A stretch of DNA of 56,771 bases from positions 1-56,771 of IMG/VR virus record IMGVR_UViG_3300012952_000002; one strand, 5' to 3'. The stretch's first letter is position 1; every line of letters begins with the position of its first letter. The stretch is from a virus. Its lineage: Duplodnaviria > Caudoviricetes. Made by a program: the position numbers and the translations under genes. This document shows, piece after piece, positions 1-56,771 of this stretch. The notes beneath the pieces are model-generated. The model searched no databases and had not been told where the DNA came from. It saw nothing but the letters and a program-made list of their open reading frames with translations.

Positions 1-123
1 ACACAACGTAACGTTTCTCCTGCATTATAAGTAGGAGTAGGCGTACCTGTAATAGCAAACGTTGAGTTAGCTCCACTACCAGCCAAAGCACGAGAAGTAG
101 TAGACGTAGTTAATCCTTTATTC
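1..123. repeat. Terminal direct repeat, copy 1 (circular assembly overlap)
   Basis: 1-123 is identical to 56649-56771 and lies inside a continuous reading frame; unit genome 56,648 bp. Confidence 0.95.
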
Positions 124-1208
124 ATTGTCCCCATGTTAATCTGCATGGCTTCAATTCTAGGAGAAGACATAAATGAATCAGCTACTACGTAGTCTGCTTT
201 AATACTACCTGCTAGTAATTCAGTAATTCGTGCTGAGTTTATAAAAGCATCTTGTATATACACGCCTACAGGTATAGTTACACCATCAATAGTTTCAGCA
301 GAAGTAGTTACTATAAAAGGAGTATTAGCTTGAGCAGGAGAGTTAGTAGCTCCCACTGCATGATTTGTTGCATTTACTACAGCAAATTTATCCGCAGCTA
401 CAATAAATGCTGACGTAGGCGTACCATTAAGTGCATTAGTATTTGATAGTCCAAACCCTGCAACGTGCTGCCCACCTCCTGCATCAGCACTTGCTATCTT
501 CACCATGTACTGTCCGTTTAAATTACTCACAGACGTAGTGTTATTAGCAATAGGCGTTGCTAAAGAAGAAGCTAATTGAGTGCTAGTAATTGCACCGCTT
601 AACGTTGATAACAATACATTAACATCAGGCTGTAACGTAGCATTAACAGGACCAGCATAACTACCGTCTTCACCTGATATAGAAACATGCCTAACCCAAT
701 AATAGTATTGTGTGCTGGCTGAAACAGTTGCATCAACAAACATAGCACCTTCACTTAGCCCTATAAATACAGCATTAGCACGATTATTAGACGTACTGCG
801 AAACACATCTGTATGTGAATGCCCTGCATAGTTATTAGGATAAGTCCAAGAAACTTTAAGTACACCAAATCCTGCAGATACTGCTAGATTAGTAGGTGTT
901 GTAGGTGTTTCTGAATCAGGTATAGGGTTAGTCGGTTGAAACCCAACGTTTTGTCCTGTTGGATTATTAGGATCAAACGGCACAGATTCTAAATCTTTGG
1001 CTAAACCACTTGCTATTAGCTCTCGTAAAGTAATGGCTCTGTCTCTTACATCCCCACGAAAACCGTTTCTAACTTCTATGATCTCTTGTAATGCTTCAAG
1101 ATAACGTTTTAGCTCTGGGCTGGCATCTCGTGGAACCCTACCCAACCCAGGCAATGTAGTTGATCTACCTCCTGAAACATTATGGTTCCGTGTGCCATAC
1201 TCACTCAT
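1..1208 (-). CDS. 5' part of a ~675-aa tail tip/host-specificity protein with a DUF1983-like domain; continues across the junction to 55829
   Basis: ATG at 1208 overlaps the TGA of the upstream gene (MSEYGTRNHNV...). The segments I translated are in frame with ORF 55829-56734, and the frame contains AFIVAADKFAV...PFIV...GVYIQDAFI. Absent from the ORF track. Confidence 0.85.
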   Translation of the reverse strand, partial: MSEYGTRNHNVSGGRSTTLPGLGRVPRDASPELKRYLEALQEIIEVRNGFRGDVRDRAITLRELIASGLAKDLESVPFDPNNPTGQNVGFQPTNPIPDSETPTTPTNLAVSAGFGVLKVSWTYPNNYAGHSHTDVFRSTSNNRANAVFIGLSEGAMFVDATVSASTQYYYWVRHVSISGEDGSYAGPVNATLQPDVNVLLSTLSGAITSTQLASSLATPIANNTTSVSNLNGQYMVKIASADAGGGQHVAGFGLSNTNALNGTPTSAFIVAADKFAVVNATNHAVGATNSPAQANTPFIVTTSAETIDGVTIPVGVYIQDAFINSARITELLAGSIKADYVVADSFMSSPRIEAMQINMGTMNKGLTTSTTSRALAGSGANSTFAITGTPTPTYNAGETLRC

Positions 1209-2956
1209 GTTGCATTAATCTCCGCAATACTCTGAGACAAACAAACTTCATTAATGTTTACTGCACCTGACACTTCTACTTCCCATTCTGTGCCTATTGC
1301 ACTAGGCAACCGCATCGTAGGAGCTTGTAATGTCACGTTACTAATCCCATTAGGCGTAGAAGTTTCTTGAGTAAACACGTTACCCGTCTTAGTTATGTTG
1401 TAATCAGCAATAACAGTGCCGTCTACCCAGACTCGTATCCGGTTCTTTGTACCTGACGCTGGATAACTGTCTGCATGTATATGCACCCATGACATAGACA
1501 CAGGATTAGGTGCTACAAACTTCTTGCTTTTCCATGTTGCTGTTTGATTTGTTGTGCTACCCCGATACCTTCGCACGTTACTTGCAATGATAAGGTCTAA
1601 CTCCCCGTCTTTAGGATTATAGAAGCCCCCACGCACCGCTGCCGAACTGGTTGTAGTAGATATAGCTGCTTCTTGCGCTCGTGGATCATATACCCAACCG
1701 CTTGTTGTACTATGAAATGCTACATAAGTACCTTCATGTTTAAACGCTTTGTAGGTTGTAGGAGCAAAATCAGCATTCCACTGTGCAGGGCTAATTAAAC
1801 CTTTAGTCACTACACTGCCATCTGTACCTGCAATAGCACACAAACCATCTGGCCCTGCATACAATACATAGTCGCCCATATCTACTACACTTTGTTTATT
1901 AACACAGGCTTGGGCTAAATCAATTTCTACTGCTACCATTGCTGACGGGTCAGTACCCGTTACAAAGTAAGGCTTACCATCTGTTAAACAGACTATGCCA
2001 TTACCCGTTGTCGCTATCGCCACGATTTCTTTTTCTAATGTAATACGGTAAGAAATAGGCCATGCGTGCGGTAAAAATGGTTCTGATAAACAAAGCCGTC
2101 TGCCTGTAAACCCAGCAAACACACCATTTGCTACAGGTATAAGCCCCTGCATAGGGCCATCTGGGTATAAAGTAGTGTCATCATCTGGTGGACCTATCCA
2201 CGTTGTAGAAGGAATAACTTCTTGTAACTGTGCAGGTTGCAGTTGATCTGCATACTGAGTGTTTGCAATATCAGGAGCTTCATGGACTAACTGAAATGCT
2301 GCTTGAGTAGAACCCACTGCACTACGATACAACCGCCACTTAGCAACTTGTGGAAAAGTACCTTGAGTAGAACTTAAAGCGTAGTTTCCTGTAGGTAAAG
2401 AACCCCTTGTTACAGTAATTGTCTGTGTACTAGGAGTAAAAGACGTAGTTGCTGTAACAGCAGAGGGCGGTCCTTCTTCTCCGTAGTTAGAAACGAATGT
2501 TAAAACATACGCTACGTCTATAGGAGTAGCATTTGGATCAGCTGTTCCAGACAACGCAATAGAAAGATTTGCTGGTATAGGTATACCTAACCGATAAGCA
2601 GTTGATGGAAAAGGTGCGCTACCTGAAGTAATTGCTTGTCGATGAGACATTTTCGGGTACGTTTCACCAGACCAATATAAACGATTTAATGTATCTCCAG
2701 GGATAGGCCCTTCAACTGCCTTAATATAATCATTGTCCCATTGTAACCATTGATTAGTGCCACTGTTTTCATAGTAATAAATTGAATTTCTTGTGCCAGC
2801 CGTCAGTGTAGCTGTTGTTGTTTCTTCTGTTATTGGAGTAATACGCCCTGCTTCAAAGTCTATATTCTGTGATGTTTGAGCAAACTGTTCTCCTAACAAT
2901 CGAGAAGAAACAGCAGGAGCTATACCAGAAAAACGTGTTAGTTTGTAATAAGTCAT
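1205..2956 (-). CDS. Tail tubular/nozzle (stabilisation) protein, podovirus type
   Basis: 583 aa, beta-rich, SEPFLPHAWP motif, position in the tail module. Confidence 0.6.
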   Translation of the reverse strand: MTYYKLTRFSGIAPAVSSRLLGEQFAQTSQNIDFEAGRITPITEETTTATLTAGTRNSIYYYENSGTNQWLQWDNDYIKAVEGPIPGDTLNRLYWSGETYPKMSHRQAITSGSAPFPSTAYRLGIPIPANLSIALSGTADPNATPIDVAYVLTFVSNYGEEGPPSAVTATTSFTPSTQTITVTRGSLPTGNYALSSTQGTFPQVAKWRLYRSAVGSTQAAFQLVHEAPDIANTQYADQLQPAQLQEVIPSTTWIGPPDDDTTLYPDGPMQGLIPVANGVFAGFTGRRLCLSEPFLPHAWPISYRITLEKEIVAIATTGNGIVCLTDGKPYFVTGTDPSAMVAVEIDLAQACVNKQSVVDMGDYVLYAGPDGLCAIAGTDGSVVTKGLISPAQWNADFAPTTYKAFKHEGTYVAFHSTTSGWVYDPRAQEAAISTTTSSAAVRGGFYNPKDGELDLIIASNVRRYRGSTTNQTATWKSKKFVAPNPVSMSWVHIHADSYPASGTKNRIRVWVDGTVIADYNITKTGNVFTQETSTPNGISNVTLQAPTMRLPSAIGTEWEVEVSGAVNINEVCLSQSIAEINAT

Positions 2957-3162
2957 TGCTTTTCTATCTTCCCTGTATCAATCAGTATACGTTCTTTAAG
3001 TGTATGACCAAGATTTAAGGAGCCTACTTCTAATAAAAACAATTCATCTCGTTTTAATTGTATCAAGTTTAACCCAGAAAAATACTGACGCACTAGCTCT
3101 TTTGTTTCATCAGTTACCGAATCTAAACTAAAATTCTCTCCATCTATCTCAATGTTATCCAT
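2953..3162 (-). CDS. Hypothetical protein
   Basis: 69 aa, AGGAGG RBS, stop overlaps the next start. Confidence 0.7.
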   Translation of the reverse strand: MDNIEIDGENFSLDSVTDETKELVRQYFSGLNLIQLKRDELFLLEVGSLNLGHTLKERILIDTGKIEKQ

Positions 3163-3174
3163 GCATCCTCCTGA

Positions 3175-3726
3175 TTAGCATTTAATTCTACCGCATTTCC
3201 TAAGATTGCGTTGCCTTTCTTTGGCCTGTTCTAGTCTTTGTTTGGCTGAGTCTAGTCTTGCTTCTTGAATAGCTTCATATATAAACCAACCGGACCAACC
3301 TATAAATCCTAAAGAACAAACAATAAAAGCAGCAGTAGCCCTTTCTTTCATTCTTTGTTGTCGTTCTTTGCGTTTCTTGTGGATATCTTTTAGATACTGA
3401 AGATGGTCTTTCTCTGATTGTTTTCTTATGCGCTCTGCATCTTTCCAAACATCTGACATCCCCATCATCATAAGGTGGTCTTTGATTTTGGTTTCGACAG
3501 TCTTAATCTCTCTACGTTTTATCGAGAGATCCATCGCCTCTTTGGGGGTCAGAGGCCGCTTAAGCTTCTTCTTTCTTTCCCAATCATCTAACTTTTGGGC
3601 AGTAGATCCAAACTTACCAAGTAAAGCAGCAGCATCTTGAGCATTCGCTTTGCCTTCTTTAAAGGTTGCTATGGTGCTGTTTATTGCAGATAAAGCACTG
3701 GTGATTGCCGCTAATTCAGCAAACAT
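3175..3726 (-). CDS. Coiled-coil membrane protein
   Basis: 183 aa; one hydrophobic segment (AAFIVCSLGFIGWSGWFIY). Confidence 0.7.
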   Translation of the reverse strand: MFAELAAITSALSAINSTIATFKEGKANAQDAAALLGKFGSTAQKLDDWERKKKLKRPLTPKEAMDLSIKRREIKTVETKIKDHLMMMGMSDVWKDAERIRKQSEKDHLQYLKDIHKKRKERQQRMKERATAAFIVCSLGFIGWSGWFIYEAIQEARLDSAKQRLEQAKERQRNLRKCGRIKC

Positions 3727-3732
3727 GAGGGT

Positions 3733-3897
3733 TTACCCCAAGAATTTGCTGGCTATAAAAAGTCCAACCAGAAAAGGATACAACGCATAGACACTCATCT
3801 CTATTCGATTCATACGTGCTGTGCCACGATCAAGGCGTTCTTCAATGTTCTTGTATCTCATTGCACATTCTCTTTCGTGGGCTTTTAAATCATCCAT
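3733..3897 (-). CDS. Small membrane protein (54 aa)
   Basis: Hand-translated MDDLKAHERECAMRYKNIEERL...YALYPFLVGLFIASKFLG; fills the gap between neighbours. Confidence 0.65.
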   Translation of the reverse strand: MDDLKAHERECAMRYKNIEERLDRGTARMNRIEMSVYALYPFLVGLFIASKFLG

Positions 3898-4060
3898 GTA
3901 AAATCTGCCACCAAGTTTTTTTAGGCTCTACCCACGGTTTACTTAGCCAAATATTATTCTGTAGCATAGCAAGTTTTGCCTTTAAACGACCTCGTTTATC
4001 ACCTGACGAGCGTTTTATGCGTTCTTTTATACTAATAATTTCTTGCTCAGTGTTCATCAT
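3890..4060 (-). CDS. Hypothetical protein (56 aa)
   Basis: Hand-translated MMNTEQEIISIKERIK...WWQILHG; overlaps the next start. Confidence 0.5.
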   Translation of the reverse strand: MMNTEQEIISIKERIKRSSGDKRGRLKAKLAMLQNNIWLSKPWVEPKKTWWQILHG

Positions 4061-4071
4061 TTGGCTCTCTA

Positions 4072-4347
4072 TTAAACTGGAGGAGTGATTCCGCGTTTAA
4101 ATTCAGCTACTCGATCAGAAGTAAAAATGCTTTCTTCTACACAAGCAGCCATTACATCGTCAAACCTTGTGCTTTCCACGTTGACTTCTCCATCTCTATT
4201 GCTCATCAACAGGGCTGTGTCTGCGATAATTTGGGTAGAGCTTCTAAATAATGCACACATCTCTGTCTCACTAAGGAGGTTCAACCAAACAGATGAAGGG
4301 AATACCAATCCTCCTTTTTCGCCAACCGCTACAAATCTATAGTAAAC
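4072..4347 (-). CDS. Hypothetical tail-fibre-associated protein
   Basis: ORF track 4072-4368; start more likely MVYYRF at 4347 after a GGAG RBS. Confidence 0.6.
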   Translation of the reverse strand, partial: VYYRFVAVGEKGGLVFPSSVWLNLLSETEMCALFRSSTQIIADTALLMSNRDGEVNVESTRFDDVMAACVEESIFTSDRVAEFKRGITPPV

Positions 4348-5308
4348 CATAGAAAACTCCCATTTCATCTAGCCATGCGTGAACGTCTGCTTCTAAATAA
4401 GGAGCATTGGATCGTCCATATTGCGACCCCTTGTTTACGAAAAAATACCTACCTCGCCATCTTTGTATCAAACTTATTCCACCGCCCCAAGGATATCCAA
4501 GATCACCCCCTACTACACAATAAATATTGTGTTTGCCATTGGTTGTGTTACATAAAAAACCATATCCACCAGCTTGATAATCAGCAGCTACATAGTTGTA
4601 GTATCGTATAAATATCATGCCATTAGCCGTGGGGCCAACTACTCCATAGCCATATGGAATATTTTCTTGAGCAAAAACAGAACCTAAAAAATTAGAATAG
4701 GTTAAACTTCCATCTGAAACATCTACCTGAACCGTGACTCCCCTATAAGGTTCAGCAGCGGCTGCATTGCCCCCTGATGTATTAATACTTGTAAGGTTTA
4801 TGGTTCCCGATCCATCTCCTCCTGATCTGTAAAGCGCATTTCCGTAACTAGCAAGGTAGTCTAAGCCATTAAAAGAAGCGTTACCAAGCTGTGCGTTTCC
4901 AATGGCTGTAACGGTTCCAGCTTCATTGACGGATGAGGTATAAAGCGTATGGGGGCTTGTCCCAGTATCCATTGTAAGACAATAGAGTTTGTTCTCCGAG
5001 TCGTCCATGTACCAGCCTACCCAACTATCAGTATTTGCACTTCCTGACGCTTCATCTACAGTCATTCCAGAAGCCCACACACCATCTGCTATTACTCCCC
5101 CACTTGCACCTCTTTGATAAACTGCGGTGGTTGTGTTGGTATAATTTATTTTAATTGATCTACCAGCAGTTCCTCCTGAAAAACCCGGAAGATAATAATT
5201 AGAAGATACTCCTTGCCCCATACTTTCCCAGAAACCTATAGATGTGTCAGGTAGAGGAAATAAAGGCATTTCTCTGCTTTTTCTTGTATTTCTGCTTAAT
5301 CCAGCCAT
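4337..5308 (-). CDS. Putative tail fibre/receptor-binding module
   Basis: 323 aa, rich in Gly/Ser/Tyr/Asn, within the fibre cluster. Confidence 0.5.
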   Translation of the reverse strand: MAGLSRNTRKSREMPLFPLPDTSIGFWESMGQGVSSNYYLPGFSGGTAGRSIKINYTNTTTAVYQRGASGGVIADGVWASGMTVDEASGSANTDSWVGWYMDDSENKLYCLTMDTGTSPHTLYTSSVNEAGTVTAIGNAQLGNASFNGLDYLASYGNALYRSGGDGSGTINLTSINTSGGNAAAAEPYRGVTVQVDVSDGSLTYSNFLGSVFAQENIPYGYGVVGPTANGMIFIRYYNYVAADYQAGGYGFLCNTTNGKHNIYCVVGGDLGYPWGGGISLIQRWRGRYFFVNKGSQYGRSNAPYLEADVHAWLDEMGVFYGLL

Positions 5309-5616
5309 TATTCATCATGCCCCATTAGTGTCATATTCACGGATGCCGCTGTGGATCTGCCTATAATGTAGTCAGATGCTCCGGCTACGATTGGAGAAAA
5401 ACTTAAACTTTCATCTGGACCAATCATAGTGTTCTCTAGTAATTTCGTTGCGTTAGCAAACGTAGCAGAGCTATCTCCTACACCTAATTGAACAAACGCT
5501 GTTGATGAACCCCGATTAAGTATGTGAACTGTATACGTCCCCCCATTTGACCCCGCCTGTCCTACATTCGCTGTAGTGTTTGCGCTAAGATCAACGCCTG
5601 ATATTTTAACTGCCAT
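5308..5616 (-). CDS. Small beta-sandwich structural protein
   Basis: 102 aa, stop/start overlaps on both sides. Confidence 0.55.
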   Translation of the reverse strand: MAVKISGVDLSANTTANVGQAGSNGGTYTVHILNRGSSTAFVQLGVGDSSATFANATKLLENTMIGPDESLSFSPIVAGASDYIIGRSTAASVNMTLMGHDE

Positions 5617-5942
5617 TATATTTGCCCCATAAAAAAGACTTTACTGGTTGATATTGAAGAAGCAGTTTGAAAAGAAGGGGCATTACCTGATCCACCAGAT
5701 GTAAGAACTTGCCCTGCACTGCCTGTTGCCACTACCGCAGGGTCGCCTGACCCATTGTAGGCGATTAGGTTTCCTGCTGTTCCCCCTGCCATTTTAGCGA
5801 GACTCACTGCATTGTCTAAAATAGAATCCGTGACCACCGAATTCGATGCCAACTTATCTGCGTTGACCGCATCATTAACGATGGACGCAGTTGCCACTGA
5901 GTCTGTTGCCATTACTCCTGCTTTGACTTTAGTTAATGCCAT
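5616..5942 (-). CDS. Short tail-fibre repeat protein
   Basis: AV(T/N)xxK(L/I)A-type repeats and GSAGQVLTSGG...PSF, typical of phage fibre shafts. Confidence 0.6.
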   Translation of the reverse strand: MALTKVKAGVMATDSVATASIVNDAVNADKLASNSVVTDSILDNAVSLAKMAGGTAGNLIAYNGSGDPAVVATGSAGQVLTSGGSGNAPSFQTASSISTSKVFFMGQI

Positions 5943-6256
5943 TATGGAACGTCCTCCGCTCTGTCGTAAAAGGTCAGGGTAGGCTCATAATTATCGCGTT
6001 CTTCAGTAACAGTTAGATTTCCGTCTCCGTCGTACACGACACCTGTAGTCGAACTGCCATGATTCACAATGCAGATTTTTCCCATGTATTTATCAGCGTC
6101 ATATTCATCAACAAGATAAGTATCGGCATCACCACTCATGTCCCGTGAAACAGTTTTTAACTGAACAACAGTCGGGTAGGTTTTTTCAACATCGTCTTCC
6201 CCGACCTTATAAGTATGTTTTACATCTCCAAGAACAATTACGTTATACATATTCAA
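5942..6256 (-). CDS. Hypothetical acidic protein, possible fibre chaperone
   Basis: 104 aa, directly after the 648-aa fibre gene. Confidence 0.5.
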   Translation of the reverse strand: MNMYNVIVLGDVKHTYKVGEDDVEKTYPTVVQLKTVSRDMSGDADTYLVDEYDADKYMGKICIVNHGSSTTGVVYDGDGNLTVTEERDNYEPTLTFYDRAEDVP

Positions 6257-8189
6257 TCACCTCCCACTCAACATAAATGGTAGAGTTAGTTCCATTGACT
6301 GCTCTATTAAATGTAATCGTTAATGCATCAGAGAGATGTCCTCTTGGATGAACCCCAGACCAGTAAGTGCCTTGGTAATTTCTATTAGAAGAAAAATTTA
6401 AAAACGATTTTTGAAGATCAACCGTATCAATAGACACGGTAAAAGAAGTATCTGTAGAAGTTACATAACCTCTTTGTATACTTTTAATATTACTAGCTGG
6501 TTGCAAGTCAGTACCTGGGGTTAGCTTTTTACCAACGAGCATTTTAGTGGCGCTCAAGGCTGTGCCAATTGGGAGAGTTCCTGATCCTGCTGATACCGTT
6601 CCATCTGCATTTAAATAATATTGTTTGCCAGCCACCTTGCCTGATTGGTTTTCATTAACGCCACCTAATAGCGTAATATCCCCACTAGCATTTGCGCTAA
6701 TGGCTGCTTCAGCTAGACCTAAATATTCAAAAAAGTCTAAATTAGTAACAAAGACTTTAGAAGCACCAACATACTCAAAATAACTACTGCCGTCTTGATG
6801 CATAGCTACCTGTTGCGTTCCACCCACATCATGGTTGTTGTTAGGAACGTACCGATTATACCCTCTCAAAGAAGAATAACTTCCAGATACAACATATTGG
6901 TGGGCGGTAGTAGGTGTTTTATTAATCGTAGTTGAAATAGTCCCGTCACTACTATTAACCTTGAACATATAATACTTCATGGTTTGTGTGCCGCTGGCAG
7001 TCGTTATAAAAGGAACACAAAACGTATCTGCTGCGCCTGTTAAAACATTTATACCTTGGACTCGCAGACCATTTGCATAAGTTGTTCCTATGCCTTTTGG
7101 CTGTGAAGTGTCTTCATCCCGAATCCATGTCCCCATCGTAAAGGCTGATCCAGTATTCCTAAAAGAAACAATATTACCTTGGTGGCTTACGGCTGCTAGG
7201 CAACCATTTGAGTCACATTTTACTGACTTCCACCAATTATTATTTGCAACTACATTTGTATAGGTACTGCCATCTGCCGCAGTTAAAGCGGTTAATGAAG
7301 CTGAATGAGAGTTTGTAATGGTTCCATTTGCTGCAACGTCTATCGCCCAGACAGACGTTCCTCCAGAGCCATGCCCAGCAATAACCACGATTTGATCATT
7401 TGAAGAATCAAACGTGGCGCACAAGTCGGTGTGGCGATAGTTTCCTGTTGTTGTTACGTCTGCAAGTAAAGCCGTCCCATAGGTGCAACCATCCGCAGCA
7501 TTTGTAGAAAAGTTAATGAGCCTACAAGTCCAACCATAATAGGCTCCATCACTTCCTGAGTTTGAGGTTGCGACTGCAAATACTTTCCCATTGTCATCTT
7601 TAACTAAAGACCCCATTCTTTGAGAAACTTTGTTATGGGCGGCATCAGCAAGAGTATCATCAATATAAGCTGTCTGATAAATACCGTTTGCAGTGTAATA
7701 CTTTGTAATTATTATCCTGTTTGCAACATTTGAATCTTTAAACCCCAGTTCAATCCAACCGTCATTTGCGTCATCCCATATCACATCAAGACATTCGCCA
7801 TTAACACCATAAGTCTGACCATTTGCGTGAGACATATTTGTCGGGGCAAACGAAATGGCTGCCGCAGTATTGACCGTGCAAGTTCCAGCAGACAACTGAC
7901 CTTGGCGAGTATTTGAGTTAACATGCTTGCTTCTCATGTATGCAACTCGACCACTTGCTGCATCAATGCGCGACCAACTTGCACCGTAAGCATTACCTGT
8001 GTTGTTGTAATGCAAAAAACGAGAAGATATTGATATACCAGCCCAAGCAGTAGGACCGGAAGCGGTTTGCTTTAAAACTTTACCTGCCCCATCAATTAAC
8101 ACTGGATCTCCAGCAGCAATTGTATTTGCAGCGGTAAAGCTCGACTTTGTTAAAGCGCCAGAACTACTGACACCTAATTTAACTGGCAT
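6243..8189 (-). CDS. Tail fibre/receptor-binding protein
   Basis: 648 aa, beta-rich; IAAGDPV...GxxYYLxxDG...IGxALSATxxL capsid-fibre-like motif; IKSIQRG C-terminal domain. Confidence 0.6.
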   Translation of the reverse strand: MPVKLGVSSSGALTKSSFTAANTIAAGDPVLIDGAGKVLKQTASGPTAWAGISISSRFLHYNNTGNAYGASWSRIDAASGRVAYMRSKHVNSNTRQGQLSAGTCTVNTAAAISFAPTNMSHANGQTYGVNGECLDVIWDDANDGWIELGFKDSNVANRIIITKYYTANGIYQTAYIDDTLADAAHNKVSQRMGSLVKDDNGKVFAVATSNSGSDGAYYGWTCRLINFSTNAADGCTYGTALLADVTTTGNYRHTDLCATFDSSNDQIVVIAGHGSGGTSVWAIDVAANGTITNSHSASLTALTAADGSTYTNVVANNNWWKSVKCDSNGCLAAVSHQGNIVSFRNTGSAFTMGTWIRDEDTSQPKGIGTTYANGLRVQGINVLTGAADTFCVPFITTASGTQTMKYYMFKVNSSDGTISTTINKTPTTAHQYVVSGSYSSLRGYNRYVPNNNHDVGGTQQVAMHQDGSSYFEYVGASKVFVTNLDFFEYLGLAEAAISANASGDITLLGGVNENQSGKVAGKQYYLNADGTVSAGSGTLPIGTALSATKMLVGKKLTPGTDLQPASNIKSIQRGYVTSTDTSFTVSIDTVDLQKSFLNFSSNRNYQGTYWSGVHPRGHLSDALTITFNRAVNGTNSTIYVEWEVIEYV

Positions 8190-8922
8190 TGATGTTCTCC
8201 TCTCGATTAATGAGTTCCAGCATTCCTTGTTCTGGCATCCACTCTAACCACGTTGTAATAATATATTTGTCCTGTGTTTTAGAAGGAAGACCACGGTGAT
8301 ACCAAGGAGGCTGACTAGGAATGACCATGACGTTTCCAGCGACAGGGGGTATAGTCACATTCGCTAGAGTTATCTCTGTGCAGCCGCCATCTGTTACATC
8401 ATTCAAATACAAAATAGGCGCAAGAATTCTTCTATGCATTAAATGGTTGTCAGCTTCACAGTGGATAGCAGGATAGCCTTTTGAGCCTTTTGGATACTTC
8501 TGTATTTGCAATGACGAAATATAAACTGGTCCTTCTGCCATATTGCGCGGCAGATGTTCAGGATTAACTGAAGCAACAGCGTCTATCCATCCCTGCAAGT
8601 AATCAGCACAAATATTTTTAAACTGCTTAGTCAATAAATCTGTGATCTTTTTGTGCTTTTTTGGGTGGTAGATCCAGCTATACCCCAAAGGAGAATCGGT
8701 GTACCCTCTTATAAACAACTGCAAATCAATACTATCTTTCACTTCAGCAGTAGCCTCACCACTCACAGTCGCACCGACACTAGTTAATCCTGCTGTATGG
8801 CAGTCTTCAAAAAACTGAATAATTTCTTTGCATTCTTCTTTTGTCAAAACACCTTGGTACAAACCAATAAAATCAGAAAGCAACGGTTGTTGTTGTGCAA
8901 CAGCTAAACTATTCGCAGACAT
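8179..8922 (-). CDS. 2OG-Fe(II) oxygenase (prolyl-4-hydroxylase-like)
   Basis: QIQKY...HCE...ILYLNDV.DGG.T...WYHRG...KYIITTW. Probable start MSANSL at 8922 overlaps the upstream TAA. Confidence 0.85.
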   Translation of the reverse strand: MSANSLAVAQQQPLLSDFIGLYQGVLTKEECKEIIQFFEDCHTAGLTSVGATVSGEATAEVKDSIDLQLFIRGYTDSPLGYSWIYHPKKHKKITDLLTKQFKNICADYLQGWIDAVASVNPEHLPRNMAEGPVYISSLQIQKYPKGSKGYPAIHCEADNHLMHRRILAPILYLNDVTDGGCTEITLANVTIPPVAGNVMVIPSQPPWYHRGLPSKTQDKYIITTWLEWMPEQGMLELINREENINAS

Positions 8923-10295
8923 TAGACCGCACCCCACCCAATAGTAGAATTTACAAACACCAATTGAACTGAATTAGCTCCAACACCAATTTCTCCATCA
9001 TCAGCAACGGACTCGATATTAGAACTATTTCTAGCAACAGTAACTGCGGCAGAACTTCTGTTTTGAATTGTAACACTGTTTCCAGCAGCAGGGCTGGCTG
9101 GCAAAGTAATTGTGACGGCTGAACTACCCGTAACAATTAGTTGATCTCCAACAACCGCTGAGTAACTGGCAGTCTTGATAGCCCAAGGGTTGTATGCTCC
9201 GGTTGCCAGTGCAGCAATTGCCTGTTTAATTCGCTCTGGTGTAAAACGTTTAACAGCAGTTACACTTCCAGCTTCTGCTTCTGCCTGAGTCGCTACAGCA
9301 ACCTGTGCGTTATACGCAGTCTCTATTTCAGCGTTGCTTTGGTCAGCTGTTGCGCCATCCTCAACGTTAATCATGGTCCTAACTGCAGCAGGAGCAATCT
9401 CTTCTACACTGCCAGCACCAGAAGTATCTCGTCCTAGCAACCTATCAGTAGCCGATACGTTCTGGATTTTGTCATAAGTGACCGCATCGTTTTGAATCTT
9501 AACAGTTGAGACTGTGTTGTCATCCGGTGTTCCAACTGTCACAGTAGAAGCTGAAATCCGCACAACTTCTACACTAGAACTATTAGGAGGAGCTTCACTA
9601 AAAGTTAAAGTAGTACCAGAAATACCATAAGTATTTTTCTGTTGGTATACCCCGTCTATATAAACTTGCGTATTATTTTCTTCAAGGGGATTAGCCCCCA
9701 TCGTAAACGTAGTATCAGAGCCATCACCCGTAAAATTGTCTACGGCAAGTGTCGCTCCACCGCCACCAATCTCACCCCAATCAGATCCATCATAACCTTC
9801 AAACTGTGTTTCAGTAGAATTGAATCGAAAATATCCAGCGGCAGCAGATCCAGGTCTTTGTGCTGTTGTACCCACAGGAATGTGCATTGAGTCAGTAGCA
9901 GAGCCTACGTCTAAAGAAACGTCAGGAGATGTATTAAGGATACCTACCCGATTGTTACCTTGATCTACCTTTAACACCGTGTCATCTGGGCCTTCGTCTT
10001 TTACATCTTGTAAAAGCGCAGAAGTCATCCGTATTTCTGCTTTCGCTCCTGCACTAAAAGCCGCTGCACTCGTACCATCTTGAGCGCGAGTAACTGTTAA
10101 TGTAGTTCCAGATATGCCCGTTACTTTAACAACTTCTACCGTAGTGCCATCACCGTTGTCTAAAGTAACGTAAGCATGATGCCCACCACTAATGGTAGGA
10201 AAACCTGTAGCACTAGCAATCGACAATGACGTAACAGAGTTATTTATCCCTGCAGATAGCGTAGTGCTAAATTTATTTGCAAACTTTACGCCCAT
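8922..10295 (-). CDS. Tail fibre protein
   Basis: GTTAQRP...GYFRFNS...FEGYDGSDW, FTGDGSDTTF and ITLPASP...G.SV.I motifs, common in phage fibres. Confidence 0.75.
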   Translation of the reverse strand: MGVKFANKFSTTLSAGINNSVTSLSIASATGFPTISGGHHAYVTLDNGDGTTVEVVKVTGISGTTLTVTRAQDGTSAAAFSAGAKAEIRMTSALLQDVKDEGPDDTVLKVDQGNNRVGILNTSPDVSLDVGSATDSMHIPVGTTAQRPGSAAAGYFRFNSTETQFEGYDGSDWGEIGGGGATLAVDNFTGDGSDTTFTMGANPLEENNTQVYIDGVYQQKNTYGISGTTLTFSEAPPNSSSVEVVRISASTVTVGTPDDNTVSTVKIQNDAVTYDKIQNVSATDRLLGRDTSGAGSVEEIAPAAVRTMINVEDGATADQSNAEIETAYNAQVAVATQAEAEAGSVTAVKRFTPERIKQAIAALATGAYNPWAIKTASYSAVVGDQLIVTGSSAVTITLPASPAAGNSVTIQNRSSAAVTVARNSSNIESVADDGEIGVGANSVQLVFVNSTIGWGAV

Positions 10296-10307
10296 GCTCT
10301 CACGCCT

Positions 10308-10739
10308 TTACGAGACAGTAATTACCCAAGTAATTGTCATCGAGTCGTTACTAGATTTATTAATAGTTGTATACACAGTTCTACATAGCATTGTGCCACT
10401 AGAAGAAGCATTAAATATACCTGCTTCTACCAAAGCACCTGTACCCGTGCCAGCACCAAAAGTAGCTACATAAGTTACTGTGCCAGCCCCTGTATTAACA
10501 GTAGTGCTGGTCAAAGCAACTCTAGCTGCTTCTGCACTTAACGCAGTTTGACCTGCTGCAGCTGCTGTGTTGTTTGTGCCTACCGCCATGTGGCTCATGG
10601 CCGTTGCAGTCGTATCTTTCATACGGGAAGCAACGTAGCCTTTACCAGCTGTAACCACTAGGTTATCAACCTCTTGGACGATTTCATCATTCAAACGAAT
10701 AATTAATCGGCCTTTCATATTTAAATCATCTGAAATCAT
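10308..10739 (-). CDS. Structural protein (tail-associated)
   Basis: NLVV..G...A...GT...AL..E...EAGIFNA...G.M...ITW pattern. Confidence 0.6.
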   Translation of the reverse strand: MISDDLNMKGRLIIRLNDEIVQEVDNLVVTAGKGYVASRMKDTTATAMSHMAVGTNNTAAAAGQTALSAEAARVALTSTTVNTGAGTVTYVATFGAGTGTGALVEAGIFNASSSGTMLCRTVYTTINKSSNDSMTITWVITVS

Positions 10740-10748
10740 TGTTTGCTC

Positions 10749-11390
10749 CTAGCCATTAAACGTTGCCGTATTCATGGTTGAGTTGTTTAAAAGTGAAAGA
10801 GTACCACTTACATAATTAATTGACAGTGCTTCTGCTATAGAAACGCTATCAGCTAACGAATTTTGCCCGTAACTAAAAGATATTTGTTCCGATATATTAG
10901 CTGAATCAGCCAGTGCTTTACCAACGGAAGTTGTTAAAACGTCACTAATTCCCACTACATTCTGTTTAAGTATTGACTGAATCGTTTGGCTATCAAACAC
11001 TTCATCTACTGTAAACGCATCAGAAAGCGGTAACCCTATAGTTAACAACGGTGAAATACTGTCGCCCATGCTGACAGAATCACTAAATGTTCTAAGGATA
11101 TTCAGTAATGGACTAAAAGAATCGCCCATGCTTACTGAATCAGCTAACGCTTTGCCTACGTTAATAGCAGGAACATCAGCCATACCTATACTATCTGCGA
11201 CTGCTTTACTGTACGCAAATACAGGTGCATCGCTAAAACCAAATGAGTCAGCAAAATACTGGTTTAAAGAATCTGGATCAAGCCGAACATCAACCATCTG
11301 TATGTTTTGATAGGCCAATAGTCCCTGTGGCTGAGCATACGTAATCTCTGCCTGAATGTTTTGGAAGGTAATTGTTACCTTACTGCTCAA
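10749..11390 (-). CDS. Structural protein with (L/V)ADSxS(M/I)xD repeats
   Basis: Repeated KALADSV motifs. Confidence 0.6.
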   Translation of the reverse strand: MSSKVTITFQNIQAEITYAQPQGLLAYQNIQMVDVRLDPDSLNQYFADSFGFSDAPVFAYSKAVADSIGMADVPAINVGKALADSVSMGDSFSPLLNILRTFSDSVSMGDSISPLLTIGLPLSDAFTVDEVFDSQTIQSILKQNVVGISDVLTTSVGKALADSANISEQISFSYGQNSLADSVSIAEALSINYVSGTLSLLNNSTMNTATFNG

Positions 11391-11761
11391 TCGAAATCAC
11401 TCCTAACCTTTAACTTAACCAGATCATACACAGTATGTATGCCACCATTTGAAAAGGTAATCTCTATCTCGCCTTCAAAAGTGCCTTCTTTTGTCAATGT
11501 GCCAGCAGGAAAGTTAGTGGTTACTTGCCCCCCAGACGCATTGGTTACTGTGCATGTCAAAGTAGATAACACCGTAGTCGTACCCACTTCTCTAATTCGT
11601 AACCTAACTGTTGCTCCAGACAACGCAATTGCTGCCCAAGTATCACTGTCACTAGAATCTAATGTTTGCCCCGTTGCTGCTGTAGTAGAGTCTTTCAGGG
11701 TAAACGTCAACTCAGGTAACGTATCACCCGTGACTAAATTTAATGTGCTTGAATATGCCAT
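11387..11761 (-). CDS. Ig-like/BppU-N-like structural protein
   Basis: GDTLP.L.FTL.D...LSGATVRL...G.FEGEIEITF..G...TV. Confidence 0.6.
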   Translation of the reverse strand: MAYSSTLNLVTGDTLPELTFTLKDSTTAATGQTLDSSDSDTWAAIALSGATVRLRIREVGTTTVLSTLTCTVTNASGGQVTTNFPAGTLTKEGTFEGEIEITFSNGGIHTVYDLVKLKVRSDFD

Positions 11762-11779
11762 GTTCTATTCCTGTATACC

Positions 11780-14700
11780 CTAAAGTTGGTTGCGAATGGG
11801 TATTAATCTTTGTTCAAAAGTTTTCCCTATGTCAAACCCATTCCTAAAAATAGTCTCAATTGTTTCTGCTGTTGGCCCAAGTGCAGGAGTTAATGGAAAT
11901 CTACCCCAATCACTAGCCTGTTGCATCATTATAAGCAAAGTAAAAGGTCCATAAACCCCCGATCTGTCTACAATCTCTGACATATAATCAGGCCAATCCA
12001 TTCGATCCGACCTAAAATATTTAGCAGAAGGTTCAACTCCTGGTAATAACCAAGCTAATCCATTCTTAGCGTATTCGCGTAATTCAAGACCAAGCATAGT
12101 CAAAGGGAATAAAGCCAAAGCTGCAAGCCCTAATAAAGCAGCAGTATCTGTTATTCCGTCAACAATGCTCTCTCCTTCTTGTAAACGTGTTCTTGCTTCA
12201 CGTAATGTTCCTCCACCGATTACTTTGCCGAAAGACCAGAAGAAAGACTTCAACTGCCAGATAACAGCATACCGTGGGTCAGATGCCCAAAGAGGACGCT
12301 CTGCTGAATTAGGTCTGAGTATAGAACTTTCTACAAAACGAGTTAAACCTGCTTGTATCTTTTTCCCTGTAGGTGTAGTCATGTCTCGACCACTCCTAGA
12401 CCATGCTAAAACATCTGCTGCATTTAGGTTTAATTCATCTAAGTAACGGGCTGATCTTTCATTCGTAGAAGCTGGATCTGCGTGGCGAATTATAAAATTT
12501 ATACCCATTTGAGAAGCAAAAATACGAGTAAAATGAGTAAAGAAATTTAACCCTGTATATTTAAAAAAGAGATCAGAAGATTTTCTTGCTTTAGGAGTCA
12601 TAAACTGACGTTCTGATTCGGTTAAAAAAACAGTTGCTATTGTTTCTGGTCCTATAACATTTAGATCCCTAGCAAATAACTCTGCTTCTTTGTAATCTTT
12701 AATGCTATCTCTTATAGCTTTAAAGCCATCCGTAAGACTAGCAAACTCTTTAGAAGCAATAAATGGTCCAGCTAACTCGGTTAAACTAGCCAATGTAACA
12801 AAAGGTAAAATAGTATAGAACTGAACGACTTGCGCCCATGAATTAACTTCTCGCCAGAAAGGACTTAACGGAGCTTTCTGAAATCCTAAATAAGTTTCAA
12901 TAATCTGCCGTGCTTTTTGCCGTTGATCAGGAGGCAGTTTCTCCATAGCAGGTCCTAAAATATCCCTGCCTTTACTGTCTTTTGTATGACGATTCCACTC
13001 TACTCGTTTAGTTATACCATTTATATATTCAGCTAAAGATTCTTCTGGCTGACGTATAAAACCTTTTTCAAGTAATATAATGGGATCAATATCACTGGTT
13101 AGTCTTCTAGCTTTTTCTCTACCCTTTTGAGGATCAGGACTCCAAATAGACTCTCCTAATAACTCTAAGTTAGAATCGCCTTCTTCAATCAAATTGATTA
13201 CAGTTTGTGTAACCCTTGCCCTAGCAACGTCATCATTTAACTGATTACTCTCAGTAAGAATTGTTTCAATAAAAGCATCTTTAAACTGTGCAATAGCTTC
13301 TAGGTCTAATATGATTGGGGTAAAGTTTTTTCGCTTTCCAATTTTAGAATTAGTTCCTTGTATATAAGTTTCATATACTTTGTCATAAAAGTTCCGAACT
13401 TCTACAGCAAGTGGTATGTCAGGGTTTAATTGTTCTGTTGGAACATTTCGATGCGCTTCCCGAATAGCTTCAATTGTTTCTGGTTTAGATGGGTCGCCTA
13501 CCATTTTTAAAAATAAATTTTCTAACTTTTGCCGCGCCCTTCCCACAGAGGGTACAAATCCTAAAGCAGAAGCTACATCTGGATCTCTAGCAGAACGTGG
13601 TTGTTGCGCTCTTACATAAAATATATCCGCTATAAAAGGAGTAGCTACTTTACGTAAATAACTGTCTGCGCTAAACAAAATTTCATATGCAGCTTTAGCT
13701 GGCTTCCCGTTAATTATTCTTCTAACTACTTGGGTTATCTTATTAACAGCCGCCCGTAACTCAGGACCACCATCACGAATTACTTTATCAGTTACATCAT
13801 TAATTATATTTTGTGACGCTTCATTATCAGGTCTAACATCTTCACTTTTCCGCTTGCTTGCTAATACATCATCCAAGAAAGACTGAAATGTTTCATTCAT
13901 AGGCGTATCAAGTCTTTCTCTAAACGCTCTATTAGCACTGCGCCAATATTGTTTCATCTTGCTTACAAAATCTTTAAACGCTTTATCAATAATATTCTTT
14001 GGTTTTTTACTTAAAAAACTTTCTGATGCACGTTTAGCAAACTCATCAGAGAAAAATTCGTTAAAAGCAACCGAGGCATTATTTCTTGCTGCATCCATGT
14101 ACTGTTTATATTTAGCAGACTTTTCAAAAGCTTTCTGTAATCGTTCTCTAATCTCTCGTTTTGTTAGCATTGAATCTTTTAATTGCCTAAACAAAACGTG
14201 GCCGATTTCGTGGGCAGCAGTTTTACCTTGAACTAAAGGATTTAAATTAGAGTCTACAAAAATAATTGAACGGCCTTTACTACTGTGACTTGGTATGTGT
14301 AGGCCATATACGTCTGGTTGAGCAATAAACTGTCTGGCTTGATCAGCATCTTTTTTAGAAAGATATTTTTCTAGTAGCCCTGCTGCATCTAAACTAGCAA
14401 TTAAATCGCTTGATAGAATAATAGGTGGGATGTTTAACTTTGCTAATTTCAAAGCAGAGTTAATAAAAGAAACAACTATAGGATCAGAAATACCGTAGTT
14501 CTTAGGCAATACAAGTTGTCCGTCCTGTACTTCTAACCCTGCTGCAACCCCTTCTTCAAAAACTGCTTGCCCCGTAGTGTCTTGCACATCAGTGTAATCG
14601 AAATAATTATTCGTACTTTGTTTTTCTTTTTGTAATTCAGCTGACTCTTGTTTATTTAAACCTTCTTCCTTTGCTTTAGTTTCAAGTTCAACTTTTCTGT

Positions 14701-17700
14701 TTTGTTTCTCAAGTGCTTCTTGTTTTAATTTATCCCTAGTTATTTTTTCTTCCCTCTGCCTACCAAGGGCTTGATCTCTTAGCGTATCAAAAACTACTAA
14801 AGAAGGTCTTTGTGGTTCAGGCGTAGCAGTAGTTTCAGGCGTAGCAGTAGTTTCAGGCGTAGCAGTAGTTTCAGGCGTAGCAGTAGTTTCAGGCGTAGCA
14901 GTAGTTTCATTTTGAAAATCTTCTCCAATAAACTCAAGCTGACTATCATCTCTCTGAGGTGTATCTCTCTGAGGTGTATCTCTCTGAGGTATGCTTAAAT
15001 CGCCAGTTCTTCTATCATCTGTTAAGGAAGGGGGAGTACCAAACCCAACTCCTTGCCCCAAAGGTAACTGTAGCTGTGTTGCTTGATTTAGCTCAGTATC
15101 TGTAATAATTGTAGTCGCTTCTGGAACAGTATACTGAGCTATAGAACCGTCCCCTCTAATTAAAGTAATTGAATCTGGTTCTTCTATGTTTGACCTAGTT
15201 AAAGGCCGCTTATCAGTTACTGCTAATGTACCGTATATAGCGTTACCTTCTTCATCAAACATAGGGTCGTATAAGGGGTTATAGGGGATTGGATTACCAT
15301 CCTTATCCGTAATAAGAATACGTTCTCCGTTTTTGCCTTTTCTATGCTTAAATCCGACAAAACCAGTAATAACATTATCTTCAACAATTGCTGGAATATA
15401 CTTAAGTGATGTTCTAGTTTTAGGTCTATTATCTATTGTTAATCTTTTAGTAGGAGCAACTTGGTCAACGTTTTTAGCTCCTACAGATTCTAGTGTTTCT
15501 TTCTCATTAATTTTTGACACGTAATCTACTGGTACATAAACCATTCTCTCACCCGTGCGTACACCAGCTGCGGCAAGCGCATACGGAGTTGGTTTGTATC
15601 TTTGATCTTCAGGAATTTGATCTAGCCTTAGTAGCCCTGTAGCAACTCTTGCATCGACTCTTATTTCATTAGGATCTAATTTATTTTCGCCTTCTACTGA
15701 AATAACCTGATCAAATTCAGTCAAAGAAGAAACTTCTTCAGGCTTCATTGAGTCTGGATCAAAAAATTCAAACGTGCCTTTTTCTAGTCTTTCTTTTATC
15801 TCAGGAGTTAAGAGAGGTCTTCCCTCTTTATCTTTGATTACCTGTCCAGCTTTATCTCTTTGAAAAAGACTATTAACCTCATCCGAAAATAAATCTCTCA
15901 AGGTTATAGCTTTATTGACTCCCCCTACATCTACTACAGCAGCTATTACTTTACTTGTAATAAAACCTATATCGTCTAAATCATTTATATTTTCAAACGT
16001 ATTATCTAAAGTACCTTGCCGAATTGATACTTCATAACCATTTTCTACAAGAGTGCCTAAAGCTTCTAATAAAGATTCTCTTCTTAACACCCTGTCAGAT
16101 ACTGCCGTGCCATAATAAATCTTGCTTTCGGCCTCTAAAATTCTGGCTCCCATGTTAAGAATGTCTACAAGATTTACTTCGCGTTCTCTACCTCTACCTT
16201 CAGGGGGTTTAATCCTAACGCCTGACGCTGGTGCAAATTGACTATTCGCTGCTTTGTTTACAGATCGTTCTAAAAACTCCGGTAAAGGAAACCTAGCTTC
16301 ATCTACTATTGAGCCATCGGGTAATTCAATACGGTTAAAAGAATCTTGTAAAACATAGGTAGTAGCAGACTCAGGAAAAGTACGAAAAACTTCATACCGC
16401 CCTTCCTGATTCTTTCTAATTTGAATAGTAGAATCTCTATATTGTCGTTTAGCTCTTACAGCCTCTCTTAATAGCTGCTCACTATAGAAACGAGCCTCTG
16501 AGTTTTGAAAGTCCGTTTCAGGAAACTCTAATTTATACTCCTCCCTCTGTTTCTTTTCTTTCGGAAAGACTCTTTGGTTAGCTGGTTTAGGTGGGTATGT
16601 AGACGTACCAACCTTTTCTTCTACTAGCTGTACATCAGAATCTGTTGCTTGTGTAGTATCAGCTAAAGTAGATTCGTCTAGTACATCTGTTACAACCCCA
16701 CGCTGATCTAAAGTAGCAGTGCTACGTCTTTGTGGTTCTGCATCTGCAAATGCTTGTTGAAGCTCTGGGTCCAAATCATAGACACGTTCAAGCTCAACTC
16801 GGATTTGTCTTAATCGGCTACTAGCAGCAGTATCATTAGTTTCTGGATCAATGACAGGGTTTTCTAATGCCCGTATCCTAGCGTCTTCTGCCTTTAACTC
16901 TGCTATAGTTTGAATTACCTGTCTTCTTAACTCAACTGTTTGACTAGGAGTAAAAGGTGCTGGCTCACCCAAAATTTGTCCAGACTTTGCGCGAACTTCA
17001 GCTTTAGGGGTAGTTCCTCTTACCCTCATTTCTTGAGGTTCAGATTCAAACTTCCGCTTCCTATCTTCTAACGCTTTTTCTACAGTAAGTACGTTTACCG
17101 TACCACCGTTAGGTTTTAACCGTTCAGCTGCTACCTGTGCGTTAGGGATATTCGCATCAGTAGTAACTTCTTCTGATACGACGTTATCATCTTTATCAAG
17201 AACTTGAACCACAGCATCTTGCGGTTCTAACGCATCTTTAACAGCACTATATCCAAGAGCTTCTTTTAAAGAATTTTCACTCGCCCCATCTCTTACTACT
17301 GCTTCAACAAGATTCTTATTGCGACTAACAATAGTTCCACGATTAGGAATAAATGCAGCAAACGCTTCAAACCCATTAACAACTACAGTCTGTATTTGTC
17401 CATTTCTAGTTGCGCCTTGTGTGGGGGTATTACCTGCAACCCATACTGCTTGTTTCTGACTACCGCCCTTAGAGTCATCAGTCATGGCGTTTAACTGTGC
17501 CTGTATATCAGCAGCAGACTCAGGAGAAGTAAACCCTGAATCAGCATCACCAAACTGTTCTCTGTTAATTACCCTAGAAACAATAGCCTCACGGCCTTGA
17601 TCTATGTATTCTCTAGCCTTTGCAAGTATTTCCCCTACTTTTGTTTTAGCTGCCTGTCTATTTTCTTCGCCAAACATCTGCCCAGTATTTTCTCTGGCGG

Positions 17701-18781
17701 CATCTATTAAAGTATCTCTTCTGTTTCTAGCTGTTTCTCCTAAGTTACGAAAGTCACCCTGTTCTCTTGCTATGTTAATCTGTGAAACACCACTGGCTAC
17801 CGTTCCACCTGCTCCACCTAACGCACCACCACCAAAGAAACCCATGAAGGCAGCTTCTGCAAGACGCAACTGAGCATCTTGAGTATCAAACTCATCATCC
17901 ATTTCCATGCGATTAGCAACGGCTATACCTTCTTGGACTACTTCTGTACCGCCTTGAACCGTAGCAGACCGTAAAGTTGACTTACCAATATCAGAAGCAA
18001 AACGACCAAGGTACGTTCCAGGTCCCGTAGAACGTTTAGCTGCAACGTTCATTAACGCTTTTGCCATAACAGCTTCACCACCTACGCCAATAACAGCTTG
18101 CGGTAAAGCAACAGCCCCTGCCCTGAAAGCTGTACCTCTATCTAACTCTTCTCCTGACTCTAGTGCTTCAGAAAGATTACTACCGGAAAGAGGAACATAC
18201 TCAGAAACACCTGCACCAGTTAAGGCCCCTCTAGTAATTGCTTTTCTTCTAAGTTCCCTTTGCTGCCCAACAAACATACGGTAAGCATTAGCGGCTAAAA
18301 CGGACTCATCTAAACTCGCCTTACCCGTTAGCGCCTTTTCAGTTGCATCTCGTATTAATCGTTTAGCTACAGCACGAGAACCTGTAGACATTATGCCTTG
18401 CCCTACAGCAGCTGCTGCCCCACCTACTCCTGCAGATACAATAGAGCTAATAGCATAAGGAGCCAGTTGACCTGTTCCTTTTGCTACCTGAGAAAAAAAT
18501 CCTTGGATAGTTGGTTCATCTAAGAAGCGCCCAAATGATTCAACGCCCTGCAAAGGCACAGCTGCAAACTCTTCTTCGTACCTAGCACTTTCTATGTTTC
18601 TGGCAGCAGCTTCATCATCACCAATAAGGGTCTGACCTAACGCCTGAAAGTAATCTATGTCTGCTTTAGTTTGTTGTACAGTGCCTCTAAACCCCCGTTT
18701 AAAAGTATCAACCAACCCTCTAGGTTTGTCTTCTACTTGAGGAATGTCACCTGAAAGTAAACGGGTAAAATATTCACTCAT
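11780..18781 (-). CDS. Giant internal virion/ejection (polyvalent-type) protein
   Basis: 2333 aa; Gly/Ala-rich hydrophobic N-terminal third, HEIGH zincin-like motif, helical C-terminus; last of a run of internal-protein genes. Confidence 0.7.
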   Translation of the reverse strand: MSEYFTRLLSGDIPQVEDKPRGLVDTFKRGFRGTVQQTKADIDYFQALGQTLIGDDEAAARNIESARYEEEFAAVPLQGVESFGRFLDEPTIQGFFSQVAKGTGQLAPYAISSIVSAGVGGAAAAVGQGIMSTGSRAVAKRLIRDATEKALTGKASLDESVLAANAYRMFVGQQRELRRKAITRGALTGAGVSEYVPLSGSNLSEALESGEELDRGTAFRAGAVALPQAVIGVGGEAVMAKALMNVAAKRSTGPGTYLGRFASDIGKSTLRSATVQGGTEVVQEGIAVANRMEMDDEFDTQDAQLRLAEAAFMGFFGGGALGGAGGTVASGVSQINIAREQGDFRNLGETARNRRDTLIDAARENTGQMFGEENRQAAKTKVGEILAKAREYIDQGREAIVSRVINREQFGDADSGFTSPESAADIQAQLNAMTDDSKGGSQKQAVWVAGNTPTQGATRNGQIQTVVVNGFEAFAAFIPNRGTIVSRNKNLVEAVVRDGASENSLKEALGYSAVKDALEPQDAVVQVLDKDDNVVSEEVTTDANIPNAQVAAERLKPNGGTVNVLTVEKALEDRKRKFESEPQEMRVRGTTPKAEVRAKSGQILGEPAPFTPSQTVELRRQVIQTIAELKAEDARIRALENPVIDPETNDTAASSRLRQIRVELERVYDLDPELQQAFADAEPQRRSTATLDQRGVVTDVLDESTLADTTQATDSDVQLVEEKVGTSTYPPKPANQRVFPKEKKQREEYKLEFPETDFQNSEARFYSEQLLREAVRAKRQYRDSTIQIRKNQEGRYEVFRTFPESATTYVLQDSFNRIELPDGSIVDEARFPLPEFLERSVNKAANSQFAPASGVRIKPPEGRGREREVNLVDILNMGARILEAESKIYYGTAVSDRVLRRESLLEALGTLVENGYEVSIRQGTLDNTFENINDLDDIGFITSKVIAAVVDVGGVNKAITLRDLFSDEVNSLFQRDKAGQVIKDKEGRPLLTPEIKERLEKGTFEFFDPDSMKPEEVSSLTEFDQVISVEGENKLDPNEIRVDARVATGLLRLDQIPEDQRYKPTPYALAAAGVRTGERMVYVPVDYVSKINEKETLESVGAKNVDQVAPTKRLTIDNRPKTRTSLKYIPAIVEDNVITGFVGFKHRKGKNGERILITDKDGNPIPYNPLYDPMFDEEGNAIYGTLAVTDKRPLTRSNIEEPDSITLIRGDGSIAQYTVPEATTIITDTELNQATQLQLPLGQGVGFGTPPSLTDDRRTGDLSIPQRDTPQRDTPQRDDSQLEFIGEDFQNETTATPETTATPETTATPETTATPETTATPEPQRPSLVVFDTLRDQALGRQREEKITRDKLKQEALEKQNRKVELETKAKEEGLNKQESAELQKEKQSTNNYFDYTDVQDTTGQAVFEEGVAAGLEVQDGQLVLPKNYGISDPIVVSFINSALKLAKLNIPPIILSSDLIASLDAAGLLEKYLSKKDADQARQFIAQPDVYGLHIPSHSSKGRSIIFVDSNLNPLVQGKTAAHEIGHVLFRQLKDSMLTKREIRERLQKAFEKSAKYKQYMDAARNNASVAFNEFFSDEFAKRASESFLSKKPKNIIDKAFKDFVSKMKQYWRSANRAFRERLDTPMNETFQSFLDDVLASKRKSEDVRPDNEASQNIINDVTDKVIRDGGPELRAAVNKITQVVRRIINGKPAKAAYEILFSADSYLRKVATPFIADIFYVRAQQPRSARDPDVASALGFVPSVGRARQKLENLFLKMVGDPSKPETIEAIREAHRNVPTEQLNPDIPLAVEVRNFYDKVYETYIQGTNSKIGKRKNFTPIILDLEAIAQFKDAFIETILTESNQLNDDVARARVTQTVINLIEEGDSNLELLGESIWSPDPQKGREKARRLTSDIDPIILLEKGFIRQPEESLAEYINGITKRVEWNRHTKDSKGRDILGPAMEKLPPDQRQKARQIIETYLGFQKAPLSPFWREVNSWAQVVQFYTILPFVTLASLTELAGPFIASKEFASLTDGFKAIRDSIKDYKEAELFARDLNVIGPETIATVFLTESERQFMTPKARKSSDLFFKYTGLNFFTHFTRIFASQMGINFIIRHADPASTNERSARYLDELNLNAADVLAWSRSGRDMTTPTGKKIQAGLTRFVESSILRPNSAERPLWASDPRYAVIWQLKSFFWSFGKVIGGGTLREARTRLQEGESIVDGITDTAALLGLAALALFPLTMLGLELREYAKNGLAWLLPGVEPSAKYFRSDRMDWPDYMSEIVDRSGVYGPFTLLIMMQQASDWGRFPLTPALGPTAETIETIFRNGFDIGKTFEQRLIPIRNQL
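14816..14909. repeat. Perfect 18-bp tandem repeat x5 (encodes ETTATP)
   Basis: TTCAGGCGTAGCAGTAGT x5 plus TTCA. Confidence 0.95.
14948..14990. repeat. 15-bp tandem repeat x~3 (encodes TPQRD)
   Basis: ATCTCTCTGAGGTGT x2 plus a 13-bp partial copy. Confidence 0.9.
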
Positions 18782-21378
18782 CTGTTTGCTTGTCTTTCAA
18801 GAATATCAGCTTGCCCAGCATTTATATCTGCTCTAACCAATAAAGCATTTGCTAAGCTTGTGCTTACTGCTCTAACGTCTTCAAGCTTAATATCGCCACC
18901 TTGTATTTCGTTATCAGTCCCAATAAAGTTAAAAGTATTTTCCCCTTTATTAAACCTTATAGCATTCCCATCAAAATCATCTAAACGGAGTTCAACACCC
19001 CTAGAAAAAAGACTTCCCTTTTGATCGGCTAATACACCAAGAATAACTGACAGTGCTTCATTGTTAGCGTCTTCTATAACTTGTACTGCTTGTACATTGG
19101 TAAAATACAATGAACCATCAGGCAAGGTGCTTGTATAACGTCTTAACCTATTCCGTGTATTACGAAAAAAATCTGCTATGTCTTTTGTAGCCCCGTCTAG
19201 TTTTTTGTTACTTTTTATTTGTTTACGGTTCTCGATTAAAAAGGTATCGAGTTTCCCTCTTAATTCACCTACAAACTCACGCTCCTCGTCTACAAACTTT
19301 CGTTTTGCTTCAATAAGTTCTTGCGTTTTCTGTGCATTGCCAAGAACTTGGCCTTCAGCTTCTAGCTTTCGTTTTTGTTCATCCCCCTCGTACTCTGTAC
19401 GTTTTTGTGCTATCTCTTCTAGCCTTGCTAAAGAATTATTTACTTCAGCTACCTTTCCTATAATTGGACTAATTTGCCCAATTATACTAACTCTTTCGTC
19501 ACTTAACTCTTTACTACTAAGATTTGGGTCGCCTGTCTGTAAAAGATTATCAAGAGTTTCTTGTAACGCTAGTTTATCTTCAGGTCTAGCTTCAGCAACT
19601 AAGATAGAACGCAACAAAACTTGCTCAACGGTTGGAATGCTTTTAGCTTTGTCTAGGCTACCCTTCACATCTAAACCTTCAAGCACTCTTTGCAAAGCAT
19701 CTTTTTGTGGCGCAGAAGGGACAAAGCCTTCTGCTATCCGTTGTTCTGCTTGTTTTGTTAGTGTTTCATATAAATCTTGATCTTTTTGTTGGATCTGTTC
19801 TGATACATTTTCTAAACCTAACAAGTCTTCTTTAAGTTGTTTGTAAGCATCAGATTCCATTTCTTCTGTACGAACACCTGCTTTAAGTAACTCGTCTTCT
19901 TTTCCACGCAAACCACTTAAACGTTCCTCTAAATCAGTAGTATTTCCAGTAGCATCTTGAGCAATACTTTGTTCCGTATTTTTAATTTGCTCCTTAATAT
20001 CTAACAGGTTATCGCCATTTGTTTTGTAAACAAGCGTATTTCTTTCTATCTGTTTTTCTGTTAATTCTGCAGATTTATTTGGATTTGCTCTTAACTTTTC
20101 TATTTCATTGTCAAGACGGTCAACTTTTACTTTTGCTTGCCTTATTGATTTTTGTACAGGAGTAGAACTTTTATCTGGATCAATAAACGGAGCAAAACCA
20201 AAACCCGTTGGATTTGCTGCTGACTGCATTCCTATTTGTAAAGCTGGATCTGTAGCATTACCAAGTATTGAAGCAGGTTGATTACCCCCAACTTCTACAA
20301 TATTTTTAGGAGCCTCTGTTGTTAAGATACTAGGAACATCCAAGCCAAGGTCTACCGCTAAATCAAGCATTAACTCATCGCGTTCTTCATCCGTTAATTT
20401 AGGGTCAGATATGTAAGATAAAAATTCCCTTCTAAAAGCAGGGTTGCCAGCTTCGGCTTCAGCCGTAGTTAAAGTATCTATTTGCCCCACTACGTTATTC
20501 CTAGCTACTTCGTCTGCCATCTCTTCTGAAGTAACTTTTCCTTTTCTATCCGTTAAAACACTATTTGCTGTCCTAACATTAGCTCCAAAAGATGCACCTA
20601 CATTCGTATCAAGAACCCTAGACCGCCAATTTAAGTTAATCATTTCAACTAATTGAGGGTAAGTAAACTGCACAAGGTTACTTTCTCCAGATGTACTCCC
20701 ATCCACAGTTAAAGGCGCACGAGTCCCATCAGAATAAGTGCCAACCACAGAATAGAGTTGTTCACCTTCTTTAGCAGGTATCACCCCTGAAAATGTATCT
20801 GGACGTAGATCAGTTGAGGTTACTGTTATTTCACCTAATGGTGTATTAGCCCCATCCCCTTTAAATGTTGTTTCCTCGGACCTTGTTGGACCAAGTACAC
20901 CAGCAGGTAAAATTTCACTAGGAGTAAACCCTAAATCTTGTAGCTCTTTGGCTATACCAGCATTCTGTATTGTTCCTAATGCTAGTCCATCAACTTCTGG
21001 GTGACGGCCTTCAAGCCCTTTAAGAAGAGCTTCTTTGTTTAAACGGCCCGTACTTTGATCAATAAGTGGTATACCATTAACATCAACTCCAATAAATTTT
21101 TTAATCAATTTACTAGCTTCTGTGTTTCTAAATCCCATTTCAGCAACTTTTTGATTATTCTCTTGTACTTGTTGATTAATTTTAAGTTGATCTTCATCTA
21201 TTTGATTTCGTGCCTCATAAACACCTAACCTGCGGCTTTCAAAGTCGCGGTTTTTTTGTGCTTCTTCCCTACGAAAATCTAGCTCTTCCTGCCTAAACTC
21301 CATTAATTGCTCTTGTTGATCAGCACGTAACATCATGCCGATCATGCTTGTTAATCCTCCATACGGATTGGTTGCCAT
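18778..21378 (-). CDS. Putative internal virion/ejection protein
   Basis: 866 aa, coiled-coil rich, position in the ejection cluster. Confidence 0.6.
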   Translation of the reverse strand: MATNPYGGLTSMIGMMLRADQQEQLMEFRQEELDFRREEAQKNRDFESRRLGVYEARNQIDEDQLKINQQVQENNQKVAEMGFRNTEASKLIKKFIGVDVNGIPLIDQSTGRLNKEALLKGLEGRHPEVDGLALGTIQNAGIAKELQDLGFTPSEILPAGVLGPTRSEETTFKGDGANTPLGEITVTSTDLRPDTFSGVIPAKEGEQLYSVVGTYSDGTRAPLTVDGSTSGESNLVQFTYPQLVEMINLNWRSRVLDTNVGASFGANVRTANSVLTDRKGKVTSEEMADEVARNNVVGQIDTLTTAEAEAGNPAFRREFLSYISDPKLTDEERDELMLDLAVDLGLDVPSILTTEAPKNIVEVGGNQPASILGNATDPALQIGMQSAANPTGFGFAPFIDPDKSSTPVQKSIRQAKVKVDRLDNEIEKLRANPNKSAELTEKQIERNTLVYKTNGDNLLDIKEQIKNTEQSIAQDATGNTTDLEERLSGLRGKEDELLKAGVRTEEMESDAYKQLKEDLLGLENVSEQIQQKDQDLYETLTKQAEQRIAEGFVPSAPQKDALQRVLEGLDVKGSLDKAKSIPTVEQVLLRSILVAEARPEDKLALQETLDNLLQTGDPNLSSKELSDERVSIIGQISPIIGKVAEVNNSLARLEEIAQKRTEYEGDEQKRKLEAEGQVLGNAQKTQELIEAKRKFVDEEREFVGELRGKLDTFLIENRKQIKSNKKLDGATKDIADFFRNTRNRLRRYTSTLPDGSLYFTNVQAVQVIEDANNEALSVILGVLADQKGSLFSRGVELRLDDFDGNAIRFNKGENTFNFIGTDNEIQGGDIKLEDVRAVSTSLANALLVRADINAGQADILERQANR

Positions 21379-21388
21379 AATTTTAGTC

Positions 21389-22000
21389 CTATAACATCAA
21401 AGCCATAATAGCCATTGAGCCTAACCCACCTATCGCACTGTACGTTGCTTGTTTAGAAGCCGCTTGTGCTGAACGATAAGCATTGTTTCGGCTAGTAGCA
21501 TCCGCTGCTGCACTACCTAACTGAGCTAAACTATTTCTATTTATACCCTGCCCAATCGCCATTAAATCATTAAGCAGTTTTTGATTCTGATCACGCTGAG
21601 CAATTCTTGCATCAGCAATTGACTGAACACCACCAAGAACCGAGCCTCGATTAACACTTCGTTCTCGTTCTGCTACTTCTGCAGGAGTCAAAGCAATACC
21701 GTACCTTGACCTGTTTCGCTCAGCAACTGCTCTAGTTCTTTCTGCTGCTCCAGCAGCATCTTCTCTGGCGTAATCAATTAAACTGGTATCAGTCGTTGCA
21801 CGTTCTACCAATTCTTTTTCAAAATCTCGAAAGTTTTCAAGATAATCCATGTACTCTTGTTTCGTAATATCAGCAAAAGTTTTCTCAGGATCATTCACTG
21901 GAGGAAGCGGATTGGAACCAGCAGCACCAGCAGCATTTGTATTAGGCTCAAATTGTTGAGTCTCTGGGTTGTACCTGCCGTAAATATTAGGCATCCTCAT
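21389..22000 (-). CDS. Putative internal virion (pilot/ejection) protein
   Basis: 203 aa, Ala/Gln-rich, hydrophobic Gly-rich C-terminus. Confidence 0.55.
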   Translation of the reverse strand: MRMPNIYGRYNPETQQFEPNTNAAGAAGSNPLPPVNDPEKTFADITKQEYMDYLENFRDFEKELVERATTDTSLIDYAREDAAGAAERTRAVAERNRSRYGIALTPAEVAERERSVNRGSVLGGVQSIADARIAQRDQNQKLLNDLMAIGQGINRNSLAQLGSAAADATSRNNAYRSAQAASKQATYSAIGGLGSMAIMALML

Positions 22001-22003
22001 TAT

Positions 22004-22699
22004 TTACCTCCCCCCAAAAAATCCACCGAAAAGCCCATCGCCTAACCTATCACCAATACTTCGCCTACGATCTGCCCCAGGAGTAAGTGTAATTTCGTTA
22101 AGTGGAGTATTTACTCCATCTCCACCTGTATTCTCCATAAAAACACCCCCTCCAACATCAGTACCACCAAAAAAACTATTGCCTCTTTGTTTATTCCTAA
22201 TACCTTGAATAAGAGCAGCCCCACCTAACTGCACACCTGCTGCAAACTTAGCCGTAGCAACGTCTTGGCTGGTTTTTGCTTTATTCAAAAGCTCTGAGGT
22301 TGCTAACCTAGACGCTTTAGCTAGACCAGATTGAGCTTCACCTAATTGTTTATTAGCCGTAGCAATTACATTAATGCCTTGTGCATTCTTTGCTGCTTTA
22401 GCAGCTTCATCACCTTTTTGAAGCTGGCTAGTACGAGCCGCTGCTACATTACTTAAATTCTCTATATCCCGTGCGCCCCTATAGCTAGAGTTATAAGCAC
22501 TAACTTGTTGGTTAACAACAGCATTCATCCTGCCCCTAATATTTCTGCGAAAGTTTTCAGACTGAGCTAACTCTTTATTCTTTAATATGAGTGGCTGATA
22601 AGTATTTTTAAAAAAATCATGTTGAGCTTTTGCAACAGACGCACTTGTTTTTTCCGCTTCAGAAGCTTTGTAATCCTGCTTTTTAGGTTTAGGGGCCAT
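22004..22699 (-). CDS. Putative internal virion (ejection) protein
   Basis: Probable start MAPKPKK at 22699 overlaps the upstream TAA; Ala-rich helices and a Gly-rich tail. Confidence 0.55.
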   Translation of the reverse strand: MAPKPKKQDYKASEAEKTSASVAKAQHDFFKNTYQPLILKNKELAQSENFRRNIRGRMNAVVNQQVSAYNSSYRGARDIENLSNVAAARTSQLQKGDEAAKAAKNAQGINVIATANKQLGEAQSGLAKASRLATSELLNKAKTSQDVATAKFAAGVQLGGAALIQGIRNKQRGNSFFGGTDVGGGVFMENTGGDGVNTPLNEITLTPGADRRRSIGDRLGDGLFGGFFGGR

Positions 22700-23112
22700 T
22701 AAAGTCTCCTTGTATATACGGAGTGGTTTAACTCCCACCCCATGTCTAGCCATCGTTGTGCAAACGGTTTTGGTGTTCGCACCTCTATTTCTATGTATCC
22801 TGCTTCTTTAGCTTGCTCACAAAAGAAAGAAAAATGTTTTACTACGCAATCGTTTCCTTTTTCTTCTGCCCATGCTAACCAAACAAGTAGTGTCCTTTGT
22901 CCTGTAAACTCATCCGTTAAACCAGTGGTAACTACAAAGCCACCTGAAGCTATCCACAAATGCGCTTGTCCGTTAACGCAAGCTGCATATATATCTTCTG
23001 GTATAAAAGTCAGATTCGTCTGGTCGTTTAGTATCTCCTGTATCCCATCCTTAACCCAAGGCCAGTGATCCCGAATATCAGATAACTGCGGCTCATCGGA
23101 TCTCTCTTCCAT
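22699..23112 (-). CDS. GNAT-like protein
   Basis: 137 aa; size, LVWLAW...AKEAGY..IE pattern and position before the internal proteins, as in many podoviruses. Confidence 0.45.
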   Translation of the reverse strand: MEERSDEPQLSDIRDHWPWVKDGIQEILNDQTNLTFIPEDIYAACVNGQAHLWIASGGFVVTTGLTDEFTGQRTLLVWLAWAEEKGNDCVVKHFSFFCEQAKEAGYIEIEVRTPKPFAQRWLDMGWELNHSVYTRRL

Positions 23113-23779
23113 ACCTGTTTCTCCTCCTGTTTAATGGTAGGAATGGCCCACCATATCGCACTTTCCTAGCTACGCCAGTATCCGACTGCGTTGCTCTACG
23201 CTCTGCAGTAGTTAAACCAACGTTATATATCTGCCTATATACATCAGCGCCCTGTAAATCACTCCATTCTCGGTTTGGCATACGCAACAATCGAAACAAA
23301 GTACCATTAACAATAGCTTCTCTGTGATCCTCCATGATGTCATCACTGCAACTTGTAGACGTATGTAACGGCTTTAATTGAACTCGTAACCGTGTACTGT
23401 TTGCCGTTGTCTCATTAGGCACGGGTACAAGGTAAAACAATGTACGAGACTGCTTTACAAAATATTCAGGTGTACCGTAATAAGAAGCTTCTCGCCATTT
23501 AGGTTTGCGCTCCTCTAGTAACGTAGTAGAAATAGGTTCTAAAGCATCTCCGTTGTACAAAGCCCACATAATTTTATGGACAGCTGTATCAGCTGGTGGC
23601 TCAAGATCATACTCGTAGATACCGGATACCGTTGTAATAGGATCTAGCTCTGCTTGATATACTCCTGTCTGCTCACATAACTCAATTACAGTAGAGCGAA
23701 TATTTGTTTCGATCAGTGAGTCAGGGCAGCTTTGTACCATTGGAATTATTTCAGGTAACAAGGATTCATACGTAGCCAT
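23093..23779 (-). CDS. Head-tail adaptor/tail tubular protein
   Basis: EYDL...GTPEYF...L.PVP...AIV.G.L.RL..MP...WSD pattern. Confidence 0.65.
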   Translation of the reverse strand: MATYESLLPEIIPMVQSCPDSLIETNIRSTVIELCEQTGVYQAELDPITTVSGIYEYDLEPPADTAVHKIMWALYNGDALEPISTTLLEERKPKWREASYYGTPEYFVKQSRTLFYLVPVPNETTANSTRLRVQLKPLHTSTSCSDDIMEDHREAIVNGTLFRLLRMPNREWSDLQGADVYRQIYNVGLTTAERRATQSDTGVARKVRYGGPFLPLNRRRNRYGREIR

Positions 23780-24817
23780 CTAACCGATTCCTCCCATTTG
23801 AGCTTGTGGGGCAGGGGTAGAACTAGCATTGGGGCTAGTAGATAAATCAATCTGTGCTTTACCAGTAACGCTAGTAATAAATAGATTATAGTGTGCGCTG
23901 GCCCGTTGTTGACTACCAACAAACTCGCTGTCTTTCATGTACGCCATGTATAAAACGTAGTTCATTACAGCATTTGCAAAGACATCTGGTACGTCCAGAT
24001 TGCCGTTTGCAGCTACTGTTGTTGGGTTAGCCGAATAAATGATTTCTAAAAAAGAAGAAGCCCCACTAGCAACCCCAGGGTAAACATAATAATTACGAGG
24101 GTTTTGATCTTCATACATATAATGCTTAATTAAAGAGCCGTGCTTTGCATCCCCTTTTACAGTAGGGTCATGCCAAGACGGTTGTATTGAATCCAATGAA
24201 TCTCTTGAAACTAATCGAGTAGACCGTTTACCTGTGCCTACCCTTGTGCTTGTGTTGACCTGAAAGCCCATCCCAGCATGTGCCGTACAATAGGTGTATA
24301 ACGTAGGTGCGCCAACTGCAACGGTAATCTTTGTAAAGGCCGTACCAGATCCAGGTGTGCCTGACGTTGTTACGCCTGTTGTATACTCAGAACCACCGCC
24401 ATGTGAGCCGTTAGCCGTTGTAGAAAACCGTAGTGGATGCCCATTGTTACTAGAATCAGACTGATCAAAAGTATAAGTGCTGCCCTCTTCAAGCGTTAGT
24501 GTTTGAAAAGAACCGTCAATGTAATACTTATTACCGCCAGAGTTAACTACGGTCACAGCATACGTCTTTTCAATCATTGCCATGTTACGTACTACACGCA
24601 GCAAACGATTACCGTCATCCGGTATTGTCTGCTTAGTACCTTCGCTCAGCGCAACGGTTGCATTAGTAGCAGTTGCATCCGGCTTTAATAACGCTATTTC
24701 TCTCTGGGCATCATTAACCCAAAGCACCAGTTCATTAGTAGAAGACCAGCGAATGCCAGCAGTATCTTGTAACGTTTGTTGAACCCTATCTAAAACACTT
24801 TGAACTGAAACAGTCAT
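23780..24817 (-). CDS. Adaptor-like virion protein (DUF6682-like) with an inserted cupredoxin-like domain
   Basis: LQD...RW...EL..W.NDAQREI...KPDA N-terminus and YYVYP...Y.LYMAY.KD C-terminus; insert GHP...YCTAHAGMG. Confidence 0.65.
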   Translation of the reverse strand: MTVSVQSVLDRVQQTLQDTAGIRWSSTNELVLWVNDAQREIALLKPDATATNATVALSEGTKQTIPDDGNRLLRVVRNMAMIEKTYAVTVVNSGGNKYYIDGSFQTLTLEEGSTYTFDQSDSSNNGHPLRFSTTANGSHGGGSEYTTGVTTSGTPGSGTAFTKITVAVGAPTLYTYCTAHAGMGFQVNTSTRVGTGKRSTRLVSRDSLDSIQPSWHDPTVKGDAKHGSLIKHYMYEDQNPRNYYVYPGVASGASSFLEIIYSANPTTVAANGNLDVPDVFANAVMNYVLYMAYMKDSEFVGSQQRASAHYNLFITSVTGKAQIDLSTSPNASSTPAPQAQMGGIG

Positions 24818-24820
24818 TTA

Positions 24821-25243
24821 TCACCTATCTAAATAGGCTTGCCATGCAGCTTCCCTTTCATCTGTCGCTACGGTGCGACCAGCAACTCGATTAACAGCGG
24901 CAGCTTTTGGAGAGTTATCCGTCTTAAAGTCTTCAGGATTACTTTCATTAACAAGCGTTTCTATTGCAGCTACTACAGCGTCTAAGTCCTCAAAGGTTTT
25001 AGGCTCGTCATTAAGATTAATCTCAATGTCAGTGTCCATTGCAGCTACTTCTTCTACCCAAGTTTCAGCAGGTTCTTCAGTTGATTCCACAACTGGTTCA
25101 GGTGTGCCTGATAATTTAGCCCCCATTTGCAATGCAACGGAACCTATCTCATCAGAGACTTCACGCTCAACTCCTGCTTCAAATAAAACAACTGCCCCAC
25201 TAAGTAGTGCTACTCGTAGATCAGCTTCAGAAACTACTTTCAT
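24821..25243 (-). CDS. Hypothetical acidic protein
   Basis: 140 aa, AAGGAG RBS. Confidence 0.7.
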   Translation of the reverse strand: MKVVSEADLRVALLSGAVVLFEAGVEREVSDEIGSVALQMGAKLSGTPEPVVESTEEPAETWVEEVAAMDTDIEINLNDEPKTFEDLDAVVAAIETLVNESNPEDFKTDNSPKAAAVNRVAGRTVATDEREAAWQAYLDR

Positions 25244-25254
25244 AGTTGCTCCTT

Positions 25255-25285
25255 AAAATGAGTCCTCCCCCGAAAGAGAGGACTC
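25255..25285 (-). terminator. Intrinsic terminator after the capsid/decoration genes
   Basis: GAGUCCUCUCU-UUCG-GGGGAGGACUC followed by AUUUU (short U tract, probably leaky). Confidence 0.7.
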
Positions 25286-25293
25286 GATAGGTT

Positions 25294-25737
25294 TTACCCT
25301 ACAATGAGGTACATAGTTAGTGTACCAGTTGTAGCACCAGTAGCAGGTCCTGCTTGTACTGTCACATCAATTGTGTCATCAGCAGTAAATGTTACTGGGG
25401 CAGTTGCTGTACTACCATGAGTAGCGTTACCTATTGCAAGGCTAGAGGCTGTGCCGCCAGCTTGACCAATAGTTGAGCCGTCAATGATAGAAGCAGCTGC
25501 GCCACCATACCCTACGTCTAAGACGATAGAAGGTGAGCCACCAGTGTCAAGGTCAGTCGTAGTTAAGATAGCACCATATACTGTCTCACCTTTAAACACA
25601 TCAACCATCTGAATAATATCAGCGGCTGAGAGTGCAGCAGTGATTGAGTAGGATGCTACCCGAACTCCCAAATTACCTTGGGGAAAGTTCTGGAACGCAG
25701 AGTTGCCAGATACAGAGTCAGATGTAAATGTCGCCAT
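25294..25737 (-). CDS. Putative capsid decoration/cement protein
   Basis: 147 aa beta-rich, directly after the capsid gene; TDLDTG.SP.I.LDVG. Confidence 0.55.
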   Translation of the reverse strand: MATFTSDSVSGNSAFQNFPQGNLGVRVASYSITAALSAADIIQMVDVFKGETVYGAILTTTDLDTGGSPSIVLDVGYGGAAASIIDGSTIGQAGGTASSLAIGNATHGSTATAPVTFTADDTIDVTVQAGPATGATTGTLTMYLIVG

Positions 25738-25750
25738 TTGTCATTCCCCC

Positions 25751-26896
25751 TTATTGTGCAGTATCAAGAGCGATAACACCAAAGTCCTGAACGGAACCGC
25801 TGTGATCACTGTTGTACTTAGGTTTACGGAGGCCAAAGATTTTGCCTATCGAGATACCAGCTTGGTTCTCATAGTCAAAAGTATCTTCAACGATTTCAGG
25901 CAACCCAATGTCAGCCATAGCTAGAGACTGTGCGCCACAGAACAAGGCTCTTGCCCCTGTTACGTTAGCGTTTGCACCCCACTTGTAGCCAGCTGCACCA
26001 GCATTAGAGTTAGTACCTGTAGTTGCGCCAGATGTATTATAAACGTGACGGAACTCATGGACCATTACGCCATCAACCATCAAGCTAGAAGTGCCTGAGA
26101 ACAATTCGTTCTGAGGTCCTCTAACTGAAGCTTGTCTAACGTTAGCCAAGAAGTCTGAGTCAAGCTTGAGATCAGCCATCTGAGAAGGCGTTACAAATAA
26201 ATGGAACACCTCTTGGTTCCCTGCAGCACGCATACCACGGAGATAGTTATCCTTGGCATAGGCTTTAAGATCAACGATATGTCGATACTTCAGAACGTCA
26301 GTAGCAGCTACTGCAGTAGTGTCACCTGCTGCAAGATTGTCACCATTGACTCTTCTGTGCCTGTCGGCTGTAGGAGCAGAAACATCAGAGGAGAACTCAA
26401 GGTCTGCCAAATCATGTCCTGCTGTTGGAGATGCATTTCTCAATGCGCCATTTGTTTTGTTGGTGTAAGCAATACCAGAAAGCGTTAAAAACGCCAGCTG
26501 ATCTATTCGATCAGACATAGCATATGCTAGTGCATCACGAGATTGCTCACGGAAGTTAACAACACTCTTCTGGTCAGCCAACCTACCAGACATGCGGTTT
26601 GCAAATCGTAGTTGATCTAGCTCAATAGTGATGTCAAAGCTTCTGAGTGCTTCTTCATTACCTTCCAGAGTGTTATCACCAGTGATACCATCGCCTGTCA
26701 TATCCGCTAGTAGCGTTATAACAGCCTTAGTACCTTTGTCATTTTTTGTTAATTCGGTTACACGCTGTACCATAGCGTTCTGACCAGCCCCTGCGAACTG
26801 ATTAATGAACGACATGTTACGTGCAACTCGCCAAAAGTCGCGTGACCAAGCGGTTAATTGGTTGCTAGTCAGCGACGCAAAGTTAGTAAGAGCCAT
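25751..26896 (-). CDS. Major capsid protein (N4-gp56/DUF4043-like)
   Basis: 381 aa; G..GDNTLEGNEE.L...I.LDQLR.A, ALFCGAQ.L and DFGVI motifs. Confidence 0.9.
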   Translation of the reverse strand: MALTNFASLTSNQLTAWSRDFWRVARNMSFINQFAGAGQNAMVQRVTELTKNDKGTKAVITLLADMTGDGITGDNTLEGNEEALRSFDITIELDQLRFANRMSGRLADQKSVVNFREQSRDALAYAMSDRIDQLAFLTLSGIAYTNKTNGALRNASPTAGHDLADLEFSSDVSAPTADRHRRVNGDNLAAGDTTAVAATDVLKYRHIVDLKAYAKDNYLRGMRAAGNQEVFHLFVTPSQMADLKLDSDFLANVRQASVRGPQNELFSGTSSLMVDGVMVHEFRHVYNTSGATTGTNSNAGAAGYKWGANANVTGARALFCGAQSLAMADIGLPEIVEDTFDYENQAGISIGKIFGLRKPKYNSDHSGSVQDFGVIALDTAQ

Positions 26897-26923
26897 TTCG
26901 GTTCTCCATTATGCGTTACACTT

Positions 26924-27098
26924 TGGGCATAAGCCCACCCTAGCCGTTTTATGGGACGGCTAATCCGTTTCCTCGTATCGTGAGGTACGTCTTAGCGCAG
27001 ATTTGAACAAGGCGCGACCCTTGGAACCTTTAACGTCTGTCAGACGAGTGCGTTTTTACCGTGTACGACACGCTCTAATATCGTTTAGAGGGACGAAA
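26924..27098 (-). ncRNA. Structured 5' leader of the capsid mRNA (seven hairpins)
   Basis: Inverted repeats at 27073-90, 27060-72, 27034-46, 27008-23, 26971-85, 26941-62 and 26924-37. Confidence 0.55.
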
Positions 27099-27104
27099 GA
27101 CTGT

Positions 27105-27134
27105 ATATTAGTAACACTCAACCAATTTGGTCAA
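27105..27134 (-). promoter_or_regulatory. Sigma70-like promoter for the capsid operon
   Basis: TTGACC-N18-TAATAT just upstream of the structured leader. Confidence 0.55.
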
Positions 27135-27135
27135 G

Positions 27136-27390
27136 CTATTTTCTATATCTTCTCGTTTTTTTCGCTACTTTTTTAGGTTGAGCAGAGAATTGCTTACCTT
27201 TTTTGGTGTCTGCCTTCTTTTTTCGGCTAGTTGCAGCGTATTCTTTAGAAGAAAGCCGCTTTATCGCCTTCTCAGGCAGGTATCTTTCACCTGTAGCTTT
27301 AGCCCCTTGGGTACTAGGCTTGCCAGACTTGGTTCGCCACTTCTGTTTCGTCCATTTCTTTAGACTTTTCTGTGGTTTTTTAAGTGCCAT
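27136..27390 (-). CDS. Basic protein resembling the C-terminal half of DUF5872
   Basis: QKSLKKWTKQKWRTKSGKPS...GERYLP. Confidence 0.7.
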   Translation of the reverse strand: MALKKPQKSLKKWTKQKWRTKSGKPSTQGAKATGERYLPEKAIKRLSSKEYAATSRKKKADTKKGKQFSAQPKKVAKKTRRYRK

Positions 27391-27611
27391 CAGCTTTTAT
27401 ACCCACCACCTGCGGCTTTGTACTGTTTTGCAAGCATCTGGGCTTTGCGCCCCGACCATTGCCCAGCTTTACCGCCTTTTGTACCTGCTTTAATCTTATT
27501 AAACAGGTTCTTACGCATAGTTGGCTTAGTGTAGTTACCGGATTCATTGACCCGTGACTTAGCTTTTGGCTTGGCTTTCGCTTTTGACTTGCCAGTTCTA
27601 CGGTTTACCAT
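27390..27611 (-). CDS. Basic protein resembling the N-terminal half of DUF5872
   Basis: YTKP.MRK...IKAG.KGG..GQWS.RKAQMLA..YK..GGGYK. Confidence 0.7.
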   Translation of the reverse strand: MVNRRTGKSKAKAKPKAKSRVNESGNYTKPTMRKNLFNKIKAGTKGGKAGQWSGRKAQMLAKQYKAAGGGYKS

Positions 27612-27787
27612 TATTTACCCACCTTTTTCTGAGCTTTCTTATGAGCAGCAGAAAAACTTGTTCCTGCTTTCATTTCTTTACGCATCATAGCCATGTGCTT
27701 TGCGCTATGATGCACCGAATGCTTCTTCAAAGTAGCCTCTTGCCGTGCCGTTAGCTTCTTTGCAGTGGGTTTCTTCTTAGCTGGCAC
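27611..27787 (-). CDS. Small Lys/His-rich protein (58 aa)
   Basis: Hand-translated MPAKKKPTAKKLTARQEATLKKHSVHHSAKHM...KKVGK; GTG start overlaps the upstream stop. Confidence 0.7.
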   Translation of the reverse strand: MPAKKKPTAKKLTARQEATLKKHSVHHSAKHMAMMRKEMKAGTSFSAAHKKAQKKVGK

Positions 27788-28053
27788 TAGCTTCTCCTTT
27801 TAGGAACAGGCATTGGACCCAAAGGACGATTTTTACGGGGTTTAGCTTTAGGTTTGCTCCGTGCAGCAGCACGTTTCCCTGCTTCTGGATATTTAGCTGC
27901 TGCTTTTTTCCTAGCTTTAACAATACCAGCTGCCATACCAGAACCGCCAGCTGCAGCTTTTTGCCTTATTTTATCCATAGAAGACCCTGTTTTGGGTTTT
28001 TTCTTTTTTGTCATTCGTCCTGGGATAGCAATCCCAACAGGTTTCTTTTTCAT
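27787..28053 (-). CDS. Small Lys/Ala/Pro-rich basic protein
   Basis: 88 aa, histone-H1-like composition. Confidence 0.65.
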   Translation of the reverse strand: MKKKPVGIAIPGRMTKKKKPKTGSSMDKIRQKAAAGGSGMAAGIVKARKKAAAKYPEAGKRAAARSKPKAKPRKNRPLGPMPVPKRRS

Positions 28054-28054
28054 C

Positions 28055-28165
28055 TTAGTACCCCATTCGCTTTGTAGGTTTCTTTTTGGCTGGTTTTTTC
28101 TTCTTTTTCATGCCGTTCATGCCGTTCATTTTCTTCTTGCCACCGCCTTTTTTCATACCGTACAT
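28055..28165 (-). CDS. Small Lys/Met/Gly-rich protein (36 aa)
   Basis: Hand-translated MYGMKKGGGKKKMNGMNGMKKKKKPAKKKPTKRMGY; AGGAG upstream. Confidence 0.6.
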   Translation of the reverse strand: MYGMKKGGGKKKMNGMNGMKKKKKPAKKKPTKRMGY

Positions 28166-28194
28166 AGCTCTTTACTCCTAAGTTATTGATATTA

Positions 28195-28482
28195 CTACCA
28201 TTTTACTTTATGTGACCAATATCGCGCAGATAATTTAGAAGGATTAGAGTCCTGTGCGTTATGTCGCGCATAGTATGACTTCTTTCTGGCCTTATCTTTT
28301 GCTGATTTTGGATTTTTACCAGCCCCACTCACACCTTGTTGCCCAAAACGTATTGTCTTCACCTTGTCGCCCTGTTTAGCAACGACAACGTGAGACTTTG
28401 TTTTGTGGTTAGGTGTACGTTTTGGCTTGTTGTAACCAGATACACCTGCCCGTGCTAATCTGGGGTCTTTCTTTTTAGGCAT
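28195..28482 (-). CDS. Small basic protein
   Basis: YNKPKRTP.H..KSHVV.AK.G...K.IRFGQQG...SYYARH...YWS.KVKW. Confidence 0.75.
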   Translation of the reverse strand: MPKKKDPRLARAGVSGYNKPKRTPNHKTKSHVVVAKQGDKVKTIRFGQQGVSGAGKNPKSAKDKARKKSYYARHNAQDSNPSKLSARYWSHKVKW

Positions 28483-29495
28483 TACAAGACATCTCCTCTA
28501 AGCCTTTTCAAAGTTGCATCGGGTAAAGCGTCAAACTCTTCAGGTGTCATGTTATTCACATCTAACGCTTTCTCACCCTTGGCTGCAGAGCTTTCTCCTG
28601 GTAGTTCAGGAGGTTGAGCATCAGCTGCTTTGAGTTTTTTGCTAACTTGAGAACGCTGCTTTTGCTCTTTAGCCTGACCCAAAGCAGGTACATCTGCAAC
28701 AGTAGAAGAATCTAGCATATTATTTTTTTGTAATACATAGGTTGTTGCTTCTTCCAGTGCTTCTACAGGATTCTGCCCTGAAGAGATAAACCCTGTCATG
28801 TATTTATTTACTTCATCGGTCAGTTCTTTATTAAACTGATCAGAGTTAGCATCAAAAATGGGAAAAGCTTCTTCAATTGAAGACGCAACATCTTTCACTG
28901 CATTAGCAGTAGAGTTACGAGTTACTTTTGTTTCAATGTCTTTAGTTAACTCTGTTTCTATCTGGGTGCGTTGCGCTTGCCTAATCTCCTTACGGATTGT
29001 TTTAGCTTTGTCTTTGTCGCCATCAAGCACCGCATCCATGTACTCATCTTCTTTTGCATCAAAGTCATAAGCTTCAGGCGCTTCTTCAGCCGCTTTCTCT
29101 GCTTCTTCAGTCTGTGCAATTCGTTTCTTCAACGCCTTGTTCTGTGCAAGCACTTCATCAAGCCGTGACTTAGGAATCATCGGAGGCTTTGTTTCTTTTT
29201 TCTCAGGCTCTTCTTTAAGTTCTTTCGCTACAGTCTCTTCTGTTTCATGTGGAACATCTTCTTCTGTTTCAGCCTCTGTTTCTTCTTCTGCTTCAGCTTC
29301 TGTTTCTTCTTCTGCTTCAGCTTCAGCTTCTGTTTCTACTTCTGCTTCAGACTCTGTTTCTTTAGCTTCTGTTTCTTCGCCAAAAGCAAAATTCATATCA
29401 AGGTCATCCCCTTCCTGCCCTTCCAAGGCATCAGCCCCAGGCATAGTCTCATACTTGATTGTTTCTTCAGTTGTATCTTTAGCTTGTTCACTCAT
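28482..29495 (-). CDS. Capsid scaffolding protein (putative)
   Basis: Acidic coiled coil, MIPKSRLDEV, C-terminal M..EEF.ALP..L..LRGD; between portal and capsid genes. Confidence 0.75.
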   Translation of the reverse strand: MSEQAKDTTEETIKYETMPGADALEGQEGDDLDMNFAFGEETEAKETESEAEVETEAEAEAEEETEAEAEEETEAETEEDVPHETEETVAKELKEEPEKKETKPPMIPKSRLDEVLAQNKALKKRIAQTEEAEKAAEEAPEAYDFDAKEDEYMDAVLDGDKDKAKTIRKEIRQAQRTQIETELTKDIETKVTRNSTANAVKDVASSIEEAFPIFDANSDQFNKELTDEVNKYMTGFISSGQNPVEALEEATTYVLQKNNMLDSSTVADVPALGQAKEQKQRSQVSKKLKAADAQPPELPGESSAAKGEKALDVNNMTPEEFDALPDATLKRLRGDVL

Positions 29496-29506
29496 TGAAT
29501 AGTCCT

Positions 29507-31666
29507 TTAAGTAGGTAAGTTTTCAGGGGTACGTACATTAGGTATGTCAACCTGTGCTGGTTTTTTAGCAGCGGTCTGCATTGCAGTGGCAGCAATACGT
29601 GCTGCTGCATTGGTTGTTTGCTGATTAGTTCTGACTTGATTTGTTGCGGCAGAAAGTTCTCTTCTAAGATTCAGTTCTTCCTGCTTCATTTGAATTTTAG
29701 ACTGAAGCTCTGCCATCTTCATCTGAGGACTCACATCAGCTGTATCCTGAACCTTCGCCATATTAACTGCAGAATCTGTTTGTATCTTTCTAACTTCAGC
29801 TTCCAGTTTAGCAAGCTCAAGCTGCACACGCTCCATCTCCATCTGCTGCTGCATCTGCATAACTTCTGCTTGCTCTGGTGTAGGTGGCTCTTGGCCTGTA
29901 ATAGAACGAATGCGCTGAGCCAACTCATCTTTCTTAGCAAGATGTGAATACTGAATGATTGCATCATCAGGTATCGCCACACCAACCTGCCGTAAATTAA
30001 GGGCTTCAGCAAACTGCACTTCATCAAACGAATCACGAGCAGGAGCAGTCGATACAATCACATCGTACTCGCCTAGCGTCAGATCGTTTATAATCCTACC
30101 TTCAGGTGTTTCAACGTTAATCGCTACTTCTTCTCTTGGCTCCATTGGCATATCTTCATTTGTCACCATGATAATTCTTTCTTCTGTGTAGAAGGTCTGT
30201 AACAAATTAAGCACACGCTCTGCCAGATACTGACGAGTCTTTCGCAAGTTATCCAGCGGAACCTGAATCATTATGACCCCACGATTCTGCTTTGCCTGAA
30301 TCGCTACACCACTCACTTCAGCAGAATCTGATCCCAGCATAGAGTCGTTGATACCAGAGATCGTTTGTATATTAGCAGCAGCTTTCTGCCCGATCCGGTC
30401 TAGCCCTGTAGGTATTTGATTTGGTTGAATTTTTACCGGAGGACTAGAGCCACGGTTGTACTCCAGCACTAGCCCTGTCTCTGCGCCATGTTCTTCAAGG
30501 TCATCTGCTTGCATACCCACTAACGAGCCGCTTTCTACCATCCAACCACTGTTAGCAGTAGTGTTAACGATATGCAGTTCTTGGCTTGCAATCTTATTAA
30601 GTTGTTCTTGTGGTGACAAAAGATTACGCACCATGCCAAACGGACGGCCTCTGCGGAAATACGCAAAGAAAGGCACAATCGTAAAATCGTTGTAAGGCGA
30701 AAAGTCATCATGCAGTACTACTCTGTCAGCAGTCACTGTCCAACGCACCCTACGCTTAACTTTTGAAATAACGTTTAGTCCGTATTCTTTAGCAAATTTT
30801 TTTGTCTTTCTATCACCCCATGCTTCAGGTACGTCCCTTTGATCCCCTGTCATGGGATCAACAAAACATTCAACACGGTGCATCTTTTTGTACTGACGTT
30901 CTATGACTCTAACGGAGCGCACATTTCTGTAGTCATCTTCACTTGGCACGCCTGACCCAAAGTAGTCATCAGTCGGATCAAGATCACCGAATCGAGTTTC
31001 TTCGTACTCAATGCTGTCACGCCCGTAACTGTTGCCGTTCTCAGCAACGAAACGGATCTTCTCTGCTTTGTCTTTGCCGTATAACTCTTGTATCTCGTCA
31101 AGCGTCATCCAACGAGTTTCATAGATTTCGTTCCAAGTCTTAGGGTCAGAGTCTTTTGCATCAGGATCAATCAATATATCAAGAGGGTCTTTTGCAGTAA
31201 TGCGTATTTCACCCTCAACGTGATCACTAAAATCCATACGCACATCAAAGTACCCACGCCCGTCCATGATCAAGCCGTCACTGAATACCTGCTGCTCGAC
31301 CCAATCTAACTTGTTGTTATCAGCAATCTGCATAAACAATTTATTGAGTGTCATTGCGATGTCATTGTCACCATTACGTCTGGGCTTGAACTTAATGTCA
31401 GCCCTACGAGTGGCTTGCTCACCCAGAACAGTATTGATGGTAGGTAAAATAGTGTTGATCGTTAATGCAGGTCGGCCTTCTGCTTCAAGGTTTGCTAGGT
31501 CCTGTTCGTCCCATTGGTCCCCTCTATAGAAAGCATCGCATCGTTTTGCCATCTCAATATAATCAAGATGCCCATTGTCTCTTGCTCTGGTGTACCGACT
31601 CCACTGCGTTGTTGCAATCTCTTGCTCTTCTGCTGGAGAAACATTTCTACCTTTAATCTGCGCCAT
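29507..31666 (-). CDS. Portal protein, P22-like
   Basis: FY.G.QW...L...GRP.LT.N.I, G.VR.L..PQ...NK, SG.AI..KQ and G.YDV; C-terminal barrel coiled coil. Confidence 0.9.
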   Translation of the reverse strand: MAQIKGRNVSPAEEQEIATTQWSRYTRARDNGHLDYIEMAKRCDAFYRGDQWDEQDLANLEAEGRPALTINTILPTINTVLGEQATRRADIKFKPRRNGDNDIAMTLNKLFMQIADNNKLDWVEQQVFSDGLIMDGRGYFDVRMDFSDHVEGEIRITAKDPLDILIDPDAKDSDPKTWNEIYETRWMTLDEIQELYGKDKAEKIRFVAENGNSYGRDSIEYEETRFGDLDPTDDYFGSGVPSEDDYRNVRSVRVIERQYKKMHRVECFVDPMTGDQRDVPEAWGDRKTKKFAKEYGLNVISKVKRRVRWTVTADRVVLHDDFSPYNDFTIVPFFAYFRRGRPFGMVRNLLSPQEQLNKIASQELHIVNTTANSGWMVESGSLVGMQADDLEEHGAETGLVLEYNRGSSPPVKIQPNQIPTGLDRIGQKAAANIQTISGINDSMLGSDSAEVSGVAIQAKQNRGVIMIQVPLDNLRKTRQYLAERVLNLLQTFYTEERIIMVTNEDMPMEPREEVAINVETPEGRIINDLTLGEYDVIVSTAPARDSFDEVQFAEALNLRQVGVAIPDDAIIQYSHLAKKDELAQRIRSITGQEPPTPEQAEVMQMQQQMEMERVQLELAKLEAEVRKIQTDSAVNMAKVQDTADVSPQMKMAELQSKIQMKQEELNLRRELSAATNQVRTNQQTTNAAARIAATAMQTAAKKPAQVDIPNVRTPENLPT

Positions 31667-31668
31667 TG

Positions 31669-33306
31669 TTATGCACTCATCGATGACTTGGTTCGTTCAG
31701 GCTTCATCATGCTGTTTAACCTGTCGCGCCAACTGGGTGTATGAATTACAGGGGCTTGATAGCTAGAAAATTCAGTCATCATCAGACCTAGCCACGCTAA
31801 TGCGTCTACTTGGTCATCATGTATGCCGCTTGGGAAACGCAACAACTCTGCAACTAGCGGTCCTGTGAAGATCGCATCTTTGGGGAAGTACACCATTCCT
31901 TGTTGCATCCGTCCCTGTATTGCTCTTGCCCTAGCTTCTTTGTCTCTTCTACCTGTCTTCAAGTCCTTAATGTATATCTCGTATAATCCTCTCTCCCGTA
32001 TCCGCTTCTCCAAAAACGGACCTAATGCCATTTCAATGTGTCCTTTCTCAATGCCCACCATTGATGGTTTCCATTCTTCATAGAGATCAAGTATGCGCTC
32101 TACGATCTCGAAACCATCAAATCTACCACGTACTACATCAATCACAAAGAGTTCATCTCTGTCATTGACTCCTACGACCATGCCTACGGTATAGTCATTT
32201 CGATCACGTTTACCTATCGCCAAGTCCCAAGCACAGTAGTAGCGCATGGCTTCTGGGTCTATATCATCGTCATCGTAATACTGAATCATCTCGCGTGTAA
32301 AGTATTCTCCGTCATCTGATACCGGATTCTGCTGATACAGCGCAGACCAATCACGCGGTCCTACTGCACTACGGATCTGACTCAAAGCCGCTAAACTGTA
32401 TCTTTCTGGGTGGAGGGCATCTCCATGATCTCGATATTCTTCTTTCTCTTCTGCGATGGCAGGGTAGCGTACAACTTCCCAAACGTCACCGCCCTCATCA
32501 GACGCTTTAAGCAATCGCCCAGCCAAGTCATCGTCATGCCAACGAGTAAGTATGACCAGAATGCCCCCACCAGGAGCCAATCGGGTATAGGCTGTGGAAG
32601 TGTACCAATCCCAATTAGCCGATCTATTATTCTCCGACTCACTGTCCTCGCGGTTCTTAATAGGATCGTCAATAACAAGAACGTGCGCTCCTTTACCTGT
32701 GATACCACCGCCAACACCTGCCGCCACATAGCCGCCACCGCCTGTAGTCAGCCACGCTTCAGCCGACTGCGAATCTGGGTCAAGGCGTGTTTGAAACGCT
32801 GTTTTGTAAGTTGGCTCACGCAATAGTTGACGAACTTTACGACTGAATCCCATAGCCAACGAGCCTGAGTACGAACAAGAGATAAATTCGTGTTCAGGAT
32901 TCCTGCCCAAGTGCCAAGCTGGGAAGGAGACAGATGCAAGCGTACTTTTGCCATGACGAGGCGGCATAAAGAGCATAAGCCTTGGAGACTTTTTTGCCAC
33001 CACATCACGGCTGAATTGTTCCAAGCGTCTGCAAATATCTTTATGAACCCACCCTGCTTGGTAATCTGCGTTAAACCGTTCAACAAACGGGAGTAACCTC
33101 TTGCGAGTAAGGATTCGGAGGGCGAGTTCTTTTCGTGCTTTGTCTTCAACGCTTAACTCCTCTGTTGTTTCTTGTGCCTGAATGGGTGCTGGTGCAGGAA
33201 GAGACTCTGTTCGATCCGCTTTACAGTAGACGCAAACGCCATCTGTTCCACTAAACAAAGTCTCTACGTGAAAATTGGTGCAAACGCTGCACTGTTTTTT
33301 ATTCAC
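31669..33306 (-). CDS. terL: Terminase large subunit
   Basis: Walker A MPPRHGKS, Walker B LVIDDP, TRWH.DDL, nuclease AWDLA and FP.G.HDDQVDA; N-terminal CxxC...CxxC. Confidence 0.95.
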   Translation of the reverse strand: MNKKQCSVCTNFHVETLFSGTDGVCVYCKADRTESLPAPAPIQAQETTEELSVEDKARKELALRILTRKRLLPFVERFNADYQAGWVHKDICRRLEQFSRDVVAKKSPRLMLFMPPRHGKSTLASVSFPAWHLGRNPEHEFISCSYSGSLAMGFSRKVRQLLREPTYKTAFQTRLDPDSQSAEAWLTTGGGGYVAAGVGGGITGKGAHVLVIDDPIKNREDSESENNRSANWDWYTSTAYTRLAPGGGILVILTRWHDDDLAGRLLKASDEGGDVWEVVRYPAIAEEKEEYRDHGDALHPERYSLAALSQIRSAVGPRDWSALYQQNPVSDDGEYFTREMIQYYDDDDIDPEAMRYYCAWDLAIGKRDRNDYTVGMVVGVNDRDELFVIDVVRGRFDGFEIVERILDLYEEWKPSMVGIEKGHIEMALGPFLEKRIRERGLYEIYIKDLKTGRRDKEARARAIQGRMQQGMVYFPKDAIFTGPLVAELLRFPSGIHDDQVDALAWLGLMMTEFSSYQAPVIHTPSWRDRLNSMMKPERTKSSMSA

Positions 33307-33812
33307 TTAGGCTCCAGATAGGCAGTTTCTCTCCCTGCAATCTCCAGTAGTTCCTCGTCAGTCAATCGCTCCAACTGCTTAGCAGTCGTATTGATGCTTA
33401 TGTTCACCTGCGTAGCGTTATCTGGCTCTCCTAGCCCGTGCAACTTGACCAAAGAATCTACTGTGTTCTTCATCTCTGTTGCATTTGCTGCTGCGGTGTA
33501 TGCTTCCATATACATCTGGTGTGCGTTGTTGCGATTGAATCTGACTTCTTCTCGCATCTGTTCCCGAAAATACTCTAGTGCTTTAGCTACTTTCGGTAAC
33601 TTTGATGCGTTAAGTGCAGCGGTGTATGTGCCATACCCTGCTGAGCGACCTGCTGCAGCCACTGTCATGCCGCTACTAATCATTAGTACCAGCCGTTCCT
33701 GCTGCACAGTCAACTCGCCAAGCTGTAGGCCCATGTAAGGAACATGAGATTCAAACTCAGCATGGGGCATTTCTACCATATCAGTAGTTAAAGGGTTTCC
33801 CACTTCACTCAT
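33303..33812 (-). CDS. terS: Terminase small subunit (putative)
   Basis: LT.QQE.L...G.T..AA...AGY HTH-like N-terminus, L.KLHGL; overlaps terL start. Confidence 0.65.
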   Translation of the reverse strand: MSEVGNPLTTDMVEMPHAEFESHVPYMGLQLGELTVQQERLVLMISSGMTVAAAGRSAGYGTYTAALNASKLPKVAKALEYFREQMREEVRFNRNNAHQMYMEAYTAAANATEMKNTVDSLVKLHGLGEPDNATQVNISINTTAKQLERLTDEELLEIAGRETAYLEPK

Positions 33813-34013
33813 CAGGGCATCTTATACACAAGAACCTTGTATGCACAAGGGGCTAGGAAAAATTTTGCAGAAAAAAAATTTGAAAAATTAATCTATATCG
33901 CTGAGACATTATCTCCTCTTTCGCACAGTTCGACACCGTAACACCGGAACCCCGACCACTGAACCTTGTTTTGCACTTGCTTCTCGGAACCTTGTCCATC
34001 AGTAACCCCTTCA

Positions 34014-34055
34014 CTTCACCTAAAACCAAAACAATCGGTGAAGCTCAAGTCAAAT
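34014..34055 (+). repeat. Type-1 early element A (stem, 16-nt loop, stem, CTCAAGTCAAAT)
   Basis: CTTCACC-TAAAACCAAAACAATC-GGTGAAG-CTCAAGTCAAAT. Confidence 0.85.
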
Positions 34056-34089
34056 TGATTTGTAATTCAACTAAATCAAGGACATACCA

Positions 34090-34476
34090 ATGGTCATAGC
34101 AACTATCATCCACGGAAACAACAAGATCGCCACCATCAACATACCTTCAACCATCATAGGCATCAACGATCAACTAGAATTTGCCTTCTCCACAGCACAG
34201 AACCATGACGGCAACATGGGCTGGGACAATGACCCTCTCGTTACAATGCTACCTAACAACAAAGCACCAAGATCCACAATGGACGGGGACCACATAATCA
34301 TCAGCTACCCCACTACTATCACCACTACCACCTTCAAAATACTGCCCATCGGCTTCGAGATTGTATACCCAAGCGTCACTGAGCAGATCACCAACCGCCT
34401 CAAGCCTCACGCGGTCAGCTTGCTCCAACGTGTGTCAAGTGTGTGTCAGGACTGTGTGTCACGTTTACAATCGTAA
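34090..34476 (+). CDS. Early hypothetical protein
   Basis: 128 aa, AAGGA RBS; 3' end runs into the GTGTGTC repeats. Confidence 0.6.
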   Translation: MVIATIIHGNNKIATINIPSTIIGINDQLEFAFSTAQNHDGNMGWDNDPLVTMLPNNKAPRSTMDGDHIIISYPTTITTTTFKILPIGFEIVYPSVTEQITNRLKPHAVSLLQRVSSVCQDCVSRLQS

Positions 34477-34712
34477 CACACTGAATCAATTGAACTTTAT
34501 CCAATGTGTGTCGTGTGTGTCAGCTTTTTCAACTTTCACATACTTCACACACCCTATAAACATAAGATTTATAGCCATATTTACAACAATTTCTAAAAAA
34601 CTAAAAACCAAAGAAAAACTAGACACACTTGGCACACAGTTGATTTTACTGGCTAAAACTCGACACACATAGGGCACACATCTAAACACACACCCCAAAA
34701 CCAAACACACAC
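34430..34712. repeat. Inverted iteron array flanking an AT-rich spacer (origin candidate)
   Basis: Five GTGTGTC (34430-34521), AT-rich 34555-34620, six RRCACAC (34622-34712). Confidence 0.6.
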
Positions 34713-34756
34713 CTTGAGCCTAAAACCAAAACCATCGGCTCAAGCTCAAGTCAAAT
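34713..34756 (+). repeat. Type-1 early element B
   Basis: CTTGAGCC-TAAAACCAAAACCATC-GGCTCAAG-CTCAAGTCAAAT. Confidence 0.85.
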
Positions 34757-34788
34757 TATCAACTAAATCACTTGGCAGGAGGCCAAAC

Positions 34789-34959
34789 ATGACACACACA
34801 TTAAACTTATACGACACACTTCACTACCACCTAGAATACGAAGCATGGATAGATAACGACATCTCCATCTTCTCTGACGAGATACTCAACAGAATCCTTC
34901 AGGACTTCTGGTATCTATTCCTCACCAGCCACTCAACCTCAACCGAACCACCCTTCTAA
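34789..34959 (+). CDS. Early hypothetical protein (56 aa)
   Basis: AGGAGG RBS before MTHTLNLYD; the track start at 34714 lies inside the repeat. Confidence 0.65.
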   Translation: MTHTLNLYDTLHYHLEYEAWIDNDISIFSDEILNRILQDFWYLFLTSHSTSTEPPF

Positions 34960-34967
34960 CACAACCA

Positions 34968-35007
34968 AGCCTACTCAGACTCGTCTGGGTGGGCTAACCC
35001 TCGTGAC
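34968..35007 (+). repeat. Type-2 early hairpin, copy 1
   Basis: AGCCTACTCAGA-CTCG-TCTGGGTGGGCT then AACCCTCGTGA. Confidence 0.9.
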
Positions 35008-35027
35008 CTTACAACTAGGAAACTCAC

Positions 35028-35159
35028 ATGACCAACGCTTACATATACATCTTACGCATACTACGCATCAGAACTTACCCAGTAACCAAGCACAACCCAC
35101 TCTTTGTATGCGGTGTGCTGGTACGAGACTCAGACATCGACAACCTTTACAACTCATAA
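35028..35159 (+). CDS. Early hypothetical protein (43 aa)
   Basis: Hand-translated MTNAYIYILRILRIRTYP...NLYNS; AGGA RBS. Confidence 0.55.
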   Translation: MTNAYIYILRILRIRTYPVTKHNPLFVCGVLVRDSDIDNLYNS

Positions 35160-35174
35160 CCAACAGGAACTCAC

Positions 35175-35318
35175 ATGACCAAAGAACAAATGGACCGAAC
35201 TCTAGCGAAACACAAAGCAAAAAGAGAACAAGCAGAAATCTCTCGCATGGACGCAGAACTATCAGCATCCAACTTCATAATCATCTTACTTACCGTAGCT
35301 ATCGTCATACTATGGTAA
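35175..35318 (+). CDS. Early small membrane protein (47 aa)
   Basis: Hand-translated MTKEQMDR...FIIILLTVAIVILW; CAGGA RBS. Confidence 0.6.
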   Translation: MTKEQMDRTLAKHKAKREQAEISRMDAELSASNFIIILLTVAIVILW

Positions 35319-35326
35319 CAAAGCTA

Positions 35327-35365
35327 AGCCTACTCAGATTTATCTGGGTGGGCTTCTCCCCGTGA
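35327..35365 (+). repeat. Type-2 early hairpin, copy 2
   Basis: AGCCTACTCAGA-TTTA-TCTGGGTGGGCT then TCTCCCCGTGA. Confidence 0.9.
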
Positions 35366-35388
35366 ACTCATAACTAACAGGAACCAAC

Positions 35389-35643
35389 ATGAACGAAGAA
35401 ACAATCGAAACAAAACCATCACTACTAGACCAAGCCAAACTAGCTGGACTCAAAGCAATATCTTTCACAGCTAAACTAGGCACACAAACCTTAACCTACG
35501 CAAAGAATCACCCAGACGAAGTGCTACTCGCTATCACAGCAGTATGCCTCTGGGACATGGATCAAGCACTAGAATCAATCGATGAAAACACAGAGCTATC
35601 AGCCGCAGTTGACATCACCGAGTACCACGAAGCTAGATCCTAA
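35389..35643 (+). CDS. Early hypothetical protein
   Basis: 84 aa, CAGGA RBS. Confidence 0.7.
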   Translation: MNEETIETKPSLLDQAKLAGLKAISFTAKLGTQTLTYAKNHPDEVLLAITAVCLWDMDQALESIDENTELSAAVDITEYHEARS

Positions 35644-35653
35644 AACCCAAACC

Positions 35654-35699
35654 AGCTTGGGGCTAACACCAAAACCATCGCCCCAAGCTACAGTCAAAT
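35654..35699 (+). repeat. Type-1 early element C
   Basis: AGCTTGGGGC-TAACACCAAAACCATC-GCCCCAAGCT-ACAGTCAAAT. Confidence 0.85.
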
Positions 35700-35733
35700 C
35701 TATCTGTAAATTTTCTAACGGAGTGCTATACCT

Positions 35734-36090
35734 ATGCTACAACAAGAACTTCTCAGCAACATCAAACAATACGACAAAAAGACCTCACGCTTTGAACAAT
35801 TCCACCAAGAGTTCAAAGACAAGTGCGACAGCTTAGCCGAAGCTGGAGACTACGGCAAACTTGCCAAGCTCGCCTATGGCAAAGGCCGTAAAGCTGCGGA
35901 CTTCGCTGCTAAAGCGGCACGAGAAACAGATGACGATCAACAGTCATACCTTCTCAAAGTGCAGAGATACTGCCTCGAAGAAGAAGCCTACGCAAACGAA
36001 TGCTTTGCAAGAGGCACTGAGGAACAAGTATTCTCAGCACTAGAGAAAGAGACAGGCACTGAACTCTTAGTCTGCTCACTCGCCCCTTAA
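35734..36090 (+). CDS. Early hypothetical protein
   Basis: 118 aa helical, GGAG upstream. Confidence 0.7.
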   Translation: MLQQELLSNIKQYDKKTSRFEQFHQEFKDKCDSLAEAGDYGKLAKLAYGKGRKAADFAAKAARETDDDQQSYLLKVQRYCLEEEAYANECFARGTEEQVFSALEKETGTELLVCSLAP

Positions 36091-36097
36091 CCAATCA

Positions 36098-36136
36098 AGC
36101 CTACTCAGATTCGTCTGGGTGGGCTTGTCCTCGTGA
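36098..36136 (+). repeat. Type-2 early hairpin, copy 3
   Basis: AGCCTACTCAGA-TTCG-TCTGGGTGGGCT then TGTCCTCGTGA. Confidence 0.9.
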
Positions 36137-36157
36137 ATCCACAACTAGGCAACACCA

Positions 36158-36358
36158 ATGAGAAAATATAAAGCACACAAAGAAGGACTAAAAGCTCTCG
36201 GACTAGCTAATGAAAAATTTGATGAAGAACTAAAGTACCCAATAAGCTCAGCATTAGCTATTAGCGAGATACAAAAGATACAAACCATACTATTCTGGGC
36301 TTTATTCTTAGGCACAGAACAACACCACACAATACGCAAACACAGCAACTGGATCTAG
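36158..36358 (+). CDS. Early hypothetical protein
   Basis: 66 aa after type-2 copy 3. Confidence 0.55.
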   Translation: MRKYKAHKEGLKALGLANEKFDEELKYPISSALAISEIQKIQTILFWALFLGTEQHHTIRKHSNWI

Positions 36359-36367
36359 GAGGATCTT

Positions 36368-36568
36368 ATGGAAATTAAATTCTTACTACACACCATCGCA
36401 ATGCTGATCTTCCTCAGTGTTGCATGGTTCCTAACCACAACTTTAATACCACAACCTTCACCTCAAGAACTCTTATGGATCTCCATAGGAATCATCACAT
36501 TATGGGGAGGCGCAATGGTATATGAAGCCGACCAAGAATATTCAAATAGACATAGGAGGTCTAAGTGA
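36368..36568 (+). CDS. Small two-TM membrane protein
   Basis: AGGAGG RBS, two hydrophobic segments. Confidence 0.7.
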   Translation: MEIKFLLHTIAMLIFLSVAWFLTTTLIPQPSPQELLWISIGIITLWGGAMVYEADQEYSNRHRRSK

Positions 36569-36807
36569 GCCATCAACCAGAATTCACAGACGAAAAAATA
36601 CTAGCAATAGAGTATGCCACCCTATGCCGAAGGCTCGATGACCAAATAAAAACAGAAAAAGGCTACCAACAAGCTATTGATGAGATGGTAGCCATTATGA
36701 CTAGTCGACTTCAAGTGATGAAAGCAAGCGGTAGTATGGCAACCAAACACAGACTTGAAGAAATTGAAAACGGAGATATGTCATTCTTAAATAGGGGGGT
36801 GAGATAA
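36565..36807 (+). CDS. Hypothetical protein
   Basis: AGGAGG RBS, GTGA overlap. Confidence 0.7.
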   Translation: MSHQPEFTDEKILAIEYATLCRRLDDQIKTEKGYQQAIDEMVAIMTSRLQVMKASGSMATKHRLEEIENGDMSFLNRGVR

Positions 36808-36808
36808 A

Positions 36809-36949
36809 ATGAATGACACTTGCCCACACTGTAACTCAGAACTACTTGGTGATGGTTACACAGACTCTATCCACTGTGAGTTCGTAGAGAACGTGCCACT
36901 AGGCACAGAACCTGACGCTGAACCTATCTATTGCAACGTCATACCTTAA
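36809..36949 (+). CDS. Small Cys-rich (zinc-finger-like) protein (46 aa)
   Basis: Hand-translated MNDTCPHCNSELLGDGY...IHCE...PIYCNVIP. Confidence 0.65.
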   Translation: MNDTCPHCNSELLGDGYTDSIHCEFVENVPLGTEPDAEPIYCNVIP

Positions 36950-36955
36950 ACCCAC

Positions 36956-37004
36956 CGAGGCTCGGCCCTAAAACAAAAAGAGTCGGGCCTCGCTCAAGTC
37001 AAAT
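36956..37004 (+). repeat. Type-1 early element D
   Basis: CGAGGCTCGGCCC-TAAAACAAAAAGAGTC-GGGCCTCG-CTCAAGTCAAAT. Confidence 0.8.
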
Positions 37005-37045
37005 CTAATCGTACATTCATTGAGCTTTAAGGAGTAAAGCCAAGC

Positions 37046-37204
37046 ATGTTAGCAGAACTAAATCTTCACATAGAAAACTGGGACTTATTGGATAGCGATA
37101 CGCAAGACAGTCCCATTCACACTAATGAACGCATCAACCAAGCAATCATTAGAGAAGATACACTTACCGAATACGAATCTACCCATGTCTTAGGAGGACA
37201 ATAA
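37046..37204 (+). CDS. Small acidic protein (52 aa)
   Basis: Hand-translated MLAELNLHIENWDLLDSD...VLGGQ; TAAGGAG upstream. Confidence 0.55.
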   Translation: MLAELNLHIENWDLLDSDTQDSPIHTNERINQAIIREDTLTEYESTHVLGGQ

Positions 37205-37206
37205 CT

Positions 37207-37860
37207 ATGAGCGACACTTTCATAACCAATGCACTTGACCAAATGACCAGTAGAACAAACTTTATTGGGCATATGGCATCTGACATTTACTGCACCGACA
37301 CTGATGGCGAACCAAGAGTAGCGCATCAAATAACAGCTTACTACGCTAAACTACAGAACGCACGTAGCTCTGCCGCAGTAACTAACTCAAGCTACTCAGG
37401 TTCAAAGCCAGAAACACTCTTCACTTTTCTACCAGAGCTTATGACTAAAGTATGCTGGAACGCCAGACGACAAATCATTTCTCAGAAGATGGCAGAAGAG
37501 AACGACTTAGAGAACGGCCAAGACTACAGCCAAGACACTGCAAAAGAAACTGGCGTGTACGTCTCAACAAACCGTATCCCTGAGATTGTGAACGATGACT
37601 ACCAGACACTACAAACTGTGTACGGTATTCTTCTTGACGAAATGGACTACTTTGTAGAAATGGTAGACGATGCATTACCTTTATACATAGAGAAAGAGCC
37701 GGACACAGACGGCAACTGGCAAGTAGTCTACTCAACAGGCAACTGGGACGATGCACTTGAACGCATGAACGAGAAGGCCGACGCACTCAGAGACAAGGCC
37801 AACGAAATCAGTTCATCACAACTATCATCGAAGCTTAACAACCTACTCAAAGCTTCCTAA
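37207..37860 (+). CDS. Early hypothetical acidic protein
   Basis: 217 aa, AGGAGG RBS. Confidence 0.8.
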   Translation: MSDTFITNALDQMTSRTNFIGHMASDIYCTDTDGEPRVAHQITAYYAKLQNARSSAAVTNSSYSGSKPETLFTFLPELMTKVCWNARRQIISQKMAEENDLENGQDYSQDTAKETGVYVSTNRIPEIVNDDYQTLQTVYGILLDEMDYFVEMVDDALPLYIEKEPDTDGNWQVVYSTGNWDDALERMNEKADALRDKANEISSSQLSSKLNNLLKAS

Positions 37861-37869
37861 CCACAACCA

Positions 37870-37904
37870 AGCCTACTCAGATCCGTCTGGGTGGGCTTTT
37901 TTTA
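37870..37904 (+). terminator. Intrinsic terminator formed by type-2 hairpin copy 4
   Basis: AGCCTACTCAGA-TCCG-TCTGGGTGGGC followed by a T tract. Confidence 0.9.
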
Positions 37905-37994
37905 TTTTCTCCTTTCTATAGGTGCATTAAAATGCATCTTTTATAGCTGTTAACAAACCCCCGTTAACAGCATTTTTAAAACACTGGAGGAAAC

Positions 37995-38186
37995 GTGCCA
38001 TCTTCAAAAAATAATTTACATCAACAAGAAATTACAATCACAATCAAAAATATAGATGATGAAGTAGTTAATTTAGAAGAATTAATACTTACTATTTTTG
38101 AAACTGAACAAGGAAAAGAAATCATACGTGAACTTATACGTACTGAACTGATTGAACTAATCGGAGGTAAAGATGAGCGACATTGA
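37995..38186 (+). CDS. Hypothetical protein
   Basis: GGAGG RBS, GTG start. Confidence 0.6.
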   Translation: MPSSKNNLHQQEITITIKNIDDEVVNLEELILTIFETEQGKEIIRELIRTELIELIGGKDERH

Positions 38187-38502
38187 TCCAGCAACAGCAA
38201 TACGAAACTTGTGTGAACACATTGGAAATCAACGTGCTACCAACAAACCAATAAAACACAGATTCTTTTACTACAACTACACCAATGATGCGACAGCAAT
38301 TATTGATCGTGATGGTAATCCAGCAATTGAGTACATGGATTACATGCCTGACTACATCGTGAGGATATGTAATAAATGGCTGGGTAACACAACCGCTGAT
38401 GTCGAAGCAGCAGTAGCGTGCGAGATAGCAGGTGATTGGAGTGACTTTGATACGCATTTTGTTAGGCAAGGTGCAATGGATCAATTAAAATTGGAGATAT
38501 AA
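38173..38502 (+). CDS. Hypothetical protein
   Basis: GGAGG RBS, 109 aa. Confidence 0.7.
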   Translation: MSDIDPATAIRNLCEHIGNQRATNKPIKHRFFYYNYTNDATAIIDRDGNPAIEYMDYMPDYIVRICNKWLGNTTADVEAAVACEIAGDWSDFDTHFVRQGAMDQLKLEI

Positions 38503-38504
38503 AA

Positions 38505-38882
38505 ATGGGTAGATATTACAACGGTGACATCGAAGGCAAGTTCTGGTTTGGCGTGCAAACTAGCGACGATGCAAATTTCTTTGGCGTAGAAGGACAAGCC
38601 CCTTACTTAGAATACTACTTTGTAGAGGACGATCTGCCAAAGATCCAAAGCGGTATTGATACGTGCTTAAAAGAACTTGGTGATATGAAAACGGAACTCG
38701 ACAAGTTTTTTGATAGCGGTGGTGCAGGACTGCATAGCAAAGAAATTTTGCAACAAACTTTCAATATACAAAAAGAAGAAACAAACAATTTTCTTATATG
38801 GTACGCACGACTTGAGCTTGGTAACAAAATATTAGAGTGCGTGAAAGAAAACAATGAATGTTCATTTAGTGCAGAACTCTAG
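38505..38882 (+). CDS. Phage hypothetical protein
   Basis: MGRYY.GDIEGKFWFGVQ.SDDA N-terminus; GGAG RBS. Confidence 0.75.
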   Translation: MGRYYNGDIEGKFWFGVQTSDDANFFGVEGQAPYLEYYFVEDDLPKIQSGIDTCLKELGDMKTELDKFFDSGGAGLHSKEILQQTFNIQKEETNNFLIWYARLELGNKILECVKENNECSFSAEL

Positions 38883-38893
38883 GAGGAGTAAAA

Positions 38894-39181
38894 ATGTTTC
38901 TAGCAGGTACAATCGCAGCACTAGGTATGATCTTTCTATTACTAAAGTTCAACCTAAAACGAGTAGTTAAATTCGACATCGCACTTGATGTCATCATCAC
39001 ATTCTTCTTTGTGTGGATCTTCTTAGGCACATTCTCAGGCATGATGGCTGGCCTCATGGCTGGTTGTATTGTGTCTATCTTCTTGTATGCAGCAAGAAGG
39101 TTTATGCCACGAGAAGAACTAAAGTTCGTCAAGACTACGAGCTTCCCCTACCGCAAATTTATCTGGGTCAAAGCCCAGTAG
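38894..39181 (+). CDS. Membrane protein
   Basis: AGGAGGAG RBS; three hydrophobic segments. Confidence 0.75.
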   Translation: MFLAGTIAALGMIFLLLKFNLKRVVKFDIALDVIITFFFVWIFLGTFSGMMAGLMAGCIVSIFLYAARRFMPREELKFVKTTSFPYRKFIWVKAQ

Positions 39182-39195
39182 AGGTGCGCACCGAA

Positions 39196-39295
39196 CCAGC
39201 GAGTGCCAGTTAACGGCTCCCGAAACCAGGGTAAAGACCGAAAAGGTAAGAGGGCAAAAACTACTCGTCATGTTAGCCGTGTGACAATTCGCTGG
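39196..39295 (+). ncRNA. Candidate multibranch structured RNA
   Basis: Intergenic; nested stems CCAGCGA/TCGCTGG and ACGGCT/AGCCGT enclose small hairpins. Confidence 0.4.
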
Positions 39296-39331
39296 GGGTA
39301 ACTTAAATCTTATAACTTTCAGGAGGAAAGT

Positions 39332-40087
39332 ATGCAAAAGGAGTCAAACTGGTACAAAAACGAGGAGGACTTAGCTCCTCGTCCCAACAATCCATACACC
39401 CAACTGTATGTAATGTATCGAGCATTGTACGAATGCAGTACCTCGCACAGTGGCACAGTAAAAGACGTAGCCTTTATGCTTGGCTGCATCGAAGCAAGTG
39501 GTGAGATGCCAGCAGGTATACGCCCTATTCGCCTCGACAAACATGGCAACAGTGCCAGTGATATGACTGCACGTTTGCGTGACTTATTCTATCGAGGCTA
39601 TGTAAGACGCGATGCTCCTGTTGATGAAGTGAATCCAACGGAGAGGCTCAACTACAACATGCCATATACTAAAACCGTACAGCTTGAAAGAGCAGTATGG
39701 AGGATTGCCACCAGAGAAGAGTTTGAGGAAGTAGCTGCGATATACATAAAGAAATCAATGGCAAGAGATAAAAAATACAGGGACTCTAGAAAAGGTGCTA
39801 AAAAAGAAGTCGTTAGATTAGTTCAAGGCGCTAAAGATTTTGCAGAACACGCAACGGATCTTTCTTCACAAAGACAAGCAGCTGAGAAAGAGTTCTTGGA
39901 TAAGAAATTAGCCTATGAAAGAGCTAGGTATAAAAATAAAACAAAAGAAACTTTGAAAGCACAAGCTCTTGAAGAAGTCAAAGCAGAGATCAAAGCCTCT
40001 CAGGTTAAGGCATTGAGATACGTCCTAACCTTTGGTGCTGGTGCTGGTATAGCTCTCATACTCACACTCTTGGGGAAACTTCTATGA
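39332..40087 (+). CDS. Hypothetical protein (possible HTH N-terminus, coiled coil, C-terminal TM)
   Basis: ARLRDL...GYV.R winged-helix-like segment; C-terminal hydrophobic anchor. Confidence 0.7.
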   Translation: MQKESNWYKNEEDLAPRPNNPYTQLYVMYRALYECSTSHSGTVKDVAFMLGCIEASGEMPAGIRPIRLDKHGNSASDMTARLRDLFYRGYVRRDAPVDEVNPTERLNYNMPYTKTVQLERAVWRIATREEFEEVAAIYIKKSMARDKKYRDSRKGAKKEVVRLVQGAKDFAEHATDLSSQRQAAEKEFLDKKLAYERARYKNKTKETLKAQALEEVKAEIKASQVKALRYVLTFGAGAGIALILTLLGKLL

Positions 40088-40629
40088 AAATATACAACGT
40101 CAACGAACAAATGATCAAGCTAATCAAACTGTTACGTCAAAAAGATATGTCTTTAGATCCACGCACACCATCTTACAAGTATGGCAATCCTGATATCCAA
40201 GCACAAATAAGAGACTGCTTGAACGCTCACAATGAGTTGGCCCTTAGTTCAGGATTCAGAGGTACATTTCGTGACGAAGTAACATTCAGCAAAAGGGATC
40301 TCAATATACTCAATACACCTCCCTTTCCAACTATTTCTGGAAGTCATAGGAAGTTTTGGGACGGTGAGATCATCTGGGACTACCACGCAGATGAAGAAGG
40401 ACTGCATCATCTGAACTGGTACTACTACAGAATCTTTATCACAGATGAAGAAGCAGAAGAAGAGTATCCCATATGGACTTGGTTACGACCTTGGCATATG
40501 AATGCAGATATTCTTGGAGAGAACTCAGGTCATGCCAACGATAAACAACTAGGAATGCTGTACGACAGAGCGCAAGAACACATGCGTGAGATAGCAGATG
40601 ACATTGAACTAGAAAAAGCGGGGTACTAA
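40084..40629 (+). CDS. Hypothetical protein
   Basis: 181 aa, ATGA overlap. Confidence 0.7.
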   Translation: MKIYNVNEQMIKLIKLLRQKDMSLDPRTPSYKYGNPDIQAQIRDCLNAHNELALSSGFRGTFRDEVTFSKRDLNILNTPPFPTISGSHRKFWDGEIIWDYHADEEGLHHLNWYYYRIFITDEEAEEEYPIWTWLRPWHMNADILGENSGHANDKQLGMLYDRAQEHMREIADDIELEKAGY

Positions 40630-40631
40630 AG

Positions 40632-40850
40632 ATGGGAAAAGTAGGAAGAAAAAGAAAATTTCCTGAAGGCGTTAGAAACCAAATAGTGTTTACAGTTGAT
40701 GATGACACGTTTAATCGTTTTATAGAAGCCAAAGACGTACTACAAAACAGTATGCCCGAAGCTTTGAAAAACATAGAAATCTCTAGGGTAGATGCTTTCA
40801 GAGGACTAATAGAATTTTTCCTCAATAACCACGACAACAAGGAGGACTAA
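40632..40850 (+). CDS. Small DNA-binding protein (ribbon-helix-helix-like)
   Basis: GRKRK arm, QIVFTVD strand, then two helices (ISRVDAFRGLIE). Confidence 0.45.
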   Translation: MGKVGRKRKFPEGVRNQIVFTVDDDTFNRFIEAKDVLQNSMPEALKNIEISRVDAFRGLIEFFLNNHDNKED

Positions 40851-40853
40851 ACC

Positions 40854-41291
40854 GTGGGCTATACACATTACTGGAAAACCACACAGCCAATGACGGCATA
40901 TGAATGGGCAGACATATGTAAATCTGCCATCACTTACTGCACCAGATCATCTGTACCAGTAGACATTAGAACTTCTATGTACATGCCAGCACCCTATGGC
41001 AAAGATACAAAACGCCTACGATCTGAAATAAAGATTGAAGGCATTGGTGAAGCAGGATATGAAACATTCGTTCTCTATCCATACGAAGAAAACTTTGCTT
41101 GTTGTAAAACAGGAAGGCGACCATATGATGAGATAATCGTAGCCGTACTCAATCGTGCAGCAGAACGTTGCCCTAAAAAGTTCTTCTGGAAAAGTGACGG
41201 CAACTGGGACGATCACGAAAGTGGTCTGACGCTACAGTATTCTCAACCAGCTAACCCTAAAACAACTGCTTACTACTGTGTAACTTACTGA
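40854..41291 (+). CDS. Phage hypothetical protein
   Basis: MGYTHYW...ETF...CKT.RRPYD...SDG; AGGAGG RBS. Confidence 0.75.
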   Translation: MGYTHYWKTTQPMTAYEWADICKSAITYCTRSSVPVDIRTSMYMPAPYGKDTKRLRSEIKIEGIGEAGYETFVLYPYEENFACCKTGRRPYDEIIVAVLNRAAERCPKKFFWKSDGNWDDHESGLTLQYSQPANPKTTAYYCVTY

Positions 41292-41299
41292 GGTGTGAC

Positions 41300-41458
41300 A
41301 TGACTATGCAAATAGACGAACTTGAAAAATTTTTGGAGTGGTTAAAAACTTCTCCAGCTACCAACTCTATATCTTCTATGTCTGGGGGATATGTTCACGT
41401 TAAATTCTTAATCCAACGTAGTCTAAATCAGATACAAAAAGAGGACGAAAAAGAATGA
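41300..41458 (+). CDS. Hypothetical protein (52 aa)
   Basis: Hand-translated MTMQIDELEKFLEWLKTSP...; GAGG RBS, ATGA overlap. Confidence 0.6.
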   Translation: MTMQIDELEKFLEWLKTSPATNSISSMSGGYVHVKFLIQRSLNQIQKEDEKE

Positions 41459-41637
41459 AGCTAAATAAAGCACAACAAAAATCCCTACACATAAAGTGGC
41501 TACAAGATAATCAAGGCTTATCTTACCTGCAGTTCAGACGCACCGTTGAATCAGGTTTAGGTATGGACAATTGTGCAATGGTAAAATGGGGCAACATGTG
41601 GCTAGGGATTGAAACTGACGGATATACCCATTCATAA
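41455..41637 (+). CDS. Hypothetical protein
   Basis: 60 aa ending WLGIETDGYTHS. Confidence 0.7.
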   Translation: MKLNKAQQKSLHIKWLQDNQGLSYLQFRRTVESGLGMDNCAMVKWGNMWLGIETDGYTHS

Positions 41638-41650
41638 ATCGGAGGAGAGT

Positions 41651-41830
41651 ATGGAGAAAGAGTATATAAAGTGTGCATTGTGCCATCAAGATATACAGCC
41701 TAATGCAATTGGTTGGGCAGAAGGACACAACGGACTACCTTTAGTTGACGGCAGAGTGTGTGATACCTGCAATTCATTTGTAGTAGAACACAGGATAAAT
41801 ACATTAGTGGGAGGTGAAAAATGTGGATAA
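41651..41830 (+). CDS. Small zinc-finger protein
   Basis: CALC...GHN..P...GRVCDTCN; GGAGGAG RBS before 41651. Confidence 0.7.
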   Translation: MEKEYIKCALCHQDIQPNAIGWAEGHNGLPLVDGRVCDTCNSFVVEHRINTLVGGEKCG

Positions 41831-42213
41831 AAGTAATTCCACCTGTCTACAAAAAACTGACTAAGACAATGCTAACCAAAGGCAATCCTGATTGCTTCAA
41901 AGAACTCAAAGCATTTGCCCGTCTGTTTAGCGTAGACTTTTCCAAGAGAGTAGAGCTACCGTTAGTCTTTACAGACGGTACAGAAACAGTCATCCGGTTC
42001 TATCAGGTGACAGGTAACGGTGGTCGTAAAGACTGTCGTTACAACATTCCAGCAGGGGTATTGAAACAGCAAGCAGAGGTAGGTGATACCATTGCTTTCT
42101 CGTTTACACATACCAACGATGGAAAAGTTATGCTTGTGGCTAACGTCACACGGCATAAAGAGTACGAACATCTCACACGAGATGAAATCAAATGGACCGA
42201 TACTGGTTCTTAA
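41821..42213 (+). CDS. Hypothetical protein
   Basis: GGAGG RBS, 130 aa. Confidence 0.7.
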   Translation: MWIKVIPPVYKKLTKTMLTKGNPDCFKELKAFARLFSVDFSKRVELPLVFTDGTETVIRFYQVTGNGGRKDCRYNIPAGVLKQQAEVGDTIAFSFTHTNDGKVMLVANVTRHKEYEHLTRDEIKWTDTGS

Positions 42214-42244
42214 TTATCACCAGAAAAATTTGGAGGTTTAAACG

Positions 42245-43396
42245 GTGAGAACAATCAACGATGTAGACGAACAAGGAAAACTAGAGTTTTTGCTTGAACA
42301 AGTACGAGATAATGAGTCTCGTAAAGTAGACTTCATGGCAAATACTATGGACCTACAGTTCAATGCTTGCACTAGCTCGAATGCCCAAGAAATGCCTGGG
42401 CCTCGTATCATTGCAGAAAGCAAAGGCGGTATGCCAACTAATACGTTCAAGGTAAACAACGTATGCTTGGATCAAATTACCACTGACGCTGGGCTATCTA
42501 TTAAAGACGGCAGACGTTTGACTGAAAAATACCCTGACGAGTATTCAGCAGTCATCAATGCAATCTGGCAGCAAGAGCCTAAAGTCAAACTGCTACGTAC
42601 TTATGAAACTGACAGCCGACTCGACATAGCTCGTGCGTGGCTATCAAACAAGTACAAAGTCTTTGACCACGCACATATGGTTGAAAGTGCCATAGATTCT
42701 ATTGTTGACAGCGATGCACAATGGAAGATCACACAAGGCACAATAACCGACAAGCGTATGTACATGCAGTTCAAGAGTGAACTTACTGTTGCAGAGCCAG
42801 CAGTCGGTGATCGCATGGCACTTGGACTTAACATCTCAAACAGTGAGACAGGTAACGGCAGCATAGTCATTGGTCAGATGATGTTCACACTTGCTTGCCT
42901 CAATGGTATGCAAACATCACAACTACTAGGCCGTGTACGCAGACCTCACTTGGGTAAAGCTAGAGGTTGGGAGTCAGGTGAATTACAGTACCTACGACAA
43001 GACACCATTGATGCTCACAACCATGCAACAAGACTTGAGATACGTGATCAAATGTCACGCATGAGCAACACTGAAAGCTTTGATGAAACTATCAGGCACA
43101 TGGAACTTGCTCACAGTCGTACCGTTGATGGTCAACCAGCTGAGACAGTTGAACGTTTAGGTCAAGTGCTAAATCTAACTAAGCCACAGACTAAATTTGT
43201 CCTTGATGGTTTGATTCAAACTCTCCGACAAGATGGTTATCTAGGAAGAAAAATCAATCAAGCTACTTTGGTCAATGCAGTAACAGCTGTACAACATACG
43301 GCTCCACCTGATGACGTAAAGGAATGGCAAAAGCTAGGCGGTAAGGTACTTGAGCTTCCAAGCAGCCAATGGGAATACGTAGCGAGGGCAGCCTAA
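42245..43396 (+). CDS. DUF932-like protein
   Basis: RAWLS.KY, I.NSETG.GS, L.C.NGM and LVNAVT motifs. Confidence 0.7.
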   Translation: MRTINDVDEQGKLEFLLEQVRDNESRKVDFMANTMDLQFNACTSSNAQEMPGPRIIAESKGGMPTNTFKVNNVCLDQITTDAGLSIKDGRRLTEKYPDEYSAVINAIWQQEPKVKLLRTYETDSRLDIARAWLSNKYKVFDHAHMVESAIDSIVDSDAQWKITQGTITDKRMYMQFKSELTVAEPAVGDRMALGLNISNSETGNGSIVIGQMMFTLACLNGMQTSQLLGRVRRPHLGKARGWESGELQYLRQDTIDAHNHATRLEIRDQMSRMSNTESFDETIRHMELAHSRTVDGQPAETVERLGQVLNLTKPQTKFVLDGLIQTLRQDGYLGRKINQATLVNAVTAVQHTAPPDDVKEWQKLGGKVLELPSSQWEYVARAA

Positions 43397-43459
43397 TGTG
43401 GATGAGGATATTGAAATTCATCGAAATCCTCAGTTACTTATACTTAGCTAGGAAATTCT

Positions 43460-43678
43460 ATGGCAAAGAAACCGAAGTACCCACTGCTGGATTGGAAGAT
43501 GATGTACGGAGAGATACCGTTCACAATTCAAACCGATCCACCCGAAGCCATCACGCATCGGACCCATCGACTGAAGAAGTCAGAGATAAAAATTCTTCAG
43601 AAGATGGATAGAACAACAGCTGCTGATATTCGTCAGGAAATATTTGATGACATCATTGCATCGGAGAAGTGCGATTGA
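43460..43678 (+). CDS. Hypothetical protein
   Basis: 72 aa, AGGA RBS. Confidence 0.55.
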   Translation: MAKKPKYPLLDWKMMYGEIPFTIQTDPPEAITHRTHRLKKSEIKILQKMDRTTAADIRQEIFDDIIASEKCD

Positions 43679-43684
43679 TATACT
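43656..43684 (+). promoter_or_regulatory. Sigma70-like promoter for the replication genes
   Basis: TTGCAT-N17-TATACT with an extended -10 TG. Confidence 0.6.
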
Positions 43685-43795
43685 AAGCGGCTGTGCCAAA
43701 GTCTAGCGCATGTGGTAGCGCACTCCGACAGGTATGACCGAGCCTGTAGGCACAAAGTCGGTTCTCATATAAACAAATGAAACGAGGTACGTTCT

Positions 43796-45169
43796 ATGGC
43801 AGTTCCTGCTTTCTCTCACCAACGAGAGACTACTAACTTCATACTAAACAACGAGCGAGTCCTGATCACATCAGATCCAGGGACAGGTAAAACTCGTGCA
43901 GTCCTTGATGCATTTGCAGAACTGGTAAAGCAAAACCCAGACAGTCGCATGTTGGTACTTGCACCACTGTCTATCCTGCAAGCCTCGTGGGTTGAAGACA
44001 TTGAGAAGTTCACACCACACCTTACCTGTGTTGTAGCCTACTCAAAGAACAGAGAGAAAGCATTCAAGGAATCAGCCAACATCGTTATCACCAACCACGA
44101 TGCAATCAAATGGCTCGACAAAAACAAAAAGTACATCGATGCCTTTGATACCATTTGTATTGATGAGTTCACTGCTTACAAGAATCGTGCAAGCCAACGA
44201 TCTAAAGCAGCAGGTCGAGTCATCAAATCATTTAGCAGACGTATTGCCATGAGTGGTACACCCAACGGCAATACTATCCGTGACATATGGCATCCTACTA
44301 AACTGGTCGATGACGGTGAAAGGTTAGGCCCCTCGTTCTTTCCATTTCAACAGCAAGTCTGTGTTCCCAAGTTAATACAGCTGGGTAACCGCGTAGTAAC
44401 AGAGTGGTTAGACAAAGAGAACGCAGAGGAAATGGTGGCTGTCCAACTGCAAGACATTACGATCCGACACAAGTTAGAGGATTGTATTGACATGCCAGAG
44501 CAGACAGTCACCATGCGTAAGGTAACTTTGCCTAAAAAAATACAGCAGCAGTATGAAACCTTTGCCAAGGACAGTGTGCTGTACACAGGTAAAGCTACCA
44601 TCAATGCCATCAACGCAGGAGTAAAAGTAAAAAAGCTCCTGCAGTTATGCACGGGTGCAATATACAAAGAAGACGGCACATCAGAAGGTATCCATACAGA
44701 ACGTTATGATCTGGTCATGGAGCTAGTCAAACAGCGTAAGCATTCACTGGTTGCATTCAATTGGAAACATGAACGTGATCACATGATTGCTATTGCTGAG
44801 AAAGAAGGCATTGCTTATCGAGTGATTGATGGTGATACACCGGAAGAAAAACGCAAGAAGGTAGTGGATGAGTTACAGCTGGGAGAACTACAAGTTGTAT
44901 TCTGTCATCCACAAAGCGCAGGTCATGGGCTGACTATGACTAAAGCTACCTCAGTTATCTGGTGTTCACCAACTTACAATGCGGAACATTATCTTCAGTT
45001 CAACCGCAGGATCTATCGTGCTGGTCAAACCAAACGAACTGAAATCATTCAGATAGCTGCCAACGATACATGGGAGCCAGAGGTTTACAACAAGCTGGGT
45101 CACAAAATGAATCGTATGGAAGAGCTACTGAGCATCCTGAAAACCACAACGGAGATCAAACATGGGTAG
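43796..45169 (+). CDS. SF2 (SNF2-like) DNA helicase
   Basis: DPGTGKT, ICIDEF, MSGTP, SAGHGL and Q...RIYRAGQ. Confidence 0.9.
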   Translation: MAVPAFSHQRETTNFILNNERVLITSDPGTGKTRAVLDAFAELVKQNPDSRMLVLAPLSILQASWVEDIEKFTPHLTCVVAYSKNREKAFKESANIVITNHDAIKWLDKNKKYIDAFDTICIDEFTAYKNRASQRSKAAGRVIKSFSRRIAMSGTPNGNTIRDIWHPTKLVDDGERLGPSFFPFQQQVCVPKLIQLGNRVVTEWLDKENAEEMVAVQLQDITIRHKLEDCIDMPEQTVTMRKVTLPKKIQQQYETFAKDSVLYTGKATINAINAGVKVKKLLQLCTGAIYKEDGTSEGIHTERYDLVMELVKQRKHSLVAFNWKHERDHMIAIAEKEGIAYRVIDGDTPEEKRKKVVDELQLGELQVVFCHPQSAGHGLTMTKATSVIWCSPTYNAEHYLQFNRRIYRAGQTKRTEIIQIAANDTWEPEVYNKLGHKMNRMEELLSILKTTTEIKHG

Positions 45170-45317
45170 AGTTAAAGACCTAGAAGTTGAGAGGTTAGAA
45201 AACCTAACTGAAGAAGAACAACAAAAAGAAATGGAAGAACAAGCATTAGCAGATATGGCTGAAGCTAGGTATCTTGAAGAATGTGAGCAAGAGGAGAGGA
45301 AAGAAAATGGAAAATGA
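45162..45317 (+). CDS. Small acidic protein (51 aa)
   Basis: Hand-translated MGRVKDLEVERLENLTEEE...; GGAG RBS. Confidence 0.55.
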   Translation: MGRVKDLEVERLENLTEEEQQKEMEEQALADMAEARYLEECEQEERKENGK

Positions 45318-45939
45318 TATGATCAGCATAGAGCTAGATTATGAGATGTGGTGCAGCTTTTTAAAAGACACCAATATCCCACCAGAAAAATACACTGAGT
45401 ACGCAACAAACCCTCACCAACAAATTAAAGTCGAGTTTACTGACAAAGAAGATGCGGCTCTTTGTATTGAGTACATAGGTAACTTTGACCCAGAAGAAAA
45501 GCTATCACCATTAGCTCCCGTGCCTGACGCATGGACTCCAGAAACTCTTCCTGATATGAAACTTGCAGAGATAGTACGTATTGCAGGTGGTAAAACTGCA
45601 CGTAAGAAAGAGCTTGATGCTCAACTCAAAGATGTGAAAGGCGACCTTGAGATACTCAACTTTCATATCTTAAAGAGGTTAAAAGAAGAAGATCAAACAA
45701 AAGGAAAGTACGGTGATTTTACCGTATCTATTTCATCCCAGATTCAACCGCAGCCTGATCCCGACAAATGGGAAGAAATCTATCAGTGGGCGGTGGACAA
45801 CGGAAGGACTGACATGTTGATGAAACGAGTCAACGCAGCACCTTTCAGAGAAGCTTTGGAAAGTGAGGACATTGAGAATCCACCATCGGATTTGATCGGT
45901 ACTTACACCAAAGAAACAATAAACTTGAGACAATTGTAA
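45307..45939 (+). CDS. Hypothetical replication-module protein with coiled coil
   Basis: Probable start MENDM; C-terminal KKELDAQLK...WE..Y.W...KRVN pattern. Confidence 0.65.
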   Translation: MENDMISIELDYEMWCSFLKDTNIPPEKYTEYATNPHQQIKVEFTDKEDAALCIEYIGNFDPEEKLSPLAPVPDAWTPETLPDMKLAEIVRIAGGKTARKKELDAQLKDVKGDLEILNFHILKRLKEEDQTKGKYGDFTVSISSQIQPQPDPDKWEEIYQWAVDNGRTDMLMKRVNAAPFREALESEDIENPPSDLIGTYTKETINLRQL

Positions 45940-45953
45940 AAGGAAAAAAACTT

Positions 45954-46664
45954 ATGTCGAATGAAATGGCAATACTGTCAGAGAAGCCCAAATACCTAGT
46001 AGACTTTGACGAGTCGAAAGCTAGAGGCAACGAAGGCATTGATTCAAGTCAACTGGCTAAACCCAGGATGAAGTTGTTACAAGCCACTAACCCTGAACTG
46101 CTTGAAGGTTCAGAGAAATACATTGACGGAGCAAAGTCAGGACACTTTGTTGATATACTCAACAAGAAAACCTATGGCCCTGAGTTTCTTTGTATCAATA
46201 TCGCAGTCAAAGAAACCTTTGTTATTGAAAATAGTTTCAATGCAGGGGGTGGATTCTTTGGTACGTTTGATAACCAACAAGACGCAGAAAGCCAAATAGA
46301 ATCTGTGCTTAAAGAAAACAAAGAACTCAAAGCAGAAAACGTTGCAGTATGGCGACATCACGAGCATCTGTTATACCTTGCAGACAGTGATATGAACCTC
46401 AGTGCAACACCTGTACTTTGGGACTTAAAGAGCAGTGCTATCAAGCCTTCAAAAGCTTGGAACACTCAAATACATAGCCAAGCAGGTCATCGCTTTTCAT
46501 ACATATGGAAAGTAAAAAATGCTACAGCTAGTAACGGGAGTAACACTTGGTTCACATTTGCCACAGAGTTAGCTCGTGGGGACAGCGGTAATCCTTTGTA
46601 CACACCAGAAGGATTAGTGCAGAATATTCAGGAAATGCTAGATTCAGATGGCTTTAGCTTCTAA
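45954..46664 (+). CDS. Putative ssDNA-binding/annealing protein
   Basis: GNE.I....L..PR.KLLQ..PE...GAK.G.F, SKAWN, acidic/aromatic C-terminus (DSDGFSF), position before polA. Confidence 0.5.
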   Translation: MSNEMAILSEKPKYLVDFDESKARGNEGIDSSQLAKPRMKLLQATNPELLEGSEKYIDGAKSGHFVDILNKKTYGPEFLCINIAVKETFVIENSFNAGGGFFGTFDNQQDAESQIESVLKENKELKAENVAVWRHHEHLLYLADSDMNLSATPVLWDLKSSAIKPSKAWNTQIHSQAGHRFSYIWKVKNATASNGSNTWFTFATELARGDSGNPLYTPEGLVQNIQEMLDSDGFSF

Positions 46665-46803
46665 ACTATTCTAAAGAAACAAAGGATGATTTGTTCAGAT
46701 TACGGGTGGGATCTGTAAGCGTTGATCCTTTCCTTTGTTTCTTGTCCCCTTTCATTGGAGGATCAACGCAACCACCCATTTCAATAATTTGCAGGAGGCA
46801 AAT

Positions 46804-48600
46804 GTGGATATAGTTACACTCGACTTTGAGACTTTTTATAGTAAAGAGTTCTCACTCACCAAGCTTACCATTGTTGAGTATGTCAATGACCCACGATTCA
46901 AAGTGTGGGGCGTAGGCATCAAGATCAACCAAGACCCTACTGAATGGTACAGCGCAGACGAAACACAAGATGCAATTGACGCAATAGATTGGGACAACGC
47001 AGTTCTCGTGTGCCATAACACCATGTTTGATGGCTACATACTTACCCAGAAATACAATGCAAAACCTGCCAAATACGTAGACACAGCTTCAATGAGCCGT
47101 GGCTGGTGGCCCCACGAAAAGGCTAATCTCAAAGACTTAGCTATACGATTGTGGCCTGACGATGAAACCATGCGGAAAGGTGAAGAACTTATTACTTGTA
47201 TGGGGATAGAAGACCTGTCACCAGAACAAGATGAAACAATTGGTGGCTACTGTATACAAGACGTTGATCTTACCTATGCAGCATACAAACGTTTCAATCT
47301 TGAGTTTCCAATGTCAGAAAGAGCAGTGATTGATGCTACTGTCCGTATGTTTACAGAGCCAGTGCTACACGTAGACAAAGAAAAATTGCAGCAATATCAC
47401 GATGAAGAAGTAGCTACAGCCAAACAACTTATCGAGGATTCAGGTACAACACGAGAAGTGATGGCAAGCAACGTTAAGTTCTCAAAACTACTGGAAGAGA
47501 TGGACATCACCGTGCCACTCAAGAAATCACCCAACACAGGGAAAATGATTCCTGCATTTGGTAAGAACGATAAAGCATATCAACAGCTACAAACAATGTA
47601 TCCACAGCATAAGAACCTGTGGGATGCACGCACCGTAGTAAAGTCCCGTATCTCAGAAACTCGTGCCAAACGATTCATTGATTCAGTCCATGATGACGGA
47701 ACAATCAGTGTGCCACTCAAGTATTACGGGGCGCATACGGGTAGGTTCTCTGGTGAGCAAAAGATTAACATGCAGAACCTACCCCGTGGCAGTGTGTTAC
47801 GTACCTGTTTGATTGCCCCACCAAATCAACTGGTATACGTGGCTGACTTATCTAACATCGAGGCACGTATGACTGCGTACCTAGCAGGAGAAGAAAGTCT
47901 ACTCAACCAGTTTTCTAATGGTGTAGATGTATACAGTAGTTTCGCCAGCAAAGTATACAATCACCCCATTAACAAAACAGACAATCCAACAGAAAGATTC
48001 GTGGGTAAAACAGCGGTGCTTGGCCTTGGCTACGGCATGGGGCATGTTAAGTTCCGATCTGTACTAGCCTCTGGATCAGGTGGCCCAGTGCTAGAGATAC
48101 CTGAAGCTGAAGCACAGAACATCGTAAACACTTACCGCATGACCTACGCCACTATCCCCCATTTGTGGCGAGTGTTGGAAAACTTATTCGTAGAAGGACG
48201 ATACTATACTTACAAAAATTGTTTGACCTTTGAGAAGGATAAGATAGTCTTACCTAATGGTATGCGATTAGTGTACCCCAAACTGCGAATCGACCAAGGC
48301 CAATTGACCTACAACACAATGCGAGGTCAAGAGAATACTTGGGGAGGGAGACTCACAGAGAACGCAGTACAAGCACTCAGTAGAATCATCATTACTGACG
48401 CGATGGATAAGATCAAACGAGAGTTACCGGAGTATCGAATAGCTCTCACTGTCCACGATGAAGTTGTAATCGTAGGACCTGATACGAATCCTGATGAAAC
48501 AATGGAACATATAATTAACTGCATGGTAGTTGCACCTGATTGGTGTAAAGAAATACCACTCGATGCAGAAGGTGGATACGACAAATCGTACAGTAAATGA
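46804..48600 (+). CDS. DNA polymerase family A with 3'-5' exonuclease
   Basis: ExoI LDFET, ExoII HN..FD, ExoIII YC..DV, HTGRFSG, motif A DLSNIEAR, motif B K...LG.GYG, motif C VHDE; GTG start after AGGAGG. Confidence 0.95.
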   Translation: MDIVTLDFETFYSKEFSLTKLTIVEYVNDPRFKVWGVGIKINQDPTEWYSADETQDAIDAIDWDNAVLVCHNTMFDGYILTQKYNAKPAKYVDTASMSRGWWPHEKANLKDLAIRLWPDDETMRKGEELITCMGIEDLSPEQDETIGGYCIQDVDLTYAAYKRFNLEFPMSERAVIDATVRMFTEPVLHVDKEKLQQYHDEEVATAKQLIEDSGTTREVMASNVKFSKLLEEMDITVPLKKSPNTGKMIPAFGKNDKAYQQLQTMYPQHKNLWDARTVVKSRISETRAKRFIDSVHDDGTISVPLKYYGAHTGRFSGEQKINMQNLPRGSVLRTCLIAPPNQLVYVADLSNIEARMTAYLAGEESLLNQFSNGVDVYSSFASKVYNHPINKTDNPTERFVGKTAVLGLGYGMGHVKFRSVLASGSGGPVLEIPEAEAQNIVNTYRMTYATIPHLWRVLENLFVEGRYYTYKNCLTFEKDKIVLPNGMRLVYPKLRIDQGQLTYNTMRGQENTWGGRLTENAVQALSRIIITDAMDKIKRELPEYRIALTVHDEVVIVGPDTNPDETMEHIINCMVVAPDWCKEIPLDAEGGYDKSYSK

Positions 48601-48601
48601 C

Positions 48602-48802
48602 ATGACAAGATTAGTTATCTCAAGAAAAATAAATCAAAGTGTCATCATCCATGAAAACGGTAAAGTCATTGCTGAAGTAAAGCTCAGCAAAGTATCTAAC
48701 AAAACTGTAAAACTTACGTTTGATGCTGATGAAACAATCAGTATTGATCGAACTGAAAAATTAAATGGAGATTTAAATACCCATGAAACTGACCTTCCTT
48801 GA
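48602..48802 (+). CDS. CsrA/RsmA-like RNA-binding regulator
   Basis: LVISRKINQSVII...VKL..V....VKLTFDA...ISIDRTE aligns by eye with CsrA LILTRR.GE.L.I...V.V..V.G.QVRIG..AP..V.VHREE. Confidence 0.7.
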   Translation: MTRLVISRKINQSVIIHENGKVIAEVKLSKVSNKTVKLTFDADETISIDRTEKLNGDLNTHETDLP

Positions 48803-51299
48803 ATCAACAAACGGTGTAGCTTTAGCCAAGCACATCTCAGGGGACGGGGTTAGAAATTATCCAATGGTGAAGAACTTCACCTCACATGAGCATACTGTTT
48901 CGGCTGACGAAGCAGGACTCATGGCCTTTGAACAGTACCTTAGAAACTATGCAAACAAAGGGTACTGTCTTCTCAAAGGCAACTTACGGGAGCCATTAGT
49001 CAACGAAAGCCGTGCCAAAAAGTCAGATCGCACAGCCTACACGCAACTCCTTGTACTGGATATTGATAAGCTCGTTATCCCTAACACAGTCATACGACAG
49101 AAAAACTTAAACAGTGGTGACGTACAATCTATTGCTGAAAAGATCCTGTCTCAAATGCCACCTGAGTTCCAAGAAACAAGCTACATTGCACAGGCATCTG
49201 CATCATTTGGACGAGACACTAGCAAAGTAAGCATACACATCTTCATGTTTCTTACTGTACCTATACCACCCAAAGCACTAAAGCTCTGGTTAAATGCAGC
49301 TAACTTTGAAACACAATTGTTTACAGATAACTTAACGCTTAGCAGTAACGGTCAATCATTGTCTTACCCATTGGACGTTAGTATTTCAGAGAACAGTAAG
49401 ACTGTATTCATTGCACCTCCTACGTTTGACCCAGTAGAAAATGATCCGTTTGATTCTAAAGATGACCGGATCGTACTGGTTAAACGAAAGAAGCATCATG
49501 TTGATCTCGCTAGGTTCATGAATGACATCAATCCTGAATCTGTATTCCAGAAAACATCAGACGCAAAGAACACCTTGCGCTCACAGTCAGGGCTAAGCCG
49601 TAAGAAAAGCCAGATTAAAAACATCAAAGTAGGTATGCAGATCGAAGAGGTGCTACAGAACCCTGATCAAATGTCTATCTCTGTATCAGATGACAGCAAC
49701 CTGCCATACATACGATGCAACGTAAACGGTGGAGACAGTAACGCTTACTACTTCAAGCTTAACTCACCGACCTATATGTATAACTTTAAAGGTGAGCCAA
49801 TCTTTCCCATTGAAAAAGCCGACAGAGATTTTTACCTGTCTATCTTTGAACTGTATGAAGATAAGCAGCAAGAGATGGGAATCAGCCGCTATCCCATAGT
49901 CATGCGTGATTTCTTTACTGATCAGTATTACAACGGATTGTTTGATCCATCTCTCGATCAGTTCTCTGATGACTTCCCTCTGACACCTACGTCTAAAGGA
50001 TCAGTCGAATCATTTATGTTGTCACATGGGCATCCACCGCCTGACTTCATACCAGAAGCAACTATCTTCTTTGATCCAACGGCTACAGAAAACCAGATCA
50101 ATATGACTGCAGCACCTTTCTGGGTCAACATGTATAGGCGTACCAAGTATGTCCTTGAAGCTGACTTACATAAGAAAGAACTGGAGTACGGTAAAGCTCA
50201 CACATTACAGGATGATTGCCCTCTCATTGCTACAATCATTAGTCATATACTTGGTAACGGTGAAGAAGAGTTTGAAAGGTTCATCAACTGGATGGCGTAC
50301 ATATTCCAGACCAGACAAAAAACAACTAAAGCCTGGGTACTAGGTGGTGTACAAGGCACAGGTAAAGGTGTCTTTTATTCTAAGATACTCAGACCATTGT
50401 TCGGACCAGAACATGTTCCCATGCGTACCCTTAGAAACATTGAGGAAAACTTTAACCTGTATATGCGGCAAGCTTTGTTCCTGATTGTTGATGAGTTCCA
50501 CATGGGATCAGCCAGCACTGGAGTTAAACGTGTGGCTGACCAACTCAAGTCAGATATCACAGATGAAGCAATCACTATACGTGCCATGCGTAGTAACCAA
50601 ACAGCACCGCCTAACTACACCAACTATATCTTCTTAACCAATCGTCCTGATGCAGTTAACCTAGAAGTAACCGATAGGCGTTACAATATACCGCCACGAC
50701 AAGAAGTATCTTTGGAACAAGCGCATCCCAATGTCATAGATAACATGGATAAGATAGAGCTTGAGCTACCCAAGTTTGCAGGAATACTACATGGCTTTAA
50801 ATACGATAAGTATCTGGCAACCAGAGTAGCTATCGACAATGCAGCCAAAGAACAGATGCGAGTTGTAAGTATGACTGTCTTTGAAGAGTTCTGTAGCTCA
50901 ATCAAATCAGGTGATCTAGGATTCTTCACAGACATATTAGAAATTACACCAAGTAATGTGATGGATGGTGGCAGGATCTTAACTGCCCAACGATATGTAA
51001 AAGCATGGATAGCAGATAAACTAAACACAGCCGAGTACAGTATTATACCTGCTGAACATTTCCGTGCTGTGTATCACGTAATGACAGAACACAATCCAAT
51101 CATTAATCAAAGACAATTCAAGAAACAGCTAAACAAAAACCACATAGACACAGAGGTACGAAAGCGTCCTGCATTTGGGGGAAGAGATAGTAACCCTATT
51201 CGTGGCGTTGTGGTAAACTGGTCAACACCGGAAGAAAACGTTAGGCATTTAGCAGATGAATACTTTGAAGATGAAGATAAGGTATTGTTAAATGTTTAA
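48783..51299 (+). CDS. Primase / SF3 helicase (DUF5906-like)
   Basis: N-terminal LDID...SAS...HIF; Walker A GVQGTGKG, Walker B IVDE, motif C FLTN, DRRY. Confidence 0.85.
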   Translation: MKLTFLESTNGVALAKHISGDGVRNYPMVKNFTSHEHTVSADEAGLMAFEQYLRNYANKGYCLLKGNLREPLVNESRAKKSDRTAYTQLLVLDIDKLVIPNTVIRQKNLNSGDVQSIAEKILSQMPPEFQETSYIAQASASFGRDTSKVSIHIFMFLTVPIPPKALKLWLNAANFETQLFTDNLTLSSNGQSLSYPLDVSISENSKTVFIAPPTFDPVENDPFDSKDDRIVLVKRKKHHVDLARFMNDINPESVFQKTSDAKNTLRSQSGLSRKKSQIKNIKVGMQIEEVLQNPDQMSISVSDDSNLPYIRCNVNGGDSNAYYFKLNSPTYMYNFKGEPIFPIEKADRDFYLSIFELYEDKQQEMGISRYPIVMRDFFTDQYYNGLFDPSLDQFSDDFPLTPTSKGSVESFMLSHGHPPPDFIPEATIFFDPTATENQINMTAAPFWVNMYRRTKYVLEADLHKKELEYGKAHTLQDDCPLIATIISHILGNGEEEFERFINWMAYIFQTRQKTTKAWVLGGVQGTGKGVFYSKILRPLFGPEHVPMRTLRNIEENFNLYMRQALFLIVDEFHMGSASTGVKRVADQLKSDITDEAITIRAMRSNQTAPPNYTNYIFLTNRPDAVNLEVTDRRYNIPPRQEVSLEQAHPNVIDNMDKIELELPKFAGILHGFKYDKYLATRVAIDNAAKEQMRVVSMTVFEEFCSSIKSGDLGFFTDILEITPSNVMDGGRILTAQRYVKAWIADKLNTAEYSIIPAEHFRAVYHVMTEHNPIINQRQFKKQLNKNHIDTEVRKRPAFGGRDSNPIRGVVVNWSTPEENVRHLADEYFEDEDKVLLNV

Positions 51300-51453
51300 C
51301 CTGTATGTGTTTGGCGCAATGTATGTCTTTCTCTGGTCGAGTTATCCCACTACAAGTGAGTGCGTGGAAGAACAAGAAAGACTTATTAACATGTTATCCA
51401 CAGATCAATTTATTATAGAGTGCATCAGGATAGATGAAACTAATACCAGTTGA
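51292..51453 (+). CDS. Hypothetical protein (53 aa)
   Basis: Hand-translated MFNLYVFGAMYVFLWSSYPTTSECVEE...; fills the gap. Confidence 0.45.
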   Translation: MFNLYVFGAMYVFLWSSYPTTSECVEEQERLINMLSTDQFIIECIRIDETNTS

Positions 51454-52168
51454 GTCGTTGCCGTTTGAACGACCAGAAAAATTAGGACCACTCAAAGCAT
51501 GGAGCTTTTCAGCACTCAAAACATTTGAAGAATGTGCATACCGTGCTTATCTTAGCCGTGTACAAAAAATACCTGAACCAACTAACGCAGCAGCATCCCG
51601 TGGATCAAAGATACATGAACAAGCAGAAGCCTATGTCAAAGGTGAACTAGGGGAAATGCCTCAAGAGTTAAAAAAGTTTGCCCAAGACTTTGATCATCTC
51701 CGTGCGCTCTATGCAGATGCACGAGTAGAACTAGAAGGTGATTGGGGTTTCACTATGGATTGGGAGCCTACTTCATGGGTAGGCAGTACCACTTGGGTAC
51801 GCATTAAACTAGATGCCTTGGTCTTTGAAGAAGATAACTCTGCTAGAGTCATTGACTACAAAACAGGCAAAAAATGGGGCAATGAAATAATGCACGGGCA
51901 ACAGTGTCTACTGTATGCCATCGGTACGTTCTACCGCTACCCAGAAATAGAAGCAGTGCAAACAGAACTTTGGTATCTCGACAAACAACAAACCACTAAA
52001 AAGTTTTACACTCGCAATGAAGCATTAAACTTTGCTGCAAGTTGGCACAACCGTGGTGTGGCTATGACCACAGAGGAAAACTTTACGCCTTCCCCTAGTG
52101 CAAGTGCGTGCCGTTGGTGCAGTTACAAAACAGGAAACCCTGCTCCTTGTGAGTGGGGGATAACTTAA
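51434..52168 (+). CDS. PD-(D/E)XK exonuclease (RecB/Cas4-like)
   Basis: WSFS.L..FE.C, RG..IH, KLD, IDYKTG, Q..LY, C.WC...C. Confidence 0.9.
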   Translation: MKLIPVESLPFERPEKLGPLKAWSFSALKTFEECAYRAYLSRVQKIPEPTNAAASRGSKIHEQAEAYVKGELGEMPQELKKFAQDFDHLRALYADARVELEGDWGFTMDWEPTSWVGSTTWVRIKLDALVFEEDNSARVIDYKTGKKWGNEIMHGQQCLLYAIGTFYRYPEIEAVQTELWYLDKQQTTKKFYTRNEALNFAASWHNRGVAMTTEENFTPSPSASACRWCSYKTGNPAPCEWGIT

Positions 52169-52422
52169 TGCTCTTTAATGGACACATAGTAGACGATAAC
52201 GTTAACCACCCACCCCATTACACCAAGGGCGACATTGAATGCATTGATGGTATCAAAGCAAGCATGTCCCATAATGAATACCTCGGATACCTAAAAGGTG
52301 CAGTAATGAAATATTTGTGGCGGTATCAATATAAGAGCAAACCAAAAGAAGACATACGAAAAGCCATCTGGTATCTTCAACGCTTAGAGCAAGAACTACC
52401 CGACACGGATGAACGAACATAG
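52168..52422 (+). CDS. DUF3310 family protein
   Basis: D.VNHP.HY..G.IECID...G...KY.WR...K...ED..KA.WYL. Confidence 0.9.
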   Translation: MLFNGHIVDDNVNHPPHYTKGDIECIDGIKASMSHNEYLGYLKGAVMKYLWRYQYKSKPKEDIRKAIWYLQRLEQELPDTDERT

Positions 52423-52822
52423 CTTTGTAAAATCTGTACATCGCAAACTCCCCGTTGATTTATATAAATGGAAAATACACGACTCTTACACTAATGGTGT
52501 ACCAGATGCTATGTATGCAGGAAACAAAGCTATTTTATTTATCGAATACAAATACGTGCCAGCGTTACCCAAGATTAAAACTACTCCAATTAAAATCAAC
52601 CTAAGTAAATTACAGCTACAATGGTTAAATAACTTTGTTGATATGGGCCACAATGCTGTTGTCGTAGTAGGTACTGAAGACAAAAATGTACTAATTCTGA
52701 AGGATAAACAGTGGAATAAGCCTATATCCAAAGAAAACTTCTTGAAAAAAGCTGTAAAACCCTCTGATTTATCTAATTTCATCTTAAATGTTTGCACCAA
52801 TATAGAAAAACCAGTACGATGA
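52409..52822 (+). CDS. VRR-NUC/Holliday-junction-resolvase-like nuclease
   Basis: E..F...GVPD...FIEYK...LS.LQ..W. Confidence 0.8.
   Translation: MNEHSFVKSVHRKLPVDLYKWKIHDSYTNGVPDAMYAGNKAILFIEYKYVPALPKIKTTPIKINLSKLQLQWLNNFVDMGHNAVVVVGTEDKNVLILKDKQWNKPISKENFLKKAVKPSDLSNFILNVCTNIEKPVR
52792..52820 (+). promoter_or_regulatory. Sigma70-like promoter of the candidate sRNA
   Basis: TTGCAC-N17-TACGAT. Confidence 0.5.
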
Positions 52823-52825
52823 TCT

Positions 52826-52919
52826 TGTTTGAATCTCCAAATTTAAACATAAGTTTTTTTCATGGATGTACCACCTTAAAGAAGGCCCAAGTTATCTCCC
52901 ACTTGGGCCTTTCTTTTTT
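52826..52919 (+). ncRNA. Candidate ~94-nt small RNA
   Basis: Promoter, 5' hairpin UGUUUGAAU/AUUUAAACA, CAUGGAUGU, terminator hairpin. Confidence 0.45.
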
Positions 52920-52920
52920 C
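52882..52920 (+). terminator. Intrinsic terminator
   Basis: AAGGCCCAAGT-TATCTCCC-ACTTGGGCCTT then TCTTTTTT. Confidence 0.9.
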
Positions 52921-52968
52921 TATCTCTTTACTATAATGTCCTAACCTAACTAGGAAAGTGAGGACACT

Positions 52969-53148
52969 ATGGGATTTTTCAAATGGCTATCCAGTTTTCT
53001 TGGCGATAGCGACATCGCAGATAAAACTGCAGAACATTTAGAAACAGTTAGAACCAGAGATTCTAAAGGACGTTTTATTAAAGACGATCCTAACACTCCT
53101 GAAAACGAAGCCTTTACCACTAGAAAAAAGAAACGTAAATCAAAATGA
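52969..53148 (+). CDS. Hypothetical protein (59 aa)
   Basis: Hand-translated MGFFKWL...RTRDSKGRFIKDDPNTPENEAF; GAGGA RBS, ATGA overlap. Confidence 0.75.
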   Translation: MGFFKWLSSFLGDSDIADKTAEHLETVRTRDSKGRFIKDDPNTPENEAFTTRKKKRKSK

Positions 53149-53543
53149 AAGTTGCTTTCTTTGATAGCAATAACATAATTACTTCTGTTTCTTCTGGGCC
53201 AGCAGATATGTTTGCTGAGTCTTTAAAAGATAGAACTGATTACATTGAGCTAGACGAAGACACTAACGTTGATTTTGAGTACCCTCAAAAAGTAGAAGAT
53301 GGGAAACTCGTAGCCAGAACAAAACCAACTGATTTGCAAAAAGCAGAGTTTCAACAACACCTGCGAAAACAACGTGACTCTATACTTGGACAATCTGATT
53401 GGAGATTAGCAGTAGATTCTCCAATGACAACAGAACAAAAAACTGCATGGCAAACATATCGCCAACAGTTACGAGACTTACCTGCCAGTTACACAAATGA
53501 AACTGACATAACAAAAGTTACTTGGCCTACGGAACCCTCATAA
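53145..53543 (+). CDS. Tail fibre assembly chaperone-like protein
   Basis: LR.QRD..L..SDW...DSP...W..YRQ.LRDLP...WP.EP. Confidence 0.85.
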   Translation: MKVAFFDSNNIITSVSSGPADMFAESLKDRTDYIELDEDTNVDFEYPQKVEDGKLVARTKPTDLQKAEFQQHLRKQRDSILGQSDWRLAVDSPMTTEQKTAWQTYRQQLRDLPASYTNETDITKVTWPTEPS

Positions 53544-53908
53544 TGTCTAACGCACCTTATTTCTACAAAGCTACATTAAAACGAGTTGTTGATGGTGACA
53601 CAGTAGACGTTGACCTAGACTTAGGATTCAACGTATCACTGACCAACCAACGTATTCGTTTCTATGGGGTTAACGCACCTGAGTCACGTACAAGGAACCT
53701 CCAAGAAAAAGCAGCTGGCAAAGCAGCTAAAGCCAGATTAAATGAACTGCTTGAAAATGCAGACTTACACGTACACAGTTTCGGCAAGGGTAAATACGGA
53801 CGTATTCTTGGTGTACTGTATAACGGAAAGAAAAATATTTTTAATACCATGTTAAAGGAAGGACACTTACGTGAGTATGATGGTGGTAAACGGGAGCCGT
53901 GGTTCTAG
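53543..53908 (+). CDS. Thermonuclease (SNase) family protein
   Basis: RVVDGDTV...R.R..GV.APE...GKYGR.L; start MSNAPY overlaps the upstream TAA. Confidence 0.9.
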   Translation: MSNAPYFYKATLKRVVDGDTVDVDLDLGFNVSLTNQRIRFYGVNAPESRTRNLQEKAAGKAAKARLNELLENADLHVHSFGKGKYGRILGVLYNGKKNIFNTMLKEGHLREYDGGKREPWF

Positions 53909-54114
53909 CATTTCTGCTTGTTGTCTTAGTCGAAGGGGAAATTGTGTCAGATGATAGGATGCTCTTTCGCAATATTCACAGATGCAATGTCTTCAGTAGC
54001 GCAGTTGAGCAAGGGAAGTGGAGTATTAACGACCGTCCTTACTATCGCCAACAAAATATTACGGCTTACTGTATCCCTAAAAGAGTTAACAAAAACCAAA
54101 TCTTCTACGATTAA
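53899..54114 (+). CDS. Hypothetical protein
   Basis: 71 aa, hydrophobic N-terminus, C...AYCIP. Confidence 0.6.
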   Translation: MVLAFLLVVLVEGEIVSDDRMLFRNIHRCNVFSSAVEQGKWSINDRPYYRQQNITAYCIPKRVNKNQIFYD

Positions 54115-54124
54115 AGGAGGATCT

Positions 54125-54529
54125 ATGTGGCAAATGAGTGCTTTACTTGGTGTTGGGTTAATTGCTATGTCTGGTGCATTTAAACTGTACTACGATAAAG
54201 CAGAAGCGCAAAAAGAAACAATGGCTGCAGAGTTAAGACAAGCAGCAGACAATGAACTGTTACTAGAAAATAGTATCAAACAACTCAACAGCCAAGTGAT
54301 ACAAGCAGAAGAAGACAAACAGAAAGCCTTTGAAAAGATTAACGTGCTGCAAGAACAAAACAACCAAGCTCGTGAAGAAGTTAGCAAACTCAAAAGTAAG
54401 TTTGATAAACACGACATGAACATGCTGAGCTTACGCAAACCCAAGTTAATTGAAAACATAATCAACAAAGGTACAAAGGAGGTGTTAGGTGAATTTGAAA
54501 GTATTACTTCTCCTACTGCTAACCTGTAG
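54125..54529 (+). CDS. Inner-membrane spanin (Rz-like)
   Basis: AGGAGG RBS before MWQMS; N-terminal TM plus long coiled coil; overlaps the lipoprotein gene. Confidence 0.7.
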   Translation: MWQMSALLGVGLIAMSGAFKLYYDKAEAQKETMAAELRQAADNELLLENSIKQLNSQVIQAEEDKQKAFEKINVLQEQNNQAREEVSKLKSKFDKHDMNMLSLRKPKLIENIINKGTKEVLGEFESITSPTANL

Positions 54530-54869
54530 CGGTTGCAGCTTAATAGGAAACGGACAGTACACACCAGAAACTAAAGCAGTAGAAGTAGTGACTATTACTA
54601 AACCTGCTGCAGTCTATCACCCACCTCTACCTAACAAGATCAATACAAAACCTGTTGAATGGAAAGTTTTAACGCCAGAGATTATGGATGAGTACCTCAC
54701 AGATTTAAAAGAAGGCAATGCACCCACCAATGTTTATTACGGTGTTAGCCCTGTTGGGTATGAAAACCTGTCCGTTAACATGGCAGAAGTAAAAAGATAT
54801 ATTCGTCAAATCCTATCTATAGTAACCTATTACAAAGAGGTAAATGAACCAGAGGATAAAGATGAATAA
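54489..54869 (+). CDS. Outer-membrane spanin lipoprotein (Rz1-like)
   Basis: Signal peptide with lipobox-like CSGC, Pro-rich segment. Confidence 0.7.
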   Translation: MNLKVLLLLLLTCSGCSLIGNGQYTPETKAVEVVTITKPAAVYHPPLPNKINTKPVEWKVLTPEIMDEYLTDLKEGNAPTNVYYGVSPVGYENLSVNMAEVKRYIRQILSIVTYYKEVNEPEDKDE

Positions 54870-55188
54870 AGAACTACAACCAGGAAGTGAGTATGAAAAA
54901 TACGATACAGATGGTGATGGCGTAGTAACAGATGCAGAACTTGCTACCACTGAACGACTGCAAGCCTTAGAGTTACAGAATGAGAAAGCCGAGGCGCAAA
55001 AAACGATGTGCTGGTTCGCCTTGTTCGGTATGCTCCTCTACCCAAGCGGTATTGTGATTACGTCTTTTTTGAAACTAGACCAAGCTGCATCTATACTAGG
55101 GGACATTGCTAGTGTATATTTCATATCCGTGTCAGGCTTGATTGCAGCCTTCTTTGGTTTCCAAAGCTTCAATAACGGAAAGAAATGA
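54862..55188 (+). CDS. Holin-like membrane protein with an EF-hand-like loop
   Basis: DTDGDGVVTDAE, two TM segments, upstream of the endolysin. Confidence 0.6.
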   Translation: MNKELQPGSEYEKYDTDGDGVVTDAELATTERLQALELQNEKAEAQKTMCWFALFGMLLYPSGIVITSFLKLDQAASILGDIASVYFISVSGLIAAFFGFQSFNNGKK

Positions 55189-55237
55189 TTGAATTAGCAA
55201 TAGGAATTACCATCGGTTATATACTGGGAAAATATGT

Positions 55238-55720
55238 ATGGCGGTAGATGTAAAAGTACTTTATGACGAAATAGCAGACGATGAAGGCAAGGTACTTCAT
55301 GCATATCTCTGCACAGAAGGCCATGCCACCGTTGGCATAGGGCATAAAATCCTTCACACCGATCCAGAAGTTAGTTTGCCTATCAGAGATGCTTACGATA
55401 GTGCGCCAGCAGAAGACAGTATTACAGAGCATAGATGCTACGAGTTATTCCAAGAAGATGTGCAGCTTGCTATAGATGGTTGCAGAAGAATATATGATAG
55501 CTGGGAGGAACTACCTCAAGAAGCTCAGCATATTCTTGTAAACATGTGTTTCCAAATGGGACCAACTGGCCTTGGTAAATTTAAACACATGAACCAAGCA
55601 GTAGAAGATCAAGCTTGGGGACAAGTAGCACTTGAAATGGATGACAGCAGGTGGAGTAAACAAACTCCAGAACGAAGCAAACGTTTACGGTTACGAATGC
55701 TTGCACTAGCAGATACATAG
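55238..55720 (+). CDS. Endolysin, GH24 (T4-type) lysozyme
   Basis: EG.....Y.C..G..TVGIGH, L.NM.FQMG..G..KF, S.W..QTP.R. Confidence 0.9.
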   Translation: MAVDVKVLYDEIADDEGKVLHAYLCTEGHATVGIGHKILHTDPEVSLPIRDAYDSAPAEDSITEHRCYELFQEDVQLAIDGCRRIYDSWEELPQEAQHILVNMCFQMGPTGLGKFKHMNQAVEDQAWGQVALEMDDSRWSKQTPERSKRLRLRMLALADT

Positions 55721-55728
55721 GAGCCAAT

Positions 55729-55839
55729 ATGCACAAAGGTAAAAAATGTTACATTAATGCGCCAGCAGGAAAACCTATCCGAATGGAAAACAAAAAGCCC
55801 AACAAAGGCTACTCAAAGAAAAAGAAAACTAACGCTTAG
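55729..55839 (+). CDS. Small basic protein (36 aa)
   Basis: AGGAG RBS; MHKGKKCYINAP...KKKKTNA; end overlaps the convergent tail gene. Confidence 0.5.
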   Translation: MHKGKKCYINAPAGKPIRMENKKPNKGYSKKKKTNA

Positions 55840-56771
55840 AAGCTAAGATAGTTAATCCACCTGCTCCTCTACGCCAACGGGACGTACCAGAAATAGACGC
55901 TGCTCTCCACACTAAATAGTATTTATCGTTGGATGTTGGTGTGCCAAATTGAAATTGCACCGCACCATTTGTACTGATGTTATTATCACCATCTATTATA
56001 ACTTGTGTGCCATTTGGGTTTCCCCCAATGCTATCCCCTTCTGAGAAAGTAGATGTTGACTTATGAATTGCTAAAAACAAATCAGTATCACTTCCATTGT
56101 TTATAACAAGAAAATTTATTGTACCTATACAAGTTACTGCTGTAGGAAAAGGAGAAGAAAAAGCAGCAGGACTGCTATAAACACCTACTACTCTCCATGT
56201 AGTATTAACTAATTCAGTAGCATTATAATTTGAAGCGCCTACACCATTAAATCCTATTGCACTCCATTGATTAGTTACAGGTACAGTAACTGCATTCCCT
56301 GCAATTGCTAGTGTATTTACTGAAGCATTATCTATAAAAGCTCCTGCAATCGTCCCGTTAGCAGACAAAACAGCATTAGTACCATTAGTTAAATCATTTT
56401 GAGTTGGATAAATTTCTAATGCAGATAGTTTAGCTGTATTGGCGTGCATCACACCACTAGCATCAATACTAAAACTTCCAGTACGAGTATTAGAATTACT
56501 AATTGTCCATTTAGCAGGGTTCTGATGCGTAATCTTCCAAGCGTTAAATGTACCTGACCCTGTTGTTCGTACTGGTTTATAAGTTAGTGTGCCTCCTGAA
56601 AACGTAACAACACGTACATCCATATACACTGCAGTATTAGCATCAGGCACACAACGTAACGTTTCTCCTGCATTATAAGTAGGAGTAGGCGTACCTGTAA
56701 TAGCAAACGTTGAGTTAGCTCCACTACCAGCCAAAGCACGAGAAGTAGTAGACGTAGTTAATCCTTTATTC
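55829..56771 (-). CDS. 3' part of the DUF1983-like tail protein that starts at 1208
   Basis: Frame stays open through the window end and the 123-bp overlap; LAIAGNAVTVP motif. Confidence 0.85.
   Translation of the reverse strand, partial: NKGLTTSTTSRALAGSGANSTFAITGTPTPTYNAGETLRCVPDANTAVYMDVRVVTFSGGTLTYKPVRTTGSGTFNAWKITHQNPAKWTISNSNTRTGSFSIDASGVMHANTAKLSALEIYPTQNDLTNGTNAVLSANGTIAGAFIDNASVNTLAIAGNAVTVPVTNQWSAIGFNGVGASNYNATELVNTTWRVVGVYSSPAAFSSPFPTAVTCIGTINFLVINNGSDTDLFLAIHKSTSTFSEGDSIGGNPNGTQVIIDGDNNISTNGAVQFQFGTPTSNDKYYLVWRAASISGTSRWRRGAGGLTILASKR
56649..56771. repeat. Terminal direct repeat, copy 2
   Basis: Identical to 1-123. Confidence 0.95.

What the first reader, a model, noticed from the sequence alone, without database searches (positions are those of the whole stretch)
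34014..37004. Four covarying hairpins with a conserved 16-nt loop and a CTCAAGTCAAAT tail, each ahead of an early gene
Seen: stems differ in sequence but stay paired (CTTCACC/GGTGAAG, CTTGAGCC/GGCTCAAG, AGCTTGGGGC/GCCCCAAGCT, and GGCCC/GGGCC with an outer CGAG/CTCG). Loops are all 16 nt near TAAAACCAAAACCATC, and the 3' tail CT(CA/AC)AGTCAAAT precedes the RBS and ATG by ~30-40 nt. Copy D has an alternative 11-bp register with G-U pairs. Compensatory stems with fixed loop and tail indicate a single-stranded structure read by a protein. I saw no sigma70 promoter in this region and do not recognise the motif. Hypotheses: hairpin promoter (cf. N4 vRNAP), antitermination or processing site, DNA-entry signal, or recombination site (hairpin plus TCAA loosely recalls IS200/IS605 ends). 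This is the best candidate for an undescribed system.
Basis: partly seen in the sequence, partly recalled or inferred. Interest (0 to 1): 0.85.

Follow-up and report, generated by a model that had tools for sequence, protein, structure and literature searches.

The report
Hairpin signals before phage early genes
Four matching hairpin-plus-tail sequences sit in front of the first gene blocks of an uncultured marine phage, and its relatives carry their own versions at the same places, so they are most likely start signals for early gene expression, read by a factor that has not been identified.

Summary
The window is a complete 56.8-kb phage genome. It has exactly four copies of a 7-10 bp variable stem, a 16-nt loop and a 12-nt tail. 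All four lie on the + strand at the head of the early arm, 32-41 nt before a start codon. Stems covary (5 of 7 pairs; 0 of 500 shuffles reach the observed score). No Rfam family matches.

Close relatives (terminase 96-99% identical) lose homology exactly where copies A and B begin and carry different hairpin-plus-tail motifs there. One relative type has a 5-bp stem, an invariant TTC triloop and a GGTCAG tail. It covaries strongly and is built like the hairpins ahead of N4 gp1 and gp2. No N4-type virion RNA polymerase, other polymerase or sigma factor was found, and the window's 16-nt loop is unlike N4.

Best reading: lineage-specific early promoters of hairpin type with an unknown reader (about 0.38). 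Main rival: an RNA operator or nut-like site read by an early phage protein (about 0.30). No transcript data exist.

The scan noted similar lineage-specific hairpins on other phage DNA (e1-3418399, e1-5754664).

The parts
34014..34055 (+). Copy A: stem CTTCACC/GGTGAAG, loop TAAAACCAAAACAATC, tail CTCAAGTCAAAT. First element of the early arm, 34 nt before the ATG at 34090.
   Evidence: Homology to close relatives ends at 34009-34019.
34713..34756 (+). Copy B: stem CTTGAGCC/GGCTCAAG, loop TAAAACCAAAACCATC, tail CTCAAGTCAAAT. Follows the iteron region directly, 32 nt before the ATG at 34789.
   Evidence: The second homology block with relatives ends at 34710-34711.
35654..35699 (+). Copy C: stem AGCTTGGGGC/GCCCCAAGCT, loop TAACACCAAAACCATC, tail (CT)ACAGTCAAAT. 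Starts 10 nt after the stop of the conserved 84-aa gene, 34 nt before the ATG at 35734.
36956..37004 (+). Copy D: arms CGAG..GCCC/GGGCCTCG (or an 11-bp register with two G-U pairs), loop TAAAACAAAAAGAGTC, tail CTCAAGTCAAAT. Starts 6 nt after a stop codon, 41 nt before the ATG at 37046.
   Evidence: The loop varies in contigs of other runs (36974 C>G in 4 of 4 runs).

Best explanation
The four elements are the early promoters (transcription-unit start signals) of this phage. Each consists of an inverted repeat that must pair, a sequence block presented by that repeat (here the 16-nt loop), and a tail holding GTC 6-8 nt past the stem, within or just after which RNA synthesis would begin. That would give leaders of about 30-40 nt. 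Shown: the anatomy, the covariation, the positions, the replacement by type among relatives, and the N4-like hairpin geometry of one relative type. Inferred: that the hairpin forms in DNA, that transcription starts there, and that a phage-delivered or phage-modified polymerase reads it.
For: (1) Position. All 4 copies lie on the coding strand within the first 3 kb of the early arm, each 32-41 nt before a start codon with a Shine-Dalgarno sequence. Copy A is the first thing after the conserved junction. (2) No alternative promoter was seen. The sigma-70 scan of 33000-42000 gave 13 sites against 16.6 expected. On the + strand between 33000 and 37004 the only site is at 34443, inside the iterons. 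An alignment of 19 relatives' junctions shows no conserved -35/-10 pair. (3) Relatives have 2-4 copies of their own motif on one strand in the early arm. In L006 one copy follows a hairpin with a T-run, which is terminator-like. (4) Type specificity resembles phage polymerase-promoter pairs. Terminase is 96-99% identical, yet homology stops at 34009-34019 and at 34710-34711, and another motif stands there. (5) In 14 elements of the GGTCAG type, 99.1% of cells pair, 6 of 8 pairs change on both sides, and the TTC loop is invariant and closed by C:G in 11 of 14, which gives a GAA triloop on the template strand. The N4 genome has a 5-bp stem with a TTC or TCC triloop, then 4 nt, then G, ahead of gp1 and gp2. 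The N4 review describes 5-7 bp stems, 3-nt loops, a template-strand loop with 5'G and 3'A closed by C:G, variable stem bases that only need to pair, and a +1C on the template (passages). (6) Across 51 unique first elements, 35 have a perfect stem of 5 bp or more against 18.4 +/- 3.5 in shuffles, and GTC[AG][GA] is present in 29 of 51 against 185 of 979 background windows.
Against: No polymerase or sigma factor was found. Pfam and PHROGs on 35 distinct proteins gave none. phrog_2206 (N4 virion polymerase) gave 0 matches at E<=10 in this genome and in 5 relatives that are 92-100% complete. Motif regexes for T7-like and two-barrel polymerases hit only the DNA polymerase or gave unconvincing short matches. 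BLASTP of the 2333-aa virion protein against N4 gp50 gave nothing. A 16-nt loop is poorly suited to cruciform extrusion from duplex DNA (established knowledge, not tested here). In cultured relative KPP25 the GGA triloop lies on the sense strand, the opposite polarity to N4. 16 of 51 first elements lack a stem of 5 bp or more. G.T versus A.C counts in stems give no strand signal (16 versus 17). There are no transcript data.
Confidence: 0.38

Rival explanations
1. RNA-level control site. The hairpin and tail are transcribed as part of early mRNAs that start from an unrecognised promoter in the conserved junction. A lineage-specific early phage protein (or a host factor) binds them and acts as an antitermination (nut-like) site, a translational operator or a processing/stability signal.
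For: A 16-nt loop on a 7-10 bp stem is normal for RNA. The second hairpin family in the same region has two G-U pairs on the sense strand, and one copy is a terminator, so RNA hairpins are in use here. Copies C and D start 6-10 nt after stop codons. The loops of several relatives are C/U-rich and CCUCC-like, complementary to the AGGAG ribosome sites downstream. In KPP25 the GGA loop is on the sense strand. No polymerase has to be postulated. The whole early module, with its small genes, is swapped together with the motif.
Against: No promoter was found upstream of copy A. In L006 one copy lies behind a terminator-like hairpin with a T-run. A UUC triloop closed by C-G, invariant in 14 of 14, is not a favoured RNA loop, whereas its complement is a favoured DNA loop (the loop stabilities are recalled). 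The window loop is not complementary to its own ribosome sites. No candidate binding protein was identified: the conserved 217-aa early protein has no fold match.
Confidence: 0.3
2. PeSL-like composite cassettes without a dedicated reader. The hairpins act as weak terminators or insulators and as recombination joints between early gene cassettes. Within-genome similarity would come from copying rather than from selection by a specific factor.
For: Homology breakpoints with close relatives coincide with copies A and B. Cassette-sized indels occur in near-identical contigs of other runs (35020-35168 and 36562-36807). The PeSL papers describe composite terminator/promoter motifs at indel boundaries in T4-like phages (abstract and introduction read).
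Against: Copying would homogenise the stems as well, yet stems differ while loop and tail are kept. There is no T-run after the hairpins. No sigma-70-like promoter is part of the unit. The two indels have their ends at repeated ribosome-site contexts, not at the hairpins.
Confidence: 0.12
3. DNA replication or nicking signal: hairpin-plus-GTC sites where a primase starts or a nickase cuts one strand near the iteron origin.
For: The copies lie within 3 kb of an iteron array (34430-34712), all on one strand. Hairpins with stable triloops are known at single-strand initiation sites (recalled). The phage encodes a primase-helicase.
Against: The spacing to the next start codon is regular (32-41 nt), and every copy is intergenic at the head of a gene block. 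Relatives have copies far from the iterons. No nickase or HUH protein was found among the proteins scanned; not every small ORF was scanned.
Confidence: 0.07

Closest known systems
Early promoters of coliphage N4, read by the virion RNA polymerase gp50
   Same: Several copies lie on one strand at the head of the early region. An inverted repeat has variable bases that only need to pair, next to conserved bases that continue to the start site. In the GGTCAG-type relatives the hairpin is a 5-bp stem with a TTC triloop closed by C:G, followed by 4 nt and then G, as ahead of N4 gp1.
   Different: The window's loop is 16 nt, not 3. No gp50 homologue exists in this genome or in 5 relatives. The phage is not a schitovirus: its nearest cultured relatives are KPP25/phiR18, phiA008 and AP1. 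Loop and tail differ between close relatives. KPP25 has the opposite loop polarity.
PeSLs (promoter-early stem-loops) of T4-like phages
   Same: A stem-loop plus a conserved sequence sits between small early genes, at the boundaries of replaced or inserted cassettes.
   Different: PeSLs combine a terminator with a sigma-70-type early promoter. Here there is no T-run and no sigma-70-like hexamer pair, and the stems vary while loop and tail are fixed.
Lambdoid nut sites (boxA plus boxB hairpin) read by N proteins
   Same: A phage-specific hairpin has a conserved loop and stands just ahead of the first early gene and again further on. Specificity changes between close relatives together with the early module. 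A more widely conserved short motif lies upstream (AGTAACCCC).
   Different: No N-like protein was identified, the copies are four rather than two, the loop is 16 nt, and the phage shows no lysogeny genes among those scanned.
Intrinsic terminators and intercistronic stabiliser hairpins
   Same: The hairpin lies directly after a stop codon for copies C and D.
   Different: No U-run follows. The loop is far larger than the 3-8 nt of terminators. None of A-D is called by the terminator scan, while the other hairpin family is.

Membership tests
N4-type virion-polymerase hairpin promoters | Inverted repeat giving a 5-7 bp stem and a 3-nt loop | tested here: not met
   Window copies have 7-10 bp stems and 16-nt loops. 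The feature is met only in the GGTCAG-type relatives (14 of 14).
N4-type virion-polymerase hairpin promoters | Template-strand loop with 5'G and 3'A closed by a C:G pair | tested here: not met
   The window's template-strand loop is the 16-nt complement of TAAAACCAAAACCATC. Relatives of the GGTCAG type have a GAA loop closed by C:G in 11 of 14. In KPP25 the GGA loop is on the sense strand.
N4-type virion-polymerase hairpin promoters | Variable stem bases keep pairing while neighbouring bases up to the start site are conserved | tested here: met
   (covariation); tails are identical or nearly so.
N4-type virion-polymerase hairpin promoters | A cognate virion RNA polymerase (gp50 family, phrog_2206) is encoded | tested here: not met
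   0 matches at E<=10 in the window genome and in 5 relatives that are 92-100% complete. BLASTP of the 2333-aa protein against gp50 gave nothing.
N4-type virion-polymerase hairpin promoters | Rifampicin-resistant transcription starts a fixed distance after the hairpin | not testable with these tools
   No RNA run holds the stretch.
PeSL composite terminator/promoter motifs | Stem-loop joined to a sigma-70-type early promoter | tested here: not met
   No sigma-70-like site at A, C or D. The only + strand site before 37004 is at 34443, inside the iterons.
PeSL composite terminator/promoter motifs | Located at the boundaries of indels or replacements between close relatives | tested here: met
   Homology with L005-L013 ends at 34009-34019 and at 34710-34711.
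Lambdoid nut sites | Hairpin with a phage-specific conserved loop downstream of an early promoter, plus a cognate N-type protein | tested here: inconclusive
   The conserved loop is present. No upstream promoter and no N-like protein were recognised.
Any Rfam family | Score at or above the family's gathering threshold | tested here: not met
   0 matches in the whole window on both strands.
Intrinsic terminators | G+C-rich hairpin with a 3-8 nt loop followed by a T-run | tested here: not met
   One search lists none of A-D. The tails are CTCAAGTCAAAT.

The most novel reading that the evidence does not exclude
A large, mostly marine clade of podovirus-like phages (more than 590 terminase relatives in IMG/VR) starts early transcription from single-strand hairpin promoters without any N4-type polymerase. 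That would mean an unrecognised virion-delivered or host-derived enzyme or specificity factor reads them. Lineages would exchange this promoter specificity together with the early gene module, so that 98%-identical virions carry mutually unreadable early regions.
Probability: 0.2. Interest if true: 0.85.

Novelty: new variant of a known kind. Interest (0 to 1): 0.62.

Why it matters
Hairpin promoters are proven only for N4-like phages and their giant injected polymerase. Here the same design logic, and in some relatives the same hairpin geometry, appears in an unrelated and abundant phage clade that lacks that enzyme. Either a new reader of structured DNA awaits discovery, or these are a new family of phage-specific RNA control sites. 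Either way, the elements give the first handle on how early genes are switched on in this clade. They also mark the joints where early modules are exchanged. Cultured Pseudomonas and Aeromonas relatives make the question directly testable.

Tried and rejected
Rfam on the whole window: 0 matches. tRNA/tmRNA: none.

Covariance model R1 on 80 terminase-relative loci plus the window: only the four window copies. An exact-pattern scan of IMG/VR for the loop-plus-tail gave 33 stretches. R1 scored 14 matches in them at 13.3-23.3 bits against 60.9-71.6 bits for the real copies, so I take them as chance.

blastn of 33800-37100 against cultured phages: no match.

RNA evidence: no RNA holder listed. The four DNA runs that I laid are contigs and cannot show RNA ends.

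Search for a reader:
- Pfam and PHROGs gave no polymerase or sigma factor.
- PDB sequence search with the 2333-aa and 866-aa proteins gave nothing useful.
- Motif regexes gave nothing convincing.
- The conserved 217-aa early protein gave a confident model, but no fold match at E<=0.001 in PDB or BFVD and no Atlas hit.
- I did not fold the 2333-aa protein.

Strand test: counting G.T against A.C in automatically picked stems gave 16 against 17 of 301 pairs. This is inconclusive, and the picker also caught unrelated hairpins.

Association of motif type with early gene families: the whole early module changes together, so no single gene could be singled out.

Sigma-32, sigma-E/ECF, sigma-54, sigma-28 and Bacteroidetes-type promoter readings of the element and the junction were tried by eye against recalled consensus sequences. 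I dropped them because the matching bases fall in variable stems or are missing in some copies.

Pairing of the loop with another phage sequence: no complement with up to 3 mismatches.

Papers on KPP25-like phages (passages only) say nothing on transcription. Supplements were not seen and could hold proteome or genome-end data.

Two of my scripts flooded the output and were only partly read.

Rows dropped: of 34 unique matches to the 10-mer TCRYGGTCAG, 15 had the two-helix architecture. 14 of those, with a 3-nt loop, were aligned. One with a 4-nt loop and 19 without the architecture were left out. Of 133 unique sequences behind the junction pattern, only the 51 with the ACCCC-type junction signature were counted.
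Full report
WHAT THE WINDOW IS. The window is a complete viral record of 56,771 bases with terminal repeats. Genes on the minus strand from 33812 down to 1 are structural: small and large terminase, portal, major head protein, tail fibre, internal virion proteins and a 2333-aa virion protein. Genes on the plus strand from 34090 onward are small early genes followed by replication genes: an SNF2-type helicase, a family A DNA polymerase, a primase-helicase and an exonuclease. The nearest cultured phages are Pseudomonas phages KPP25/phiR18 (head protein 52%, terminase 42%), Aeromonas phage phiA008 (terminase 49%) and Acidovorax phage AP1. IMG/VR holds at least 595 terminase relatives, of which 80 were kept. 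Four runs laid, labelled marine or seawater metagenomes, hold near-identical early regions as DNA contigs.

THE OBSERVATION. Four copies stand at 34014-34055, 34713-34756, 35654-35699 and 36956-37004, all on the plus strand. Each has a stem of 7-10 pairs, a 16-nt loop and a 12-nt tail. The tail ends 34, 32, 34 and 41 nt before a start codon that has a ribosome-binding site. All four occurrences of AGTCAAAT in the genome are these copies. RNA and DNA folding return exactly these hairpins. On a gap-free alignment, 92.9% of stem cells pair, 5 of 7 pairs change on both sides, no shuffle in 500 reaches the covariation score, and slid registers pair at 25-58%. The outer three pairs are shared by A-C, and the loop-proximal pairs vary. 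Copy D is the odd one: a bulged arm or a G-U register, and a loop matching at 11 of 16 positions. Its loop also varies in contigs from other runs. No Rfam family matches.

WHAT RELATIVES SHOW. A covariance model of the four copies finds nothing in 80 relatives' loci. This is not because relatives lack such elements. Close relatives (terminase 96-99% identical) align with the window up to 34009-34019 and again from about 34430 to 34710-34711. Homology therefore stops exactly where copies A and B begin. At those places L006 has three copies of another element: a variable stem, a loop holding CTCGTCCCTCGC and a tail TGTGTAGTGT. L005, L007-L009, L011-L013 and others each have further versions.

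All of these follow a junction that is conserved across 19 diverse relatives. It consists of an A/T-rich tract, AATCGCTGAGACAYTATCTCCC, two GGAACCTTGT boxes about 26 nt apart, and AGTAACCCC. Among 51 unique first elements, 35 have a perfect stem of 5 bp or more (shuffles give 18.4 +/- 3.5, maximum 26), and 29 contain GTC[AG][GA] within 70 nt, against 185 of 979 background windows. Sixteen of the 51 lack such a stem. Many of these instead have a C/T-rich block followed after 5-9 nt by RGTCGG (read by eye). The design is therefore a presented block plus a GTC-containing tail, usually with an inverted repeat.

THE GGTCAG TYPE AND N4. One type is frequent enough for statistics. It consists of (A)CGCTC, a 5-bp stem, TTC, the complementary arm, and then TC(R)(Y)GGTCAG. 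In 14 unique copies, 99.1% of cells pair in two helices separated by a TC/TC internal loop. Six of 8 pairs change on both sides. The TTC loop is invariant and is closed by C:G in 11 of 14. The records that hold this tail carry 2-4 copies on the early-gene strand; where their places can be judged they lie close together in the early arm. On the template strand the loop reads GAA closed by C:G.

Passages of the N4 review describe three early promoters with 5-7 bp stems, 3-nt loops, a template-strand loop with 5'G and 3'A closed by C:G, stem bases that only need to pair, and a template +1C. Reading the N4 genome itself, the sequence ahead of gp1 has a 5-bp stem, TTC, the other arm, 4 nt and then G. 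Ahead of gp2 the loop is TCC. That these two are the mapped promoters is my inference from the review. In the window, GTC lies 6-8 nt after the stem, the same spacing as in the GGTCAG type.

WHAT SPEAKS AGAINST AN N4-LIKE SYSTEM. The window's loops are 16 nt. The N4 polymerase family (phrog_2206, which scores N4 gp50 at 3964 bits) finds nothing at E<=10 in this genome or in five relatives that are 92-100% complete. Nothing resembling a polymerase or sigma factor was found by Pfam, PHROGs, PDB sequence search or motif regexes. In KPP25 the early hairpins have a GGA triloop on the sense strand, opposite to N4, and two further hairpins there are ordinary terminators. G.T versus A.C counts give no strand signal.

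MECHANISM. I commit to early promoters of a hairpin type with an unidentified reader, at about 0.38. The reasons are as follows:
- The elements head every early gene block.
- No sigma-70-like promoter is seen in the junction or beside the copies.
- One L006 copy follows a terminator-like hairpin.
- The specificity is swapped between near-identical phages, as in polymerase-promoter pairs.
- One type copies the N4 hairpin geometry, with a loop that is favoured in DNA rather than in RNA.

The main rival, at about 0.30, is an RNA site read by an early protein. The window's large loop, the anti-Shine-Dalgarno-like loops of several relatives, the position just after stop codons, the KPP25 polarity and the absence of any polymerase all fit it. 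It needs an upstream promoter that I could not find. PeSL-like cassettes without a reader (0.12) explain the breakpoints but not why the stems vary while loop and tail are kept. A priming or nicking signal (0.07) does not explain the regular spacing to start codons. Chance is excluded by the covariation counts.

COMPARISON AND NOVELTY. The element works like an N4 promoter or a nut site in design, but it is not a member of either family. The defining enzyme is absent, and the window copies fail the loop criteria. It shares with PeSLs the position at cassette joints but lacks their sigma-70 promoter and T-run. I found nothing in the papers searched on transcription of this clade (listings; text or passages). 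I rate it a new variant of a known kind, of fairly high interest because cultured relatives make it testable. Earlier notes of this scan describe comparable lineage-specific hairpins in other phages. I did not test those.

Noticed in passing
window 34967-34996, 35326-35355, 36095-36126, 37869-37898: A second hairpin family (AAGCCTACTCAGA, 4-nt loop, TCTGGGTGGGCTT) has two G-U pairs on the sense strand. Three copies are followed by a shared C(C/T)CGTGA tail and a ribosome site. The fourth is followed by a T-run and ends the early region. A perfectly paired version with a T-run occurs in L006.
   Followed up: partly
window 33860-34009: A conserved junction lies between the terminase arm and the early arm. 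It has an A/T tract, AATCGCTGAGACAYTATCTCCC, two GGAACCTTGT boxes (33961-33969, 33986-33995) and AGTAACCCC (34001-34009). It is kept in 19 diverse relatives while the flanks vary. It could be a packaging site, a genome end or an unrecognised promoter.
   Followed up: partly
window 34430-34712: GTGTGTC-type iterons in opposed orientation surround an AT-rich core between copies A and B. The array is conserved in close relatives (69-80% identity) although the genes on both sides are replaced.
   Followed up: partly
window 37207-37860: A 217-aa early protein is present in 18 of 37 relatives' early regions examined and is the last gene before the early terminator. Its structure model is confident (pLDDT 85), with no fold match in PDB or BFVD and no Pfam or PHROG family.
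   Followed up: yes
window 35389-35643: An 84-aa early protein with a conserved (Y)AK.(N/H)P.(D/E)(V/I) motif followed by a hydrophobic stretch was found in 23 of 37 relatives' early regions. It lies directly upstream of copy C.
   Followed up: no
window 34063-34068, 34764-34769, 35707-35712, 37012-37017: Exactly 7 nt after each tail stands TAATTC, TAAATC, TAAATT or TACATT. This is a weak -10-like hexamer with no -35 partner at 16-18 nt.
   Followed up: no
window 35020-35168 and 36562-36807: Contigs of other runs skip exactly these stretches, each one small gene. The deletion ends lie at repeated ribosome-site contexts, which shows cassette loss or gain among near-identical phages.
   Followed up: no
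window 11780-18781: The 2333-aa virion protein has an M78-type zinc peptidase motif near residue 1520, a TPETTA repeat near residue 1300, and a C-terminal part related to large virion structural proteins. No polymerase motif was found.
   Followed up: partly
L117 (KPP25) 4500-6320: The early arm of the cultured relative KPP25 has two 9-bp hairpins with a GGA triloop and a shared CT-rich tail ahead of its first two genes. These are followed by two ordinary terminators.
   Followed up: partly
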